Source: the human T2T-CHM13v2.0 reference genome, Homo sapiens
Strand: one strand, 5' to 3'
Assembly (NCBI RefSeq): GCF_009914755.1
Contig: NC_060925.1
Length of the DNA stretch: 64,000 nucleotides
In this document: positions 1 through 64,000 of the stretch, in pieces
How positions within the stretch are numbered: position 1 is the first letter of the stretch
Layout of the letters: each line of letters starts with the position of its first letter
The notes under the pieces: model-generated
What the model saw: the letters and a program-made list of their open reading frames with translations, nothing else
Told to the model about the DNA's origin: nothing
The model's database searches: none
Made by a program: the position numbers and the translations under genes

Positions 1-1504
1 GCTAGAGCTATTAGAGTTTTTGCTGATTTGCTTGGCATATCTCCAGCAAAATAGTCCATTAAAATTCAAATCCTTTCCCAATAATTGAGACAATCAATTT
101 ACATTAAACAAGGCACAAATATAATTTTATGTACAATTTAAATTCTATAGAAAATAATCAGTATGCAATAAAGAGGGACACTTATTTTGATGCAAAGAGA
201 TGTTTTTCTAGTCTGCATTAAACAAATCTTTCATATTTTCAAAATAGTTCCCTCATTATCTTTGTGTAGAGGAGCTCTATTGTGTTTTATTTTGATGTAG
301 GAACAAGTGTGTGTCCATGGCTGCATGTTTGATAAGCAGTGTAACTTTCTCTCAGTGACATGTAAAGGGAAAGGTTTGAGATAGAATAAGGAAAGTATTT
401 GCTTGCTATTTAACTTGGAACAATTCATACAAAAAGGGCGAAGAAGATGCATGGGGAATTTATTGCCTTTGTACCAGTGTTAGTGAAATGGGCATTGTTT
501 GTTCATCTTCACCTGTTTATGATACACCAGGTGGTTGTTGCTCTGCCAGAGGTTGTGTGTTAGGTCCTAGGCAAATCACTCAATGGGACTTGGGAAGGTT
601 GCATAGGATGGGGGCCATGTGCACACACATAATTGTGTGCCTTAGTGCAGAAGAGTTCCTGGGAAAGTTTTAAAGCCCCAGCAGGTAACCTCGCAAGGCA
701 GCTAGACCCCACCAGTGTGCCTGAATCCTCCACAGTTCTCATTTGTAAGCTCTTAATGAGACTGGTATTGTCGGTCAGGAAATCTAGAACACTGGAGAAA
801 TATTATTAGGAAGAATATAGTAAAAATAATGACAAGATCGAAAACAAATCCTGTCAGAGCCCAAGAATAAATTTGGCTTCCGCTTGCTGTGTCTGTCTGT
901 TTCCATAATGGTCCAGAATAGAAACCGGATGTTTAAAATCTCTCTCCTTTTCACATGCTCTCCTCCCCTCCTGTCTTCCTTCCTCTTCAGTATTAGTAGA
1001 CTTACTATTTTTATTATTTTTTATTTATATTCCTAGTTTTCAATATTTGCCATTTGTGTGGATAACACATTAATTTTTAATGAAATATTTTCAGACTCTT
1101 GGAACTCTTGGAATAGCTGAATCATAAAAGAAAACTTGAAATTGATATAGACTCCAAGGCAGCACACAAACTGAAAATTACGCTTGTTTTTATTCTTCCC
1201 ACTGACAAATGACAAATGGTTATTTGAAAGGATCATGTGTACTTAGATTTAAACTTCTTATGTTTCTATATGAGCCTAGTTTGTATAATTTTTGTGGCAC
1301 AGAAGGTAATTCAGACACCATTTTAATTAATAATTAAAATGAAAGAAGCAGCAAAACAATATGTGAGGTAGTGAGCTCCAGTAATTTTCTTTTTATCTAG
1401 AAATACTTATTTTTGACAAGCCACATTGCTAGTAAAGGAATTCAAGTGTGATTTAGATTACGTCATAGGCTTAACTTTATTTTAGTTCTGTTGCGGCACT
1501 AAAG

Positions 1505-1833
1505 TTTTTTTGTTTGTTTGTTTGTTTTGTTTTTTTTTTTGGGATGGAGTCTCGCTCTGTTGCCCAGGCTGGAGTGCGGTGGTGTGATCTTGGCTCACTG
1601 CAACCTTCACCTCCCGGGTTCAAGTGAGTCTTCTACCTCAGCCCCCTGAGTAGCTGGGACTACAGGCACATGCTGCCATGCCCAGCTGATTTTTTCTATT
1701 TTAGCAGAGATGGGGTTTCACCATGTTGCCCAGGCTGGTCTCAGGCTGGTCTCAAACTCCTGAGCTCAGGCAGTCCGCCTGCCTCAGCCTCCCAAAATGC
1801 TAGGATTACAGGCGTGAGCCACTGCGCCTGGCC
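1505..1833 (-). mobile_element. Alu (S-like), with (TTTG)n tail and an internal 11-bp duplication (caggctggtct x2)
   Basis: Alu consensus in antisense, ending cgcctggcc at 1833. Confidence 0.95.
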
Positions 1834-3424
1834 AGATCTAAAGATCTGAAAGAAAGTGGCATTTGTTTCTTTGGGTAATTTATTTCCACCAATCAATAAT
1901 TGTTGTTAGTGAAATTAAAGTTAATACTGAATATTATTTAATTTTATACTGCATGGTATTCTCAGAAATGCAACTTTGTAATCCACTTTGGAACTGTAAA
2001 TTAATAAGAATAGTTTCTTCTAAAAGTTTGTTTTTTGTTATAGATAGCATGGACATTTAAGATATAACATCTTTTAGATCTTTTCTTATTCTCAAATTAT
2101 AAGGATATCAATTTCTATTTTATGTTGGCAACTTAAATCTTATTTTAATCATTTATATATGTGGTTACTTTTATATTTTCTTCTTTTAAATTAAAATTCC
2201 TAAAAAAGTCTACTTATCTCAAGTAAATTTACTTATTCTCACATTAATAACAAACATATTTTTCCAAATATTATTTTCTAATGTATTTCTAAAGACTAAT
2301 AAATTTTTAAGGAGCTCTGCCTGTCTTATATGACCCGAGTTATGTAGAATGGCATTTTATAGAATCAGAAGAGGCCTGAAAGATTATCTAGTCCAACTTC
2401 ACCTCTTGTCGTCTACTCCCACCCTCCATTCCCATCCCCATCCCCAGCACCACATTTTATAGATAAGAAAACGGAAGCCCAAAGAATACAAGTAATGACT
2501 CGAATCCGTTTTCTGACATCAGGTCTAGTGTTTTCTACTGTACCCACTCAATAACTTATATGCTTCCAGAAATAGGGAGGTGGACTAGTACTAATGATGA
2601 AAAGGAAAATATACAATGGACATAAATAATCAGATGTTTACCAGAAGCTATTTTGTCCAGTGACCTTGAGACCAGAAGTTGGATGGTTAATTGGAAGGTC
2701 AAAAAATACATGACAGGTGATGGATATGTGGGGCTGAGGCATATTTTTTGTGTGTAAGGATCACCTGATTTGGCATGCCATGTCATTTGCCCTGGATAAA
2801 CAACACCCAAAATACGTCTTTTATTGCACCCAATTTTGATTTCTCCAAACTAAGTGAGGACATAAAGACACTTGGGAAACAGCCTTCATGCAGAATTTGC
2901 TATTTTAATGGCCCTTGCCCACCAAATCTTTTACATTTATTTCAGGCACACCTAATTGGACAAACTTTTTGTGTTGGGGGGTGGAAATTCAGCTTTGTTG
3001 AATGCTTCTAAATCACTCCACTGCGTTTTCATAGAATCAGCAACTCTTTTTTTAACAATCATACTTCTGAATTCAGCAAACATGGAATTACGTTTATGTA
3101 AGCAGCACACACAGGCTTGGGAAGAAACATGGCTGACTTTAGGAAGTAGAGCACAACTGTTGGGAGCACAAGCGCCCATTTGTGCTGGTGAGTAGCAGTC
3201 ATTGGCCATAGCACTGAGTGTGCCGTGGACATCATTCATGTGTTTGACAGAGGGAAAAGGAAAGGGTTAGTTGTTGGGTGATCAGGGTAAGTGGTGCTCC
3301 ATTTAGAGAGCTTCTACTGTACTTTGGAAGGAACTACCTGAGTCAGACAAGTAAAGATGTATAACATAATAACTGGTTAAGAAGAATGTGCATTGCATTC
3401 TCCATGCACTATCTTTCCTCCTTC

Positions 3425-3711
3425 TTTTTTTAAGACAGGGTCTCACTGTCTTTCTTGCCCAGGCTAGAGTGCAGTGGCACTATCACTGCTTACTGTAGCC
3501 TCAACATCCTGGGATAAATTGATCCTTCCACCTCAGCCTCCCGAGTAGCTGGGACTACAGGCATGCACCACCATGCCGGCTAATTTTTGTATGTTTTATA
3601 GACACAAGGTCTCACTTTGTTGCCCAGGCTGGTCTCGAACTCCTGGGCTCAAGCCATCTGCCCACCTTGGCCTCCCATTGGGATTATAGGCATGAGCCAC
3701 TGCACCTGACC
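3425..3711 (-). mobile_element. AluJ-like
   Basis: agacagggtctcact...ctgggctcaagccatc J-type diagnostics; diverged. Confidence 0.9.
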
Positions 3712-4120
3712 AATTTTTTTCTTTGTGTCAGAGAAAGGCCAACTTGGAGGCAGAAGAAAGGGAACTTTATCTGTTCCCTTTCTGCTTTCTCTGTTCCTGG
3801 CTTAAGAACATCAGCCTCACCCCACCCAGAAGCTGGGCCAGTGGAGCTTTTATATACTGAGCAAACCATCCATAGCTACTTGGCAATAAAAGCATCGGCC
3901 ACTGTTCAGCCTGGAGAATATACCTCATGTACAGGTTTTCAGGTGACCTGCTGCCCAGTTGGGGCTGCTTGGGGCTGCAGCCAGGCTTTCTCGGATGGGG
4001 ACCTGATTGACTCCTTGCATAAAAGTCATGGAAGGACTACTTTCTTAGGAGACTGTATGGCTGAAAATACAAATAGCTTCAAATGGGTTTAGGAAACTCT
4101 TGGATTAAGAACCCATGCTT

Positions 4121-4399
4121 GGCCGGGCACGGTGTCTCACGCCTGTAATCCCAGCACTTTGGGAGGCTGAGGCGGGCAGATCACCTGAGTTCAGGAGTTC
4201 AAGACCAGCCTGGCCAACATGGCGAACCCCTGTCTCTACTAAAAATACAAAAATTAGCCAGGCACAGTGGCCGTGTCTGTAATCCCAGCTACTCCAGAGG
4301 CTGACAGGAGAGTCACTTGAATTCAGGAGGCAGAGGTTGCAGTGAGCCGAGATCGCGCCACGGCACTCCAGCCTGGGTGACAGAACAAGACTTCGTCTC

Positions 4400-4428
<29 letters not shown>
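4121..4428 (+). mobile_element. AluS, full length with A29 tail
   Basis: GGCCGGGC start; degenerate TSD aacccatgctt/aaaccatgcct. Confidence 0.96.
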
Positions 4429-4430
<2 letters not shown>

Positions 4431-7400
4431 ATGCCTCATTCTTAAAAGGCATTATGAATGTATTAAGTCTCATCGCTAAATGAGGAATGAACAAATCAAT
4501 AGGTAATGAACAACTATTCTCTCTCTAAATTGGGTGAATATAATCCTTCCACTTTTCCTTTTATTTTGGGGGAGGAAGGGGATCTGAGCATCCATTCTAT
4601 TTTTCTTCCTTAATTAGGTCTTAGTATCTATCAAGATGGTGATTATAGTGTGTGTGTGCCTGCGCACGCACACACACACTATCTTACATAACTGCCTGTT
4701 TACTCCTTTGCTACACTGTGACTCAAAGGGGTGGGGCAGCACTTTTGCAAATGTGTTTTACAGACAATCCGTCCTTCACAGATAGTCTTTGAAAAAAAGG
4801 TTTGCATGATATCTTAGTTTTGGAACATACTGCATAAACTATGTACTTTTTAGAGAGTCAGAATGTACATTAGGATATTAAAAGCATTGATAAGTCTTCA
4901 GAATTATTAACCATTTTTAAAATTTAAGTTATAGTTCAAATAATATAAATAAAAATATTTGTAAACATTTAAAACTTTACAAAGAAGGGTAAGGGGATAT
5001 GGTGTGAAGAGCTACAAACTTCCCTGTGGGGTGGTTCTTGGAGACATGTCACCAAACTAAGCATGTAAATGGCTTCCTGTGGCATTTCTTAGAGGAGCTA
5101 AATAGTTTCTGCGTGGCTTTGTGATCATCTTTCACCCTTCCTGTCCCAACCGTGGCTTTTATTTTGGCTTTATTTCCCTTATAGCATAGTGTGCAGCAGG
5201 ATTCCCGAGTCCTTGCTTCCTAACTCATGGGTTGGGAGAGCTGCTCATGGCTGTAGCTGCTGCAGGCACCCGCATTGCTGAACAATGGGAGGTGTCATCC
5301 ACAGGTGAAGCTTGAGGTGTGGTTCATCCAGGCTTCTGGGACCTTGTCAAGGCATAGATTTAGACAGAAACAGGTCCTCCAGGGCTTGGTTATGTCCATT
5401 ACTAAATCTGGCTGTAGCAAACAAGGAGAGTAAACATCTTTTCTTTATAGTTCATGAGCTCTGAAAAGGGATTTTCTGTTGTTCCGTTCTTCTCAGGAAT
5501 CTAGAATCAAGTGTGAATAAAAGTAGAGAGGTGGTTGGTGTTTGTTCATGTATTTATTTTATTTATAGTTCTTTCACTCTACATACATACATTCTTCAGA
5601 TATGTATTGTGTTCTAACAATGGTAACAGGGGCCTGTGGTAGGCTTTGGGGTTGAAAAGATGTGTAAGACTTAACCCTTGTCTCTCAGAATTCACAGTCC
5701 GGGTGCTCGTGCCTGAAAGACCTTTTCCTCCCCTGCCTAGAGACCTCTTATTTCCCAAGACACAGGTCAGCCATCATCTCCAGTACAGGCTTCCTTAATG
5801 CCACTCTCTGTGTTACTCAGCACTTCGTTCAGACAGCAGTTTGCTCAAATGTACAGGACATTATAATTATTCTTTGACTGTCCAACTTGTTTAGACTGTG
5901 AACTCCTTAAGGACAGAAACCATACTCTGGTCATCTTTGTATCTCTTGCCTATAGTTCAGATCCTGGCCCTTAGAAGGCATTTACTAAATGAATTTGTAG
6001 TCCTTTTTATCTTCTTTTTAAAAATCATCATATTTTATCATCCTTTTTATCTCCTAAAATTGTAGAAGGGTAAAAATGAGACAAAAGCAGAACTTGATGT
6101 GTATGTGCAACATTTAAAAAATATTTTATAACCTCTCATGTATATCTTCATGTTTGGAAAACCTACTCACTATATGTGTGTCTAATTACTATTATGAAGT
6201 AATAAAAATCTATAGTTTTATTGTATAATGATGCACATCCAGTGGACACTCAGTAAGTGTTAATCACACTATTAAATATGCTTTGATCTCATTATAACTG
6301 GAGTGGCTGCCTGGCTCTACTTAGGCTATTTAACAACTCATTGTGTTATTAGTTGATCCTTATTTTTCAAGGTTTGTAGGTCATGCTTAATGGAGCGACT
6401 TGCTAAGGTTGTTAGCAGTTACATAAATGACTCTGACTTTACAAATTTTATGATAACCATTTGGAATGAATTATATATTTTCCAAGCTTTTGGTTCCCCC
6501 AGTGGCTGATACATTAAAGAATAATTGGTAAGTTGCAAAATTTGTGACAGTTTTGTTTTTAAAAAATCAGCTAAATTTGGCTTTTTACATATTGCTAGTG
6601 ATTTCTGTATCATAGATGAAGGAGATAGCATAGACTTGAGGCTGGGAAACACGTTTCTTCTTTCACATAGCCAGGCAGAACAGCCCTTGGAAGACGATCC
6701 TTGGAAACACATTATCATTTCTTGTTCAAACCAAATATACTTAACTTCTGTATCTCTTCCACTTTAAAATCATTATTTTTGTGACCGACGTCTGGAAGTG
6801 CCCCAGTTTTTCCACATGGCCCTTAACACATAGTGTTAGTGTTGCATTTCGTAGTTCTCATTTTGAATTATGCCTCTGTGTTCACTAGCAGGGTTACCTC
6901 CTGTTAGGCCCGACTGGACCATGGAGTCCTGGGCTCCTTTTGGCCTTTTGCCTAGAGTAGGGAGGCCTCAGTGACTGCAAATGTGGCAACTCGGGCAGTC
7001 CCTTGGCCCTTTCCCCTTAGGTCCACACTCCCATCTTGGGATTCTGTCTTTTCCACTTCAATAAATGGCTCCAAGGAAGAGCTTGAAAACGTATTTGGAT
7101 CTGATTGCCAAATTTCTCACCAGAACTATTCTTTCAGGGTGGGATTTTTGAGGTTGGGTAGGGGCAGGGTTAAAAACATGAGCTTTCTCTAGAGGCCAAC
7201 ATTCCCTGATTCTAGGCAGTTAGTCAGACCTTGTTCCTATGGTAGACGTCTCTGTTTTCCAGCACTTAGAGCACTGTATTCATGGCCTTCGATGTCCTTC
7301 TCTCCTCATTAGATTGTGAGGTCTTCAATGTGAACCATGTGTTATCAATCTCTGAAGTCCCAGTGTATGGAAGTGTATTGAATTAATGAATGATTCTCTA

Positions 7401-7802
7401 GGAACTGACATTGTTTTCATTTAAAAGTTGTTAGGTAATGGTTAGGATTAATATAGGCTGATTCCATATGTGTCCTCAGTTCTTTCCACCACACCATTAG
7501 GGTTTGAACTCCCCTGGCTTCATTAGCTATTTTGCAACTCCTTTAAGCTGCTGTATAGTTTGGTTCATTTGAAACAGAAAACCAGCGAAAAATACAAAGG
7601 TGATTGAATACCTATTACATGATAGGAATTCTGCAGACCTTGGAGATATGGAAGATAAATCAATCACTGACTTCCAGGGATTCTTGTCTCGTGGGAAAGC
7701 ATGTATTCTAGCGTTGCTAGCCCCTGTTTTAGTAGAGATATGAGTGGACAGCATAGGGTATGTATAACCTGTTTATTTTTGTTTGTTTGTTTTGTTATAT
7801 AA

Positions 7803-8093
<291 letters not shown>

Positions 8094-8795
8094 TAGGATT
8101 AATATAGCATTTAATTCTAAAATGCTGCTAAAATCACTTGTTGAAAAAGAAGTGTTTATTGATATGACAAAATGTTCAAAATATATCCCCTAAGGGGAAA
8201 TAGGGTAAAAGTAGTATACATTATTTCATCTTTTGCATACACAGAAGGTATATAGTTATAGATCTATAGATGGATATGTACTGCAAATGTCACATCTTCT
8301 TCATACTCTAGCTTGTGTATCTCACACATGTAGACTCAAATTTTGCCCCATGTCAGTTTGTACATAGAGCTCAGCATCTCCTTGAGTTTCCCTAAAGATT
8401 TCATAGGCACAAATGTACTGCTGATCAGCATGGATTTTACTGAAGATATTGTAAGATGGAAAACATTCATGCCATACCTCCCTTAGAAACAACATAACAA
8501 TCTCCATTAATACTTAGTTCTCCCCTCCATAGTCCTTTCCTGGGTGCATTCCCAACTTGGAACTTTTTTTTGTCCTATCTCCCGCTTTCCTTAACCCTAT
8601 AACTTTCTAATTCTTTGCCTTCTCATATTTCTAGGAGCCAAACATTCTTCACCCCCTTCTATTATGCAGAACCATCCAGTTCTGCCACAACTCTTGTCTT
8701 AAATGGACATATTCAGAGTAGCCTGCTTCTTGAGTAAGCACACATTGTACACACATGCATACAGACACTTACGTATATATACTAAAGGAAATTTA

Positions 8796-9171
<376 letters not shown>

Positions 9172-9567
9172 TCAAAGGCCCTTTGACAACCACACAGCTG
9201 CTGAATAAAATTGTGTCCCTCTTGTTACATCTCGTTACACCTGCGTGTGCATGCTCAGGCGTTTCCATGTGTGTGCACACACAGACAGACAGTAGGCCAC
9301 ACACCAGAAAGGAATATAGTAGTGCTCTCTGGGATTACTGGTGTGCCTTCTTCCACTGCACTTTCTGGCCATTTCTAAGTTTTCTGCACTAAGCATGTGT
9401 TAGTTGTGTAAAAGGAAATGCAAACAGTAACAGGCTCAGCTGGGGTTTTTCGTCTTCCCCTTTTTGTTACCTCCCCTAGTAACCCTTGCAAACAGAGTTA
9501 GACTCCTCTATCTCTTTCTCTGTCATACCTTTTTGACTTCTCCCTACCCTTGAGATGATCTCATCTC

Positions 9568-9879
9568 TTTTTTTTTTTTTTTTTTTTTTTTTTGGGACAG
9601 TATCTGGCTCTGTTACCCAAGCTGGAGTGCAGTGGTGCAGTCACAGCTTACTGCAGCCTCGAACTCCTGGCCTGTAGGGATCCTCCTCCCTCAGCTTTTT
9701 GAGTAGCTGAGACTGTTAAGTGTGCACTATCACACCTGGCTATATATATATGTATATATTTTAGAAATGGGGTCCCACTGTGTTGCCCAGGTTGGTTTTG
9801 AACTCCTAGACTCAAGTGATCCTCCTGCCTCACCCTTCCAAAGTGCTGGGATTATAGGTGTGAACCACCGTGCCCAGCC
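9568..9879 (-). mobile_element. AluJ-like with (TA)n middle region
   Basis: Poly-T 9568-9593 followed by a diverged antisense Alu. Confidence 0.9.
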
Positions 9880-10094
9880 TGCAATGAGATTCTTACACTG
9901 AAATGCATAGATGGGCTGTGAACCTTCATAAAATTTATATAAAACTTAATGTTTACTTATTTCTTTTCTGAGAAGCAGATCCAATTATTCTGTGAGGGCT
10001 TCTGTTGTGCCAGGCAAGGTTCTAGGTCTGATCCTTTAGCAGCCTCTCAAAACGTTGAAGAACTGAGTGACTCTTCTTACTCTGTTGTTTTCCT

Positions 10095-10218
10095 TCTCTG
10101 AACTGTGAGTGCCACGAGGCAAGGACTTCATCCGTCTTGTTCATCACTGATTTCCTGCTGCCTAGAACAGTGCCTGGAACATAGTAGGCACTCAAAAAGT
10201 GTAGTGTTCTGAATGATT
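10095..10218 (+). mobile_element. L2 3'-end fragment (similar fragments near 5890-5995, 7310-7395, 19670-19780)
   Basis: actgtgag...cttgttcatcactg...cctagaacagtgcctggaacatagtaggcactcaa. Confidence 0.75.
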
Positions 10219-12021
10219 AGGCATTGTGAAGTAGAAAATACATTTATCTTATGACTCTCCTTTTCCGGAGTTGATGAGATATCATGATGTTATTGGAGGG
10301 TGCAGGAGGTGATCAACAGTATTCTAGGACTTTGGGAATTCAGACTGGGGATCACAAAATTTGGAGCAGGTTTCGCTTGGCACTCAGGTGGGCATCTGTC
10401 TCCATCCCACCGGCTGTACTCTGCAGTGGCTGGTAAATTACACTCTTCTTGGTGGGCTTGAGGCCCCAGCCCAAGACTGCAGGGTCAATGCAACATAAAA
10501 GTCCAGGTCTCCTGACTCGGAGTACAGACTATGGCAGCACTCCTGAGCTTGACTTTCCCTGGGCTTCATTTAATATGGTTCATTTTGTTTTTGAAGGTAG
10601 TTTGTGCCATAGAAACCAGACAGGGTGTTGTTTAAATAGTAGGCTGATGTCTCAATGTAACATATTGGCCCACTGAGCTCTACAAGAGTGTGAATCACAA
10701 ACCCGCCTCTGTACATTTCTGATACAGTGTGAATGTTCTGGATGTAAGAAAATCCTGTTAAGAATGATCAGGTTATCTCATTTTGCCATCAATCGTATTT
10801 TGAAATGTTCGGTTGATAGAATAACTGCTCTTCCTGGCTAAATAGATTCTCTCAACTCCAGCAAAATATTTTTAAAATCAGGTAATTCAGCCAGTAATCC
10901 AAATTTTATTTGGTTTATTTTCTTCAGACTGTATATATAATACCAGGACTGAGTGTTTAAAGTTCAGCTCAGTGTGTAGTATTCCTGTGATAATTTCAGC
11001 ACATAAAATAAGATGTTTACAAAAGCCAACCTGAGACCTATATTCTCCAGCAGTTTAGCAGCAAATTCCTACTCTGGGTATATAACAATAATTGGGATCT
11101 TTCTATTGGCTTTACATAAACTCAGATTAGTAGTAAAATCTAAGTACCATCCCATTTGGCAAACTCTTAACTTCAAGCAGTCACAAATTTGCTTCTGATT
11201 GTGCTTTTCATTCGCACCTAGCTCAGATTTTTGCCTGATGCTTTTTTAAATCCTCTAATTTACATACTGTGGTAAATTTAAAATGAGAACAGATGAATGC
11301 TGCTAAACTTTTCTATTTCACTGATGAATATGGTATTTTGCTTTAACTATCTAGCTGTTATATATTCAATGACCTTTAAAACATGAAAAAGATACTTCTT
11401 TTCATATATACCGTGCAAGATGAATTATTAGTATTGTCTTCCTTTGAAACTATGAAACTGAGACACAGAGGCCAAGCAGAGCATCTGGGAACTGATTTCC
11501 ACAGGCCTAAAATCAGAGTTTCCTCTTCCCGGGACTCATACCCCTTCAGCCAGGCAGAGAGGCCTGGTTCGCTCACGTTTGGTTATCTTGGAACTGTGGG
11601 AGGTAATGCATCCACTCGGAATGCACTTCTTTCCTTACCCCACAGCCCCCGTGCACCACAGCCTACATCACTGTACCCGTTTGGGCATGTCGGAACAAGC
11701 ACGAGTAAGGGAAGAGGTCGCCGTTTTTGAGTGGCTAATAGGAATCTGCTCCAGCTAAGCATATGTTATCTCACATATTGTGGTTAATAATAATAATAAC
11801 CGTGTTCTCCAAAGGAGCCAAAGGAGAGTTGGAGAAGTTACATTATTCAACAACTGAGATGTCTAAAGCCTGTGCTCCTGTACTATCTTCTGTTTGTCCC
11901 TGTTATCTTGTTTAGTGAGCAGCATAGCATTTTGCAAGAGTGGACCGTTCACCTGGTCAGGATTTCAGTCAGCATGACAGATGCACCCTCCACTGTGGTC
12001 GGTGTCTGGGGTAACCAGAGA

Positions 12022-12098
12022 AAACTTCCCAGATACGGTAGAAATAAACTTCCCAGATACGGTGGGAATAAGCTTCCCAGATACGGTGGAAATAAACT
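12022..12098 (+). repeat. 24-bp minisatellite, ~3.2 copies (AAACTTCCCAGATACGGTRGRAAT)
   Basis: Units at 12022, 12046 and 12070, partial unit at 12094. Confidence 0.95.
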
Positions 12099-12366
12099 GC
12101 TTGACAAAATGAATAGATCCACCATGACGTAATTTTCTAACTGTTCATTTGTTTTCAATAACCAAAAGCAATATTAATTTTGAAATTATATACACTACTT
12201 ATGATTAAAATGCTGTAATTCATAAGACAAGGAAAATCTAGGGCACATTTTAAAAGAAAAGTTTAATTTTGAAAGGAGGAAATCTATTTCAGAATGAAGA
12301 AATGAAAACTTTTGAAAGCTTTAACAAAAAATTCCTAGGGAATTTTGAAGTTTTATTTTGCCCTAA

Positions 12367-12786
<420 letters not shown>

Positions 12787-15609
12787 TGACCTAATTCAAA
12801 ATATCTTACTCCAAATCCAGCTTGATAGAAAGCCAAACTGTTGTCAGTATATCTCACTTTAAGCAAACCCAACATATTAAATCCATATTTACAAAATGGA
12901 TTAGTTAAGTAGTCATTCTTCACTTAGCAACATAATTCATTATAGTAAGTTCCCCTTGTAATGCATATAAACGTGATTTACTTTATTAGAACCCTCTGTG
13001 TGTGCCACATTTCAAGTGCAAAGTACATTTGATAATGTTACTCAACAAATTATTTTCTCATTTGTCCAAATATTTGGTTGGGCATCGCTGTGGCCCCTAA
13101 GGAAACAAACAAGTGGGTCAGAATGGCCTCTGGACCGAAGGGATGCGTGTTGCAGGAGCAAGGACTGTTGGCGTGGGCTGATCGCTGGTCTACAGGCTGT
13201 GGGAGCTCAGAGCATGGACCCAGTCAGTTCAGTCTCCATCATCCTAGTTTTCTGGATCTTCCAACTCCTTATTCATCGAATGAACCGGGAGCATGCAGAA
13301 TTTATCTTGGTGGAAAGCCTTTCTCCTCAGTTTTCTCTCCCTGTTTTGGTTTACTGAACAGGAAAGCCTGACATAATTAGGTCTGAGAAGAGTCATCGGG
13401 TTCTGCTCTCATCCTTGAGCCTGCCCTGGTTGGTAGGGAAATTCACTTATTAATTCTGTGGCTGGCTTTGGGTCATGCAGATGACCCAGGGTCACTGGGC
13501 TTTTCAGGTTATCAAAAGCTAAATGACGTGGGACACTTCTGGGGATTAGTTTAACGAAGCTGTACAAATATAGTCAGATGACAAATTTGGAGATGTAGTG
13601 GCAGAGTAAATAGTATTTTTAAAAAATGCATGCCTCTGAATGTAATAGTAAACCTGTATGAGAGGCTCTGCTTAGAGAGAAATTAGAGTGAGCTATTAGC
13701 TGTGCCTATATGTTTATTTTCATATAAATACATCAAGAAAGCTAGATTTTTTGCTTTTATTTTTATACCAATATGCCTAGGTTAAAGTGGGTCATTCCCA
13801 GCATTTAAAAAGGGGGTAGAGGGAGGGCAATTGGCTTGGTTTTGGTAAAGGGGTAGGGGATTATTTTTTATTTTATTGTATTTAGGGGGCAATCTTCCAT
13901 CTTTATCTCTTCGTTCTTGTGCTTTTCCTGGACCATGTATTCTGATCATATTTAACTTTCTATTGTAGAATTGGGATGGAAGACCTAGAGTTCAGCTTGA
14001 AAATCTTTTGGTAGATGCTATATCTTTAATAAATGTTAAATACAGGCATCACACTTTTAAAGAACATTTGTTTTTAAGGGTCTTTGTGCATTCATCTGAG
14101 GAAAAAGCAACCAAATCTGTTTTATTCAAATTCCAAATTCTAGGGGAGCAGATTGTCACAGAATATACAGTGATGAACTTCCAAAAAGGAAAATGGGCGG
14201 AAGACTCGTAGGTATTTATCACGCATGCTAGAAACATTAATGCTTTCTGAGGAATCAACAGATCTTTGATTCTCTTTTGGTTGAGTGCACCTTATTTTGT
14301 AAAAAAATAATTTATTGATTATTTCATATTTTTTTCTTTAAGGAAAAATCTTATAAATATTCATATTCAGAATAGCATGTGTCTATTCTGTTGATCCTGA
14401 AGCCATAAAAGAAGTTTCATTCTCAGTGTCATGTCAACAATGAAAATTATCACAAAACCAAAAATAATTCATGTAAATGTCCGCATTGTTTAATCATCGG
14501 TTTTAGATCCAAAGCATCATTCTTTCTGTTTAAAGTGGTCATTCAGAACCGAATATTTTAAATGACTTATAGGAGCCCTGTAGAAAATGTACAGAAAGAA
14601 TTCACCGTTTAAGTAAAAATATATTTGCTTTGCTTGGCCTGTCAGTTTCCATATTTGCAGTGGCTTCCCATTATTGACTAGCATCATGCATTGAGGATTA
14701 GGTTGTCAAATGCGGTGTATTTACTTTTGAACTTCTCTGCTGGTAACAGTCGGTGCATACGTGACATTTGTAATGCTGATGGTTGATTTCAAAGTATAGT
14801 ATCTAAGTCCAATTTTTCATGCATTTTATGAAGCTTTTGTCCTTAACACTTTGATTTAAGTCGCTCAAAATTCATTCTTAAAAGAGAGATCATTTCGATG
14901 TTTACATAATTGCAACCTCAAGCGTACTTTGCAAATTTCAGCTGGCACTCTCCAATCCCTCTGTTAAGTGGTTATCAAGGGTGGTTATTACCATTTACAA
15001 TATGAGGAAACCAGGAGACAGGGATTTTATTGACTTATACTGTGAGGCAGCATTGCTGCTAGTCTGTTAATATGTGTTTTCGTCTCTTTTCTAAACAGAT
15101 TTTAAAATTTGGCTATAATATGTTAGGCATCACTCTCTGGCAGAAATATAATTGTCAGGTGTGCTGGTATGGATAGAGGTCCTGCAGAAACCTTCAGGAC
15201 CCATCCCAAAATGACGAAGACACAAGATACAGTTCTGTCCTCATCTTGACTTTTGTGTGGGTCAGAGTGAGTTACTAATTTTAGAAGTGTTCTCGTGAAG
15301 ACATCTGACTACTCAGCACACACAATCTTAAGGTCTTTGCTGTAAGAAGCTCAACCATCCTTTAGCCTCCCTGGCCAGGGACCCTGGCCTCTGCTTTTGT
15401 GTTTCAAGAATTCTTGGTTCTGGCCCTGTCCTTGATTCCCTAATTTCCACAGTTTGACAGCACCGAATGTTGTGTTAAGCTTCTTGCTACCATGTAAAAA
15501 TTTCCTGACACCTCTTGCAATAATAATTGTTATTATATAATATATAATTATGTAAGATATAATAAATATATAATAATCGTCATTGTAATTCTCATCACTG
15601 TAGTAGCAG

Positions 15610-15830
15610 CAGCTAACTTTAGAGCGTGCTTGCTATGTACCAGCTCCTCTTCTAAGCACTTACCTTTTAAACCCACTGAATTTTCATAACCACCACATGA
15701 AGCGAGTACTAGCAATATCCCCATTTTAACAATGAGGAAACTGAGGCACAGTGAGGTTGAGTAACAGGCTGAAGGTCACACAGCTACTATGTGATAGATG
15801 CCAAACGTGAACCTGGGCAGTGTGGCTGCC
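15610..15830 (-). mobile_element. MIR
   Basis: Core ccccattttaacaatgaggaaactgaggcacagtgaggtt...aaggtcacacagcta. Confidence 0.8.
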
Positions 15831-16767
15831 AATTCTGGGAAGAAGGGATGCTGATTTGAAGAATCTTAGCAATATTTTAGCTCCCATAATAGTAAAAATT
15901 TTTAGAAGCGCTTCCTGTGATTCCAGTCAGATATGGCATTGTTTTATATTCCCATTGTCAGTGATCTCTAAACGGCATTCCTGCCACTAAACTGCCACTG
16001 TTTTCCTACAAGGGACGTCTGATCAGTTTCTGAATTGAGTCCCAAGATACGTGCCTTAAGCTATTGCATGAATATCTCTATGTGGGAAATTCTTGTGTTC
16101 TGATAGATGGAGAAAAATGTGGTGGAGATAGTAAAATATTACCAGTTTCAAATGTGTTTATGTTACCTTAAATTTGAGGCAGACTATGGAGAGTGAGAAG
16201 AAAAAGCAGAGGGGCAATAATCTGAAATAAAAGAGTGACAGAAAGGACAATTTGGTAAAGCCTTTCCTTCCCATAATGAAAAAAGTAGTCCCTAGTTATT
16301 GACAATTCACTCAGACATTACTGTACTTTACAATAGTCTTTACAATAGTCTTTCAAGGTTTCTTCCAATTTATGATTGAGGAAGTGGAGGCTCGGAGGGA
16401 GGAAGTGTGGCCACAGCTGCACAGTCCTAGGAGGGAAAGCTAGAATTTAAATAGGTTTGCCTGACTCGAAAGCTTGTGCTCTCACTGAAAGTTCATAGTA
16501 TCTTTCTGCCTCTAAAGAGAAGATGGTCCTGTTGAACCTGGAAAATCAGTGGCTAACATGGGGCTTTTCAAGACTCAATAAGGTGGAGGAGGCCAGAGGT
16601 TCAGCACGTTCTGCCAGAAACAAGTCACTGAAGAACGGAGGTGTATTACAGAAAGGCTTGGGGGGTGGGGGGTGGAAATAATTGTACCTAAAATGAAAGA
16701 AAACACAACCTTTTGGAAGAGTGGGAATGGAAGGTGATACTAAAATATTTAGAAAGCTAATAAGTTT

Positions 16768-17014
16768 TTGTTTTTTAAGAGACAGGGTTTAACTCTGTTG
16801 TGCAGGTTGGAGTGCAGTGGCACAATCATAGCTCGTGGCAGCCTTAACTCCTGTGCTGAAGTGATCCTCCCACTTCAGCCTCTTGAGTAGCTGGGACTAC
16901 AGGCGTACCAACACCCTCAGCTGATATTTTTATTTTTTCTGGTGATGAGGTCTCACTACATTGCCCAGGCTGGTCTTGAACTCCTGGCCTCAAGTGATCC
17001 TCCTGCCCAGGCCT
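16768..17014 (-). mobile_element. AluJ-like, 5'-truncated, with TSD
   Basis: TSD aagctaataagttt / aagctagtaagttt flanks the element. Confidence 0.9.
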
Positions 17015-20000
17015 CGAGAAGCTAGTAAGTTTCTAATCAGTTTGCACGTGCTTCTGAGTATGCTAATGCTTTTTTTTATTACCACTCAATGGTAATAAAT
17101 GGTGACGTGGTAATTCCAAGCTGTTTAGGAAAATTTGTACTACCAAATGTCACTGTCACTCAAGGGATTATTGCATATAGGTCTTATTTTGTTTGTTCTT
17201 TTTTAAGGCTTTCTCTGCCTTTCTCCCTTCTGTTACCATGGCAATATTAATGTTATTGATCTGAGTGGAACATGATGTTATTCACCAGTGTGACATACAT
17301 TAGATTTGTAAAGAATCTATTTATTAGAACAATTTATCAGGTGTTAATAATGCTCATACATTATATTATTTTTTGGTCACCCAATATAGAAGCCTCTATT
17401 GAGATAAAGAGGCATGATTTTTTTTTTCACAAAATGGATGATTTCTTATTTTAAACACAAAGTGTGTGTAGCGAGCACTACTTTCTCTAGGAGGATCTCC
17501 GGGAGGATTCTGGTGGCATGTTGGTCAGCCTTCCCTGAGGCGACCCGCAGGAATGGAATTGGCGCCAGCAGGGAACAGTCACTCACAGTCCACCCAACTC
17601 ACAGTGTGACTGATCACCACGCCAGTCATGTCAAAACTGGACATTTCCTGTTCACAGAAAGTTGAAGCAGGTCCATTTTGAAGAACATCTGATTGGACAT
17701 TTAAAAATGGATAAAGATGATTCAGAGGACCAAAAGCCCAATTTTCCATTTTCACAAGCTATAGGTAGAGCAGCCCTAGCTGACTGGAACAAAGTGTGAC
17801 TGAAGCATGTTTATTGTGAAGAAAGAGATGGAAATACTGGAGATGGGCATTGACTTAACTCTATTTCGGTAATGTTGTGGCCACACCAATAAGTCCCCAG
17901 CTTCCCTCTCCCCTGTGTAGCTTTTTCTCCTTTTTCTGTTTGTTGCACCCCTGACGGCAGCGTGTTCGGCTTGTTCCCTTTCTCAGGTGGTGGAAGTCTG
18001 TGGCCTCTTAGCCTGTGCCTCCCAGCACACCTGAAGAAAACCACAATTCCCAGTGAGGCACTGACGCTTGTATCTTATTGCTTAATTATTATACCTATTT
18101 AATGCTACTTAGAACATTGTCAGCTGTTGAGAAAAGGTAATTATCACTAGTCAAATGAAAAACACTTTTTTGGCTGCCTTACGGGTACACATTTTACTGG
18201 TACCTTGATACATAATGAAGCCTGATAGCAAAACTTTTGCTTGTCTCTTCTTCAAGCCACAGCTGTTTCCCTGCTAAATTCATCCCATCTGTCTTCCCTT
18301 CCGTAAAGCTGTAGGCAGTATAGCAGAAGTACAGAAGCAGTTCAGCGCTATTTTGGATAAACATAGCTGAAATTTGAATCTTTGCCATTTGCGATGCACA
18401 CATTTTGTTTTACTGCTGTAAAGAGAGCTGTCAAAATACAACTACATGGATAATTTACTAAAATGCAGTCAAATGTAAGGTTGATCAAAGGGAGAGTACA
18501 TTGGGTCACTCTGACTATTCCAGTCTGTGCTCTGAAAGGTGTCACTGACCTCGAGGTCCCCATGAATTCTGTTTGGGGAGAGTAGCATCTGAAGTCTTTG
18601 CTTTAATTCCGCAGCATGGTTTTGAGGAGTTACCAGTTCCTTGTAACTGTATCTGTGGCATGACTTTCAGAGTCTTTAAGAGGCTTCAGAAGTCCATTTT
18701 CTTCATCTTCAAAAAATTTGCACTGATGAGAGATGTTTTCTCTTTCTTGGCACAGTCAGACAGAGCTGAGCTACATGACCATTCTGCTGAGTTCTGACAT
18801 TTATTTCATTGGAACCTTTGTTACCACTGAGGCAGTCTGTTTCATTTTCATCCCATTCCTTATTTCTGGACTATTGGTGCGTCTAAATGTACCATGGTAC
18901 ATTTTTAAAACTCAATACTATACAGAGCTTTAGCGTCAAGGGAGGTGTTTTCTTGGATGAATTCCTCTTCTCAATTCTAAGAAGATTCACCTCCACCTGG
19001 CCCACAGCCCTCACACACATATTTACTGCTTGTTCCCATGTGCAAAGGTCTTTTCCGAGCCCAAATGGGTCATGACCTCTTCGAGGGGAAGGGCTAATAC
19101 CTAATATATTTTGGTAGCCACTGTGATCAGAGCTCATAAGAGGTACTTGGACTTCAGGTAAGTGAAACACAACATCTTTGGAATGAGATCTTATCCCATT
19201 GGTTCTTTACTCTAAGATTTCACTTTACCTTACCCTCTCTCCACCACTTCTCAACCCTGCATCAGTGTAGCACAGAGGGAATGAAGGGGGCTGCAGGAAA
19301 GGTTTGGAGGCCAGGCCGAGGATTGAGCCCACTACTTTCTGCCCTTCCCCATTTGCCAGAACTCAAGTCACCTGGCTCAACCAACTGCAGGAGCTGGGAT
19401 GCATGATCTAGAAGAGGAGGAACCTGTGGAGTGGTGAGCTCCAGTGTTCTCGTTCCTATCATCCCTGCCTCTAAAAATAACCCTCCATAAACAAATGATA
19501 GCAAAAGTCATCTCGTGCATATAAAGACATGACAGAAAGCAATATCTTTTTAGGTAAGGGGCTGTGTGGCTGTGAAGGTAAGGACAGTAACCAGTGAGGT
19601 TTCCCTCCTAACACTGTCATACACACATCCTTTTCACAAATGTCATCTTGCTAACAACTATGCAACCTCCTTGGAGTGAAATCTTGGCTGTCTTGTTCTC
19701 CACTGTATCCCAACGCCCAGTAAAGAAGACATTGTAGGTGCTCAGAAAATATTTGCTGAGCAAAAATGAATGCATGAATAGTAGAACAAATTTACATTGT
19801 ATTTTTTTTCACATTATCTTAAAACTCCTACCTTTTGTACAGCCAGAAGACACCAGCACCTATGTGTGCACTGCATTTAAACAGCTTTAGCAATATCATA
19901 GTGCTGTTGGGTCCCCAGCTGCTGCCAGTGAAATTGTTTACCTAGAAAGTCCCCAAGGCCTTTTCTGCACCAAGATATTTGCCTTCTCTCATCTTTTGGC

Positions 20001-23000
20001 AAAAAACAAAACAAAACAAAACAAAAAAAAACCCTAGGCTCTTTGGAAGACAAAAAAAGTATATGACTGCCACACATGCAACCAACTTTCTGCTTCCACC
20101 AAAGGTGGAAATGGTTTTGTCAGTGGTTCTCTGAAAGCTGTTTATTTTAAAAGATAAATAAATCTTTCCCCTTACCCTGTGACATCTGATCCAGGGCCAA
20201 TAGGAGCTTTCAAAACACAGTCAAGTCCACTGATGCTGTTCTTAAAAATGCATTCTTTCATTCAACAGCTGCATGTATTGGACACTGTGCTGGATGCTAT
20301 GGGTACCAGCAGGATTCAGTCCTGACTCTCAAGGAGCTAACATTTTAGTGCAGGAGGCAGACAGTCATAGTGCACTGTGGTAAGAGCCATGGGTAGGGCA
20401 CAGAAGAAGGAACAGGTAAGCATGAGAAGGCCAAGAGGAGCTCTGTAGAGTGGCAACACTTGATGGCTAGGGAGAGGCAGTGTATGCAGAGGAGAATAAG
20501 GCCCTTTCTCTTCTAATATTTTTTTGGATTGCACACTTTAGAAAACAATTTTAGACTTAAGACCCAAAATGAGAAGAAGCACATGACTTCTGGCTGACAG
20601 CCCTGACATCCCCAATATGAGGACATGATTCTGTGCCTTGCTGGACCTCCTGACTGCCCAGCCAGCCAGGGCTGCTCCTGTGTCTGTCCAGCCCCAAGAC
20701 CAGCCTGATGGAAACCGCTTCCTGTAATGCCTAATATAGCACAGTCCACTCACAATATGGGTCTAAAACCAGACTTTTATCTTGGGAGGGAAAAAATAAT
20801 ATATGTAACAAAAATGTAATCCATGGTAATATTACTCATTAAATTCACCATATGATTAGGTTTTTGAGTTTTTAGTAATCCACTGACATCTTCTCCCTGT
20901 CTTTGTGATGAGTCCAGAGCCTGCACCTTTGACTCTGTTTGCCTGGGTGGTACTCCGACATCTTCGATAGGGAGGGTAATGAGACCGTTCTGCCAGTAGG
21001 GCACATGGCCACATAGACTGTTTAAATCATGAAATCTCTTGGAAATACCCATCCAAGGGATGGATGTGAACTCTCGGTGTTCCCGTGAGAGCCAGCAGGG
21101 GTAGGTGCCATTGGCTAGAGAGACGGCTGAAAATAACCCTTCATTCAGAGCCTTGTGTAGAAAGTTGGGTTGCTGTGCTCATGTCCTCTTGACCCAAAAT
21201 TGTTAACATGGTTGGATGAAATGCTGTTCCTAGAGGGGAACAAAAGTGGCTATCACAATTAACATGGCCCTGTTTGACACCTGATCCTAAAAGTGATTTT
21301 TGTAAATTAGAGTTTGAAGCATGTGGTGGCATTGGTGGTGCTTTTTCTGAATGTTGTTCACTTAGGTTTTCCAGTTACACGAATTGTTTTCGGGGAGCTT
21401 ACACACCTGTTCCCATCCTCTGGGGTGGGCTAGTTGCTATGTTATGAACCTTAACCTTTGCATATACCTCTGTTTTATTCATGGGAGGTCACAACTTGGT
21501 AATTCTGTCTAGTATTCAAGCAGATTATTACAAGTGCTTAGAAGACTAATATAGTTAGCATTTGATTTGAAAGGGACAAAGACCAGTTAATAGTTTTCTG
21601 TAACTATACTTAATATTTCATCAGGCAAGTAAGGTTGCTGCCACTTAGTTAACTGGGATGCCAAGGAATTGCTAAAAAAAATCAAATTAATACACATTAT
21701 TACACATATTTACACACATTGAACTATTTCAAACCAGTATTGCTGGAATAAAGACAAAATAATACTGTGTATTTACATAACACCATAACACCTTTCATCA
21801 GAAAAATCTCAAGCCTTCGCAGACTAACTAAGCTGCACAACACCGTGTGAGGTGTGTAGGAAGTAAGATAGGACAATAAACAAGAAGTCGATGGAGGGAA
21901 AAGGCAGGCAGGCAGGCAAGCATGCTTGCATAGGGTGAGTGAGACTCCTTCCTGCTGGATGACCCACTGGCATTCAAGTCCTGGTCACCCCATCGTGAGG
22001 ATACCTAGATTGAAAGCTCCAGTACATGTCACAGGTGATTACAGACTTGAGTATTCTTCTGTGTGTTGTTTTTCCATTCTAATGTCTGTATTTTAATTGA
22101 ATCGACTGGACAAAGATACAGCATTCCACCTCTACTGGACTGTAACAGTGACTCCCAGTGTGATCAATCATTTGATCATTGTTTCACTTTCCCTAGGGCC
22201 AACTAAATACAGTTTCCTTTATTTTTCCTTAGCTAGAATTTTTTTACTAAAGTGTGACAGTTTATTCTCTAGAAATGCCTAGAGATGGCTGGGTACATGC
22301 TAGTCCATGGAAAAGGCATGGGTGAGTCATGGTCTCTTTTGGGAGGGTCGGGGCTGGTGGGAACAAATTCCTGCCCAAGCCTGCTTCAGTGGCTGCCATG
22401 CCCAACACCTCCCATGATAGGCCTGGCCTGGCACTGTGAGCAGAGAGAGCTGACCAGGCCTTCTGTGGAGCATCTGAGACAGGCCTGGAGCTGGAGGCAG
22501 TAGCGAGCCAGGAGAACCAGCGTGAAGAACACAGGAACAGCAACAGGCCAATGGGAGTCGTGAATTTGGCTTTTCGAATTTTGGAAGAGCATACATTAAC
22601 ATCTTTAAATCAATTTTGAATGTACTATGTTCTATTGGATATTCAAAAAGTTTAGTCCTGAAACTTAGTACTCATTCAGTTATCCCATGCAAAGGATTTA
22701 TTCACCTCATCCTTTGAGAAAAAAGAATTTTCTGTATGTTAGTCTTTCACACAGCCTCTGTTTCGGCTTAACCTTTCAGATTTTCAGATAATTTAGGTGT
22801 CACAGATACCCATGATAGGATCGTTTTTCAGACACTATAATTTAAATGTCTCTGAAATGTAATAAACAGAGCTTTGTCTGGGTTTTGGAAATGATGTTTT
22901 CTTCCCAAACAGCTGTTCATTTGTATTAACACTTTTTTCTGTCTCTAACAGAAAGGCAGCATTTCTTTTTTATGTATAATCTCATCGGCCTTTTCATCAT

Positions 23001-23559
23001 GTTAACTGTGTCCAGTGTATTGTTGTGGTATTATTTTTAATATCCTGGTGTACCACAGGCAGATGACTAGCATGACCTCAGGGCTTTCTGAAGAGAAGAT
23101 ACCGCTCATTTTTCCATAGCCTATTCTAGGGCAGACTCTCACTCTCTATCTTAGTGGGGCTGGCTAATTTCATTACCTATTCAATTCATCTGAGACCATT
23201 TTGGTAAAAGCGTTGAAATAGCAATGCGCTATGAGCTAGTCTTTGCTCCTGTATTCAACTGGCAAAGCAAAGGACTTTGGTTTTCATTTTGGGGGCCCCA
23301 GTTAACACCCAAAGGATGGCAATTTATGAGGCCCTGATGAAGATGGTGAGAACTGGCATTTGATATATATCAATATTTGATTTATTTGATATATGTGATC
23401 TTCTAACAACCTTGTGATGTATATAGGAGAAGTATTGTTAAAATTAAATTTTACTTTGAAGGAATTCAGGCCTAGAGAGGCTAAATGTCACAGATTCCCA
23501 TGGCTGGTAGGCTGGGCCTCATACCCTTTCCTACTTAATGCCTCTGAGATTCACTAGAG

Positions 23560-23805
23560 AGAAGAGTAGTTAACAGTGCAGGTTCTGAACTCAGACAGTT
23601 TAAGTTCAAATCCTGTCTCTACTATTTCTGTGCTATGCGATTTTAGGGCAAGCTACTTAACATGGGAGTAAACTTCTTCATCTGTAAAATTATGACAGTC
23701 GTGCTACCTGTGTCACAGTCTTCTCTCAAGGATTGAATGAGTTATTACACAGAAATGTTAAGAACAGTGCAGGGCACATAGTAAGTACTCAACAAACATT
23801 AGCTA
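23560..23805 (+). mobile_element. MIR
   Basis: gttcaaatcctgtctctact...ggcaagctacttaac...catctgtaaaat...ggcacatagtaagtactcaac. Confidence 0.8.
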
Positions 23806-25360
23806 GGTGAATTGTTTAAAGTGTCCAGCACAGGAAGCAGCCTGTAATAGGAAATGAGCCTGTATTATGCCTGGGAGGTGATGTTACACAGGTCCTATCG
23901 AGAGTAGACAAGCTGACTAAGGAAGGTGCTCAAGTCCAGCAGGGAAAGTTCATTCTGCCCGTACTGTTACCAAAGTTAGAATATGACAATACTTCTGTTT
24001 TTGCGGTACAACCCGGGACTATTGCAGCCTATTAAATTAATGAGAGGCAGATAATTGACAGTGTCTCCCACTGGGGAACCAGGTCTCACTCTGGGTGGAG
24101 CAGTTAATATGCAGGTCTCCACTCTGGAGGGATAGGAGTGCTGCTTCCTCATGCTGCATTCCAGAATCCTTTCTAGATGCCTTCAAGATTTATACCCTTA
24201 AAGTTGGAAACCTGGGGGGCACCTTGTGCCCAAACAGCGCTAAATTCCAGGTAACACATCTCCATTCACAACCTATTGTGCGTAGACCCTCCTGGACACT
24301 GCTATTGACCGTTGACTGATTATGTGATCAAAGATTGATGAATCTGGAAGCACTGGAGGGATAGCAAAGGCTTTCATTTTTTTGTTTGTCTTTTTAAATC
24401 CTGTTCCATGTTCCACTTTGAACTGGATTGAAGTCAGCAGTGAAATCAGGAGTGTGGAAGCTGTGGTACCAGAGGAGAGAACCAGTGAGAGAGACTTGGC
24501 TTATAGCAATCAGTCCAGCTCCAGTCAGATAAAGGAGACACCAGTGAGGGAGTGAACAGAATGGTAGAGAACAACCCAGCTGAGATTCCAGCATCCTTTT
24601 CTTCTATCATCAGATACAAGAGGAGAGTTCACAAGAGAAGCCCAGTGGCTTTATTCGGAGAGAGTTGTCTGGTTAAGCACATATGTGCACCGCAAATCCA
24701 CATTTGAGATCCACCCGTTTACATTTCTTCATATCAGCATCTGATCAGGAACCTCCAAATGTTCTAGCATCCTTTGCAAATAATTTTGATTTGGAAGGCT
24801 TCTCTGGATAGTTCATTTTTACTGAAAGACTATTCTCTTGATAAGAAATTTCTGACAATTTTAGTTATGTTAAATCAGATTCCACATATATAATGACAGC
24901 TTTGTTGGTGTGTATTTGTGTGTGAAGCATTGAAACGCATGTCACGTCCTGCCATCTTATAAAGAACACTGCCTTAATTTTTAACTATGCTGTAGGGAGC
25001 ACCCAGTGTTCATACACATGTATGAGTGTATGTCAACATACATAGGATGATTGAACCATGAACTCTGTAAAGTTTGGTAGCATACACAGAAATTTGGTAA
25101 GGACAAGGATTTTTGTGCTACAAAACTTCCTTATCAAATGCCCAGTAGCTCTACGTGAGTTCCACCCAAGGACCTTGTTGTATGGACAAAAGGGCACAGG
25201 ATTTTCCAGCCGTTGCTGCAATAATAGGTTTAGAAGACAGACCTGGGATTGTGTTCCAGCTTTACCACTTACTACCCCTGTGAACTTAGGCAAGATATTG
25301 TAGCATCTCTTAGCCTCAGTTTCCCTGTCCATAAAATGAGGATCATAATATTATCAATAA

Positions 25361-25866
<506 letters not shown>

Positions 25867-28800
25867 ATGGCTGACAAAGCATTTAGTACAGTAACTGCAC
25901 ATAGAAAGAGCTCAATACATATTGTTTATTGCTTTTGCTATTTTTATTATTGAATCACAATTACCTCATTCATTAGATAGAAGAAATACTTCCTACATAA
26001 CAGAGCTGGGTTTCAGAGTTGACTGAGCTAACGTATGTGAAAAGTACTTCGTATATGCTCTGAAGCACCCTGTGAAAATAATAATGATTGTATGTTTATT
26101 TACTGAGGATCTACTAAGCACCAGTCACTTTATATACTCTCCAATTCTCATAACAATCTTGTGAGAGACATAGTATGATTTTATAGAGCAAATGAAAGGA
26201 TAGGCTTACAAGGATTTGCTTAGGATCATGCTCAGATTTCGACCCAGATCTATTTTAAATTCAGATTTATCCTTCTACAAAGCCACATATCAATGATGAT
26301 AACCTTGAGAATTGCTAATAATAGTTTCTTGACTTTATTAACGGTCGAATTGGACTCATATTATCTAGTTTAGGCTGATTTGTCATTTTTTTGAGTAGTA
26401 TAGCATCCATGGCATGCTTTTTTTGTTAAAATGTATGATTTTGATGAAATGCACTTAATACATCCTCACTCACAAACTTGTATATGTAGCTACCTACAAA
26501 AGATATTTGTACCACTAAGCCCTTGGCTATGAAGGCAGTTCCAAATAAAAGAACATGTCAGCAGAGTCCTAGGCAATGGCAGTGTGGTTGAAATATACAT
26601 GCTGTCCTCAAGGTGAATAATTTGAAGGGCATACTTTTTTGAGTGGATAAATTCTGATTTTTATTATAATTTTCAGTGCTTTTTCAGTCACTCCTCATGT
26701 TTTTACATTTCAGTTACATGAATTTTCATTCATATTGTGGATTACAAGTAAACTGAATTTACAATTTGATGCCCCTGCCTGCATACTAATGATAACTAGC
26801 TTATTGCTCACCAGCTCACAGTGATCTGCTCAGATTGGCATATTGGACCCTGGGCATATTCATGAGGTAATGTATCTGCCTGCGAGTGCATGTGTGCATC
26901 TGGAACCTAGCGTATTGTAAGGAGATAGGCATGGCCTTTTCAGTTTGGTCCCTTCCTAGCTACAGGGCTTTGCGAAAGTGTTGGTTTTTTTTTTTTTTTT
27001 TTTTAGTCTTCTAAGCCTCAGTCTCCTCATCTATTAAACTGGAATAATAATACCTATCTCTCAGAGTTTCTTGGCAAGTAAAGGGGTACTTCAGATAACA
27101 TGCCCCATACTCAAAATATGTAACTCCCCTTTCCACCCTTCTTTGTTACCAAAAAAAAAAAAGTATAGCAACAGTAGAATATTTGCTTTGTTTTTTCACT
27201 GGATCATAGTTCCACACACAAGAAAAACCATGTCTGGTTAACAACACAAGGTCTAAACAGATTTACAAGGAGATCAGATGCTTCGCCTTTCACCTGACTG
27301 AGATGAAGCCACCAACGAGGCTGTCCCATGTGTGCAGTGCCTTCTGCCCAGATGTGGCGCAAGTGCTCCAGCTGCCCCGACGGGGCTGGGGCCTCAGAAT
27401 CCCCCTCACTCCGCCTTTTGGGTTTTTGCTCCTAAAGCATCCTGGCCGTCATCACTCACATGTGCTCACCAGGTTTCGTTTCTAGTTCAGAGGAAACCCA
27501 TACTTTTCACCTGTGTCTTTTGATCCCTGGCCTGATGGAATATTTTTCTAATGCCCCCACTTTTCCCAACTGCTCTAAGTTACAAATGGCCAGATTTCAG
27601 TCATTAGGAGAGTAGAATTTTTTTTTCCTTTTCCTTTTTTTTTTTTTCTTTTTTTTGCAGCCTGTCTCACTGGGGGCTGGATTCCAAGGAAGCAGCCCGT
27701 GCACTCACAGGCCAGGGGAGCCAGGATTTCAACGGTGTCAACAATCTTTGCTCATCACACCAAAAAAGCCCTGTGTCGGTGCCGACTCATTAGCATACAG
27801 CCGTGCTGTGCTTGCTAACAAAGCAGGCTCTGGGTATCTGCTAGTTTCTCAGCTTGTCTGTCTTCCTTGACCGAAAAGAAGAGAAGAAATAGATTCAGGC
27901 AAGGGTGCTGTCCCCCTCCTGTGGCAAGACAGCATCACAAGGATTCCCAGAGAGAGCGAGCTTTGAAGTGATTTTAAAGTCACCATCCTTGGGAGAAAGG
28001 AGACTGTCCACCCTTTGTTTTTCTCATCTTCTTCTATAGCATCAACAAGCAAAAGAAAAATCGCTATGTTCTCTAGTTAAAAATGATCGAGCCCTGAATA
28101 CTTCCTGGTCATCTCTTTCATAGTTGTTGTTGTTAGAGTGCATAAGAAGAAATATCTGTATAGGCAGAGGTACACAAGCATGCTCTCCCCTCAGTCTGTC
28201 TCTCGATCCCTCTTTTGTTGGGGGATGGAGGGAAGAAGAAACGTACAAGCAGATGTGCTGCTAGATCTACAGGCTTCTGCCAACCATATGGCATCTTAAG
28301 GAAAGATGGTTGGAGCGTCTGGATTAGCAGAGTCGGGATGGGAAGCCATGTGTCGTGTTGGTACAGGCAGTTGTTTGAGCTCTCTCTAAATGGCTTCAGG
28401 AGATTGTGTAATGGAACAAATGGTCCTGCGAGCCCAGGAACAGCCTTGCCGCTGCTGGAGAGGCAATTGGCCCTCGGGCGGGTACTGCTTCCCTTTTTTC
28501 CCCCAGTATTATGTATTCTTCATTTAATGTTCTTCGAACTCTGAGACTTGACTCGGAACTTTTCAACTTATTACGCTCGTGGGTTCTGTCTGCCTCTGTG
28601 TCTGCCTGAACTCTACTCTGTCCCTAATCTGGTAATTAATAATGCCCCAGTCCTCTTCTGTGTCCTCTCCCTCGGCCCTCCACGGGGGGTCCAGGCTCAG
28701 CAGGCCAGCTTTTCGTGCCTCTTGACAAAGGCCTTTTCGGAGGAGGCTGCCCTGCTATCAGGGGTTGGGGGGTGGAGGGAGGATGATGTATCCACCCATC

Positions 28801-31479
28801 AGAATTCCCAGAAGCCTCAGGAGATGGAAAATCTTTCATTTCTTAATGAGTTAACTGGGAGTTTTACGTCGTCCTAGGTGTTAAGCACATGAGAAATATG
28901 TAGCATCACTATTTTGGACCTCATGTGTGGCATTAAAAAAAATTATTCTAATTTCATACTAGTGAAAGCATTGGACTATTAGGTCACAGGTGCCATTTAC
29001 TCAGCAATTTGAGACCTCAGGATTCTACTCTCTAATACATAATTTAAATACTGTATGAATATACTGTAAATTGGAGAACTGAAACACTGTGAGGCTGGCA
29101 ACACATGGGCAGTATTTCAACTGTGGTCAGGTTCTCAGGCCATTCTTATTTTGGGAGGCTGGAGGCGGGAGAAGCAGTGAGACCTCACAACTAGAACAGA
29201 TCTGGTGAGTTTCTTCTCATAGGAAGGCTCTTTGGACATTTCAGCTGCCTTTTAGGGCAAACAGATCTTGTTTTGTTGATGTTTCAGGGTCATGGCACAT
29301 GCAGTGCAGTGTCTTTAGCTGCTGATATAGTTAGGTCTGCCTCCTCTCTGGGGTAGATAACAAAGCCTGAGGCTCCAGGTGTGTCATACATTGTGCTTAA
29401 TGGAAGATAAAATGGCTAGTTGATTCAGTCAAAGAACCTGTCCATTTATCTGACTAAATCATCAAACCAGTTTGAATTAAGTCATCAGCTTGAGTCCCTG
29501 AGAGTAGCTGGTCAGTACCTGGTGGGCATTTTTGTTTGTTTGTCTGTTTCTAAGTCCAGGGCTGGAGAAAGAGGTCAGTACCTGGTCTGTGCTGCACACC
29601 ATGGGGGCAGAGTGCCCTTCCTCCTTTCTCACAGGCAATGACCCCAAAAACGGAAGCAAGTAAGAAATGCAGCATCCAGGTTAAAAATGAATTCACTTAT
29701 GGTCAGCTGTGTCCAGGCTGAAAATGAGTCACCTATGGTCAACTGTGGGAAATAGGAAGCTGTCATGCCTACTGCAGCTTCCCTCAAAGGTACTTCGAGC
29801 AATGAAAATACATTCTAATTTATTTGCTGTGGAACAATGCAAAGGCTTCCTCAAAAAAAGAAATGAAACCTGGAGAATGTGTGACTGAACTCCAGCAGGA
29901 GAACAGGACACAAGTCTAGAAATCTCAAGTGTCTTCAAACTGTTATTATTTTTATGGATTTGTGACTCCAGCAAACAACTTTTACTATCTTAAACAAGGT
30001 CATCTGAAAATCACTTGAAGATTGTTACCAAATTCCTTCATAAATATTTTCTACAAACATAAATGTCCACCAGAAATTTCAGATAAAGTACTATTTCTCC
30101 TGTGTCAATTCTTTGTATTTAAAATTTATCTCATATACCTAGGTTTTAAAACACGTTTTTAAATTTTCAGAACTCATTTCATGCTGAACATGTTAAGTGC
30201 TAGGATATTCTTACTTTGTCTTCCGAGTTTAGGATCTCTGCGGGGGTGTGGGGGGTGTGTCTGTAGAAAGCATAATTTTGATTGTTATCCACCAATTGGA
30301 AGAAATCCCTACTTTAATCTCTTTTACCTTCCAAGTGTACATGGTCCCAAATTTGTCAGTCTTAGAATTTCTTGAAACAATGCAATTAAACTGCAACATA
30401 TTTCCTAACATTCTTAATTAAGACAGTGACTGAAAAATGTAGATTAACAGAAGTTACTGTTTTTATCAACATATTTTCTCTCTCTTTCCCGCCACCATCA
30501 CATCCCCCTCCCCCTACCCCTTCTTGCTTTAAATGTCTGATGTCAGTTTCATCCACATGTACATTATGCACATGGCACTGAAGAAACAAAGTAAAAAATT
30601 CTCTTTTAATTCTGAGCTGCATGCCCAGCGCCACATGCACTGTCTGTTACATGTCGCTTCTTATGAGGTTCATGCTGGGAAGTTTCTTTTTAAAGGCGAA
30701 GTGTTTCTGAAGGAAAGAGTTCAGGTTGGGCAGATTGTGTTAGAAAAATCTCACTGTCTCCGAGTGGAATTAATATACTGATTATTCTGTGCAGGCTCAA
30801 ACTGGCAGCGTGTGCAAAAGTTCAAGAGTGTCTGGGAATTGAAATATGGAGGAGAAAGCGGGAGAGTGAGCAGAGACAAAGAATTGGAAGTAGGGCTCAG
30901 AAGTGAAACTAAACGGTAACTTTGTAAAGAGAGGAAGGGAATTCAAGTCTGAACAACTGTCATGAAGCAGTACTTACTGAAAATATTTTTATGGAATCAG
31001 GAAGCTCCATTTTCCATGGCACTTTTTAGGAGGGGTCTTACAAATGAGTTTGGTTATTGGAGGAGAGTTGCCGGGGGTGGGGGCGGGGGGCCGGGGGAGT
31101 ACTTCTTTGAGTTCTCAAGATCCTTGCCAGTTTCAATTAAGTCACATGAGAAGCTTAATCACTAACATAGAAATGTAAACGGGTTGCAGTATTTCTTTGG
31201 CCTATTAGCCAAGATTTTTTTTTTCCTGTTTATTAAAATTTGAGTCCTTCATGATCACTGACAAACAATGATTCATTGGTTTACAAATAAGGAATTAAAA
31301 GGTAAGAAAAGCAAATGCAATCACGCAGCACCTTTCCCATCGCGGGGAAATCAACCTTTTTACTCATTGCCTCTCAGGGGAAAGAACTTGGGACGTGAGC
31401 ATGGAGTTAATGAAGCTTTCACCCATCTCCTCCTCTCAACCGTCATCCCGGTTTAATCCTCTCCTTCTGCCAAAGTCCA

Positions 31480-31990
31480 GAGGCCCTGCGAGCCCCCGTG
31501 GAGTCGCCTGAGCCAGATGCTCCGCACCCAGCCTCCCCAAGCCCCGGCCGGCTGCCCTCCAGGTGCGGGCTCCAGGCCCTCTCGCGCGGCTTCGGGGCTC
31601 GGCCGAGCCCGGGCCTAGTATCCAGAGTCGAAGCAGCCGCCGGGAGGTCTGGGTGGGCAGGGAGGCCGAGAGGACGGTGCACCGCCCGGCAGCGCTGAGA
31701 CCTGGCCGCCTAGGCCACCCTGCCCGGCGAGGGAGAGGGGTGTCTCCTGCCTGGAGCGCTCCGCGGTGGCCCGAGAGCAGGTGCTGGCGTGCGGGAGGCG
31801 CACGTGGAGCCCTGCGGTCTGTTCCACCTGCAGAGGCACAATTGCCCAGCGTGGGGTGGAAGGCAGGCTGGGAGCTCCCGGGACGCGGCGTGGCAGCGCA
31901 GGGCTCGGCTAGATGCGCTCCTCCTCGGACTGGTTGAGTAAGGGAGGAGGCTCGTCCTGAACGTGCACAGCCGCTCCTAACTCCGTCAAC
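31480..31990. promoter_or_regulatory. Intronic CpG island 1
   Basis: Abrupt rise in GC and CpG density (e.g. ctcgcgcggcttcggggctcggccgagcccggg), not Alu-derived; E-box CACGTG at 31801-06. Confidence 0.8.
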
Positions 31991-32240
31991 GGAATTTCAC
32001 TCAACTCCGAGACTGAAGCATTTTATTGGCAGCATTTAGAATCGGGGAAAAATCTACCTTCTGTTTAGCAGTTGCTCTTTTCTGAAGCAGAAAATTATCT
32101 CTAGGGATGACTTAGTAATAGGGTACCCCATTGCCATGTGGGTCAGGGATTGGGGGAATGTCCGGATCCTGCCAATGCACCTCTGTAAAAGGTGGCATTC
32201 AGCCTGGGAGGAGAGGAGCTGGCAGGGCAGGCCGCCCCCA

Positions 32241-32320
32241 GACACGCACAGGCCCAAGCTCTGTCCTGCAGCCCCTCCCGGACACGCACAGGCCCTGAGC
32301 CCTGTCCTACAGCCCCTCTC
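32241..32320 (+). repeat. ~40-bp tandem duplication (2 copies)
   Basis: GACACGCACAGGCCC...CTGTCCTRCAGCCCCTC at 32241 and 32281. Confidence 0.85.
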
Positions 32321-33337
32321 CTGTTGTCATTTGCTATCAGGGCAGTTCTACCGCCGCCACTAAGCTTTGCTTCTCCCAACACAACCAAGAGACGGACATA
32401 TAGCAGTGAATACTGTCTGGATGGTTTAGCATGTCTGGGGCGGGGGTCTTTCTATTGCCTGCAGGGGTTTCCGAGTCTACCCAGCAGGTGCTCACCAGGA
32501 GTGGGGGCTGTGACTGGGACCCATGGCCTGTGGTGTGAGGGGTGAGGGGCCACTGTGTACTGTAACCGGGAGCAGCCTGGAAGAAGGCCCCTGCTCCCCC
32601 TTCCCTCCGGCGCCTCTTACTCAGGAAATCTTAATGTGGGAAGGATGTGTATGGGGCTCCATAAGCAACACTGACCCAGTCCTGGGGAGAGACAAACCCC
32701 TCGTCCGCTCTCAGATCATCCTCAGAGATCCTCTGGGGCCTCTGAGTTGAATCCCAGGCTCTCCCCTGCTTTCGCGAGGACCCAAGGCTTATGCACACAG
32801 AGGGTTTCTGGTTGGAACACCTAAAAGTTGATTGATGACAGAGAGATGGTGCTAAACTGGCATATTCCAAAGCAATCTTGGTATTTGTTCTTTGTCACCT
32901 TCCTCAAGGCTCAAGGTGCTTTTTGGGCTAAAATGGGGCATTCTGTGAACGTGTGCTACTTTTGAAAAATAGAGGAAGGGGTGTTGGAAGCCTAGACTGG
33001 TTCTCTTGCCACTCCTCAAAAAGCAAAATTTTGCAGCCCAAATATTAAAAATTGACTCCGCGTATTTCTTCTCCCCCACAGTGGCACACAACTGGGCAGG
33101 CTCCATCTCGTCTGCTGCTGGAACCCACTAGAAACCAAATGAGCCCTCCAGCAGGCCTAATCACTCTGATCTGTCATGGACCTTCTAGCTGGAAGAGTTA
33201 TGCCATCATATTATCCCAACACTCATCAGTGTGTGGAGGACCCCCTTTTACTGAATGATTTATTGCTCTTTGCAGAATTCCTTTGGCTGCAGATTTTATT
33301 TCTGAGTCACTCTGTTCAGCTCAATTGGTCGCCTTCA

Positions 33338-33351
33338 GTTACCGTGGCAAC
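33338..33351. promoter_or_regulatory. RFX X-box GTTACCGTGGCAAC
   Basis: Fits GTNRCC-N2-RGYAAC exactly; AP-1 TGAGTCA at 33303-09 and E-box CAGATG at 33355-60 flank it. Confidence 0.55.
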
Positions 33352-33899
33352 CAGCAGATGGGGTTCTTTGACAAGGGTCAGCGGGGAGGCTGCCTTGGTT
33401 TGGACAGAAGAGGAGCTAAATAAAAAGCTTTCAGCATTGACGGTTCCGTAGCGGACGGCCAGGAGTTGTTATCAAATTACTTGCATTAAAACCTAATTAA
33501 GATGTGTGCCAATAAGTGGGCTGTAGTGATTGAATCTGGTTACTTAGCTGCTGTGGGCCCAATCTTATGCCATCACACCTCTGTGGCTAGTTTGACTATC
33601 CCAAGAATGGTCAAATATGAAGGAAATTGAGGAAGACCTCACCACAGTGTGGAACGTGACATACTCTGGGACCACACCAGGAGGGTTTTAGTCTCTGGGA
33701 GCACCAGAAAGTCCCCATTCAAACAGAAACTTCCTGAAAACACAGCAGTGTGCCCCCCAAACCCAAGATGGCAACTGAACAGGACCTCCATGCGTCTGAT
33801 AGTTCCATGTCTTCCGTTAAGACTATTGGTAATTCAGTTGCAAATAGCATTCAACAAAATAAAACTGGCTTGTAATCACTCTGGGTTAAAGAAGTCTAA

Positions 33900-34323
33900 A
33901 TAGAGACATGCCAACTAAGTATGAAGGATCTTTTCTGGAGTGGGAAGAAAGGAACATTATTGGGCCAGTCAACAAGATTAGAATCCAATTCAGTAGGTTA
34001 GATGAAGCTATTAGATCAATATGAAATTGACTGTAGTTGGTAATATACTGTGGTTCTGTAAGAGAATGCCTTTATCCTTAGGAAATACACACTGTAGCAT
34101 ATAAGATAAAAGGGCAATGGTGCATGCAGCTTACTGTCAACTGGTTCTGTACACACACACACACACACACGCACACACACACACACACAGAGAAAGGCAG
34201 GAGAGCGTAATCAATCAGATGGGGCAAAATTATTACAGTAGGTGAATTTGAATAAAGGGTATGTTGGTATTCTCTGTAATATTCTTGCAACTTTTTATAA
34301 GTTTGACATTATTTCCAAATAAA
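33900..34323 (+). mobile_element. Old L1 (L1M-type) 3'-end fragment containing the (CA)n
   Basis: aagggtatgttggtattctctgtaatattcttgcaactttttataagtttgacattatttccaaataaa is typical of L1M 3' ends. Confidence 0.6.
34151..34189 (+). repeat. (CA)n microsatellite, interrupted once
   Basis: Directly visible. Confidence 0.95.
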
Positions 34324-35845
34324 CCCATTTTTAAGGACGGCTTTAGGGTGAGGTAGGGTACAGTGTGCGTGGCAGTGTGGGTTTTCCTGCTGGTGCTTCT
34401 GTATGGCCTTGAGCCACATGCAGCATAGATACTACTCTGCAAAGATTCTGATTTTCAACAATTTCCATTCCTCTGTCCCATTTCCTTTGCACAGTGGGGC
34501 TATCCTCACCATTAGTCTGTTCTTGCTTGAGACAAAGCTGATTAAGGTAACTCTTACTTCAGGCAGATGGTCTTCTAGGTTCTTCAAAGTCTAAGATTCA
34601 TAACGTGTCAACTCCTGTTTCATGGTGTCAGGATCCTTTATTCATGCCCAGTCTTCCAAAGGTATTACAAACTCAGCCTTGGTTCGATAGCACTTGTATT
34701 TTAAGAAGGTTACAAGGTAGTGATTCAACAGGTCTAATTGCCCTAAGATGAAGCTGTGCCTCCTTTTTGGTAGAAGCACTGTTTGAAGAAGTTGGTCTTT
34801 GAAGAGCCTCGGTGATATTGTCAGAGGCTTTAGGTTCCTGTCAGAGGCAGCTGTGCTGGAGCTTGAAGAGCTGAAAGTGTCCCCTTGGCCATGGGCCCAT
34901 TCACTGGGGGCCAGTGTGGCACTGTGGGCTTCCCAACATGGTCTTCCAAGCTTCTGGCCTCTTTTGCATCCTTTGTGCCAACACCAGTCTGTGGATGAGA
35001 TCAATGTGGCTCAGAGTGTGGTTTCCAGAGTACGGTCCTCAAACTGTTACTGGTCTGGGATGAGGCAAGAACTGAAATTGAGTCAGAAATTTTCAAAACA
35101 ATCAAACACTGCTTCCTCCTTTTTATTGTACTCCACAAAACCATTAGTCTACAATAGATTGGAAATTTTAAAAGAATTAAAATCAAGTCTGGTTCTCCTC
35201 ACTGAGCTCATTGGGGAATCCCTGGCCTAGGGATTTCCCTCTTCTCCCGCCCCCAGGCCTCGGAAAATGAACTGGTGTCAGCTGCTGCCCAGAAGGTTAC
35301 CCAGCGTGTTCTCTCTCTCAGGGTCCTTCCCTTAAATTCTCAAGTTTGACATGGAATAGAAGAATGTCGGGCGTTTCAAAAAAGGATTTTGAGATGCTGC
35401 AAAGCTCACTGGATTTAGAGTCAAGAGATGTGGGCTCTAGCGCCAGATTTACTACAGACAGGCTGCCTGACCTTGGGCAAGTCACTTATACTTTCTTGGC
35501 TTCACCATAATGGGCTGAACTGAATGTTCTCTAAGGTGCCTCTCAGCCCTAACATAATATGATTCTTTTCATGAGAAGAGCAGGACTTGATCCCCCCATC
35601 ACTTGGGGGCATCCCCAAGGAGCCCCCTGTTCTTCCTCTGCAGGCAGCCAAGGCTAATTAGGAATCTGAGAGAATGAGCCAGGAAAGGGGCAGTACAGGA
35701 CATACATTCTCTTCATTGAAGGTGGTACCCCCTCCCCACTGCACGATCCTCAGGAAGAATTCCTTTATTGAAACCATTATTGAATAGGGTAGATTTAGGC
35801 ACGGGAAATGTAAACAGCAAACCAGCCACTAAAAGTGCGTTAATG

Positions 35846-36163
<318 letters not shown>

Positions 36164-36482
36164 CTAGAGCGTGTTCCGGAAGCCTCAGCACACTGCTTGT
36201 TCTCACTGATAGGACCTCGTTCACGAGATGGAATTATGTAAAATGCCGCAGCAATGGTTAAGTGTTGGAACAAAGTAATACAGCTTTACATTAACATGGT
36301 TTATTCACTAGAATTAATGACCTAGAGCAGTAATTGCATTTTCAAAACTTCAGCTTGCTGACTAGGTGTATTGCTATGTAAATAGCTAGCGATATTTGAA
36401 GATAGGAACACAGTAAAATCTGTAAAGTAATAGGATTGTAGAAATATGGAGCTGGAGGAGAATGTAGTCATCTTCTAGCCCC

Positions 36483-36784
36483 GAGGCTGGCAAACTTTAA
36501 AAGGTCAGGTAATAAATATTGTAGGCTCCATGGCCATATGTTCTCTGTCGCAGCTACTCGGCCGTTATGGTGCAAAAGCAGCCATAGACAAAACGTGAAT
36601 GAATGGGCATGGCTGGGTTTCAATGAAAGTTTATTTAGGGGCGCTGCAAGTTGAATTTCATGCAGTGTTCACATATTATACTCCTTTTGATTTTTAAAAA
36701 TCATTTTAAAATGTAAAAATCACTCTCAATTGGCAGATCATACAGAAACAGGCAGTGGCCTGTAGTCTGAAGTTTGCCGACCTC
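36483..36784 (+). mobile_element. MER58-family hAT-Charlie MITE inserted in a MIR fragment
   Basis: Terminal inverted repeats gaggctggcaaactt / aagtttgccgacctc; internal gcagccatagaca...gaatgggcatggctg. Confidence 0.8.
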
Positions 36785-37013
36785 ACTTCTAGTTTTCTCC
36801 TCTCATTTCACATGTGAGGAAACTGAGATTCAAAGTGATCACAGGATTTACTTAAGTTCTCATGACTGACGCCAGAGTATTTTAGGAGCAGACTAGGAGA
36901 GTTTTCATGTAGACAGTTGGTTGTTTTGATGATGAAAATTGAAGCCACACAAAAATTATTCTCCAGAAGAACTCATTTCGTATGTGTGATTAATACTGTG
37001 AATTAGAATGTAC

Positions 37014-37112
37014 CAGTGGTTCTCATGCTTAAGAATTCATCAGAGTCATCCAGGGGCCTTATTAAAACACATGCTGCTGGGCCCCACCCTCAGAGTTGAT
37101 GGTTCAGGTCTG
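37014..37112 (+). mobile_element. MER5A-like fragment
   Basis: cagtggttctca...tgctgggccccaccctcagagtt. Confidence 0.7.
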
Positions 37113-37429
37113 GAGATCTTATTTTCTCCATTTTACAAATGGAGAACCTGAGGTTGAGAGAGATACTCAGTCTCAGGCTTAAGGTAAAATAGCTAGCTTG
37201 TGATGTCCCCCATTTCCAAGTTCAGCACTCATAGGATTAGGATTAGAGCTATAAGTAATCATCAAGCAGAGAGGCAGGGCTGCAGTTTTGTTTAGAGAGA
37301 TCCTTCTAGTCTAGCTGTTGCGGGGAGTATGGATTCCAGGGGGCCGTGTGGAAGCACACAACTCTATGAGAAGGCTGTGCAGGAACCTGGATGTGAAGTG
37401 CTGGCAGCTGGACTTCAAGAGTGAAGGTC

Positions 37430-38717
37430 ATGGAATGGATGGGTGGATGGATGAGTGGGATGGATGGATGGGTGGGATGGATGGATGGATAGGTGGGATG
37501 GATGGGTGGGTGGGATGGATGGATGGGTGGATGGATGGATGGATAGGTGGGATGGATGGGTGGGTGGGATGGGTGGATGGGTGGATGGGTGGGATGGATG
37601 AATGGGGGATGGATGGATGGATGGATGGATGGATGGATGGGTGGGATGGATGGATGGATAGGTGGGATGGGTGGGATGGATGGATGGGTGGATGGATGGA
37701 TGGATAGGTGGGATGGATGGGTGGGTGGGATGGATGGGTGGATGGGTGGGATGGATGGATGGATGGGTGGATGGATGGATGGGTGGGTGGGATGGATGGG
37801 TGGATGGGTGGGATGGATGGATGGATGGGTGGGATGGATGGGGGATGGATGGATGGGTGGGATGGATGGATGGATGGGTGGGATGGATGAATGGGGGATG
37901 GATGGATGGATGGGTGGGATGGATGGATGGGTGGGATGGATGGATGGATGGGTGGGATGGATGGATGGATGGGATGGATGGGTGGGATGGATGGATGGGT
38001 GGGTGGGATGGATGGGTGGATGGATGGATGGGTGGGATGGATGGATGGGTGGGATGGATGGATGGATGGTTGGGATGGATGGATGGATGGGTGGGATGGA
38101 TGGATGGATGGGTGGATGGATGGATGGGTGGTATGGATGGATGGGTGTGATGGATGGATGGATGGGTGGGATGGATGGATGGATGGGTGGGATGGATGGA
38201 TGGGTGGGATGGATGGATGGATGGATGGATGGGATGGATGAATGGGGGATGGATGGATGGGGGATGGATGGATGGATGGGTGGGATGGATGGATGGGTGG
38301 GATGGATGGATGGATGGATGGATGGATGGGTGGGATGGATGGATGGATGGGTGGGATGGATGGATGGATGGGTGGATGGATGGGTGGGATGGATGGATGG
38401 ATGGGTGGATGGATGGATGGGTGGTATGGATGGATGGGTGTGATGGATGGATGGATGGGTGGGATGGATGGATGGATGGGTGGGATGGATGGATGGGTGG
38501 GATGGATGGATGGATGGATGGGTGGGATGGATGAATGGGGGATGGATGGATGGGGGATGGATGGATGGATGGGTGGGATGGATGGATGGGTGGGATGGAT
38601 GGATGGATGGATGGGTGGGATGGATGGATGGATGGATGGATGGGTGGGGTGGATGGATGGGTGGATGGATGGATGGGTGGGATGGATGGATGGGTGGGTG
38701 GGATGGGATGGGATGGG
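37430..38717 (+). repeat. (GGAT)n/(GGGT)n compound simple repeat, ~1.29 kb
   Basis: Directly visible; source of the MDGW/PSIH pseudo-ORFs. Confidence 0.98.
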
Positions 38718-39129
38718 AGAGGTTCAGAAGGCCTAGAGGGCTCATCTGTGGAACCAGGAGACTGAGCTGTGGGGATGGTGACTAGGGGTGGTCCCACCCA
38801 CTGAGAGGGTCACAGAGAGAGGAGCATTAGAAGGTGACTCCAGTGTGTCAGGTGGTGAGTTTGAGGTGGGCTTGGAAATGCAAGAGAGAGGCCCGAGGCT
38901 GAGATCAAGTGCTCAGGATCCTTGGCCTCTCCACTTGGAGTCATGAGTGTAGATTTTAAAAATCATGCAGGCGGAACATTTCCAGTCAGGAGAGCACTGA
39001 GCCCAGCCCTGGGTCACACCAGCATTTGAAGGTCTGATGGAGGAGGAAGAGGGACCAAAGGGGAGTGAGAGACCTGTACAGAGTCTAAGAAGGAGAGTGA
39101 TGAGTCGCACTGTGGGCCTTGCTCTGTGG

Positions 39130-39325
39130 CCTTGGTGGCTTAGGTAATCCTGGCTCTGCCTTACCTTGTGTGCGCTTGGGCAAATGATCGCTTCTCTGCA
39201 CCTTGCTTCTCTCATGCATAAAATGCAGATGATAAAGTAACGTGTAGTATTGTTATGAGGATTAAATTAGGGAATGTAAAATGCTTACAATGTTGGGCAT
39301 TTAGTAAATGCTCAGTAAACATTAG
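39130..39325 (+). mobile_element. MIR
   Basis: aatcctggctctgcc...ttgggcaa...tgaggattaaat...tagtaaatgctcagtaaacattag. Confidence 0.78.
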
Positions 39326-40208
39326 AGGAGGCCACTGGGAGGAGTAGAAAAGTGAGTGCATATTTTACAGTTCATGTATTTGCACCTTTGAAATCCATAT
39401 GTTGTTTGAAAAATGTTCTTCATTTCCATGAGGAAGACGCCGCTCCCAGGGAAATAGTGAGTCTAAGCACTTTGAGAACACTTATCTAAGAGGAAGGACA
39501 ATCTTAGCTGTAGTCAGAGTGACCACAGGGAGGAGGCTCTGGTCTGAAAACATTTCAGAACAAAGGATTTTACCACTACCACCAAAACCAAACCCAAAAC
39601 AAAACCCCAAAACAACAACTAAAACCTTCCACTGTAGTCCGTAGGTAGCTCCCAGGGGGAATTGTCCAGTGAAGCAAAAAACTCTCATTGAAAAACATAC
39701 AGGCATAAGGATATAGGCCCCCTCTGGGGAAGGAAGGGGCTGGCCTGGAGAAGAAATCCATTGGTAGTGGCCCTGTGGAGCTGGTGCTAGGTTCACAAGT
39801 GTTCATTTGGTTATTATACCTCATGACTTATGTATACATTGCATATATTTTGTATGTATCACATACAACATAAAAAAATTTAAATCTATGTATTCACTTG
39901 CTTTCACAGTATTCATAGCAAATGAGTGTCTGAAGCATAGGACCAGAGCTGGCAGCTTGCACCGCTTCTGTTTTGCATAAGATATTTTCCCCAGCCCACT
40001 CAGCTCTATAAAGTTGTTTTGTATTTCACCACTTGCTCCATCTTATCTTGAAGCCTTGCATATTTTTTTAAATGCTGGTTCTGATCATGCTTGCAGGGTG
40101 TGGCTCAGAGGATCGCTGTTGGACCAATGGAGATCTGCCTGGGCCCAGCACTCTTATGAGTCCCCTGTGATTTCATCAGCATCTGCCTTTAGAAACCCGG
40201 GCGTGTTT

Positions 40209-40222
40209 GTTCCCATGGTAAC
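40209..40222. promoter_or_regulatory. RFX X-box GTTCCCATGGTAAC
   Basis: Fits the GTTNCCATGGNAAC palindromic consensus; ~550 bp from CpG island 2. Confidence 0.55.
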
Positions 40223-40749
40223 TGCTGCCCCTGACACGCCTGAAATTCCTGGGATGCCCTTGCGTGGAAGGGGAGCCCGTGCTGCCCATTCTACCCCTGC
40301 ATGGGGCAGCTGCTTTTCTCCCTCAGGGTCCCCAGTCCTACCCAGGCAGGGGTGGCAGTTGTTCATCTGCAGATCCTGAAGGACATGGACCCTGTGCCTG
40401 AGATTAGGACGGCCGCACCAGCCTGGGTGCAGGCTCCCTCAAGTGTCCTTCCTCATGGACCCGCGGACCCTACGCTGTGCTGTGAGGGCCGGGGAGCACA
40501 GGGGCTTCCTGGGAGGAGGACTGGCTTCCTGCCCCTGATGGGGCCTGGCCACAGCTCCCAGGGCTCCATGACAGCACAGTGAAGATAGCAACCACATCCT
40601 GGGGGCCCTGGATGCAATCCCTGCCTGTTGCAAAGATGAGATAAAGGCGCGGGAAAGAAGGGTCTGAATTAGGGGTTGAGCTCTGAAATCGGACGATTCT
40701 GTGTTTCCTGCCGCATGGAGGGCGTGTGTGGTTCGCAGGCTGTGGGGGG

Positions 40750-41720
40750 CTTCTTGCAGCGGGGGCTGCTGCCTAAACAGACTCCGCGGGCCCCATGATG
40801 GCAAACCCCCTCGCCCCGTTCATGACTTAATGCCTCCTAGAAGAAAAGGCTAAAAACAAGACACACAGAACAAGAAATTGCACTCTCTCAAAACGACAGT
40901 CGCCCTGAAACGGACGCTGGAAGAGGTTTCCAGGCCCGTGGCGACGGTGAGGGGGGTGAAGGTCGCAGGTGGAGGGCACGGGGCGGCGGCTGCGGAGCCC
41001 GGGGAGGAGGCGGCGGGCGCCCGGGTCTTCCTCGGAGCGCGCCCCCTGGGCTGGGCGGCGTGTCCCTGCCTCCCGCCGGCGCCCTCGTCCCCGCAGCAGC
41101 GTCCCCGCCGCCACCCCGCTGCCTCGTCGCCTTTCTCGCAAACAGCGGTGCCCTCTACGTGGGGGATCCTGGAGGCTGCTGAGCACGAGCGCCCTCCGCG
41201 ACCCGCCCCTGCTCCCGCCTCCACTCTTGCCTCGGGGGGAGGGTCTCAGTCTTCTGCCTAAGGCGCCCTCCTCCCTTGGGAAGTCCGCCGTCCTCTGCCG
41301 TGAAGATTGCCCCTCTCTCCTCCAGTGCCTCCTCCCCAGCGGCTTCGGTGGCTCCCACCCTCCGCACCCCGTCTCGCGACCTCCCCGCCAGCCCAGCCCC
41401 TCACCAGAAGAGGCTTTCTCTTCCAGCCCCTGAAATCTGGCTTCTGCCCCAGCCAGGAGGCTCCGCAGGGCGCTCCGCCACCAGGTGGCATTTCCCACAA
41501 ACCGGCCACTCCGCCCTGACCCCTCTCCTCCCTGGACCTCCGTCTCCCAGTTTTCCTCCCTCCAGGATCCCACTCTCAGTGTCTTGCCGGATTCCAGTCC
41601 ACTGCCAGCCATTGAAGGCGGAGGTTCCTTAACCCCTATCCTGGGGCGAGCCCTTCCCTCTCACTGCAGAAGAGCTTCTCAGCTAGGGGGGTCGTGCGGG
41701 CCCGGAGAGCTGCATTTTTA
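40750..41720. promoter_or_regulatory. Intronic CpG island 2
   Basis: Very CpG-rich core ~40900-41520 with GGCGGCGG/CCGCCC GC boxes; not repeat-derived. Confidence 0.88.
41476..41491. promoter_or_regulatory. Candidate CTCF site (near-palindromic GCCACCAGGTGGCA)
   Basis: Matches the CTCF core CCAC(C/T)AG(G/A)(G/T)GGC on plus and nearly on minus. Confidence 0.65.
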
Positions 41721-42564
41721 ACAAACTCCCCACACTGACAATCTTTGCCAACCCTTCCCAGGCAAATCTTGCCCCCACGTTCATGGTCTCGCCTCCCAGC
41801 AGGTTTGGCCCACCCAGCTAGAGCTCCAGCTCGGCCCTTCCTAAGCCCCAAGTTGCATAGCTGCCTGGTGGGTGCGTGTTCCACAGGTACCTCGGACTCG
41901 CCCTGACCCCAGAACGTCTCTTCTACGCCAGGCCGATCCCTCCTGCCATCCTCTGTCTGTTAAATGGCACTGCCATTGCCTGCAGGACGAAGTCCATATT
42001 TGCTGGTTTGGCTACAGAGTCCAGCGTCGCCTTCCTCTGAGCAGCCTGCAGCCTCTGGTGCAGCCACACTGCACAGCTTGCAGTTTCCAGACACGCATTG
42101 GCCTTTGCAGTGCGGCCCCGAAGTGGGAAGGCCCCGCCCCTGGCCCTGGCCAGAAAAGCACCCACTCATCCTTTCCCATCCCAGCTTGCCCGCTGAGTGA
42201 CTTTGAATCAATGATTCATGTTGTCTGTGCCTCAGTTTCCTTAACCTTAAAGTGGCATAATAATTAGTTCCTGCCTCATGGAATTGTGAGTGCTAAATAA
42301 ACAGTAAGTCTAGTGCCCGACATAAAAGTGCTCAGCATACGACGATCATGAGCCATGTCTAAGCAGGCGCAAGCCCTCCCAGGCTTCTCATCTGCAATAT
42401 TGGCCATTTCTCTTCATGCCTCAGTGTCCTGTTTGAGTTGAGCATGTTTTTTTTACAAGTGAGTCTCTCCTCCATTGGCCGGGAACCGCCCGAGAGCCGG
42501 GAGCATTTGTCATTCTTGATGGACCCCCAGGTCTTAAATCAGTACTTGACCCTTAAGAGGTGTT

Positions 42565-42924
<360 letters not shown>

Positions 42925-43424
42925 TTAACCACCATTAACGATGGTTAAGGACACTTGGGCGCTGGCTCGATTTGACTCCGAGCTTTACCGATTACTTGTG
43001 TGACTTTGTGCAAGTTAATTAACATCTCAGCTTGTTTTCTCATCTGTGAAATGGGGATGATACTAGCATGTACCTCCTAGGACTATAGTGAACTTTTAAT
43101 TAAGATAATTATTGAATTTAACAGGTAGTTTATTAATGAAATTTACATAGGTAATTGTGGCGCAGTGAGCCCAGGGGCTCAAGGTGTTAGCAGTCATCAA
43201 CAGTGCTATTTGAAACTGTGGGTGGATGAAGAGGTGAACTCAACACCACAAATATGACAGAGCAGTAACCACCATGGAAAAGAAAAGAGAGCTTATGTGT
43301 CTAGGACACCCCAAGAAATCTCTTCTGAATGAATGATGGCAATGAAATAGCCATTAACAGAGGGTAGGCTGGTTTGTGCAGGGTTGGAGGCTTTTCCAAA
43401 AATAAATAACTTTCAAAAAATCTC

Positions 43425-43708
43425 AGCCAGGCGCGGTGGCTCATGCCTGTAATCCCAGCACTTTGGGAGGCTGAGGTGGGTGAATCATGAGGTCAGGAGT
43501 TCAAGACAAGCCTGGCCAAGATGGTGAAACCCTGTCTCTACGAAAAATATAAAAATTAGCTGGGCACGGTGGCAGGAGCCTATAATCCCAGCTACGGCAG
43601 GAGAATCGCTTGAACCCAGGAGGCGGAGGTTGCAGTGAGCTGACATAGCACCGCTGCACCCTAGCCTGGGCAACAAAGCAAGACTTCGTATCAAGAAAAA
43701 AAAAAAAA
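43425..43708 (+). mobile_element. AluS with a small right-arm deletion
   Basis: Alu consensus lacking ~11 nt after cagctac. Confidence 0.93.
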
Positions 43709-43717
43709 TCAATCTCG

Positions 43718-44003
43718 GGCCGGGCGTGGTGGCTCACGCCTGTAATCCCAGCACTTTGGGAGGCTGAGGCGAGTGGATCACTTGAGGTCAGGAGTTTGAG
43801 ACCAGCCTGACCAACATGGAGAAACCCCGTCTCTACTAAAAATACAAAATTAGCCGCCGTTGTGGCACATGCCTGTAATTCCAGCTACTCTACTCGGGAG
43901 GCTGAGACAGGAGAATTGTTTGAACCCGGAGGCGGAGGTTGCGGTGAGCCGAGATCGCACCATTGTACTCCAGCCTGGGCAACAAGAGCAAAACTCTGCC
44001 TCC

Positions 44004-44032
<29 letters not shown>
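43718..44032 (+). mobile_element. AluSp-like, in tandem with the previous Alu
   Basis: cctgaccaacatggagaaacccc and aacaagagc diagnostics; A29 tail; aatctc repeated at 43419, 43711 and 44031. Confidence 0.94.
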
Positions 44033-44035
<3 letters not shown>

Positions 44036-44594
44036 CTTTTCCCAATATTTGTAATACTGGGAGTGTTCAAGTTGATTTAAAAATTGAGTCAATTGGAATC
44101 CATCCTCAGCTCTTAGCTGTGAAGGGAGAGCTGCCCCTTCTTAGGGATCTCACTTCTCACAGCAGGGGTGCTTCTGTGTGTGGACATCCTGGTCAGCTGG
44201 TCCCCTGCTGTCTTGTGGGGCTCACACCCAGGCACTTGATTCAGCGGGGTCTGGGTGGTGTCTCCTTCCTCCTTCCCACCCCAGTAATCGCTATAGCCTT
44301 CCCAGGCCCCCAGGTTGCAAAGCACTCTGGACTAAACCTCCTCCAGGTTCTGAGGGCTCCATAGGAGGAAGGTCTAGGCCAGAACCGGCCCCATCGCTGA
44401 AGGTGGAGCCAGGGTGGCCGGCCGTGACCGGTGTTTATGCTGTGAGAGCGGCTTTGGCCCTGCCCATTGCCCTGGATGGGCTGCCATCCCTTTTCAGGAG
44501 TTCAAAACCACATACTGAGCCCATCGGTCCAAAGGACCATCATCTCATTTGATCCAAGCACAGGGCAAGGGACCACATGGACAATGGCTGCTCG

Positions 44595-44695
44595 TGGCAC
44601 CTTCTTGCCATGCAGCCATGTCATGGTGTCACTTGTCACGTTTCCTGGCACCTTCTTGCCATGCAGCAATGTCATGATGTCATTTGTCACGTTTC
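44595..44695 (+). repeat. 51-bp tandem duplication (2 copies)
   Basis: TGGCACCTTCTTGCCATGCAGC...TTGTCACGTTTC at 44595 and 44646 with ~3 mismatches. Confidence 0.93.
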
Positions 44696-46039
44696 TGTTC
44701 CATTCTTTTCGAGCAAGCAGGAAGCCACGGGGCTACCTCAGTTGCTCTTAGCCAGTAGCTCTCTCCACAGGTAGGCCTTCATCGGAGGGGAAAAGCCACC
44801 TTAGGGTTCCAGAGCTCAAGGGCGAATGATGCTTTCCACCCACTAATTTAAATACGGAAGCATCAGATTGTCTGCTTCTCAAGGAAAAGAGCTGTTACCA
44901 TCTCTGTCTCTTCAATGGGACCCACTCCTGGGCCCCACAGCAGGGCAGGTGCTCAGATGAATGGTGGCCGCCTGCCTGTGTCAGAGGGTCGGCCTAGGCA
45001 GGTTCCCCAGTCCGCTGGCCCGGGACGTCCTCCTCTCTCCCGGCCGCTCACTGTTCAGGACAGCCCGGGCCCCCCCCTGGGGCCTTGCAGGAGAGCTTCT
45101 GTGATCCACTGGGTGGCTTTGAGGGTAGCTCCCAGGAAAGGCTGCCTCAGCCCCAGCGTGATGGGGACGGGTAGGGGCCGATGAGGCTTCCCAGAGCAGC
45201 GATGGCCTTAGGTATTGCCAGAAGGAAACCTACTTTTCCTCCAAGATCAGAGGGAAGGATGAGGTGGGGTGTTGGAGCATCACCATATATATACATCACA
45301 CACACAGGGAAACACTCCTACTTGGATGGAGGATCTTTGCTGTTCTGTTGAGGCCAGCCTGATCCTGGAGGCAGGGCAGGGCCTGGCTGTTGCCCAGGCT
45401 CCAAAGAGGCGCCAGGGCGTCCCTTAGTCCTTACACTTTCTCCAGAACCTGCGGGCAGCAGGAGGCCCTTGTCGGGACAGGCAAGGGGGGCGGTGGTGCG
45501 GAATTGTGGGCGTGGCAGTCGGAGGCGCCAAGCCCGGGGAGGCGGGGCTTCCTGGGAGCATGCGTAGTGCCGGCTCTGCCTGGGCGGGGTCCTAGGCTGC
45601 TGCTCCCGCCTCCCCCGGCACAGGTAGGGCGCCCCGCAGACCCGGACAACGCTGGGTGTGGCTGAAAACAGGGAGTCATGGTGCGTTCTGGGGAAGGGTC
45701 AGGGCTGGGGGCTCGGGCCCCTGGACCAAAGACTCTAGCCAAATCCATCGGAGGCTGAGCAGGGCGATGGGGCAGGGCCGGGGGAGCCGTGGGGAAATGG
45801 GAGGGTGTGGGCCGAGCAGCGCCGGAGGCAGGTACCGACCATCGCCGGGTTTCCCAGAGGGCAGTGGTACCTGTGCCCACATGTGCGGCCTTTTTTGTAA
45901 AGGAACCTATCCCAACCCGAAGGCCCAAACGTGTGGCCGTGTAAGTTTAGTTGTGCCCGGAGTCCCAGGAGAGCCCGGACTGAGGGCAGCCAGAGGCCGG
46001 TGTCCGCAGAACGGCCCACGAGGCCTTCGGCTCAGTAGC

Positions 46040-46252
46040 CTGGAGTTTGAAATGCACCTTGAGCTTTAATGGCCTTTTCCTTGTGAGAATTCGAGTTAAC
46101 GTGCCTGCTGGTGCTTTTGATGGGTGAGGACGGTGAGGCAGGCCACACATCTCGCTTCTTTCCAGAACACTTCTGGGTAGTCGTTCAATTCCACATTTAA
46201 TCCAAAGCCAACAGTTCCATGGGTGACTGTGCTGCTGGCTGTAGGAAGCCGA
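46040..46252 (-). other. AKT3: Probable non-coding terminal exon of the AKT3 short-C-terminus isoform (3' end approximate)
   Basis: Minus-strand acceptor atcctcatctgtccacAG|TCGGC (plus ct 46253-54; second candidate AG at 46239-40); ATTAAA on minus at 46070-46065; distance from the 57540 donor (~11.3 kb) agrees with my recollection of the variant-2 structure. Confidence 0.65.
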
Positions 46253-46815
46253 CTGTGGACAGATGAGGATAATGGTCTGAGTGAATTAGCAAGTCTGGAG
46301 AGGAGCGCCCATCAGCAGAATGACAAATTTAGGATCTTTAAAGACATCTGGTCAGCGATGCCGGAGCTCGTGATTGACTGAGTGATTAATAATGGAAAAC
46401 CCTTACTTCAGTGTTTCCACGGCCCTCACCCACTTCCCCAGCCGGGGCGGCCGTCTGCTCAGCCTGCCAGAGACCTTTCCAGCTGAACAATGGCGGCATT
46501 TAGGCCCCTCATCTTTGACCTCTGCTTGGGAGTTCAAAGCTTCCTTTTCCTTCTACTTACCCCACTTATCTGCGTGTTTTCTAATTGATAGTGTACTGAG
46601 ATGGCTCCCAGTTCCCACGCACATTTGCTAGAATGTTACCTTCACACAGTGCGTACCAAGGACCTAGTGCCAGCCAGAGCCTGGCACCTCAGGGTCACCC
46701 TAGGCGTCCTGCTCATGGTTCCCTATCAGGGGCTTCCCTCAGATACACACAGCCCCTGGGCCTGTTGAAAGGCTGACGTTATCCCTCTTTAATTCTGCGG
46801 TGGATTTTTCTCCAG

Positions 46816-46942
46816 GCTAAGGCAGCTGGATAAGCACAGCCAGGCCACAGCCCAGCAGCTGGTGCAGCTCCTCAGCAAGCAGAACCAGCTTCTCCTGGAG
46901 AGGCAGAGCCTGTCGGAAGAGGTGGACCGGCTGCGGACCCAG
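46816..46942 (+). CDS. SDCCAG8: SDCCAG8 penultimate coding exon (127 nt): (R)LRQLDKHSQATAQQLVQLLSKQNQLLLERQSLSEEVDRLRTQ, coiled-coil
   Basis: Acceptor tttttctccAG|G at 46814-15; donor CAG|GTactg at 46943; 1 nt plus 42 open codons with heptad Leu/Gln pattern; peptide recognised as the SDCCAG8 (NPHP10/BBS16) C-terminal region; phase 0 end joins in frame to 57560. Confidence 0.96.
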
Positions 46943-49929
46943 GTACTGTGCAGAACGCGGCGCAGGTGGGAGTCCTTGGGCGGGCGTCTACAGGTGGATC
47001 TTTTATGCACCTCAACAGGCCGGCTTTCTCACGGATCACATCGGTTAGCAGTAAGCTGGGAGGGAGGTCCCGAAGACTGTGCTGGGCACAGTGCAGGACC
47101 CAGAGAAGCGGAGCCATGGGCCCGTCCTGGTGAGGGAGTTAAAGTCCGTGCAGGTGAACAGACCCCGGCCCGCGAATCAACGAACCACACCGAGTGCCAA
47201 GTTGCGCCGTGCAGGCTGCGGAGGGTGCGAGAGCAGGGAGAAGCGGGAGGACGGCCGTGGGCGGCAGAACAGGCTTTTTGGAGGATGGTGGCCTTGAGCT
47301 GCCTCTGAAGGTCGTGTATGGTTTGAATTGGTTGAGGAAAGAGGTGTTCCCAATTAGCAAAGTCGTCTTGAATGGAAGGCAGGCATCTCATCCTAAATTA
47401 GCTGACTGATTACTGGGCTAATATCTGGAGTGCTTGCAGAGCACCCGGCAGTGTTACACACAGAACATGCATTAATTCCCTTTACCCTTGAACAAGCAGG
47501 CGATGCTGACTTTATTGTCTTCATGGTTTAGATAGGGAAACTAAGGCCCAGACAAGCATTACAGCTGGCAAGTAGGGACACCGCAAACGGAGGCTAAGCC
47601 TGACTCCACAGCCCAGGCTTTCCCCATTCAGGTTAGATCCGGGGCCACCAGCAGGGAAAAGGGAGGAAGGAAAGTGTCCCGGTGAATTTGGAACACAGTA
47701 TGAAACCTCGTTTGCTAAATCGCTTCTCTTCCTGTCAGAGAGGCTGTGCATTTTGCCCCGTCAAGCAGTTTGTTAGGATAATGAGGTGGTCCGTGGGCTG
47801 ACCAAGGCCTCCGCCTTTAATTAGGATTGCACCCAGGTGCTCTGTGAGTGCCCTGGGGACTTCAGGCAGTAAGTGCTTGGAATGATTAATATGAAAAATG
47901 CATCTGGAAATGAAAACGAAGAGGAGTCTCATTCTCCTCACAAAATGACCCTGTGCTCAAGGAACCTGTAAGTACTGACTTTTCCCACTCGGTCCAAAAT
48001 CCCTCTGCCAAACATGTGTTCACAGACAGTAAATGAGCACACCCAGGCGCCACGGAGCTAAGGCCTGGAGGTGGAAATGCCTCTACTGTCCCCATGCTTC
48101 TGAGACTGCTCCCAGGGACTGTGGGGGAGCGGGCCGCTCAAAGTCCGAGCCACAGCCGCACTGCCACAGCTAATCTAGGAGGCGAGGCCTCACCTGGCAC
48201 GCTCCATGGCAGGGCCCTGGAACCTGAATTTTGCCAAGCTGTTGGGATGATTCTGGACGACACTACATTTTGAAAACCTCTGAAGTGTTTGGAGCTGGAA
48301 AGAACAGAGAATTATTCCAGGTTGTGTCACTGTGCTGAATCCCCTGCCCCCGCTTCGGACAAGTAACTTAAGCCTTTTTCCAGCCTCAGTTTCTCCTCTG
48401 CACAGTGGGCATGGTGCACGCCTGGCTTCACGGGCTACTGGGAGTGCTGAGTGCAGGCGGGATGCCCCACGGGCCCTTGGGCACACAGGCTGAGGACGTG
48501 TGAGGGTGTTTCCTTTCTCCCTCATCTTCAGAGGGTCCTGGGAGAGGTTCAGGGAAGGCAGAGGCCTGCAGAGCAGCAGCTGTGGGACCAGTGCCACTCC
48601 CCTCCCCTCTGCTTTCAGGATGACCCCCTCATCCTCCACCAGACCCAGCCCAGAACCCAGCCCTGTGGGCAGGTCCCCAGGGAGGGCCCCAGCAGCACCT
48701 GCTTTAGGCCTGGCCAGCCAAAGATCAGGACCACTGGAGCCACTAGGTCTCCTGGCAGGTGACTAGGCTCTTGTCACATAGGAGGGAGGGACCGTGACTC
48801 CTGGCATGAGTGAATCTTCAGCCTCTAAAGCCAAGAACTCTGTCAGACCTCAGGTTGTGGGGAGTCTTCCGTGGAAGCTGGAGCACACGGCAGCTTCCTT
48901 TGGGCTCTGGACTAGATCAGGAGAACGTGGGCTTTGCCTTTTAACTCCCCATCTGCCTGCTTTACAGCACACTTAGATCTTAACATGGATCACCGATGCT
49001 TAGAAGCTTCTTCCAGGGCTTTAAAAATCTGGCTATTGCCAAATGAGTTGCAAAATTTTCACAAAACGCATTAAAAAAACCCCAAACCTCAAAAAATCCT
49101 CAGAAAAACTAGCAGGTCTTTCTTTCTTCTTTTGCCTGAAGCAACAGCAATGATTTGCCCATTCCTGTGCTATCTGATACTGGCCCATCTGGCTCATCTC
49201 TAAAGCGGCCTTTCAGATTCAAATATTACACTTGGAGTTATTTTAATATGAACATGACAAAAGAAATTTGGTAGAGGGAATGTTGGCTTTCAGTTGCAAA
49301 TACTAGTGGTCAGAGAGGAGGCAGGGATCCAGGTTTGCAAGCTCTCTGCTGAATATCTAAACCCAGAGCCTGCTTTTTCTGGCTAAGCCTGGCCTTCACC
49401 TCTAGGTAGGGGCTGTCAGTGGGCTTCAGCCTCTGCGATGCCTTCTTGTCATGGAATCAGCTTGAGTTGTGAGTTAGGCTTCTGCTGAGCCATGATGTGG
49501 GCGAGGCTGCTGTAGGTTCGAGCAGGTATTTTGGATGCGGTGCCGCCTGAGGGCTCCGGAGTGCTCAGCCACCCTCTCTGTTTTCCTGGAGTGGCCTGTG
49601 GGTCCAGATCTTGGGCAGCTGAGGGTTAGAGCTGTCCTCATGTCCGGGTTAGAGATGGTTTAACTAAAGGCTTCCGTTTTCTCAGCCTGGATGAGTTAAG
49701 CTTAACTTAATTTTGCATGTCAAACTCTAAACATCTCTGTCCACTTAATACCCAGAAGAGAATGGGTCGGGCAATGGTTCCAAAGCAAAGTCCACCCCTT
49801 TCCTTCCCTCCCTGTCCTGGGTCCTGAGCCCCGCTGCCCCTGGTGGTGGGGCTCAGGCTGGCCTGTGGCCTCCAACAGGAAGTGTCTAGCCTGTTGGCAG
49901 GCTTCATTATTCTAATTGTTTCTGCTTGA

Positions 49930-50725
<796 letters not shown>

Positions 50726-53700
50726 TAGGGTGACTACAAATAATGGCATTATTGATCTCCTGCCTCACCTGGGTTCGGAAACAACTTCAAGAAAATAGCT
50801 TTTAAATGTCATGAAATGGCTCTTACTTGTCCTTGTGGAGAAACAGACACTGAAGCACTAGCCCAGCTTTGCCTAGATGCAGTTCCCCACACTCTGTATT
50901 CCGGGAGGGTCAGGGCCTCCAGACACACACCCTGGCCTGTCTTTTGTTTGAGACTGGGCTGGGTAGTCGCACTCTCGCCCTCTTGAGAGGCAGGCCCTGG
51001 CTGGGGGAGGCTGAAACCTTGGTGGTGGGGGTGGGGGGAGGGGGATTCGGGGTGAGGGTGGTGGGTCTCAGGGGAGTTTGGGCAGGGCCTGACAGCTTGG
51101 AGCAGGGTCAGGGGTCTGCGGCCCAGAGCCTGGGGGCTCTAACATCTGGCTAGGAAGGTTGGAGCCAGCTGGTGAGGAAACATGAGTCTTGGGGAGAATG
51201 GCATCTGGGACAGGGGAAAACAGAAATTATCTGTCCACTTAGAGGATGGTCTCAACCATCAAGATGATTTTCTGTGTCTGCTTTCTTATTTGGTAATGAA
51301 TACGGTTTTGGCTGACTTGCATTTTCTGGTAGCCGTCGTATCCTGAGCAGGCTGCTTGGTTCTGTCTGCAGTGTTCAATCTGGGGAGTGATTCCCTTTTA
51401 GTCCCCTCATATGAATCACTTACAGTTTAGAAAACAGAGTCGGAAACTGACTTGTCAGTGGTTAATCAGTTGGCCCTATGACTTTTAAGCATTCTTGGCA
51501 GTGAATTTACTTTCTAATTTGATTTAAACTTGTGCATGGATCCAGCAGCCATATGTGATTATATTCAAGATCATCGACATTATCTCATTATACCAAAGGA
51601 CTCATAGAAGAGAGCCGAAAACAAGCAGGGGACACAGAGACACAGAAGATGATGAAGGGAGGAAAGGCCCATTGCAACTGGAAGCAAAGGGAGAAGGGAG
51701 GTTCTAGAAAAGTGACAGCTCTCAGGGAGCAAGACTCCCTGCCGAGGGAGGCCTGGCTGCAAGGCGGAGCTGCTGCAGGCTGCCCATGTTAGGCCTTGGA
51801 GGTGTCACCTAATTTACTGTGGTCCTTCCAGGAGCCCTGGGGGCCTCGCCCAGCTGACTTAGGAGCTACCACAAAGTTAGCTACCTGTAAGACAGATGGT
51901 GCTTGAATAGAACAGCAAATACATTGAATAAAATAAATTAAAAAGCCTCCTCCTGAACCAAGATTTTTTGGAAAGAATTCTAAATAGATGAAAACAAACA
52001 ATTTGATTTCAACCAAATTGTTGTTTTTTTGTTTTTATCCTGATTTTCACCCGAATTGTCAGTCTCAAAAATAAACACTGATACATTCCCAGAAAATATT
52101 TTTCAAATAAAAACTGACTCTGTTAAAGTTTGCCCTGATTCTTTCAAAACTGTGTACAAGACACTGTCAACCAAAGTGACTTGCATATTTTTTTAAATAA
52201 ACTTGAACATATGCAGCTAAAATGTCATTAACTCCCTGCTGCCTGAGTGTTTTTAAAAAATGACACAAGACCCTGGGTGCTGCATGTCTAACATAAGCAT
52301 CTCGCGACCTTCGGAGAAACTTCCCCAAACACCTCCAACAGCAGACAGTTAAACTTTTTGTTTTTTGACTGAGCGCCCCGTGTATAATTAATATTGAAAA
52401 GCGCATAGGGCTTCATTTTAGCCAGACTTGCTCTTCCGTTAACAGTTCACTTTGTCCAAGAGTGAGTACTTTCAGAATAAGAATCATGGGAGAAAAGTCA
52501 ATTGAATTTTATATTCCTTCAGATACATTCGCTCTACTTATTGCTTCCTGAGTCAGACATTACATTTCACAATATAAATTCACAATCAAGATTTTAAAGG
52601 GAGCTAAATATTTTAATCCAATTAGACAAGTGAACAAAACACTGAATATTGCATGTAGTGTAGATAAGTGGTTCTTGCCTTTAAAAGACTGTAATTCCGT
52701 CACATTACAACCCCAAATGTCAGTGTTGTCTTTATTTTTAACACTTTCAAACATGAGGCAGCCAGAGGCTCCACTCTCTGCTGTTGGTGACACTGTCTGT
52801 CCTTTGGGAATTCTTAAAATCTATTTACCATGGAAACATGGTTCATATAAAACACAGACCTGCCTGTGTGTAGAGGAAGTTCTCATGACTCAGGGGACTT
52901 GAGAAAGCTGGAAGATGACAAACTCAGACCCCACGGTTGGGAAGGAACCCTTGGGCTTGGGTGCGCCCTGGGGAGGACAGGTGGCACCGCAGAGCCAGGG
53001 CCTCCACCCCGGCCTCATGTGTGCTGGGGCCTCCCTGGCCTGTGCGGGGCCGCCTCCCTCTCCCCGCCAAGTCCAGCTCGAGATGCTGTCTTACGGAACG
53101 TCCCACTTCATGTCTGCAAGGCGGCCTTCTCTGTGGATACCTTTCCATTCCTCTGGTTTCTGCGGCCCTGTTCCTTTCTCGGAGCCCAGAAGCAGCAAAG
53201 CCAAGCCCTGCGGTGGAAGGGAAGGAGGGCTTTGAACTCTGACTGCGGTGTGGAGGCTGTTATCAGGGGCCCAGCCGGGCAGCCAGGAGGGAAGAATGGC
53301 CGCTGCCCTGCGATGGCCTTAACCGTGAGCCCCCGCCTGCTTTGCAGCTGGCAGAGCCAGGTTCCTGGAAAGGCCTGACCCGGAGGGGACGAGGCCCCTC
53401 AGTGAGAACTTCAGTCGCTGTGCTGGGGACAGCAGGGCCGCAGGGGCCTGAGGGTGGCTGACTGCCCCTCGGCTCTGTAGAGGAGTGCTCCCTTCTGACA
53501 GGTGGGCGGTCCTGCTCGAAGGCCGCGTTTCCCCGACGTTCTGCCCAGCATGCTGAGGGCACCTCTCTCCTCAGTGCGTTGGTGGCGAGCCAGAGCTCAC
53601 GTGGCTTATTTCATCCAGGTTGCCTTCCCAATTTGGCAGCTTAATTCCGTAGATATCAAACTGGCTGCCCCTCATCTGCCAGAGCAAGCAGGAGAGCCTC

Positions 53701-55556
53701 GCATGGGAGAGTCTGGACTTTGAGGTCAAACTGCCTGGATTCGAATCTCAGCTCTGCGTTGCTTCAGAGACATGTGTTAGCTTTCATGTCACTTGATTTC
53801 TGGCAGAGAAAAAGAAAGAACCAGCTTCCCTTTAAAAGGAAGTGCCTCATATTACCCAGAGCCCAGCACAGATGATTATGAAACCAACAGGATTAGTGCT
53901 GAGATCATTGTGGGCTTGAAAGGGCCATTTGAGATAAATAACCATTTTGTACAGATAGAAAAATAAGGCCCAGAGAAATGAAGTGAATGGAATTGGGAAG
54001 TGGCTGGGCAGGGAAATGAACTTCTTCTCAGGCCACAGGATGTGTGGATGGGGGCAGGTACCCGAGCGGGTGCGGGCGGAGCCGGGCCTGGCTGGAACAG
54101 CTGCCGAGCCCTGGCCCCGGTGCCCAGAACACGAGGCGGAGGCGGGAGGCGAGCCACCAAGCGAGGCAGGGGCTGCCCTGGAGCTCTGTCAACTCAGGGC
54201 CAGCTTTGAAATGCCCCAGATGGAGGTAGGGGGAGGGGCCTGCCCTCTCCAGTTACAAATGGATGCTTTATTGCCAGACACACAAGGAACAGGACCACGT
54301 TTTGACTTGGCCAAACAGAGACAGCGTGCCAGTGAGCAGAGCGGACAGCAGGGGGGGAAGGGGTTGTTACCTTCAGAAGGGTTGGCTAGAGCCACCCACG
54401 GAGACAGTGAAGTGCGAAGCCCGGGCAGGTCTCCTGTGAGCAGGGGCGAGGGGTGCCACCATCTCCCCGGGCTGCCACTTCTGGCTGGTTTGGGAACAAA
54501 GCAGCAGCAAAGGCTGGCTGGACCCCACAGTGTGGTTGCCTGGGGAACAGTTCAGGTCACCCAGAGCAACTGATTTCTTACACTCAGAACTTAACAAACT
54601 TTAGAAATAAATGAGGCAGGGTTTGTGGAGAGATGACTCCGATAGGATTTAAAATGAGAACAAAGAAAATGGGTTAGCAGCTGTGTGCCTGCAGATGGGG
54701 GCACGTTTCCACCACCTGTGGACAGCACGGCAGGGGAGCAGTGGCCAGGGCGCCCTGTCGCCCCCCTCTGAGCTGCAGGACAGCCACAGGAGGGCCACAG
54801 CAAGGGCCATGATGACAAATGGAAGGGCAGAAGGACGGGAGACACTGGCTGAGGGCTCATGTCCCACTGGCATACGCACGCTCTACTCTCCTGGACGAGA
54901 CCATGATCACTGTGGTGTTGATGACAGGACTTCCTGGAAATAAGCATCGTGGATATCCCTAATGGCAGACAAGCCAGATGTGGGCAGTAACTAAGGCTTC
55001 TGTCTCGGTCAGAGAAATGTGTGTTACCAAAGAGTCAGCAAATGGAGGCGACAAAACGGTGACCTCCTAGGACAAATTATCCAGCCCTCCAGTGCTGACT
55101 GAACGCTCACCATGGGTCAGGCACGGCTGTAGGCACGGGTGGGGGGGGGGGGCGTTGAGCAGTGAACGGTAAGTTCAACAGTGTGAAAGTGGGGATGGAT
55201 ATGGGGCTTCTCACCTGAACCGCAGGAAATACAAAGCCCATAGAGATGGCCATGGCTGATCTGCCGCAGGAAGGAATCAGGCTGACTTTTGATTGGTTCC
55301 TGGTGAGGCCCGTACATCTGTGTCACCCCCATGCAGGCCCACGGAATCAGGAGGTCACCCGTTTCTGGAACAGCTCCGATAGTGATAAATTGCTAGGTGG
55401 CCTGGGAGCCCACAGGCATTATGTAGACTCATCATGAGAAATGCCTGTTTCCTGGAGCTTATCAAAAAATTCCGCAACACATTTTACTTTTACTTCAGGT
55501 CTTTACGCCTATTCTGTATTGTGTGTACGTGGGTGTGTTCTCTACCCAAAATTCAT

Positions 55557-55776
55557 CACTGCAGCCTTGAATTCTGGGCTACAGCAATTCTCCTACATCA
55601 GCCTTTTGAGTCGCTGGGACTACAGGGGTGCGCCACCACACATGGCTAATTTTTACAATTTTTTTTGTAGAGATGAGGTCTCACTATGTTGCCCAGGCTG
55701 GTCTCGAACTCCTGGACTCAAGCGATCCTATTGCCCCAGCCTCCCAAAGCACTGGGATTACAGGTGTGAGCCACTG
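55557..55776 (-). mobile_element. AluJ-like, partial
   Basis: cactgcagccttgaattctgggct...ggactcaagcgatcc...gtgagccactg. Confidence 0.88.
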
Positions 55777-57542
55777 TTGGGTTGTTTTTCTTTTGAAGTG
55801 TTATCTGTTGGGATTTATGCTTATCCCTTTTGTATTCAGTCATCCTAGCATTTCTAAAGTTAGGAAGCCACTGTGTCAAGAGCGAGGCCACCAGGCCACC
55901 TGCCTTATGTGGCCAATCCATGGAGCAGGGGTGGAGGGCCATTCAAACCAGTCATTTAGCAGGACTGTGCTGGGTCAGTTCGATCACCTGGCCTGGAGGG
56001 CACGTCAGCTTGGTGCAAACCCTGCGTTTGACAATCAGATCGTGTTGGTGGCAGTCTCCGTGCTGTCAGTATCCCACTGAGGACAGAAGGGAGTCCCCTC
56101 TGCAATGGCAGGGCTCTAGGGCATAGTGCATGGGGTGGACTCCTCATGGGCCACTCAGACAGGGCCTGGAGAACAAAGCATCCCGTGGGCCCAGGAAATT
56201 GTCCACCTGGCTCCACGGGCCTGGGAGGGCTGTGTGCATGGGATGGCAGGTTTACGAGGAGGAGTGAGGCCTCCTGCCGGAGCCCCACCTGCATTCAGCC
56301 TGAGGCCAGGCCCCCCACCTACTCTAACTACCCTGCTGAGACCACCCCACTACTCACAGACCTGTTCAAGAAAAAGTTGTCCTCAGGGTCTCTCACACAC
56401 TGGGAAATCTACTTGAAATGTAAACATTACTTTTTCTCATTTTTCATAAAAGGCAACAGGCTGATGTTCATATATTTCTCTTGAATGCGGATTCAGTTTC
56501 ACTCATTGCCCTGTCTTGGAAATCCCCATGTTAATGATGGCTTAAATTAGGTTGATAGAGTCCTCCCTTGGAGTCCAGCTTGGAAAATCCTCACTGGAGA
56601 GGGGCAGGCCCACTTCTCTTTTTGGAAGATGGTTCCTAACTAAAGAAAGAGGGACCAGATTGGGCCCCTGGCCCTGCAGTGCGTCCCAATTTATCTGACG
56701 TAGAAACCGGGATTTGGAAAATACCATCCTGGCTTTTCTCTGGACTTCACAATCTAGAGGGCGAGGACTGTGGCCCAGTCACCTTCCCACACAGTGCACA
56801 GTAGAAACTCCAGACATGCTTTGTGGAGTGGAAACATTTCCAGTGGCTTCTGACTCTAGTTCCTGATGTGGTTTAAACTAATTTGGGCAGCCATGGCAGC
56901 AGAGGCCAGGAACAGTATTCAATACTTTCTGAACTTGTGATTCTCCCCCAACCTGATCTGCATGAAGCTACTTTGGAACATTTGTATCTGCGTAAAACTA
57001 AGAGACCTCAGTACACCCAATCCCCTCTTCCAACACATGTGAGGTTTCCATGTGAAAGTACTTTTTCATAGGTTACAATAAATTGCTTGCAGTTACAAAT
57101 TTGGAGGTGTTTCAGCTTGTATTGTTTCACGAGGAATTTCTTAGGGGCACTTGGCCTACACCCTGTTTTTGTTCTAGAATTACCTGCCGTTAAGGTCAGA
57201 TAAATTTTCAGTAAACAGATTATGGCACAAATCAATGTGTCCTTTCCCGGACAGAAGAGATGGCTCTCTGGCCATGTCCTAACACCAGACTGTCCTTATT
57301 TAAGAGGCAGGCGTGTCTTTTGTCTAGGTTGTCTTCAAATTTAACCCATTAAACCAGTTAACCTTATTTCATATGTGAAGGGCTTTGATGTGGACAAGAT
57401 GAGGCACAAACTTTTCATATAATTTCCACATTTTTAGCAACAGGTTTTTTTCTCCAACAACAGTTTTCATCATAAAAGGTGACTAAACCAGCAAATGAGA
57501 AGACAAATAACATTGAAGAACATGAGCTATTGAAACTTACTT

Positions 57543-57548
57543 TTTATT
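57543..57548 (-). terminator. AKT3: AKT3 distal poly(A) signal AATAAA
   Basis: Plus-strand TTTATT at 57543-48, overlapping the TAA stop of the alternative exon. Confidence 0.8.
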
Positions 57549-57590
57549 ATTTTTTCCAGTTACCCAGCATGCCACAATCTGATTGCTGAC
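57547..57590 (-). CDS. AKT3: AKT3 alternative C-terminal exon (PKB-gamma1 / isoform 2), coding part: (C)QQSDCGMLGNWKK*; exon 57590-57541
   Basis: Minus-strand acceptor tcatttatttcactctgttccatccAG| (plus ct 57591-92); same phase as the canonical exon (2 nt first); peptide recognised as the C-terminus of the AKT3 variant lacking Ser472; donor AAA|GTAAGT at 57540-57535. Confidence 0.92.
57560..57589 (+). CDS. SDCCAG8: SDCCAG8 last coding exon, coding part: LPSMPQSDC*
   Basis: Acceptor ctttttattattttttccAG| at 57558-59; TTA CCC AGC ATG CCA CAA TCT GAT TGC TGA; matches the recalled SDCCAG8 C-terminus. Confidence 0.95.
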   Translation, partial: LPSMPQSDC

Positions 57591-57900
57591 CTGGATGGAA
57601 CAGAGTGAAATAAATGATTTACAAAGAGATATTTACATTCATCTGGTTTAGACTTAATATGCCACAACGCACCACGACCTTCCCAGGGTGACACCGCCTC
57701 AGCCTGCAGTGGGGCTGGTCCTCATCAACGCGGGCGCTGTCCCCGCACGCAGTCGGGCTGGAGCTGGAGTCTGACTCTAGCTGAGCAGAGCTCCTGGTGT
57801 ATGTTTTCAGAAATGGCTTGAAGTTATGTGTTTAAATCTGCTCATTCGTATGCTAGGTTATACATATGATTTTCAATAAATGAACTTTTTAAAGACTTGA
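57590..57900 (+). other. SDCCAG8: SDCCAG8 3'UTR (end approximate)
   Basis: Follows TGA 57587-89; AATAAA at 57875-57880 followed by GU/U-rich sequence (gttgtaatgtttccttttt) at ~57901-57919. Confidence 0.85.
57875..57880 (+). terminator. SDCCAG8: SDCCAG8 main poly(A) signal AATAAA (proximal candidate also at 57609-57614)
   Basis: Canonical hexamer with a downstream GU/U-rich element about 20-40 nt later. Confidence 0.8.
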
Positions 57901-60900
57901 GTTGTAATGTTTCCTTTTTATCTTGTAGTGATGAACAAAACACACCAAAAAGGCACATATTTTAACTAGGCCAAAGTATATTAAGGACCAAACTTTTTTT
58001 CCTGCCATTCATTTTTCTTTTCATGATCTATATATCAATCATCCTTCACCTTTAATCAATGTCCCATCAGACTCCATTTTATTTATTTATCGTCCTACTT
58101 TGTGCACAATCAATCAATCAGGAGACACCAGGAAGCACTATGCATTACTCTTTCCATTCTGTTAAACAACGAAAACAGACAAAAAAGCATCTTTGGCTCG
58201 GTGGTGTCAGATTTTTTTCTTCAATACGCAGTATTTGAGAGGAGCCTAAAAACGTACTTAGTGAAATTAGAAAATTTACTTAGAGTATATCAAATATCTG
58301 TACACAGATAATTATTTGTCTAAAATAGTATTTCTACTATACACAATTAAGCCCTCAAATGCTTTAAAGTAATAAAAACGGACACTGGACATACCGTGTT
58401 GTATCTGAGAATGACAAACACTAAAGGCAAGGCTGCAGTTAGTTAGGACAGGTCCCTGACCTTCGGCTGCCCTGCCTGGCCAGCGAGCCATCATCCTCAT
58501 CACCATCTCAACACAGAGCTGATGTCACCATATGCTCAGCCTTGCCTCTCAGAAGTGATGTGGATTAGGCTTTGGAGGCGGTGGCATGATCTACACACAG
58601 AGACCATTTGAATCTCTTGAGCATGTAAAAGGTTCAAGCCTGAAACAGTAGAACTTCTATTCAGATTCAGAAGTTTTTTATTTCATCAAATGTGCTAGAC
58701 ATAAAGGCTGTCACATAAGATATTTTAATTGTCCTTAATTCTGTTTTAGATATACTGTGAATAAATTATACAATATTCTAAAAATAGCACCTTTAAAGAA
58801 TTATAGAGGTCACTTTTTTTTAGCCTCCTGGATCTGTCAACCCCAGTGGTTTTGAGAGAAGAGCACATGTGAGAATGCCCTCAAATTTGGCCGTGTGACA
58901 TACACATACATGCTTGACTCACTCTGGTCCCAAAAGCCATTCCTCTGTCTGGCTTCGTCACAGGAGCAAAGCCAAGTTTCTACAATAGTAGCTTTATGAG
59001 GTAAAATCAGAAAAAGGCCCCATCCAGAATGATTCAACGTGAAGTCAGACTGCAGTCCAGCCATCCTACCCATCTACATCACCCACGTCTAAGTTTGTTA
59101 ATTTGCCATGACATGTTGTTAGAAATACACTCTAAGAAAGGAAATATGCAGAGCAGTACATTATCAGGAAGACGTTAATGAAAAGCTACATTCCTTCAGA
59201 TTCTGGGTCCAAACCGTGTGTTGTATAGATGATTCGGGTCTGAATGTCCCCAGGGTCTGAGACCTCCTTCATCCCTGGCTTCACAGTACATCCATCCTAA
59301 ATCCAGTGCTGAGAGGTCAGCGTTTCCCCTCAGAAGCAGCCGTTCATCAAAGTTTGCACAACCGCACTACTGCCATTTCACTGAAGTAAAAATGATCCCC
59401 TATGTGTGTGTGTGTGAGCTACAAGGAATTATTTCTATATTTTCCTGTCACATTTTATACAAGGTAGGTTAATACCAGCTGGGGCTATTAAAAATCATGT
59501 TTTCATTAAAGAAGATTTAATTTGGGGGGATTATAGAACCACATCCAACAACAATAAACAGAGAAGTAGCAGATTGACATAGTGCTTTATTTAAGCTGTC
59601 TGTACGAAGGAAAATCATGTTCATCCCTATCATATACGTGTAAAAATACTAAGGATGTACAGTGTACAAAAACAGTTTCTCCTAGTTATTCCACATCCTT
59701 GTGGGTCATATACTTCAGGAAATAGACAGGTTTAGTATGACCAACAGTAATAGTAATACAGTTTCTTGGGTTTATAGTTGCATCTGCTTAAAATCCTTAA
59801 CCAGATGACTAGATCTTGCGCAGATCTAATGAAAGAACTAGCAAGGTCAAGAAATGTCACAAACTATAAAGCTACAGGGAGGTAATTCAATTACCAATTT
59901 AGAGGTTTTCTTTTTATTTAAATAAATACTTTACATTTCATGCTTGCCTGTAATGCACTACCAGGAGCAAGATAAGGAAATTCTACTGTAGACAGTACAA
60001 ACAGTAGCAGCAAAGTGTGTATGTTGAGGTGTAATAGAGAGACCCTGCAGTTAGTAAGGAAGGCCCTTACTTTTGTACTCTAGGAGAAGCAAGTGGCCCC
60101 TGCAAGAACAGTCAGCTTTAAGAAGCTGGAAATCAGGGATGGGAAATGGAAAACAATACTTGAATAATGCTATGTAATTAGTGTAGAAAGCAAAGCTGAG
60201 CGCGACCCTGCCAACCATCTAAGCAGAAATGGCCAATTTCCTCCAAGATGGCTGCATTATGACAAGAAGTCAAGCTTCATGACAGTTAGTATGGGCTGGA
60301 GTCTGCAAAGTCTGAACTGTATTCTCATAGAATGATTCCAGGTTTCAGGGTGTTCCACCTGCCAGAACCCAAAACTACAACTATGGGCGACACAAGGGAA
60401 GTTTTAGAAATCTCCCTCTACACGCATTTCTGGTTTTCTATTATTCCTCCATGGCAGCTGACAGATCTGGAAGTGAAAATAGGGGATTCTCAAAATCAAA
60501 GCCAAGAAGACACCTTGTGTGACACCAATGGAGTCTCAGAGGGTGGAATAGAAGTGACTGAGCCCCAGGCATGGCTGGGAACTGAGAGCCAGTGTGAGGA
60601 GTGGCCCGCCTGGGGCAATGTCAGTGCCAGTCATTAATCTTTAAGAAGTGTCCTTGGCCAAGGTCATGGGAATCACTTTAAGATTTGCGGGAGAAAAAAC
60701 CAAAACAACAAAAAGCTGTGTGCTTAGTGTTCGGTGTCATGCTTTCCCTCTAGAGGAGTAAGTGCTCTGAACATCAGCCAGTCTCAGCTTTCTGCTCTTC
60801 CTCTCACCTGTTTCTTTCTTATATAATGGATGCAAGACAACTTAAAGAACATACCTTCTAGTCTACTTTTTTGTCAAAATGAAACATTCAACATAATTCC

Positions 60901-63052
60901 AAGTGAAAAAAAAAAGATTAGCTATGTGTGTAAGTAAGAATGAACTACCATTTACTGTAACTTCCTACTCAATACTAAGGATGAACTTCACTCAGGTAGA
61001 AATATGAAAAAGAAGGATAACGTTGATGTCTGAATATGTCTTAGCTGCCTTAGTAAAATGCCCTTTAACCCCCGTCAGTCCCAGTGGCCCACCCACTGCC
61101 AGCAGTGGTTTCATAGCTATAAATCCACACTTCCAGCGTCAAGAGGCTAAGACATCTGCATATGAATATGATTCATCCTACTTAGAAAGTCACTTGCTCT
61201 TTCATACAATGCAATCATAATACTACGTCATGCTGTAGTCTTCCGTTTGGGAGCTGTCAGAGTTTAACTAAAATACATTTCCATGATCACTCCGCGGAGT
61301 AGGATGGCCTTCTGCTTGCCGCAAGAGTGGCCCCCAGCCCCTAGGACTTCACAGGCTGCTTTGGAAATTGTCAGCTCCTAGCACCAAAGGGTTTAATCTG
61401 AAGATCATCATTAATGAAGGAGAAAGATGAGGTTTGCATACATGCCCCCTTTCAGTGAGAAATGTTGGAATCTGGGGGACATGAGTATATACAGAAAAAG
61501 AAAAGCTGGAGGTGTTCTCTTTTTTTGTTGTTTTTTCCCTGATGGCTTAATTCAGTGATAAATGTACCATGATCCCAAGAAACACACCAGGTTCTTAGCC
61601 TTCACTGCCCATTTCCTAAATACTCAAGATGTGTTCATTTTGCCACGTAAAGATCATTTCTTATCTTCACTCAGGTCTCAATTTTCTTCATTACTTTTTG
61701 TTGCCAGGTCATCATAACGTTTCAAATTCTTAAATGAGCAAACGTCAACAGCTATTTGTTTCATTAACCCCTTGGCATGCATAGTTGGGGATTTTCTCAT
61801 TTTCAGTACCAAGGGGTTAAATGGCAGCATCTCTTCTCCCAAAGCCAAATTCTAACCAATATATTCCATTTCAGAGCCTTATCATTTTTTTTAACAGAGG
61901 AGAAAAAGTGCATGATTCTCATCAGCGTGTACAATCCTTGCACATGGGTCAAAAGTAACTGCAGTAAGTCTATTTTATATAAGTTGGAGCTGCGTTTGCT
62001 AACATGACATACAATTCTCATCACTAAAAAATAAATACTACTGCAATATAAACAAAATCATAAAAGGACATTCAAAGTTTCAACATCTGAGAAAAAGCTA
62101 ATTCACGTAGAACTGAAAGTAAAAAATTAAATAAGGCAAACACCTGTTTACCTTGGTGTAGAAATTTTGGTGAAAAGCAGTATCATTATACCTGTCTACA
62201 TTCTTCAGCCATCAGAGGTGATAAATGTCAAGAAGGAAAAAAGGTTTCCAAGCACAGGGGAAAGATGCTCTCTGGCTCAAATTGTTTCATAAGACCCTTT
62301 AAGTGACCTTGACTGTGCATATGCCTTCAGTTCTTGGTAGAACAGTGTTCACTTGCTCATGATTGCCCGTGAAGTCTCGACATCCACATGTGATATGGGC
62401 TTCTTCTACAGTATCCACCAGGAATTTAAAAAAAAAAAATTATATATATATATATATATCCCAACAGTTGTTCAGTCCTTCTACCAAATGCTTCCTAATC
62501 AATTCCAGCCACAGCTTAGTGATATATGCCTACTTCACGCACGGATCTGATGTGCTTTACATATGCACGCCACCACCCTTCCACAATTGCTTGTTCTGAA
62601 TTTATAAACTAAATCTTCTTAGTCTAGTTAGTTTTTCTCTTCTAGAAAGTTAAAAAATGTACCTAGAATCAGTGTATCTCATTTAGCCTTCACTGAGGGA
62701 AAAACTAAAAGATCAAAAGATGATAATTGGTGCACAAATGAACAATGGTGGGCTCATGACTTCCAAAGGTTGGAAAATTACTTCTTAAAGTTGCTATAAT
62801 AGTAAGACAGTAGCAGCAACAGCATGAGACCTTAGACTGAGATACAATTTCATGCAAAAACAAAAACTGGAGTGTATTTGCGTGTATGTGTGTTTTCATG
62901 AGGGTGAAAGGTGGCGAGGGGTGAGGACCCTTGGCTGGTCTGGGATGTCGGAAGGTGCCCCTGCTATGTGTAAGAGCTAGGACTGGTGATGTCCAGGAAT
63001 CATTTTCAGTAATAAATTGAAGATGACAGTGAAGTAGCAGAATGAAAGAGAC

Positions 63053-63138
63053 TTATTCTCGTCCACTTGCAGAGTAGGAAAATTGAGGGAAATGCGGCCG
63101 CCTCTCATTGTCCATGCAGTCCATACCATCCTCATCAT
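63053..63138 (-). CDS. AKT3: AKT3 (PKB-gamma) canonical last coding exon: (Y)[27 protein letters not shown]
   Basis: Minus-strand acceptor tttcctgcccacAG| (plus ct 63139-40); 2 nt plus 28 codons to TAA (63055-53); AGC-kinase hydrophobic motif FPQFSY with the Ser472 codon at 63077-79. Confidence 0.98.
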
Positions 63139-64000
63139 CTGTGGGCAGGAAACATCTATTTTAATTTTACACATTCATTTTTTGCAACATTATCTCTAGT
63201 CTATGTTTTTTAAACTCTGAACATAGGAAAGATGAACAGAGGCAATAGCTCCCATAAACTTGTGTTCATCAATAAGCTGTAGAGTAATTATACTTCAAAA
63301 ATCATCTGATTTTCATAAATACATAGTCTATGAAGAAATAATACTATAGAATCATCTCTAAGACATCAAAATTTCAAGACTCAATGAAACAGTGAAAAAA
63401 ATGGTATTGAAGAAAACAGAAGTTTTTAAGAAGGAGCAGTCTTCAGTAACCTTTCATTTCATGTAACCACATATATCAAAACTGCAAGTCAGTGAAATCC
63501 ACAGCATCCAAAGTCTGTATAGAATTCATCATCGAATGTCTTCAAGTGCTTATATTTTTTCTTTGTGATGCTTTAAGTGCAACTGCAAAATAAAGCTTCT
63601 TATGAAATTTCATTCAACATCTAGCATCTGGCTTAACTCACCTTTCCCAATTTCCCTATGATAAAACTTTAGCATGAAGGGACTAAGTGAAAGAAAAAGA
63701 GGGAAGGATGTCAACATCTGAGTCCTAGCTCATCAGGAAACAATGGAAGAGACTTGAAAGGCATCAAAACAGGCCGCTGACAATCACAGTGTTCCTCCTG
63801 TCAGCTTTCCTGGTTTCCTGTATTTCAAAGATCACAGATGATCAGCACCCTGTTCTCATAAATGTCCTGTGATGACAGTCCTGTGCTGTTGGAAGCTCTT
63901 CCTGGTATGTGGCCACGTGGTCAGCCACTCAGTCAACATGCGCTCCCACGCATCTGCTCTGGGCTGAGCACCCGTCAGGCCCAAGGACCGCAGAACTTTG
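63139..64000 (-). other. AKT3: AKT3 intron upstream of the last canonical exon
   Basis: Upstream (on minus) of the 63139-40 acceptor; no further AKT3 coding sequence recognised. Confidence 0.9.

What the first reader, a model, noticed from the sequence alone, without database searches (positions are those of the whole stretch)
57535..57614. Mirror-symmetric processing cassette: each gene's AATAAA is part of the other gene's polypyrimidine tract
Seen: the SDCCAG8 acceptor tract (cttactt-TTTATT-attttttccAG) contains the reverse complement of the AKT3 poly(A) signal (57543-48). The AKT3 alternative acceptor tract (tca-TTTATT-tcactctgttccatccAG on minus) contains the reverse complement of a plus-strand AATAAA (57609-14), 20 nt after the SDCCAG8 stop. 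Both acceptors end in TCCAG (57555-59; CTGGA 57591-95), and CAGCA (57565-69) and TGCTG (57584-88) are also complementary. Inference: sense-antisense duplexes or colliding polymerases could mask both 3' splice sites and both poly(A) signals at once. That would couple SDCCAG8 terminal splicing to the AKT3 choice between Ser472-containing and Ser472-less isoforms, a candidate reciprocal switch I do not know to be described.
Basis: partly seen in the sequence, partly recalled or inferred. Interest (0 to 1): 0.8.

Follow-up and report, generated by a model that had tools for sequence, protein, structure and literature searches.

The report
Overlapping ends of SDCCAG8 and AKT3
Two human genes, SDCCAG8 and AKT3, meet tail to tail, so the same 80 bases carry splicing and end-forming signals, and even protein code, for both strands; the overlap is real and annotated, but nothing yet shows that either gene switches the other.

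Summary
Three are annotated signals:
- the SDCCAG8 last-exon acceptor (AG 57558-59);
- the AKT3 alternative acceptor (57591-92, minus strand);
- the AKT3 AATAAA (57548-43, minus strand), which lies inside the SDCCAG8 pyrimidine tract and serves the annotated AKT3 end at 57528.

The fourth, plus-strand AATAAA 57609-14, has no annotated 3' end. The annotated SDCCAG8 signal is at 57875-80.

The "mirror symmetry" is no stronger than chance. The predicted hairpins are no more stable than shuffled sequence.

- The AKT3 Ser472-less coding tail (QQSDCGMLGNWKK*) is antisense to the whole SDCCAG8 terminal coding segment (LPSMPQSDC*). The overlap is 30 nt, third codon positions opposite each other.
- A consensus 5' splice site, GTAAGT (57540-35, minus strand), is the complement of the candidate SDCCAG8 branch point.
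- Both AKT3 isoforms share one poly(A) signal.

Best reading: an ordinary convergent gene overlap with dense dual use of signals, each strand processed on its own. Antisense coupling remains possible and untested. Its closest precedent is THRA/NR1D1, so the kind is known. The overlap is real; its interest is modest.

The parts
57528..57528 (-). Annotated 3' end (cleavage/poly(A) site) shared by the main AKT3 last exon (57528-63138) and the Ser472-less terminal exon (57528-57590)
   Evidence: Hub annotation. It lies 15 nt downstream of minus-strand AATAAA. The region downstream on the minus strand is T/GT-rich (T 0.50, G+T 0.60).
57535..57540 (.). Dual-use hexamer. Plus strand: ACTTAC, the candidate SDCCAG8 branch point (A at 57539, 20 nt before the acceptor G). 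Minus strand: GTAAGT, the 5' splice site of the annotated AKT3 exon 57541-57590.
   Evidence: The annotated exon end at 57541 is followed by GT at 57540-39. The branch-point (yUnAy) and 5' splice-site consensus sequences are recalled knowledge.
57541..57557 (+). Polypyrimidine tract of the SDCCAG8 last-exon acceptor
   Evidence: 17 of 20 pyrimidines in 57538-57557.
57543..57548 (-). AKT3 poly(A) signal AATAAA, the reverse complement of TTTATT in the SDCCAG8 tract (intron positions -17 to -12)
   Evidence: It is the only minus-strand AATAAA or ATTAAA within 500 nt on the upstream side of the annotated end at 57528 (the next is at 58051).
57547..57590 (-). Coding part of the AKT3 alternative exon: (C)QQSDCGMLGNWKK, stop TAA 57549-47 overlapping the AATAAA. 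It lacks the hydrophobic-motif serine.
   Evidence: Translation. The canonical exon 63053-63138 encodes ...[15 protein letters not shown].
57558..57559 (+). SDCCAG8 last-exon acceptor AG
   Evidence: Hub annotation (exon starts at 57560).
57560..57589 (+). SDCCAG8 terminal coding segment LPSMPQSDC*. It lies wholly antisense to the AKT3 alternative coding sequence. Nine third codon positions are shared (57562...57586).
   Evidence: The tail is identical in 66 of the 120 best-hit proteins, from primates, rodents and lagomorphs.
57567..57572 (.). GCATGC palindrome, which places GCAUG in the exon of both transcripts
   Evidence: That GCAUG is an RBFOX motif is recalled and was not tested.
57575..57585 (.). 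11-nt palindrome CAATC-N-GATTG centred on shared wobble position 57580, so both proteins contain QSDC
   Evidence: best local self-reverse-complement alignment.
57591..57592 (-). Acceptor AG of the AKT3 alternative (Ser472-less) exon
   Evidence: Hub annotation (exon starts at 57590 on the minus strand).
57593..57614 (-). Pyrimidine tract and probable branch region of the AKT3 alternative acceptor. On the plus strand it is the first 25 nt of the SDCCAG8 3' UTR. It contains TTTATT.
   Evidence: 16 of 20 pyrimidines in 57593-57612.
57609..57614 (+). Plus-strand AATAAA starting 20 nt after the SDCCAG8 stop. It has no annotated 3' end, and its use is unknown.
   Evidence: hub annotation.
57875..57895 (+). 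Annotated SDCCAG8 poly(A) signal (AATAAA 57875-80) and 3' end (57895)
   Evidence: hub annotation. Downstream G+T fraction 0.68.
63053..63138 (-). Canonical AKT3 last coding segment (contains FPQFSY with Ser472) and its acceptor at 63138. This acceptor competes with 57590.
46035..46252 (-). Further AKT3 terminal exon. Its signals (AG 46254-53; ATTAAA 46070-65) fit it being the splice target of the 5' splice site at 57540.
   Evidence: hub annotation. That the two exons are joined in one transcript is inferred.

Best explanation
This is the annotated convergent (tail-to-tail) overlap of SDCCAG8 and AKT3.

On the plus strand, 57535-57589 reads: branch point, pyrimidine tract, AG, nine codons, stop. 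This is the SDCCAG8 terminal micro-exon.

On the minus strand, 57614-57528 reads: pyrimidine tract, AG, 14 codons, a stop overlapping AATAAA, a 5' splice site (GTAAGT), then the cleavage site. This is a composite AKT3 exon. It can end the mRNA at 57528 or be spliced onward, probably to 46252.

The coincidences arise because the consensus signals are near-complements of one another. AATAAA is the complement of a T-rich tract, and GTAAGT is the complement of a branch-point-like ACTTAC. A signal on one strand therefore comes almost ready-made as a different signal on the other.

I infer that the AKT3 Ser472-less exon was built on the antisense side of an older SDCCAG8 terminal exon. I also infer that each pre-mRNA is normally processed in cis on its own. 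The AKT3 isoform choice would then be competition between the acceptors at 63138 and 57590. At the composite exon it would be competition between U1 snRNP at the 5' splice site and the cleavage factors at the AATAAA.

AATAAA 57609-14 and the 5-mer complements are incidental.
For: Shown:
- All signals sit at the annotated exon borders (hub annotation).
- The two reading frames give LPSMPQSDC* and QQSDCGMLGNWKK*, with third codon positions opposite each other.
- Both AKT3 exon forms end at 57528 (hub annotation).
- Symmetry is at chance level: 136 of 2000 and 292 of 1000 shuffles reach the observed values; 14.8% of 1598 tiles hold as many inverted 5-mers.
- The predicted hairpins are no more stable than shuffles: z -0.30, with 71 of 200 shuffles folding as well; z +0.49, with 143 of 200.
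- TTTATT occurs upstream of 4-7.5% of acceptor-like sites.
- Rfam gave nothing above threshold in 56500-59000.
- A short SDCCAG8 terminal tail beginning LP or LS is old. LPSMPQSDC is found in primates, rodents and lagomorphs (66 of 120). Among 120 non-mammalian models, 28 have LP/LS tails, from turtles, snakes, lizards, geckos, sturgeon and lungfish.
- Mouse Akt3 is described as 'tail-to-tail with Sdccag8' (PMC5812623, passages).
- The text of PMC5414975 reports no genotype effect on Sdccag8 expression in Akt3-mutant mice.

Inferred: the order of origin of the two exons, and independent processing of the two strands.
Against: - Independent processing is an assumption; no expression data could be examined.
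- Three signal pairs and two coding frames packed into about 60 nt could reflect selection for coupling.
- THRA/NR1D1 shows that such overlaps can be regulatory.
- The SDCCAG8 tail is invariant where the upstream exon varies in 10 of 42 columns. This is compatible with extra constraint. It is not significant (0.762^9 = about 0.09, my arithmetic), and the set was chosen by the tail itself.
- Whether the AKT3 alternative exon exists outside humans could not be tested.
- One shrew model (P0122, Sorex araneus X2) departs from the tail.
- The mouse result is total mRNA only, and its S3 figure legend reads the opposite of the text.
Confidence: 0.72

Rival explanations
1. One-way antisense control of the THRA/NR1D1 type. 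SDCCAG8 RNA, whose last exon and 3' UTR (57560-57895) are complementary to the AKT3 alternative acceptor, its tract and its branch region (57591-57614), hinders use of that acceptor. This could act through RNA pairing or through convergent transcription. More SDCCAG8 transcription would then favour the Ser472-containing AKT3.
For: The geometry matches the precedent. [quoted passage not shown] There too the alternative exon changes the C-terminus, and the two genes share an antisense coding overlap (PMC3047299, abstract in the search listing). Here the coding overlap is 30 nt. The arrangement is tail-to-tail in mouse as well. The Ser472-less isoform has reported distinct biology: it is pro-apoptotic (reviews PMC8306188 and PMC10670075, which cite Suyama 2018; passages).
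Against: There are no expression or duplex data. [quoted passage not shown] Akt3-mutant mice were reported without a change in Sdccag8, but that tests the opposite direction and total mRNA only. Both are long genes, and the frequency of polymerase encounters is unknown.
Confidence: 0.12
2. Duplexes or colliding polymerases mask both 3' splice sites and both poly(A) signals at once, coupling SDCCAG8 terminal splicing to the AKT3 Ser472 choice in both directions.
For: All four motifs exist at the stated places. Full-length AKT3 mRNA is complementary to the entire SDCCAG8 3' splice site, last exon and annotated poly(A) signal (hub annotation).
Against: The AKT3 poly(A) signal is shared by both isoforms, so masking it is not isoform-selective (hub annotation). 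57609-14 has no annotated use and a weaker downstream context. The symmetry is at chance level. The second TTTATT is a 4-7.5% event.
Confidence: 0.04
3. AATAAA 57609-14 is a real proximal SDCCAG8 poly(A) signal. It would give an mRNA with a 3' UTR of about 45 nt. This does not exclude the other readings.
For: It is a canonical hexamer. A CA lies about 20 nt downstream, followed by TCTGGTTT.
Against: No annotated end lies there (hub table). The downstream G+T fraction is 0.53, against 0.68 at the annotated site, and there is no upstream TGTA. Of the 9 plus-strand AATAAA between 46943 and 57895, 8 are not at an annotated end.
Confidence: 0.2
4. An intramolecular hairpin (UCCAG:CUGGA plus CAGCA:UGCUG) forms in each pre-mRNA and hides its own acceptor.
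For: ViennaRNA places these two helices in the minimum-energy and centroid structures of both strands.
Against: Energies of -15.4 and -15.2 kcal/mol are not better than shuffles (z -0.30 and +0.49). Nested 5-mer pairs of this kind occur in 520 of 1598 tiles. Covariation could not be tested.
Confidence: 0.04

Closest known systems
THRA (TRα1/TRα2) and NR1D1 (Rev-erbα) convergent overlap
   Same: Convergent genes. The partner's last exon and 3' UTR are antisense to an alternative 3' splice site. Use of that site swaps the C-terminus for a functionally different one. There is an antisense coding-coding overlap. The authors propose stepwise exaptation of existing elements (PMC4569393, abstract, introduction and section 8; PMC3047299, abstract in the listing).
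   Different: Here the coding overlap is only 30 nt. The two AKT3 isoforms share one poly(A) site, whereas TRα1 and TRα2 use different ones. The AKT3 poly(A) hexamer sits inside the partner's pyrimidine tract. No G-rich regulatory element was seen. No experiment links the two genes.
Convergent cis-natural antisense gene pairs in general
   Same: Two protein-coding genes on opposite strands whose 3' exons overlap: 336 nt of mature mRNA (57560-57895), or 11.9 kb of gene span (46035-57895), by the hub annotation.
   Different: Most such overlaps involve 3' UTRs only. Here splice sites, a poly(A) signal and coding sequence are all shared.
Composite terminal exons (a 5' splice site competing with a poly(A) site), and the '5' splice site plus poly(A) junction' nuclear degradation code
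   Same: The AKT3 exon starting at 57590 is annotated both as a terminal exon (to 57528) and as an internal exon (to 57541). Its AATAAA and GTAAGT are 2 nt apart. Composite terminal exons: PMC4227790 (listing only). Degradation code: bioRxiv 10.1101/2024.07.23.604837 (abstract and section 6) and PMC9074902 (abstract).
   Different: In the reporters the 5' splice site lies upstream of the poly(A) signal. Here it lies between the hexamer and the cleavage site, so U1 snRNP and the cleavage factors may exclude each other. It is also present in the main, supposedly stable, AKT3 mRNA.
Overlapping early and late poly(A) regions of polyomaviruses (recalled, not retrieved)
   Same: Convergent transcription units whose 3'-end signals overlap on opposite strands, with reported antisense effects.
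   Different: A viral, compact genome. No splice-site sharing of this kind, as far as I recall.

Membership tests
Convergent (tail-to-tail) cis-natural antisense gene pair | Two genes on opposite strands whose annotated 3' exons overlap | tested here: met
   The hub annotation checked against the sequence. The SDCCAG8 exon 57560-57895 lies inside the AKT3 exon 57528-63138, with splice and poly(A) signals at every border.
Convergent (tail-to-tail) cis-natural antisense gene pair | Both transcripts present in the same cells at the same time | not testable with these tools
   No expression data are available here.
Antisense-regulated alternative processing (THRA/NR1D1 type) | The partner's mature mRNA is complementary to an alternative 3' splice site | tested here: met
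   The AKT3 acceptor 57591-92 and its tract 57593-57614 lie inside the SDCCAG8 last exon 57560-57895 (hub annotation).
Antisense-regulated alternative processing (THRA/NR1D1 type) | The alternative exon changes the protein C-terminus in a functionally relevant way | tested here: met
   the canonical tail holds [12 protein letters not shown]; the alternative tail QQSDCGMLGNWKK does not. The functional difference is taken from reviews.
Antisense-regulated alternative processing (THRA/NR1D1 type) | The isoform ratio depends on the antisense transcript or its transcription | not testable with these tools
   This needs perturbation experiments. None was found in print for this locus.
Composite terminal exon | One 3' splice site followed by both a usable 5' splice site and a usable poly(A) site | tested here: met
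   Annotated exons 57528-57590 and 57541-57590. GT at 57540-39 within GTAAGT; AATAAA at 57548-43.
Functional poly(A) signal at 57609-14 | Canonical hexamer | tested here: met
Functional poly(A) signal at 57609-14 | A mapped 3' end 10-30 nt downstream | tested here: not met
   None in the hub annotation table. 3'-end sequencing data were not available.
Functional poly(A) signal at 57609-14 | U- or GU-rich downstream element | tested here: inconclusive
   G+T fraction 0.53, with one GT and two TG dinucleotides in +10 to +50. The annotated sites score 0.68 and 0.60.
True sequence palindrome / dyad-symmetric element | Self-reverse-complementarity above the shuffled expectation, about a single centre | tested here: not met
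   (136 of 2000 and 292 of 1000 shuffles reach the observed values). Four different centres..
Structured RNA element | Folding energy below shuffles, or a match to a known family | tested here: not met
   z -0.30 and +0.49. In Rfam, only one match, below threshold, elsewhere (56755-56902; 18.7 bits against a gathering score of 40).

The most novel reading that the evidence does not exclude
The 57528-57614 segment is a selected two-strand processing module. SDCCAG8 transcription or RNA tunes how often AKT3 uses the 57590 acceptor (the Ser472-less, pro-apoptotic form). The branch-point/5' splice-site and tract/poly(A)-signal sharing also ties AKT3 3'-end formation and mRNA stability to the SDCCAG8 terminal splice. 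This would be a second mammalian case of the THRA/NR1D1 kind, at a locus tied to brain size and schizophrenia.
Probability: 0.1. Interest if true: 0.6.

Novelty: new member of a known kind. Interest (0 to 1): 0.3.

Why it matters
**Variant interpretation.** A change in SDCCAG8 intron positions -25 to -12 (57535-57548) is also a change in the AKT3 5' splice site or in the one annotated AKT3 poly(A) signal at this end. A change in the last nine SDCCAG8 codons also alters the AKT3 Ser472-less tail. SDCCAG8 is a recessive ciliopathy gene, and AKT3 dosage affects brain size (PMC6395382, passages).

**GWAS assignment.** Both genes lie under one schizophrenia association signal, where the causal gene is debated (PMC5414975, passages). 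Any cis-coupling would bear on that debate.

**AKT3 isoform biology.** The Ser472-less isoform is reported to act opposite to the full-length kinase, so its control is of interest.

None of this makes the overlap itself surprising. It is visible in the standard annotation.

Tried and rejected
- **Primary papers on the Ser472-less isoform.** Suyama 2018 (PMC7501878) and a DOI I recalled for Brodbeck 2001 are not held. A search for the isoform's older names found 0 papers. What I say about isoform function rests on review passages only.
- **Conservation of the AKT3 alternative exon.** The window codes only 27 AKT3 residues, below the 40-residue minimum of the protein search.
- **Print searches.**
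  - SDCCAG8 + AKT3 + antisense: 3 papers, none about the overlap.
  - The same two genes + overlapping + 3 UTR: 1 paper.
  - The same two genes + splicing + isoform: 7 papers. One was read, and it gives only 'tail-to-tail'.
  - A six-term search on tail-to-tail, convergent and natural antisense: none of the 15 listed papers names either gene.
  - AATAAA + TTTATT + polypyrimidine tract: 1 unrelated paper, seen in the listing only.
  - Supplementary tables of antisense-pair catalogues were not opened and may list the pair.
- **Readings rejected.** A true palindrome, a significant hairpin and a known RNA family were all rejected.
- **Extra constraint on the SDCCAG8 tail.** 0 of 9 tail columns vary, against 10 of 42 in the upstream exon. 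This is not significant, and the set was selected partly by the tail itself.
Full report
**Observation**

I read 57400-57960 on both strands and checked each coordinate by script.
- TTTATT 57543-48
- TCCAG 57555-59
- CAGCA 57565-69
- TGCTG 57584-88
- CTGGA 57591-95
- AATAAA 57609-14
- the SDCCAG8 stop TGA 57587-89

The hub annotation fits the sequence. The last SDCCAG8 exon starts at 57560, after AG 57558-59. An alternative AKT3 exon starts at 57590 on the minus strand, after AG 57592-91. AKT3 transcripts end at 57528, 15 nt past the minus-strand AATAAA (57548-43).

**What the two strands encode**

Spliced to exon 17, the SDCCAG8 segment 57560-57589 reads LPSMPQSDC*.

The AKT3 alternative exon reads QQSDCGMLGNWKK*. 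Its stop, TAA 57549-47, overlaps the AATAAA. The canonical AKT3 last coding segment (63053-63138) reads [27 protein letters not shown], which holds the hydrophobic-motif serine. So 57590 is indeed the acceptor of the Ser472-less isoform. The tail also matches what I recall for that isoform, but this is recall, not retrieval.

The whole SDCCAG8 terminal coding segment (30 nt) lies antisense to AKT3 coding sequence. The nine third codon positions face each other, which is the least constraining phase.

An 11-nt palindrome (57575-85) is centred on one shared wobble base. It makes both proteins contain QSDC.

1. Plus-strand ACTTAC (57535-40) is a good branch-point candidate 20 nt before the SDCCAG8 acceptor. 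Its complement, GTAAGT, is exactly the 5' splice site that follows the annotated AKT3 exon 57541-57590. The splice-signal consensus sequences are recalled knowledge.
   - The AKT3 exon is therefore composite. It ends either by cleavage at 57528 or by splicing.
   - The splice target is probably the exon 46035-46252, which has a proper AG and an ATTAAA. That these two exons are joined is my inference.
2. The Ser472-plus exon (57528-63138) and the Ser472-less exon (57528-57590) share one poly(A) signal and one end. The isoform choice is between the acceptors at 63138 and 57590.
3. The canonical AKT3 3' UTR covers the entire last SDCCAG8 exon. The mature mRNAs overlap by 336 nt.

**Is it more than chance?**

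AKT3 AATAAA within the SDCCAG8 tract is a fact of two annotated signals. The rest is not exceptional.
- TTTATT lies within 38 nt upstream of 43 of 1012, 24 of 579, 16 of 303, 10 of 139 and 4 of 53 acceptor-like sites in this window. These figures are for rising pyrimidine cut-offs from 13 to 17 of 20.
- The best self-reverse-complement identity of 57535-57614 is 34 of 69, reached by 136 of 2000 dinucleotide shuffles. The local alignment score is 17, reached by 292 of 1000 shuffles.
- The motif pairs have four different centres.
- The region holds seven inverted 5-mer pairs, against a tile mean of 3.7. Of 1598 tiles, 14.8% hold at least seven, and 520 show a nested two-helix layout.
- ViennaRNA does pair UCCAG with CUGGA and CAGCA with UGCUG on both strands. 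The energies, however, are ordinary: z -0.30 and +0.49, with 71 and 143 of 200 shuffles folding as well.
- Rfam found nothing above threshold.

**The second AATAAA**

57609-14 has no annotated end. The annotated SDCCAG8 end at 57895 follows AATAAA 57875-80. Its downstream 40 nt have a G+T fraction of 0.53, against 0.68 and 0.60 at the two annotated sites.

Hexamers not at an end in the hub table are common. Eight of the 9 plus-strand AATAAA between 46943 and 57895 are of this kind, as are 5 of the 6 minus-strand AATAAA in the last AKT3 exon. Use of 57609-14 is possible but unsupported.

**Evolutionary context**

I searched with the exon-17 peptide, which found 378 hits and listed the best 120.
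- 66 of the 120 end in the identical LPSMPQSDC. They come from apes, monkeys, lemurs, tarsier, several rodents, hare and pika.
- The other 54 are fragments or predicted isoforms with other ends.
- Among the 66, exon 17 varies in 10 of 42 columns.

An unnamed representative 85% identical to the query (P0121) keeps the tail. One shrew model (P0122, Sorex araneus X2) reads LSSMPQ and then runs on.

Among 120 non-mammalian models, 28 have short tails beginning LP or LS:
- turtles: LPC[IVA]PV
- snakes: LSS[AV]PQ[PL]
- geckos: LPQVP..
- sturgeon: LPSLSRI[GE]S
- lungfish: LPI

Most bird models use another tail. These are predicted models and may be wrong.

I infer that a terminal micro-exon of SDCCAG8 is old. 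The AKT3 Ser472-less exon was then more likely built on its antisense side than the reverse. I could not test AKT3 conservation or DNA-level conservation.

**Mechanism**

The best-supported reading is an ordinary convergent overlap. Signal sharing follows from the near-complementarity of the consensus signals: AATAAA with a T-rich tract, and GTAAGT with ACTTAC. Each strand is processed in cis.

The alternative is antisense coupling. It has a direct precedent in THRA/NR1D1, which shares four features with this locus (PMC4569393; PMC3047299, listing):
- the partner's 3' UTR is antisense to the alternative 3' splice site;
- the C-terminus is swapped;
- the coding sequences overlap in antisense;
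- the authors infer exaptation.

By analogy the likeliest direction is SDCCAG8 RNA or transcription lowering use of the 57590 acceptor. Mature SDCCAG8 mRNA covers that acceptor but not the AKT3 poly(A) signal.

Nothing here tests this. In print I found only two relevant statements. The mouse genes are tail-to-tail (PMC5812623). Akt3-mutant mice show no change in Sdccag8 expression (PMC5414975 text; its S3 figure legend says the opposite).

**Novelty**

The overlap is in the standard annotation, and the kind of regulation proposed is known. My searches found no description of three details: the shared poly(A)-signal/tract, the shared 5' splice site/branch point, and the coding overlap at this locus. 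The library lacks most subscription journals, and I opened no supplementary files.

I file it as a new member of a known kind, of modest interest.

**In passing**

The main AKT3 mRNA keeps an intact GUAAGU 2 nt after its AAUAAA and about 7-12 nt before its poly(A) junction. In this window, 4 of 116 AATAAA have GTAAGT within 30 nt downstream.

Recent work reports that a 5' splice site together with a poly(A) junction triggers nuclear retention and PAXT/exosome decay. [quoted passage not shown]

Whether U1 snRNP can bind so close to the cleavage factors is unknown.

Noticed in passing
window 57535-57548, minus strand: The main AKT3 mRNA (exon 57528-63138) retains a consensus 5' splice-site motif, AAA|GUAAGU. 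It lies 2 nt after its AAUAAA and about 7-12 nt before the poly(A) junction. Published reporter work says that a 5' splice site plus a poly(A) junction triggers PAXT/exosome decay and is normally absent from full-length mRNAs. In this window, 4 of 116 AATAAA have GTAAGT within 30 nt downstream.
   Followed up: partly
window 57575-57585: The palindrome CAATC-N-GATTG is centred on a shared wobble base. As a result the SDCCAG8 tail (...PQSDC*) and the AKT3 Ser472-less tail (QQSDCG...) both contain QSDC, read from the same DNA on opposite strands.
   Followed up: partly
window 57567-57572: A GCATGC palindrome puts GCAUG into the exon of both transcripts, 8 nt and 19 nt downstream of the two acceptors. 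From recall, GCAUG is the core RBFOX-binding motif. This was a post hoc observation and was not tested.
   Followed up: no
window 57650-57790: A GC-rich patch (64-67% G+C in 100-nt windows) lies within flanks of about 30-40% G+C. It sits in the SDCCAG8 3' UTR, which is also AKT3 3' UTR. No Rfam match.
   Followed up: no
proteins P0055, P0082, P0097; window 57560-57583: Some predicted SDCCAG8 models (two macaque isoforms and one Apodemus model) end in ...VTQHATI. This is the same last exon read in another frame (frame 0). Alternative upstream junctions, or model errors, therefore enter this exon out of phase.
   Followed up: no
proteins: The SDCCAG8 C-terminal tail differs by clade: LPSMPQSDC in primates, rodents and lagomorphs; LSSMPQ plus read-through in one Sorex araneus model; short LP/LS tails in reptiles, sturgeon and lungfish; and a different 16-residue tail (EKKWDADLKQDTDGIK and variants) in most bird models.
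   Followed up: partly
PMC5414975: The main text says Akt3 genotype has no effect on SDCCAG8 expression. The S3 figure legend reads 'do exhibit alterations'. The figure itself could not be seen.
   Followed up: no
window 56755-56902, plus strand: A weak Rfam match to TCL6_3, below threshold (18.7 bits against a gathering score of 40; E 0.55). Probably chance.
   Followed up: no

What the first reader, a model, noticed from the sequence alone, without database searches (positions are those of the whole stretch)
57535..57549. AKT3 stop codon, poly(A) signal and consensus U1 donor stacked in 15 nt (TAATAAAAA|GTAAGT)
Seen on minus: TAA (57549-47) overlaps AATAAA (57548-43), with GTAAGT 2 nt further on (57540-35), between the hexamer and the expected cleavage site. 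Known: U1 snRNP suppresses nearby cleavage/polyadenylation, and the 50-nt rule governs NMD. Inference: splicing and cleavage are mutually exclusive here. For isoform 2 the stop is only 6 nt upstream of the junction, so it is NMD-immune. A canonical long-UTR mRNA spliced at this donor would have a junction 5.5 kb after its stop and be an NMD target, so U1/CPSF balance could selectively remove Ser472-containing AKT3.
Basis: partly seen in the sequence, partly recalled or inferred. Interest (0 to 1): 0.7.

Follow-up and report, generated by a model that had tools for sequence, protein, structure and literature searches.

The report
AKT3 stop, poly(A) signal, donor overlap
Fifteen bases at the tail of the AKT3 gene really do hold a stop codon, a poly(A) signal and a splice donor on top of one another, but all three are already annotated, and the proposed decay switch on the main AKT3 message has no support so far.

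Summary
On the minus strand, 57549-57535 reads TAATAAAAAGTAAGT. TAA 57549-47 ends the alternative AKT3 C-terminus (...QQSDCGMLGNWKK*), and a second in-frame TAA follows. AATAAA 57548-43 lies 15 nt before the RefSeq transcript end at 57528. That end is shared by the canonical 5.6-kb last exon and by the 63-nt alternative exon. GTAAGT 57540-35 is an annotated donor joined to exon 46252-46035. This is a composite internal/terminal exon. Splicing and cleavage exclude each other by construction. The spliced Ser472-less mRNA has its stop 6 nt before the junction, so the 50-nt rule spares it. Both outcomes encode the same protein and differ only in 3'UTR length (19 vs 224 nt).

New here: the same bases on the plus strand are the candidate branch point (CTTAC), polypyrimidine tract and AG of SDCCAG8's last intron. 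The two genes also code antisense over 30 nt.

The motif alone is not special. It occurs 51 times in this genome against 111 for a reversed control, and the donor lacks G at -1.

None of ten literature searches turned it up. Interest is modest.

The parts
57547..57549 (-). TAA stop codon of the alternative (Ser472-less) AKT3 C-terminus
   Evidence: In-frame translation of the exon from 57590 gives QQSDCGMLGNWKK*.
57544..57546 (-). Second in-frame TAA (tandem stop). It is the TAA that lies inside the AATAAA hexamer.
   Evidence: translation shows '**'.
57543..57548 (-). AATAAA poly(A) signal. It is shared by the canonical last exon (57528-63138) and the alternative terminal exon (57528-57590).
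   Evidence: Both RefSeq exon ends (57528, hub table) lie 15 nt after the hexamer.
57535..57540 (-). GTAAGT 5' splice site, context AAA|GTAAGTTT
   Evidence: RefSeq exon 57541-57590 ends at the GT (hub table). 8 of 11 positions match the ideal U1 register. Duplex energy is -5.6 kcal/mol, rank 265 of 2996.
57528..57528 (-). Annotated cleavage/polyadenylation site, 13 nt into the 'intron' of the spliced form
   Evidence: Hub table exon ends. Distances.
57478..57527 (-). U/GU-rich downstream region of the poly(A) site
   Evidence: 48% T and 64% G+T in the 50 nt after the cleavage site.
57620..57637 (-). Two TGTA motifs (starting at 57637 and 57623) upstream of the hexamer. They are possible CFIm sites.
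   Evidence: The CFIm role is inferred from general knowledge.
57541..57590 (-). Alternative AKT3 exon, internal (spliced) form, 50 nt
   Evidence: Hub table. The acceptor ccatccAG|GTC at 57592-91 has a tract that is 80% pyrimidine.
57528..57590 (-). The same exon in its terminal (cleaved) form, 63 nt. Its 3'UTR is only 19 nt.
   Evidence: Hub table.
46035..46252 (-). Far 3' exon of AKT3, joined to the 57540 donor. Its acceptor is cacAG|TCGG and its own ATTAAA lies at 46070-46065.
   Evidence: hub table. The intron is 11288 nt.
63053..63138 (-). Canonical AKT3 C-terminal coding part (...[12 protein letters not shown]), which contains Ser472
57528..63052 (-). Canonical AKT3 3'UTR, 5525 nt. It holds 6 AATAAA and 4 ATTAAA, and the last AATAAA is the one in the 15-mer.
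57536..57540 (+). CTTAC, candidate branch point of SDCCAG8's last intron. The branch A at 57539 lies 20 nt before the G of the AG. It is the reverse complement of GTAAG of the AKT3 donor.
   Evidence: one of only 2 YTNAY matches in 57500-57557. The other is TTTAT, 13 nt from the AG. Branch-point use is inferred, not mapped.
57541..57559 (+). Polypyrimidine tract TTTTTATTATTTTTTCC plus AG of SDCCAG8's last 3' splice site. It is the reverse complement of AKT3's stop codon and poly(A) signal.
   Evidence: 85% pyrimidine and 70% T over -22..-3. The exon start at 57560 is from the hub table.
57560..57589 (+). Last coding part of SDCCAG8 (LPSMPQSDC*, TGA at 57587-89), antisense to the AKT3 alternative coding exon
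   Evidence: All 9 AKT3 third codon positions in the overlap coincide with SDCCAG8 third positions.
57875..57880 (+). AATAAA of SDCCAG8, 15 nt before its annotated end at 57895. The whole SDCCAG8 last exon (336 nt) lies antisense inside the AKT3 3'UTR.
   Evidence: hub table.

Best explanation
What it is. The 15-mer is the 3' boundary of a composite (internal or terminal) AKT3 exon. That exon sits at the very end of the canonical 3'UTR.

Where the Ser472 choice is made. Exon 13 can splice to the acceptor at 63138, giving the canonical C-terminus with Ser472 and a 5.5-kb 3'UTR. It can instead splice to the acceptor at 57590, giving the alternative C-terminus that ends at TAA 57549-47.

What happens at the 15-mer. 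Either way the transcript reaches AATAAA (57548-43) and GTAAGT (57540-35), and there are two outcomes.
- CPSF uses the hexamer and cuts at 57528. This is the annotated end of both the canonical mRNA and the short Ser472-less mRNA, whose 3'UTR is 19 nt.
- U1 uses the donor, and the exon is joined to 46252-46035, which has its own ATTAAA. The 3'UTR is then 224 nt.

Consequences. The two outcomes exclude each other because the cleavage site and its U/GU-rich downstream region lie in the intron. The hexamer and the U1 pairing region also abut, sharing the base at 57543, so CPSF and U1 probably compete sterically. For the Ser472-less mRNA both outcomes give the same protein and both escape EJC-dependent NMD.

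Opposite strand. The same bases are the candidate branch point, polypyrimidine tract and AG of SDCCAG8's last intron. An A-rich antisense of a T-rich tract readily yields TAA and AATAAA, and CTTAC read backwards is GTAAG. The stack is therefore most simply the antisense face of a strong 3' splice site that AKT3 has taken into use.

Shown: the sequence, the reading frames, the distances and the annotated exon ends.
Inferred: the U1/CPSF competition, the branch-point assignment and the evolutionary reading.
For: - Sequence and frame.
- Annotated exon forms 57528-57590, 57541-57590, 57528-63138 and 46035-46252: hub table.
- The far exon has a proper acceptor (AG at 46254-53) and an ATTAAA 30 nt before its end.
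- The poly(A) site has the expected parts: two TGTA motifs 75-90 nt upstream, cleavage 15 nt after the hexamer, and 64% G+T in the 50 nt downstream.
- There is no unusual RNA structure to hide either signal: z = +1.06, and 167 of 200 shuffles fold at least as well.
- On the plus strand, CTTAC lies 20 nt before the AG and the tract is 85% pyrimidine, the best of the 5 acceptors compared.
- Passages in PMC8306188, PMC10670075 and bioRxiv 10.1101/2022.01.17.476632 confirm that an AKT3 splice variant lacking Ser472 exists and behaves differently.
- The introduction of PMC9074902 states that U1 bound at a 5' splice-site motif represses cleavage and polyadenylation.
Against: - I could reach no expression, long-read or 3'-end data. 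The share of transcripts that use the donor rather than the cleavage site is unknown, and the donor may be used only rarely.
- The donor is only moderately strong. It has A at -1 and ranks 265th of 2996 GT sites on the minus strand, and 18th of 306 within 57328-63138.
- The exact 15-mer is not enriched in the genome: 51 copies against 111 for the reversed control.
- Nothing here shows that U1 or CPSF binds.
- The branch point is assigned from a motif, not from lariat data.
- No other species could be compared, so it is unknown which strand's signals came first or whether the stack is conserved.
Confidence: 0.7

Rival explanations
1. Canonical transcripts that used the 63138 acceptor sometimes escape cleavage at 57528 and are spliced from 57540 to 46252. 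This puts an exon junction 5512 nt after their stop, so they are destroyed by NMD. The U1/CPSF balance at the 15-mer would then selectively lower Ser472-containing AKT3.
For: The arithmetic is right: 5512 nt from stop to junction, against 6 nt for the alternative stop. The donor and its downstream acceptor are real and annotated (hub table). NMD targets are under-represented in curated annotation (general knowledge).
Against: - Per the hub table, none of the RefSeq exon forms listed for AKT3 runs 57541-63138.
- The route needs a 5.6-kb internal exon, and read-through of 5 other AATAAA and 4 ATTAAA in the UTR.
- A donor that lacks G at -1 would have to beat a complete poly(A) site.
- The search for AKT3 plus NMD or 3'UTR intron listed 15 of 163 papers, and none of the 15 holds '3 utr intron'.
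- AKT3 plus telescripting gave 1 unrelated paper. AKT3 plus U1 snRNP plus polyadenylation gave 32 papers, and none of the 20 listed is about this site by title.
Confidence: 0.08
2. U1 acts here without splicing. Every mRNA cut at 57528 keeps the intact motif AAAGTAAGTTT 13 nt before its tail. Bound U1 (through U1-70K) would then inhibit tail addition, or would cause nuclear retention and decay through ZFC3H1. This would dampen all AKT3 mRNAs that use the distal site and favour proximal poly(A) sites.
For: The retained motif is visible in the annotated exon ends (hub table). [quoted passage not shown] It cites earlier work for U1-dependent repression of cleavage and polyadenylation.
Against: RefSeq chose this very end for its selected AKT3 transcript, so the site evidently yields stable mRNA. 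The motif is not the full consensus used in those reporters, since -1 is A. No AKT3-specific data were found.
Confidence: 0.12
3. The stack has no function of its own in AKT3 regulation. The sequence is kept for SDCCAG8's last 3' splice site, and its antisense happens to read as stop, poly(A) signal and donor. Use of the donor would be low-level splicing noise that was captured in a RefSeq model.
For: The plus strand carries a textbook branch point, tract and AG. The 15-mer is not rare or enriched in the genome. The other 2 of 3 AATAAA..GTAAGT pairs in the window lie outside any annotated exon. The two 3' ends of the Ser472-less mRNA give the same protein.
Against: The AATAAA is certainly functional for AKT3, because two annotated exon forms end 15 nt after it. 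The far exon has its own acceptor and ATTAAA. The 19-nt and 224-nt 3'UTRs could differ in regulation.
Confidence: 0.25
4. The 15-mer mainly serves exon definition. U1 at GTAAGT or CPSF at AATAAA, each within 50-63 nt of the acceptor at 57590, helps that distal acceptor compete with the canonical acceptor 5.5 kb upstream. U1 would then shift output towards Ser472-less AKT3 through splice choice rather than through decay.
For: The exon is short (50 or 63 nt). Its acceptor tract is richer in pyrimidines than the canonical one (0.80 against 0.60). Exon definition by a downstream donor or poly(A) site is established for vertebrates (recalled, not read here).
Against: No data were available. The canonical acceptor is transcribed first and is the one in the selected RefSeq transcript.
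Confidence: 0.2

Closest known systems
Composite internal/terminal exons with splicing versus polyadenylation choice (immunoglobulin mu secreted/membrane, calcitonin/CGRP type; recalled from general knowledge)
   Same: One acceptor serves two forms of the exon. A donor inside the longer form competes with a cleavage site just downstream. A further exon with its own poly(A) signal follows.
   Different: - Here the hexamer lies upstream of the donor, inside the exon, and only the cleavage site lies in the intron. The two signals abut instead of lying tens to hundreds of bases apart.
- The choice does not change the protein.
- The same poly(A) site also ends the canonical 5.6-kb exon.
U1 snRNP suppression of nearby poly(A) sites (papillomavirus late 3'UTR, HIV-1 5' LTR, telescripting), as summarised in the introduction of PMC9074902
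   Same: A U1-complementary 5' splice-site motif lies next to a cleavage/polyadenylation signal.
   Different: In the known cases the U1 site lies upstream of the hexamer, or well downstream of the cleavage site. Here it lies between the hexamer and the cleavage site. No U1 dependence has been shown for AKT3.
Nuclear retention of mRNAs that keep an intact 5' splice-site motif (intronic polyadenylation transcripts; ZFC3H1/U1-70K; PMC9074902)
   Same: AKT3 mRNAs that end at 57528 are formally intronic-polyadenylation products relative to the 57540 donor, and they keep the motif.
   Different: These are the main annotated AKT3 mRNAs, not misprocessed by-products. The motif lacks G at -1 and lies only 13 nt from the tail.
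Convergent (tail-to-tail) overlapping gene pairs
   Same: AKT3 and SDCCAG8 overlap at their 3' ends: 336 nt of exon and 30 nt of coding sequence on both strands. The mouse genes are also tail-to-tail (PMC5812623).
   Different: Splice and 3'-end signals of both genes share the same bases: a donor opposite a branch point, and a poly(A) signal opposite a polypyrimidine tract.

Membership tests
Composite internal/terminal exon | The same 3' splice site is used by both forms of the exon | tested here: met
   RefSeq exons 57528-57590 and 57541-57590 share the start at 57590 (hub table). AG lies at 57592-91 after an 80% pyrimidine tract.
Composite internal/terminal exon | A 5' splice site lies inside the longer form, with the cleavage site downstream of it | tested here: met
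   GT at 57540-39 and annotated end at 57528, 13 nt further on. The hexamer lies upstream of the donor, which is atypical.
Composite internal/terminal exon | A downstream exon with its own acceptor and poly(A) signal | tested here: met
   Exon 46252-46035, with AG at 46254-53 and ATTAAA at 46070-65.
Composite internal/terminal exon | Both outcomes occur in cells, in a measurable ratio | not testable with these tools
   No transcript or 3'-end data were available. Only the RefSeq models from the hub table.
U1-suppressed poly(A) site | A U1-complementary motif lies close to the poly(A) signal | tested here: met
   AAA|GTAAGTTT starts 2 nt after the hexamer. 8 of 11 positions match the ideal register, and duplex energy is -5.6 kcal/mol.
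U1-suppressed poly(A) site | Cleavage at the site rises when U1 is blocked | not testable with these tools
   AKT3 plus telescripting gave 1 unrelated paper. AKT3 plus U1 snRNP plus polyadenylation gave 32 papers, none on this site among the 20 listed. Supplementary tables were not searched.
EJC-dependent NMD substrate (3'UTR intron) | An exon junction lies more than about 50-55 nt after the stop | tested here: not met
   For the annotated spliced form the distance is 6 nt, so it is not a substrate.
EJC-dependent NMD substrate (3'UTR intron) | A canonical-stop transcript that carries the 57541/46252 junction exists | tested here: inconclusive
   The junction would lie 5512 nt after the stop. 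No exon 57541-63138 is listed in the hub table, and absence from RefSeq does not exclude an unstable RNA.
Convergent overlapping gene pair | Exons of the two genes overlap on opposite strands | tested here: met
   SDCCAG8 exon 57560-57895 lies inside AKT3 exon 57528-63138, an overlap of 336 nt. The coding overlap is 57560-57589.

The most novel reading that the evidence does not exclude
The 15-mer is a two-strand processing node. On the AKT3 transcript, U1 and CPSF compete for abutting sites and set how much AKT3 mRNA ends at the distal site, is spliced onward, or is lost through NMD or nuclear retention. This would shift the ratio of Ser472-containing to Ser472-less kinase. The same bases are SDCCAG8's last branch point and polypyrimidine tract. 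A single variant here would then alter a brain-growth kinase and a ciliopathy gene at once, and each gene's signals would constrain the other's evolution.
Probability: 0.1. Interest if true: 0.6.

Novelty: new member of a known kind. Interest (0 to 1): 0.3.

Why it matters
- AKT3 dosage controls brain size, and the form without Ser472 behaves differently from the canonical kinase in tumour models (PMC8306188; bioRxiv 10.1101/2022.01.17.476632).
- The site fixes the distal 3' end of the main AKT3 mRNA.
- It gives the Ser472-less mRNA either a 19-nt or a 224-nt 3'UTR in place of 5.5 kb. That removes it from the heavy microRNA control of AKT3 reviewed in PMC10670075.
- Variants in 57535-57559 should be read for both genes, because a change in the AKT3 donor is also a change in SDCCAG8's candidate branch point.
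- The overlap is an unusually compact natural case for studying U1 against CPSF. As it stands it is an annotated arrangement with an untested regulatory idea attached.

Tried and rejected
- An Rfam scan of 45000-64000 gave 0 matches. Folding 57470-57620 on the minus strand showed no unusual structure (z +1.06). An RNA-structure explanation was dropped.
- The primary papers on the Ser472-less variant (Suyama 2018, Brodbeck 2001) are not held. I know them only from citations and from recall.
- A six-term search for U1-70K and poly(A) polymerase precedents found 0 papers.
- The accession-number search listed 17 papers. By title none concerns 3'-end processing.
- The long-read cortex preprint reports novel AKT3 last exons, but the passages give no coordinates, so they could not be tied to this site.
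- The TDP-43 review lists AKT3 among cryptic-exon genes without a location.
- U1 duplex energy is a crude score that does not fix the pairing register, and no MaxEnt-type splice score was available.
- No vertebrate genomes are held, so conservation was not tested.
- I considered a protein search with SDCCAG8 exon 17 to see the C-termini of orthologues. I left it out as costly and as not bearing on the 15-mer.
Full report
**1. The observation**

Read on the minus strand, 57549..57535 is TAATAAAAAGTAAGT. It is the only exact copy in the window. One further copy with 2 mismatches lies at 42295-42309 on the plus strand.

The exon that begins at 57590 after ccatccAG translates as QQSDCGMLGNWKK followed by two stops, TAA TAA. 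The first TAA is therefore a true in-frame stop. The second is the TAA that every AATAAA contains.

The canonical coding end at 63138-63053 reads [27 protein letters not shown]. This is the hydrophobic-motif end with Ser472. That Ser472 is AKT3's hydrophobic-motif phosphorylation site is stated in PMC10903481 and PMC10826106 (passages).

**2. Is it more than chance?**

As a bare motif, no.

- AATAAA followed within 25 nt by GTAAGT occurs 3 times in the window. Shuffles give 0.20 and plain motif counts give 0.52. The other 2 of the 3 occurrences (1000-1025 minus, 42296-42309 plus) lie in no annotated exon.
- In the whole genome of the window the exact 15-mer occurs 51 times (26 forward, 25 reverse). 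The reversed control occurs 111 times.
- The donor is consensus only at +1..+6. With AAA before it and TT after it, 8 of 11 positions match the ideal U1 register.
- By a crude U1 duplex energy (-5.6 kcal/mol) it ranks 265th of 2996 GT sites on the minus strand, and 18th of 306 within 57328-63138.

What makes this copy real is its position. According to the hub's RefSeq table, exons 57528-57590 and 57528-63138 both end 15 nt after the hexamer. Exon 57541-57590 ends exactly at the GT and is followed by exon 46035-46252.

**3. Anatomy on the minus strand**

The poly(A) site looks complete.

- Two TGTA motifs start at 57637 and 57623.
- AATAAA follows, with the annotated end 15 nt later.
- The next 50 nt are 48% T and 64% G+T.

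Folding 57470-57620 gives no unusual structure: z is +1.06, and 167 of 200 shuffles fold at least as well. Both signals should therefore be accessible.

The far exon has a good acceptor (tgtccacAG|TCGG, AG at 46254-53) and an ATTAAA at 46070-65, 30 nt before its annotated end. The intron between is 11288 nt.

The canonical 3'UTR is 5525 nt and holds 6 AATAAA and 4 ATTAAA. The last AATAAA is the one in the 15-mer. The same hexamer is therefore the annotated distal poly(A) signal of the selected canonical transcript and also of the short Ser472-less transcript.

**4. What follows directly**

- Splicing at 57540 removes the cleavage site and its downstream region. Cleavage at 57528 removes every downstream acceptor. 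The two outcomes exclude each other by construction.
- The hexamer ends at 57543, and U1 pairing would begin at 57543 or 57542. I infer that CPSF and U1 also compete for room, but nothing here shows binding.
- For transcripts that used the 57590 acceptor, both outcomes give the same protein. Only the 3'UTR differs: 19 nt if cleaved, 224 nt if spliced.
- In the spliced form the stop lies 6 nt before the junction, inside the 50-55 nt limit of EJC-dependent NMD (established rule).
- The choice between Ser472 and no Ser472 is made earlier, at the acceptors 63138 and 57590. It is not made at the 15-mer.

**5. The other strand**

- CTTAC (57536-57540) is one of only 2 YTNAY matches in 57500-57557. 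Its A at 57539 lies 20 nt before the G of the AG. The other match, TTTAT, lies 13 nt away.
- The tract over -22..-3 is 85% pyrimidine and 70% T. It is the richest of the 5 acceptors I compared in the window.
- The AKT3 donor GTAAG is thus the reverse complement of the candidate branch point. The AKT3 stop and poly(A) signal are the reverse complement of the polypyrimidine tract.
- SDCCAG8's last coding part, 57560-57589, reads LPSMPQSDC*. It lies antisense to AKT3's alternative coding exon for 30 nt.
- All 9 AKT3 third codon positions in that overlap coincide with SDCCAG8 third positions. Both peptides contain QSDC, which comes from a near-palindrome.
- The whole SDCCAG8 last exon (336 nt) lies inside AKT3's 3'UTR.
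- Mouse Akt3 and Sdccag8 are also tail-to-tail (PMC5812623, passages).

A T-rich tract read backwards is A-rich and easily gives TAA and AATAAA. The simplest origin of the stack is therefore the antisense face of a strong 3' splice site. This is inference, because no other species could be compared here.

**6.

- The distance is right: 5512 nt.
- The required transcript, with exon 63138-57541, is not among the exon forms in the hub table.
- It would need a 5.6-kb internal exon and read-through of nine other hexamers.
- A donor without G at -1 would have to beat a complete poly(A) site.
- I rate this model at about 0.08.

Two other U1-based readings are at least as likely.

- First, U1 bound to the retained motif may damp tail addition or export of all 57528-ended mRNAs. 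[quoted passage not shown] Its introduction cites the classical work on U1 repression of cleavage and polyadenylation.
- Second, U1 or CPSF may help define the short exon and so favour the 57590 acceptor. That acceptor's tract (0.80 pyrimidine) is better than the canonical one (0.60).

**7. Literature**

| Search terms | Result |
|---|---|
| AKT3, SDCCAG8, antisense | 3 papers. PMC6395382 (passages) names SDCCAG8 only as a neighbour. |
| AKT3, Ser472, splice variant | 5 papers |
| AKT3, telescripting | 1 unrelated paper (listing only) |
| transcript accession numbers | 17 papers, none on 3' ends by title |
| AKT3, alternative polyadenylation, isoform | 81 papers, 20 listed |
| Akt3, S472, alternative splicing, exon | 6 papers |
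| AKT3, nonsense-mediated, 3'UTR intron | 163 papers with at least 2 of 3 terms, 15 listed, none of them holding the third term |
| U1 and poly(A) polymerase precedents | 0 papers |
| 5' splice-site motif retention | 38 papers, 12 listed |
| AKT3, U1 snRNP, polyadenylation | 32 papers, 20 listed, none on this site by title |

Passages confirm that the Ser472-less splice variant is known and functionally distinct (PMC8306188; PMC10670075; PMC13531872; bioRxiv 10.1101/2022.01.17.476632).

A long-read study of fetal cortex reports further AKT3 last-exon isoforms, but the passages I saw give no coordinates (10.1101/2023.03.25.534016).

The primary papers (Suyama 2018, Brodbeck 2001) are not held. 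I did not search supplementary tables of U1-blockade or 3'-end studies, and these may hold AKT3 data.

Within these limits I found no description of the stop/poly(A)/donor overlap. I also found none of its identity with SDCCAG8's splice site.

**8. Verdict**

The structure is a composite internal/terminal exon whose parts are all annotated, and it belongs to a known kind (splicing versus polyadenylation choice, with U1 next to a poly(A) signal).

Two features are unusual. The signals are extremely compact, with the hexamer upstream of the donor and the cleavage site downstream of it. Both strands of the same bases are used by two disease genes.

The proposed NMD switch is unsupported. Interest is 0.3.

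Noticed in passing
window 57560-57589, both strands: AKT3's alternative C-terminus and SDCCAG8's C-terminus are coded on opposite strands of the same 30 nt. All 9 AKT3 third codon positions in the overlap fall on SDCCAG8 third positions. Both peptides contain QSDC because of the near-palindrome CAATC[A/T]GATTG.
   Followed up: partly
window 57528-57546 (-): The Ser472-less AKT3 mRNA that ends at 57528 has a 3'UTR of only 19 nt, against 5525 nt for the canonical mRNA. It would escape nearly all 3'UTR-based control such as microRNAs.
   Followed up: no
window 60807 (-): CAG|GTGAGAGG is the GT site with the strongest U1 complementarity inside the canonical AKT3 3'UTR (-11.1 kcal/mol). It is not annotated as a donor. 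Joined to the 57590 acceptor it would make a 3'UTR intron far downstream of the canonical stop.
   Followed up: no
window 1000-1025 (-) and 42296-42309 (+): Two other AATAAA..GTAAGT pairs. The second lies inside the RefSeq enhancer 41892-42450. Neither lies in an annotated exon. They serve as controls showing that the motif pair alone does not mark a processing site.
   Followed up: partly
window 46560 (-): GGG|GTAAGTAG has the best U1 duplex energy of all 2996 GT sites on the minus strand (-11.9 kcal/mol). It lies about 300 nt upstream of the 46252 acceptor, inside the AKT3 intron, and is not annotated.
   Followed up: no
AKT3 locus, not placed in the window: A long-read study of fetal cortex (bioRxiv 10.1101/2023.03.25.534016, passages) reports novel AKT3 isoforms with alternative last exons. 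[quoted passage not shown] The passages gave no coordinates, so the relation to 57590/57528 is unknown.
   Followed up: partly

What the first reader, a model, noticed from the sequence alone, without database searches (positions are those of the whole stretch)
57547..57590. Bidirectionally coding micro-exon: the SDCCAG8 and AKT3 isoform-2 C-termini are read from opposite strands of the same 30 bp, and both contain QSDC
Seen: the whole coding part of the SDCCAG8 last exon (57560-57589, LPSMPQSDC*) lies inside the antisense AKT3 alternative coding exon (57590-57547, CQQSDCGMLGNWKK*). An interrupted palindrome CAATC-T-GATTG (57575-57585) reads CAA TCT GAT TGC on plus and CAA TCA GAT TGT on minus, so both proteins contain Q-S-D-C. 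Known: this AKT3 variant lacks the Ser472 hydrophobic motif, and the genes are annotated as overlapping. Inference: one exon probably arose by antisense exonization of the other, a single variant here can change both proteins, and the shared QSDC may be chance or a shared motif.
Basis: partly seen in the sequence, partly recalled or inferred. Interest (0 to 1): 0.85.

Follow-up and report, generated by a model that had tools for sequence, protein, structure and literature searches.

The report
SDCCAG8/AKT3 antisense coding overlap
The last nine codons of SDCCAG8 and the 14-codon tail of a known AKT3 splice variant are read from opposite strands of the same DNA, and their shared QSDC follows from a symmetry of the genetic code rather than from a common functional motif.

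Summary
On the + strand, 57560-57589 reads LPSMPQSDC*. On the - strand, 57590-57547 reads (T|)GT..=CQQSDCGMLGNWKK*. CAATC-T-GATTG lies at 57575-57585.

Both exons are annotated, and the AKT3 variant lacking Ser472 is in print.

The shared QSDC needs no special explanation. The two frames have their third codon positions facing each other. In that phase CAR-TCN-GAY-TG is its own reverse complement, so Q-S(TCN)-D-C on one strand forces Q-S-D-(C/W/stop) on the other. A shared peptide of 4 or more residues arises in about 0.8-1.2% of 31-bp overlaps in this phase. Palindromes of this size occur 93 times in the window. No hairpin forms.

The AKT3 tail is the antisense of SDCCAG8's 3' splice site plus its last codons. 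It uses an acceptor 63 nt from the poly(A) site of the canonical AKT3 3'UTR. What it does is remove the hydrophobic motif.

"Micro-exon" is a misnomer. 67 of 90 possible single-base changes alter both proteins.

Which exon came first could not be tested directly; the evidence favours SDCCAG8 as the older. Low novelty.

The parts
57560..57589 (+). Coding part of the SDCCAG8 last exon: LPSMPQSDC plus TGA stop
   Evidence: hub annotation; 66 of 120 listed SDCCAG8 proteins end in exactly this tail
57560..57895 (+). SDCCAG8 last exon (336 nt): proximal AATAAA at 57609-57614, distal AATAAA at 57875-57880, annotated end at 57895
   Evidence: Hub annotation; hexamers read
57547..57590 (-). Coding part of the AKT3 alternative terminal exon: (T|)GT...TAA = CQQSDCGMLGNWKK*
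   Evidence: split codon completed by the T that ends AKT3 exon 13
57528..57590 (-). AKT3 alternative exon. Terminal form is 57590-57528, with the same 3' end as the canonical AKT3 3'UTR. Internal form is 57590-57541, with donor GTAAGT at 57540-57535
   Evidence: Hub annotation (exons of other transcripts); splice signals read
57575..57585 (.). Interrupted palindrome CAATC-T-GATTG centred on 57580, the shared wobble base of both Ser codons
   Evidence: arm length 5; code-symmetry enumeration
57541..57559 (+). SDCCAG8 intron-17 polypyrimidine tract and acceptor AG (57558-59). Its antisense encodes N-W-K-K-stop of the AKT3 tail and the AKT3 poly(A) hexamer AATAAA (57548-57543 on -), which overlaps the TAA stop
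   Evidence: Read
57591..57614 (-). Acceptor AG (57592-91) and pyrimidine-rich tract of the AKT3 alternative exon. It is the antisense of the start of the SDCCAG8 3'UTR, including its proximal AATAAA
   Evidence: Read
57528..63138 (-). Canonical AKT3 last exon. Coding part 63138-63053 gives (Y)[27 protein letters not shown]. The 3'UTR runs through the whole SDCCAG8 last exon
   Evidence: Hub annotation
46816..46942 (+). SDCCAG8 exon 17, ends ...EEVDRLRTQ; sets the frame of the last exon
46035..46252 (-). Further downstream AKT3 terminal exon used after the internal 57541-57590 form; acceptor AG at 46254-53 on the - strand
   Evidence: Hub annotation

Best explanation
SDCCAG8 (+) and AKT3 (-) are convergent genes whose 3' ends interpenetrate. 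The canonical AKT3 3'UTR runs through the whole SDCCAG8 last exon and ends at 57528, 32 nt inside SDCCAG8's last intron. The known AKT3 variant without Ser472 arises when exon 13 skips the canonical acceptor (63138) and uses a second acceptor at 57590, only 63 nt from that same poly(A) site. Translation then runs for 14 codons over the antisense of SDCCAG8's last nine codons and 3' splice site. It stops at a TAA that overlaps the AATAAA hexamer. The functional consequence is loss of the hydrophobic motif; the tail itself is most likely a passenger. The two frames are in the phase where third codon positions face each other (sas12 in Wei and Zhang's nomenclature). In that phase CAR-TCN-GAY-TG is self-complementary, so SDCCAG8's Q-S-D-C is mirrored as Q-S-D-C in AKT3 by the structure of the genetic code. 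The DNA palindrome is the nucleotide image of that symmetry, not a structural or binding element. Shown here: coordinates, frames, signals, code symmetry, chance rates, and conservation of the SDCCAG8 tail. Inferred: that the SDCCAG8 exon is the older one and that the AKT3 tail sequence has no function of its own.
For: Sequence and frames. Both acceptors, the GTAAGT donor, the AATAAA/TAA overlap and the shared 3' end at 57528 are read and match the hub annotation. Code symmetry: 128 of 128 TCN-serine codings of QSDC mirror to QSD(C/W/*); 71,476 of 67,108,864 13-mers (0.107%) give a mirrored tetrapeptide per register. This fits the 0.77-1.2% per 31-bp overlap. Wobble-only variants of LPSMPQSDC* allow only QQSD[C/W/*]G[M/I]LG on the other strand (2,048 variants), so most of the AKT3 tail is dictated by SDCCAG8. 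No RNA structure: z -1.02 (+ strand) and +0.37 (- strand), and the palindrome arms are unpaired in both minimum-energy folds. SDCCAG8 tail: 66 of 66 tails beginning LP, from 25 named genera of primates, rodents and lagomorphs, are exactly LPSMPQSDC. Distant unnamed representatives keep the Q-L(P) exon junction but have other tails (QLPI, QLPAGSRRPDTLST, QLPGSSNLMPDDT), so a terminal SDCCAG8 coding exon at this junction is old. Literature: the AKT3 variant lacking Ser472 is described (passages of PMC10670075, and PMC8306188). [quoted passage not shown] For sas12, third positions face third positions and doubly synonymous sites are most frequent (passage of PMC4316641).
Against: QLPSMPQSDC is the third-longest invariant run in a 12-sequence SDCCAG8 alignment (336 of 782 columns invariant; 23 of 774 nine-column windows fully invariant). 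That could reflect extra constraint from dual coding. However, I chose those rows because they carry the tail, so its invariance there is circular, and a functional SDCCAG8 C-terminus or splice and poly(A) signals would explain it equally. A guinea-pig UniRef record (P0318) carries the identical 14-residue AKT3 tail. This shows the frame, acceptor context and NWKK-stop are kept in a hystricomorph rodent, which a pure passenger model does not require. The record may be a projected gene model, and nine of the 14 residues are forced by SDCCAG8. A roughly 1% coincidence is still a coincidence. I saw no expression, ribosome-profiling or proteomic data.
Confidence: 0.82

Rival explanations
1. Jointly selected dual coding: both C-termini are functional, and the 30 bp is held by purifying selection on both frames. 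The wobble-aligned phase is retained because it lets both peptides be conserved at once.
For: The SDCCAG8 tail is invariant in 25 named genera and lies in one of the longest invariant runs. The identical AKT3 tail occurs in a guinea-pig record. 67 of 90 SNVs hit both proteins. The sas12 phase has the most doubly synonymous sites (PMC4316641 passage).
Against: Conservation of one peptide forces most of the other, so the AKT3 tail's conservation is not independent evidence. The tail replaces a conserved regulatory motif with 14 residues that are the antisense of a splice site, a pyrimidine tract (K-K) and a poly(A) hexamer (stop). The three AKT genes lose the motif by three unrelated splicing routes (passage), which points to loss of the motif, not the new tail, as the selected effect. 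One unnamed SDCCAG8 representative at 70% identity (P0125) reads LSSMPQ and then a different, longer tail. A Rhinopithecus model (P0096) ends SWPQSHCHC.
Confidence: 0.1
2. QSDC is a shared functional short motif (for example a docking or modification site) present in both proteins for the same reason.
For: Only the coincidence itself.
Against: Code symmetry produces it automatically. 362 different tetrapeptides can be mirrored this way. In SDCCAG8 the motif is at the extreme C-terminus, while in AKT3 it is internal to the tail. No paper in the searched library holds either peptide (0 papers).
Confidence: 0.02
3. The AKT3 reading is transcript-level noise: the acceptor at 57590 is used at a low level and the tail is rarely or never made as protein, so the region is effectively single-coding.
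For: I saw no endogenous protein evidence. The functional work cited in the reviews used overexpression (table row 'Overexpression of Akt3/-S472', PMC8306188). In my searches only 1 of 207 fetched AKT proteins carries the tail.
Against: RefSeq annotates coding transcripts with this exon (hub table). The variant is treated as real in the reviews and in PMC7703976. The 1-of-207 count is uninformative, because the human isoform itself is not a cluster representative in that database.
Confidence: 0.06

Closest known systems
Sense-antisense overlap of coding sequences in human genes, phase sas12 (Wei and Zhang 2015, PMC4316641; catalogue of CDS/CDS overlaps in Solda et al. 2008, PMC2330155)
   Same: Two annotated protein-coding genes on opposite strands share coding bases, and third codon positions face each other. 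Convergent 3'-end overlaps are the common class. CDS/CDS overlaps are rare and under-represented (passages).
   Different: The overlap is very short (30 bp) and involves only an alternative isoform on the AKT3 side. The example analysed in PMC4316641 (LRRC8E/ENSG00000214248) is the longest human case. I did not see AKT3/SDCCAG8 named in either paper (0 occurrences in PMC6746723; supplements not opened).
AKT C-terminal splice variants lacking the hydrophobic motif (AKT3 without Ser472, also called PKB-gamma-1; AKT2-13a)
   Same: This exon is the one that makes the AKT3 variant. The PH and kinase domains are kept, and the FPQFSYS motif is replaced by a short unrelated tail.
   Different: Nothing differs; it is that variant. 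What the passages I read do not mention is that its tail is the antisense of the SDCCAG8 stop-proximal codons and 3' splice site. The primary papers (Brodbeck 2001, recalled; Suyama 2018, cited) could not be opened.
Alternative 3' splice site inside a terminal exon (3'UTR intron)
   Same: The acceptor at 57590 lies inside the canonical last exon (57528-63138), and both forms end at the same poly(A) site.
   Different: Here the event changes the coding end and not only the UTR.

Membership tests
Sense-antisense CDS/CDS overlap, phase sas12 | The same bases are annotated as coding on both strands | tested here: met
   Hub annotation; translations; 57560-57589 lies inside 57547-57590
Sense-antisense CDS/CDS overlap, phase sas12 | Third codon positions of the two frames coincide | tested here: met
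   + codons start at 57560+3k and - codons start at 57588-3k, so the shared third positions are 57562, 57565 ... 57589 (used)
Sense-antisense CDS/CDS overlap, phase sas12 | Both frames are translated in vivo | not testable with these tools
   No RNA-seq, Ribo-seq or proteomics tool. The literature passages seen treat the AKT3 variant as real
AKT3 variant lacking Ser472 | Exon 13 is joined in frame to an alternative last coding exon | tested here: met
   Exon 13 ends ...PPEK+T; T+GT = Cys, then QQSDCGMLGNWKK*
AKT3 variant lacking Ser472 | The hydrophobic motif is absent | tested here: met
   The motif-bearing sequence ...[14 protein letters not shown] is encoded only by 63138-63053. The residue number is taken from the literature
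Microexon | Exon of about 30 nt or less (definition recalled) | tested here: not met
   The exons are 50 or 63 nt (AKT3) and 336 nt (SDCCAG8) by the hub annotation; only the shared coding part is 30 bp
Functional palindrome (hairpin or dimer binding site) | More frequent or more stable than chance; arms able to pair | tested here: not met
   93 such palindromes in 64 kb. A 1-nt loop cannot close. Folds have z -1.02 and +0.37 with the arms unpaired. The repeat finder reported no arm of 8 nt or more here. Protein binding was not tested
Exonized transposable element | The exon lies in a repeat copy | tested here: inconclusive
   57528-57590 is not in the hub's list of masked stretches (only stretches of 100 nt or more are listed). 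The 141-bp region has 1 match in its own genome

The most novel reading that the evidence does not exclude
The 30-bp segment is a truly dual-constrained coding element. Selection acts on the AKT3 tail as well as on SDCCAG8, which would explain why QLPSMPQSDC is among the most invariant stretches of an otherwise fast-evolving protein. In this reading, use of the AKT3 acceptor at 57590 is coupled to SDCCAG8 3'-end processing, because the two acceptors face each other 31 bp apart and each gene's poly(A) hexamer is the complement of the other's pyrimidine tract. The ratio of AKT3 with and without the hydrophobic motif would then depend on SDCCAG8 transcription.
Probability: 0.07. Interest if true: 0.5.

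Novelty: already known. Interest (0 to 1): 0.2.

Why it matters
There are two practical points. First, variant interpretation: a change in 57560-57589 should be scored against both SDCCAG8 (a ciliopathy gene) and the AKT3 variant, since 67 of 90 possible SNVs alter both proteins. A change of SDCCAG8's TGA stop to TAA or TAG would also put a stop in the AKT3 frame. Second, method: identical short peptides on opposite strands in the wobble-aligned phase are a predictable product of the genetic code (0.107% per register; 362 possible tetrapeptides). Neither they nor conservation of the second frame should be taken as evidence of shared function. Apart from that, the locus is an annotated, ordinary convergent overlap.

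Tried and rejected
1. Species spread of the AKT3 tail. I then located AKT3 exon 13 in the window's own genome and searched with its 44-residue open frame, and afterwards with the last 40 residues of the one hit that carried the tail. Result: 1 of 207 fetched AKT proteins has the tail (Cavia porcellus). The human isoform itself does not appear as a cluster representative, so the database cannot show the spread. The question stays open.

2. Naming the distant SDCCAG8 representatives. The representative library has no names, and the Atlas gave only 'Chordata'. I therefore describe them by identity only.

3. RNA structure and larger inverted repeats around the palindrome: nothing.

4. Primary papers: Suyama 2018 (PMC7501878) and Brodbeck 2001 (DOI) are not held.

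6. Literature on the coding overlap itself. 'AKT3 + SDCCAG8 + overlap' gave 35 papers (listing seen). 'AKT3 + SDCCAG8 + antisense' gave 3. The peptide strings gave 0. In PMC5414975 and PMC6395382, the passages only say that the genes flank each other or share regulatory regions. No paper I saw describes the antisense coding overlap or the QSDC coincidence. Supplements were not opened.

7. My recollection that the first rat cDNA was a truncated form could not be checked and is not used.

Full report
**Observation**

The + strand reads ...ttttttccag|TTA CCC AGC ATG CCA CAA TCT GAT TGC TGA from 57560 to 57589, which is LPSMPQSDC*. SDCCAG8 exon 17 (46817-46942) ends ...EEVDRLRTQ in phase 0, so this is the frame in use.

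The - strand reads ...ttccatccag|GT CAG CAA TCA GAT TGT GGC ATG CTG GGT AAC TGG AAA AAA TAA from 57590 to 57547. From the first whole codon this gives QQSDCGMLGNWKK*.

I located the upstream AKT3 exon in the window's own genome through a Pkinase_C match and read it. It lies at G000:C1:242924120-242924222, which is window 70120-70222 and so outside the window. It is 103 nt and encodes [34 protein letters not shown] plus one T, followed by gtaagt.

The canonical last exon encodes (Y)[27 protein letters not shown]. The alternative exon therefore removes the hydrophobic motif. The interrupted palindrome CAATC-T-GATTG is at 57575-57585 with 5-bp arms.

**Anatomy**

The hub annotation and the sequence agree on a compact arrangement.

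- The canonical AKT3 last exon (63138-57528) has a 3'UTR that crosses the whole SDCCAG8 last exon (57560-57895). It ends 32 nt inside SDCCAG8's last intron.
- The alternative AKT3 acceptor (AG at 57592-91 on the - strand) lies inside that 3'UTR, 63 nt from its end. The variant is thus an alternative 3' splice site within the terminal exon that uses the same poly(A) site.
- On the - strand, the AATAAA hexamer (57548-57543) overlaps the TAA stop (57549-57547).
- A GTAAGT donor at 57540-57535 explains the annotated internal form (57541-57590). That form continues to 46252-46035, whose acceptor AG is at 46254-53.
- The stop is then 6 nt from the junction. By the usual 50-55-nt rule (recalled), this should not trigger nonsense-mediated decay.
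- The two acceptors face each other across 31 bp.
- N-W is the antisense of SDCCAG8's CCAG|TT acceptor. K-K is the antisense of its T6 pyrimidine tract. The stop and poly(A) hexamer are the antisense of TTTATTA.
- Symmetrically, the pyrimidine tract of the AKT3 acceptor is the antisense of the start of the SDCCAG8 3'UTR, including a proximal AATAAA (57609-57614).
- 'Micro-exon' does not fit: the exons are 50 or 63 nt and 336 nt.
- The 141-bp region is unique in its genome (1 match) and is not in the hub's list of masked repeats.

**Why both proteins read QSDC**

+ codons start at 57560+3k and - codons at 57588-3k, so the third positions of the two frames coincide (57562, 57565 ... 57589). First positions face second positions. 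This is phase sas12 in the nomenclature of Wei and Zhang (PMC4316641, passage seen).

In this phase the degenerate string CAR TCN GAY TG is its own reverse complement. Enumeration shows that all 128 codings of Q-S-D-C that use TCN serine read Q-S-D-C (64), Q-S-D-W (32) or Q-S-D-stop (32) on the other strand. The last residue depends only on the wobble base of the preceding + codon (CCA here, giving TGT).

With AGY serine the mirror is Q-S-L-x (64 codings). Across all 13-mers, 71,476 of 67,108,864 (0.107%) give a mirrored stop-free tetrapeptide, and 362 different tetrapeptides can do so.

With about seven registers in a 31-bp overlap, this matches the simulations:

| 31-mers tested | Shared peptide of 4 or more residues | Rate |
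|---|---|---|
| Random sequences at window base composition | 3,064 of 400,000 | 0.77% |
| All 31-mers of the window | 525 of 63,969 | 0.82% |
| Window 31-mers open in both frames | 373 of 30,355 | 1.2% |

Odd palindromes with arms of 5 bp or more occur at 93 of 64,000 centres in the window. The palindrome cannot form a hairpin because the loop would be 1 nt. In the minimum-energy folds of 57555-57605 its arms are unpaired, and the energies are ordinary (z -1.02 for the + strand, +0.37 for the - strand). No longer inverted repeat covers it.

The shared QSDC is therefore a roughly 1% coincidence that the code makes possible. It is not evidence of a motif.

**Mutual constraint**

Of the 90 possible single-base changes in 57560-57589:

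| Effect | Number of SNVs |
|---|---|
| Change both proteins | 67 |
| Change only SDCCAG8 | 7 |
| Change only the AKT3 tail | 5 |
| Change neither | 11 |

.

If SDCCAG8's peptide is held fixed and only wobble bases vary within the codon families used, the other strand can read only QQSD[C/W/*]G[M/I]LG (2,048 variants). Over all 82,944 synonymous codings, the AKT3 frame is open in 20,736. A TAA or TAG stop in SDCCAG8 would place a stop at the first whole AKT3 codon.

It follows that conservation of the AKT3 tail in another species is not independent evidence of selection on it.

**Conservation**

I searched with exon 17 (378 hits, the best 120 listed). Among those 120, 66 end in exactly LPSMPQSDC, and no other tail begins with LP.

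The 66 come from 25 named genera: Homo, Pan, Gorilla, Pongo, Nomascus, Symphalangus, Macaca, Papio, Theropithecus, Chlorocebus, Saimiri, Callithrix, Aotus, Cebus, Sapajus, Carlito, Eulemur, Prolemur, Cricetulus, Peromyscus, Onychomys, Marmota, Urocitellus, Lepus and Ochotona. One further record is unnamed.

The other 54 are:

- alternative exons (for example RRNLALSPRLECSDVIIVH, 12 proteins);
- intron read-through models beginning with V;
- other frames of the same exon;
- one Rhinopithecus model ending SWPQSHCHC.

Tupaia, Fukomys, Heterocephalus and Apodemus are represented only by non-canonical forms.

A search of the 50%-identity representatives (282 hits, 150 listed, 36 tails inspected) gave the following:

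- One unnamed representative at 85% identity has the same tail.
- One at 70% identity reads LSSMPQ and then a different, longer tail.
- Representatives at 57% identity or less keep the Q-L(P) junction but end differently (QLPI; QLPAGSRRPDTLST; QLPGSSNLMPDDT; QLPGFRHSDK...; QLNFSKADK).

I could not name these species; the Atlas gave only Chordata. I infer that a terminal SDCCAG8 coding exon at this junction is old, while the SMPQSDC* sequence is confined to part of the mammals.

In an alignment of 12 sequences (77-97% identical to the Saimiri protein), QLPSMPQSDC is the third-longest invariant run. Those rows were chosen for having the tail, so this is circular for the tail itself.

**The AKT3 side**

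I therefore used the open frame over exon 13 (1,079 hits, 120 listed), and then the last 40 residues of the only hit with the tail (669 hits, 120 listed).

Of 207 distinct AKT proteins fetched, 1 carries CQQSDCGMLGNWKK. It is a Cavia porcellus UniRef entry of 456 residues. The human isoform itself is not a cluster representative there, so this database cannot show how widely the tail occurs.

The guinea-pig record shows that the frame, including NWKK-stop (which SDCCAG8's protein does not force), exists in a distant rodent. It may be a projected gene model.

Many listed fragments continue 'CK...' or 'CE...' after PPEK. These are read-through of the gtaag/gtgag donor and have nothing to do with this exon.

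**Order of origin (inference)**

The SDCCAG8 exon is constitutive: it carries the stop codon and the poly(A) signals, and its junction is kept in distant vertebrates.

The AKT3 exon is an alternative one. Its tail is built from the antisense of another gene's splice and coding signals. The three AKT genes lose the motif through three different splicing routes that 'emerged independently' (PMC7703976, passage).

I therefore favour exonization on the AKT3 side, inside its own 3'UTR. It is not shown.

**What is known**

The AKT3 variant lacking Ser472 and its pro-apoptotic effect when overexpressed are described in reviews citing Suyama et al. 2018 (passages). The first description by Brodbeck et al. 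2001 is recalled only; neither primary paper is held.

Convergent overlaps are the commonest class among human protein-coding gene pairs (PMC6746723, passages). CDS/CDS overlaps are under-represented but catalogued (PMC2330155, passages).

I found no paper that describes this particular coding overlap or the QSDC coincidence:

- AKT3 + SDCCAG8 + overlap: 35 papers;
- AKT3 + SDCCAG8 + antisense: 3 papers;
- the peptide strings: 0 papers;
- passages read.

Supplements were not opened.

**Verdict**

It concerns annotated exons and a published isoform, and its eye-catching part is explained by the genetic code. Interest is low. The residual interest lies in two-gene variant interpretation and in the untested possibility of joint constraint or of coupling between the two facing 3' splice sites.

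Noticed in passing
window 57560-57606, + strand: Predicted SDCCAG8 isoforms in other species read the same last exon in the other two + frames. The first is ...VTQHATI* (Macaca nemestrina P0058 and P0085, Apodemus P0100), stopping at the TGA at 57580-82. The second is ...YPACHNLIADLDGTE* (Chlorocebus P0059, P0077, P0083). With the AKT3 frame, four of the six frames of this stretch are annotated as coding in some model. A species with both LPSMPQSDC* and VTQHATI* must have 57560-57582 identical to human.
   Followed up: partly
window 57543-57548 (-) and 57609-57614 (+): There is a mirror arrangement of signals: each gene's AATAAA hexamer is the complement of part of the other gene's acceptor pyrimidine tract. 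The SDCCAG8 proximal AATAAA lies only 20 nt after its stop codon and could give a very short 3'UTR form. Its use is unknown.
   Followed up: no
L002 313-447 (-), i.e. G000:C1:242924112-242924246: Read-through of the AKT3 exon-13 donor (T|gtaag) also gives Cys-Lys. Many database fragments therefore continue 'CK...' or 'CE...' after PPEK. These unspliced gene models could be mistaken for variants lacking the hydrophobic motif.
   Followed up: partly
SDCCAG8 proteins P0015, P0016 and others (apes): Twelve listed ape isoforms end in RRNLALSPRLECSDVIIVH after exon 17. This is an alternative terminal exon whose peptide looks like a translated Alu-type repeat (resemblance recalled, not tested).
   Followed up: no
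window 57483-57491 and 57643-57651: A perfect 9-nt inverted repeat, CTAAACCAG / CTGGTTTAG, flanks the overlap at 151 nt spacing. It is probably chance.
   Followed up: no

What the first reader, a model, noticed from the sequence alone, without database searches (positions are those of the whole stretch)
57547..57590. Bidirectionally coding micro-exon: the SDCCAG8 and AKT3 isoform-2 C-termini are read from opposite strands of the same 30 bp, and both contain QSDC
Seen: the whole coding part of the SDCCAG8 last exon (57560-57589, LPSMPQSDC*) lies inside the antisense AKT3 alternative coding exon (57590-57547, CQQSDCGMLGNWKK*). An interrupted palindrome CAATC-T-GATTG (57575-57585) reads CAA TCT GAT TGC on plus and CAA TCA GAT TGT on minus, so both proteins contain Q-S-D-C. 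Known: this AKT3 variant lacks the Ser472 hydrophobic motif, and the genes are annotated as overlapping. Inference: one exon probably arose by antisense exonization of the other, a single variant here can change both proteins, and the shared QSDC may be chance or a shared motif.
Basis: partly seen in the sequence, partly recalled or inferred. Interest (0 to 1): 0.85.

Follow-up and report, generated by a model that had tools for sequence, protein, structure and literature searches.

The report
AKT3 and SDCCAG8 two-strand coding tail
Two neighbouring human genes that face each other end in the same 30 bases, read on opposite strands as short protein tails; this is real and already annotated, and the shared four-residue string QSDC is most likely a chance by-product of a small DNA palindrome.

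Summary
The + strand 57560-57589 reads LPSMPQSDC*. The - strand reads (C)QQSDCGMLGNWKK*. CAATC-T-GATTG at 57575-57585 is an interrupted palindrome with arms of exactly 5 bases. The two frames lie third codon position on third position, so any such palindrome gives the same peptide on both strands. QSDC therefore follows from the geometry.

Chance rates are about 0.7-0.8% for a 30-base overlap in this phase, about 3% for chr1 and roughly 30% genome-wide (my extrapolation).

The AKT3 "micro-exon" is the last 63 bases of AKT3's own 5.6-kb terminal exon, entered through an internal acceptor. It is coding in 2 of 12 AKT3 mRNAs and 3'UTR in 7. All 6 of 6 SDCCAG8 mRNAs read it as coding. Both tails are no longer than a random frame gives (median 14 codons).

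The Ser472-less isoform is published (reviews). The closest analogue is the TRalpha2/Rev-erbalpha bidirectional coding sequence. Age and conservation could not be tested because no vertebrate sequences were on hand. No sign of a shared motif was found. Low novelty.

The parts
57560..57589 (+). SDCCAG8 terminal coding stretch, LPSMPQSDC plus stop TGA (57587-57589). Used by all 6 of 6 RefSeq SDCCAG8 mRNAs.
57547..57590 (-). AKT3 isoform-2 terminal coding stretch, (C)QQSDCGMLGNWKK plus stop TAA (57549-57547). Coding in NM_181690.2 and NM_001206729.2, 2 of 12 AKT3 mRNAs.
57575..57585 (.). Interrupted palindrome CAATC-T-GATTG. The centre, 57580, is codon position 3 in both frames. This is the source of QSDC on both strands.
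57591..57610 (-). AKT3 internal alternative 3' splice site: AG at 57592-57591, preceded by a tract with 15 of 18 pyrimidines. It lies just past the SDCCAG8 stop codon on the other strand.
57543..57548 (-). AKT3 poly(A) signal AATAAA, overlapping the isoform-2 stop codon. It lies 15 nt before the mRNA end at 57528, which is shared by the main mRNA and NM_001206729.2.
   Evidence: read from the sequence
57535..57540 (-). 5' splice site GTAAGT after exon end 57541 (AAA|GTAAGT). NM_181690.2 uses it to splice to exon 46252-46035. On the + strand the same bases read ACTTAC, a branch-site-like sequence 20 nt before the SDCCAG8 acceptor (inference; the branch point is not mapped).
57541..57559 (+). 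SDCCAG8 last-intron polypyrimidine tract (16 of 18 pyrimidines at -20 to -3) and acceptor AG (57558-57559). Its complement supplies the AKT3 residues KK, the stop codon and the poly(A) signal.
57560..57895 (+). SDCCAG8 last exon, with poly(A) signal AATAAA at 57875-57880 and mRNA end at 57895.
57528..63138 (-). Main AKT3 terminal exon: coding part 63053-63138 with FPQFSY, and 3'UTR 57528-63052 (5,525 nt). It is antisense to the whole SDCCAG8 last exon; the two mRNAs overlap over 57528-57895, 368 nt.
46035..46252 (-). 3'UTR-only last exon of NM_181690.2: acceptor AG at 46254-46253, ATTAAA near 46070, lying inside an SDCCAG8 intron.

Best explanation
SDCCAG8 (+) and AKT3 (-) are convergent genes whose last exons overlap. 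The main AKT3 mRNA runs as 3'UTR across the whole SDCCAG8 last exon and ends 32 nt beyond its acceptor.

A minority AKT3 splice form skips the normal last-exon acceptor (63138) and uses an acceptor 5,548 nt further on (57590), inside that same exon. This drops the C-terminal hydrophobic motif with Ser472. The ribosome then reads 14 residues of former 3'UTR until the first in-frame stop, which sits in the poly(A) signal. Those 14 codons happen to lie antisense to the 9 constitutive last codons of SDCCAG8.

The functional content of the AKT3 variant is the loss of the motif (inferred) and of 5.5 kb of 3'UTR (shown from the coordinates), not the new tail (inferred). QSDC on both strands is a geometric consequence of a chance 5+1+5 palindrome centred on a base that is the third codon position in both frames.
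For: Anatomy:
- Transcript structures and coding parts come, and the frames.
- The main exon encodes FPQFSY and the alternative tail does not.
- 2 of 12 AKT3 mRNAs read the stretch as coding and 7 of 12 as 3'UTR, while 6 of 6 SDCCAG8 mRNAs read it as coding.
- The 3'UTR is 19 nt (NM_001206729.2) or 224 nt (NM_181690.2), against 5,525 nt in the main form (coordinates).
- In NM_181690.2 the stop lies 6 nt before the last exon junction. By the usual 50-55 nt rule (established knowledge) that mRNA would escape nonsense-mediated decay.

The tails look unselected:
- The median number of codons before the first stop in random frames of this window is 14. The tails are 14 and 9 residues.
- The stretch lies in no masked repeat of 100 bases or more.
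- It is single copy in the genome.

The palindrome:
- Codon positions pair 3 with 3, and 1 with 2.
- The per-centre rate of identical tetrapeptides is 7.7e-4.
- The per-overlap rate is 0.74-0.82%.
- Another chr1 overlap in the same phase, NTRK1/INSRR at 82 nt, shares TVK.
- There is no stable hairpin and no Rfam match at the site.

Literature, passages seen:
- The Ser472-less AKT3 variant is cited as cloned in 2001 and as pro-apoptotic in 2018 (PMC4858973; PMC6873690; PMC10670075).
- PMC8306188 states that all three AKT genes make variants lacking the hydrophobic motif. Such variants therefore do not need an antisense partner.
Against: - No cross-species sequence could be examined, so conservation of the palindrome, the acceptor or either tail is unknown.
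- A per-locus chance of about 0.8% is low. Calling it unremarkable rests on my extrapolation from chr1 to the whole genome.
- I saw no direct evidence (junction reads, ribosome footprints, peptides) that the AKT3 frame is translated in cells. The two primary papers were not held.
- The unusually dense packing of signals from both genes in 57528-57592 could reflect selection for coupling rather than accident.
Confidence: 0.72

Rival explanations
1. Regulatory coupling: the shared 65 bases link the two genes, as at TRalpha2/Rev-erbalpha. Transcription or RNA of one gene would mask or compete for the other's signals. The AKT3 acceptor, poly(A) signal and 5' splice site lie against the SDCCAG8 branch site, polypyrimidine tract, acceptor and stop. 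The share of Ser472-less AKT3, or AKT3 3'-end formation, would then depend on SDCCAG8 expression, and the reverse. This is compatible with the anatomy in the best explanation but adds a function.
For: Signals of both genes occupy the same bases. The two mRNAs are complementary over 368 nt. The analogous TRalpha2/Rev-erbalpha overlap is reported to affect mRNA expression and splicing (PMC4569393: abstract, introduction and passages). [quoted passage not shown]
Against: Nothing here tests coupling. PMC5414975 (passage) reports no change in brain SDCCAG8 expression in Akt3-mutant mice. On chr1, mRNA ends are not enriched just beyond antisense acceptors: 2 of 244 pairs within 1 kb fall in the -50 to 0 bin, much as in the neighbouring upstream bins. 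The arrangement is therefore not a general device.
Confidence: 0.12
2. QSDC, or the palindrome, is selected: either as a short motif useful in both proteins, or as a symmetric DNA/RNA element (a protein-binding site or a splicing enhancer read on both strands).
For: The per-locus chance of a shared string of 4 or more residues is only 0.74-0.82%. The palindrome sits in the middle of the shared coding stretch.
Against: The identity follows automatically from the palindrome and the phase. The arms stop at 5 bases, and the fourth residue matches only through synonymous TGC/TGT. QSDC is C-terminal in one protein and internal in the other. Hairpin folding is no better than shuffles. 93 such palindromes occur in this window alone. 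About 0.03 such coincidences are expected on chr1 and about 0.3-0.4 genome-wide (my estimate).
Confidence: 0.04
3. The AKT3 frame is annotation only: the 57590 acceptor is used at noise level and the tail is not made as protein in normal tissue. In that case the stretch is coding on one strand in practice.
For: Only 2 of 12 RefSeq AKT3 mRNAs use it, and the MANE form does not. The tail has the length of a random frame. Neither tail peptide was found in the full text of the paper library (0 papers). The 19-nt 3'UTR is odd, and a strong 5' splice site sits between the poly(A) signal and the cleavage site.
Against: Both transcripts are curated NM_ records. The acceptor has a good pyrimidine tract, 15 of 18, better than the 12 of 18 of the normal last-exon acceptor. 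Reviews report that knock-down of the Ser472-less form changes tumour growth (passages in PMC6873690, PMC10670075 and PMC8306188). Peptide lists usually sit in supplements, which were closed.
Confidence: 0.12

Closest known systems
TRalpha2 (THRA) / Rev-erbalpha (NR1D1) bidirectional coding sequence
   Same: Both are convergent protein-coding genes. In both, an alternatively spliced last exon of one gene gives a variant lacking a key C-terminal function: hormone binding there, the Ser472 hydrophobic motif here. In both, that exon overlaps the last coding exon of the other gene on the opposite strand, and the choice lies between the main 3' end and a distal acceptor (PMC4569393: abstract, introduction and passages).
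   Different: There the shared coding part is 67 codons, it encodes a substantial domain-replacing tail, and it has been studied across mammals together with mapped splicing elements. Here it is 9-10 codons. The AKT3 acceptor lies inside AKT3's own main terminal exon, and both mRNA forms can share one poly(A) site. No regulation by the overlap has been shown.
Convergent (tail-to-tail) sense-antisense gene pairs in general
   Same: The last exons overlap on opposite strands. This is a common class: convergent pairs are given as about 20% of human sense-antisense pairs in PMC3783845 (passage).
   Different: Most such overlaps are UTR on UTR. Coding-on-coding overlap is rare. On chr1 I found 14 gene pairs, 7 of them with 24 nt or more.
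Other chr1 antisense coding overlaps of similar size (PPIE/BMP8B 31 nt, SPATA1/CTBS 29 nt, DRC8/LOC124900416 25 nt, HCRTR1/PEF1 24 nt, NTRK1/INSRR 82 nt, CCDC24/SLC6A9 114 nt)
   Same: These are short stretches annotated as coding on both strands. 8 of the 14 pairs share the third-on-third codon phase.
   Different: None of the 8 other overlaps I fetched shares 4 residues; the longest shared string is TVK in NTRK1/INSRR. I did not examine their transcript structures.
AKT splice variants lacking the hydrophobic motif
   Same: The AKT3 variant here is the published Ser472-less form. A review states that all three AKT genes make such variants (PMC8306188, passage).
   Different: Only the AKT3 variant's tail is read from a neighbour's coding exon. 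I did not check the AKT1 and AKT2 loci.

Membership tests
Convergent sense-antisense protein-coding gene pair with exon overlap | Two genes on opposite strands whose mature transcripts share exonic bases at their 3' ends | tested here: met
   SDCCAG8 last exon 57560-57895 (+) lies inside AKT3 terminal exon 57528-63138 (-), giving a 368-nt overlap.
Bidirectional coding sequence (TRalpha2/Rev-erbalpha type) | The same bases lie in an open, annotated reading frame on both strands | tested here: met
   57560-57589 is coding in both genes.
Bidirectional coding sequence (TRalpha2/Rev-erbalpha type) | Both frames are translated in cells | not testable with these tools
   No reads, footprints or spectra were available. 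Reviews cite functional work on the AKT3 variant, but the primary papers were not held. Neither peptide was found in paper texts.
Bidirectional coding sequence (TRalpha2/Rev-erbalpha type) | The overlap and its splice signals are conserved in other mammals | not testable with these tools
   No vertebrate genomes were on hand. The protein word search with the SDCCAG8 exon-17 peptide was blank because of the length filter.
Bidirectional coding sequence (TRalpha2/Rev-erbalpha type) | Antisense transcription influences the splice or poly(A) choice | not tested
   This needs experiments. Only the overlap of signals is shown.
AKT variants lacking the hydrophobic motif | The C-terminal F-x-x-F-S/T-Y motif is absent while the kinase core is kept | tested here: met
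   The main exon encodes FPQFSY. The alternative tail CQQSDCGMLGNWKK has no such motif. The upstream coding exons are identical in the annotation.
Shared functional peptide motif (QSDC) | The occurrence is beyond chance and the motif sits in a comparable context in both proteins | tested here: not met
   The chance rate is 0.74-0.82% per overlap, but a coincidence of this kind is expected to order of magnitude genome-wide. The motif is C-terminal in SDCCAG8 and internal in AKT3. The identity is forced by the palindrome and the phase.
Exon born from a transposable element | The exon lies in a repeat copy | tested here: not met
   The nearest masked repeat of 100 bases or more is at 55586-55800. 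The 201 bases round the exon are single copy in the genome.
Structured RNA element at the palindrome | A fold more stable than shuffled sequence, or a match to a known RNA family | tested here: not met
   z-scores are -0.80, -1.30, +0.67 and -1.11. No Rfam match lies at the site. The only match in 56500-58500 is at 56755-56902 with E 0.44, below the gathering score.

The most novel reading that the evidence does not exclude
The 65 bases 57528-57592 act as a two-way switch. Every signal needed for the Ser472-less AKT3 mRNAs (acceptor, stop, poly(A) signal, 5' splice site) is the complement of a signal needed to finish SDCCAG8 (stop, acceptor, pyrimidine tract, probable branch site). On this reading, transcription or RNA pairing from one gene tunes the isoform choice or 3'-end formation of the other, as proposed for TRalpha2/Rev-erbalpha. 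It would link a growth kinase's regulation, including escape from its 5.5-kb 3'UTR, to a ciliary gene at a locus tied to brain size and psychiatric risk.
Probability: 0.1. Interest if true: 0.6.

Novelty: already known. Interest (0 to 1): 0.2.

Why it matters
In practice, variant interpretation in 57547-57592 has to consider both genes and their splice and poly(A) signals. 67 of the 90 possible single-base changes in the shared 30 bases alter both proteins. Changes in 57535-57559 touch the AKT3 stop, poly(A) signal and donor, and also the SDCCAG8 acceptor region.

Conceptually it is a small, clean example of how a short two-strand coding stretch can arise without selection on either peptide. 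Two short read-through tails of convergent genes meet, and a chance palindrome in the third-on-third phase yields the same peptide on both strands.

If the overlap did couple the two genes, it would be a second case of the TRalpha2/Rev-erbalpha kind. Nothing here shows that.

Tried and rejected
1. Cross-species conservation could not be assessed. The genome tools hold only this human assembly plus bacteria and archaea. The protein word search with the 42-residue SDCCAG8 exon-17 peptide (given by reference) found no candidate. Full-length SDCCAG8 (713 aa) lies outside the length filter, so that blank says nothing.

2. Primary papers were not held: Suyama 2018 (PMC7501878), Brodbeck 2001 (DOI) and Salato 2010 (PMC2893273). 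I know them only from reference lists and review passages.

3. I looked for earlier descriptions of the two-strand coding overlap. Searches (AKT3 and SDCCAG8 with overlap, antisense, convergent, UTR and last-exon terms) listed no paper on it. The passages read in PMC6395382 and PMC5414975 treat the genes only as neighbours. Peptide strings returned 0 papers. Transcript accessions brought only array and primer listings. A search for the rat cDNA history gave nothing useful. My recollection that the first rat cDNA also lacked the C-terminal serine is untested recall. Supplements were closed and may hold peptide or overlap lists.

4. I tested whether the complement of a polypyrimidine tract serves as a poly(A) signal as a general rule. 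On chr1 only 2 of 244 curated end-acceptor pairs within 1 kb fall 0-50 nt beyond an antisense acceptor, with no peak. Rejected as a general principle.

5. The hairpin reading of the palindrome was rejected. An RNA family was rejected. A larger inverted or direct repeat round the site was rejected: none includes 57575-57585. Repeat or duplicate origin was rejected.

The same count was redone with a sorted sweep.

Full report
**What is there**

The + strand 57560-57589 reads LPSMPQSDC and a stop. These are the last nine codons of SDCCAG8, in phase 0, and all 6 of 6 RefSeq SDCCAG8 mRNAs use them.

The - strand 57588-57547 reads QQSDCGMLGNWKK and a stop. The codon before it is split. The upstream AKT3 exon, fetched as L001, ends in T, and 57590-57589 add GT, giving Cys. 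With the normal last exon the same T joins AT to give Tyr, followed by [27 protein letters not shown]. That stretch carries the hydrophobic motif with Ser472. The coding lengths fit: 465 aa against 479 aa.

The palindrome CAATC-T-GATTG at 57575-57585 has arms of exactly five bases.

**Why both strands say QSDC**

Base 57580, the centre of the palindrome, is codon position 3 in both frames. Positions 1 and 2 of one frame face positions 2 and 1 of the other. In this phase any odd-spaced palindrome centred on a third position is read as the same codons on both strands. The fourth residue matches because TGC and TGT both encode Cys, although the palindrome has already ended. The shared tetrapeptide is therefore one fact, the palindrome, and not two.

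**How likely by chance**

- The window holds 93 centres with arms of 5 bases or more round one base, and 49 centres that give an identical stop-free tetrapeptide on both strands, or 7.7e-4 per centre.
- A shared string of 4 or more residues arose in 0.74% of 200,000 shuffles of the 30 bases. It arose in 525 of 63,970 (0.82%) 30-base stretches of the window read in this phase. For 3 or more residues the rates were 5.5% and 4.7%.
- On chr1 the annotation holds 14 gene pairs whose coding parts overlap on opposite strands, 7 of them over 24 nt or more. 8 of the 14 are in the same third-on-third phase.
- Of the 8 other overlaps I fetched, none shares four residues. NTRK1/INSRR, at 82 nt and in the same phase, shares TVK.
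- From the per-centre rate and about 42 eligible centres on chr1, I estimate 0.03 such coincidences for chr1 and about 0.3-0.4 genome-wide. This is inference and rests on extrapolation from one chromosome.

The match is a mild curiosity found after the fact. It is not evidence of a motif. QSDC is also the free C-terminus in SDCCAG8 but internal in AKT3. The palindrome gives no fold better than shuffles, with z from +0.67 to -1.30. There is no Rfam match at the site, and the palindrome is not part of a larger repeat.

**What the AKT3 'micro-exon' is**

The main AKT3 mRNA (NM_005465.7) has a terminal exon 63138-57528 on the - strand. Its coding part is 63138-63053 and the 3'UTR is 5,525 nt. That 3'UTR runs antisense across the whole SDCCAG8 last exon (57560-57895) and ends 32 nt beyond its acceptor, so the two mRNAs overlap by 368 nt.

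Two curated mRNAs instead join the upstream exon to an acceptor at 57590, inside that same exon.

- **NM_001206729.2** ends at the same poly(A) site, 57528, which leaves a 3'UTR of 19 nt.
- **NM_181690.2** splices again from 57541 to a UTR-only exon at 46252-46035.

The stretch was therefore already AKT3 exon. What is alternative is an internal 3' splice site. That acceptor has 15 of 18 pyrimidines upstream, against 12 of 18 for the normal one. In all, 2 of 12 AKT3 mRNAs read the stretch as coding, 7 of 12 read it as UTR, and 3 end elsewhere.

**A crowded 65 bases**

The signals below were read.

| Strand | Signal | Position |
|---|---|---|
| - (AKT3) | acceptor AG | 57592-57591 |
| - (AKT3) | stop TAA | 57549-57547 |
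| - (AKT3) | poly(A) signal AATAAA, overlapping the stop | 57548-57543 |
| - (AKT3) | 5' splice site AAA\|GTAAGT | intron bases 57540-57535 |
| - (AKT3) | cleavage site | 57528 |
| + (SDCCAG8) | ACTTAC, branch-site-like, its A 20 nt before the acceptor (inference) | 57535-57540 |
| + (SDCCAG8) | pyrimidine tract | 57541-57557 |
| + (SDCCAG8) | acceptor AG | 57558-57559 |
| + (SDCCAG8) | stop TGA, one base from the AKT3 exon start | 57587-57589 |

The AKT3 residues KK, the stop and the poly(A) signal are simply the complement of the SDCCAG8 pyrimidine tract. I asked whether this is a general device. On chr1, mRNA ends are not enriched just beyond antisense acceptors: 2 of 244 curated pairs within 1 kb fall in the -50 to 0 bin, AUNIP/MTFR1L and this one. 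So it is a local accident or a local adaptation, not a rule.

**Are the tails selected?**

In random frames of this window the median run before a stop is 14 codons. 52% of frames run 14 or more and 65% run 9 or more. Tails of 14 and 9 residues are what unselected read-through gives. The stretch is in no masked repeat of 100 bases or more and is single copy in the genome, so it is not a transposon-born exon.

A review states that all three AKT genes make variants without the hydrophobic motif (PMC8306188, passage). This fits the view that the loss of the motif is the point of the variant and the tail is incidental.

**What is known**

The Ser472-less AKT3 variant is cited as cloned in 2001 (reference list of PMC4858973). 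It is cited as pro-apoptotic and tumour-suppressing in 2018 (passages in PMC6873690, PMC10670075 and PMC8306188). I could not read either primary paper.

A long-read study of developing cortex reports further AKT3 isoforms with alternative last exons (bioRxiv 10.1101/2023.03.25.534016, passages). The overlap of the two genes' coding parts is in the public annotation given with the finding.

My searches listed no paper that discusses the coding overlap, and neither tail peptide occurs in the searchable texts. Supplements were closed.

The closest described system is the TRalpha2/Rev-erbalpha bidirectional coding sequence. It spans 67 shared codons, involves an alternative last exon that removes a key C-terminal function, and comes with evidence that the overlap affects processing (PMC4569393: abstract, introduction and passages).

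**Consequences that follow from the sequence**

- Of the 90 possible single-base changes in 57560-57589, 67 alter both proteins (53 missense in both, the rest involving a stop). 11 are silent in both, and 12 alter only one.
- The isoform-2 mRNAs lose nearly all of the 5.5-kb AKT3 3'UTR.
- In NM_181690.2 the stop lies 6 nt before the last junction. By the usual rule (established knowledge) that mRNA should escape nonsense-mediated decay.

**What could not be done**

No vertebrate sequence was on hand. Which use is older, and whether the palindrome is conserved, remain open. The protein word search was blank because of its length filter. The asymmetry of use, constitutive in SDCCAG8 and minor in AKT3, suggests by inference only that the AKT3 coding use is the later one.

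**Verdict**

It is an already annotated, small member of a known kind: the convergent-gene bidirectional coding sequence. The QSDC identity is best explained by a chance palindrome in the third-on-third phase. A regulatory coupling of the two genes through the shared signals is not excluded, at about 10%, and would be the only reading of real interest.

Noticed in passing
window 57528-57549, - strand: A near-consensus 5' splice site (AAA|GTAAGT, 57543-57535) lies between the AKT3 poly(A) signal (57548-57543) and the cleavage site (57528) used by the main AKT3 mRNA. By established knowledge, a 5' splice site close to a poly(A) signal can damp 3'-end formation, so it might modulate AKT3 mRNA ends. 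This was not tested.
   Followed up: partly
window 57528-57546, - strand: NM_001206729.2 has a 3'UTR of only 19 nt, against 5,525 nt in the main mRNA. The Ser472-less mRNAs would therefore escape nearly all regulation through the AKT3 3'UTR (coordinates).
   Followed up: no
chr1 annotation: 8 of the 14 antisense coding-on-coding overlaps on chr1 are in the third-on-third codon phase, more than the one third expected if phases were even. Several are only 2-11 nt long, where overlapping stop codons may force the phase.
   Followed up: partly
L006 (chr1:155978931-155979012): NTRK1 and INSRR are annotated as coding on opposite strands over 82 nt. The INSRR frame there contains the kinase motif HRDLAARN, and the two frames share TVK.
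   Followed up: no
chr1:242956944-242956945, outside the window: The Gnomon model XM_054333685.1 of AKT3 contains a 2-nt coding exon. It looks like a modelling device rather than a real exon.
   Followed up: no
chr1:25669339-25669354: AUNIP/MTFR1L is the only other curated chr1 case in which an mRNA ends within 50 nt beyond an antisense acceptor, here at 15 nt.
   Followed up: no
window 56755-56902, + strand: A weak Rfam match to TCL6_3 (18.7 bits against a gathering score of 40, E 0.44). It is most likely chance.
   Followed up: no
window 47641-48688 and 53956-54607: Annotated hESC enhancers lie in the SDCCAG8 last intron, between the two AKT3 isoform-2 3' exons.
   Followed up: no
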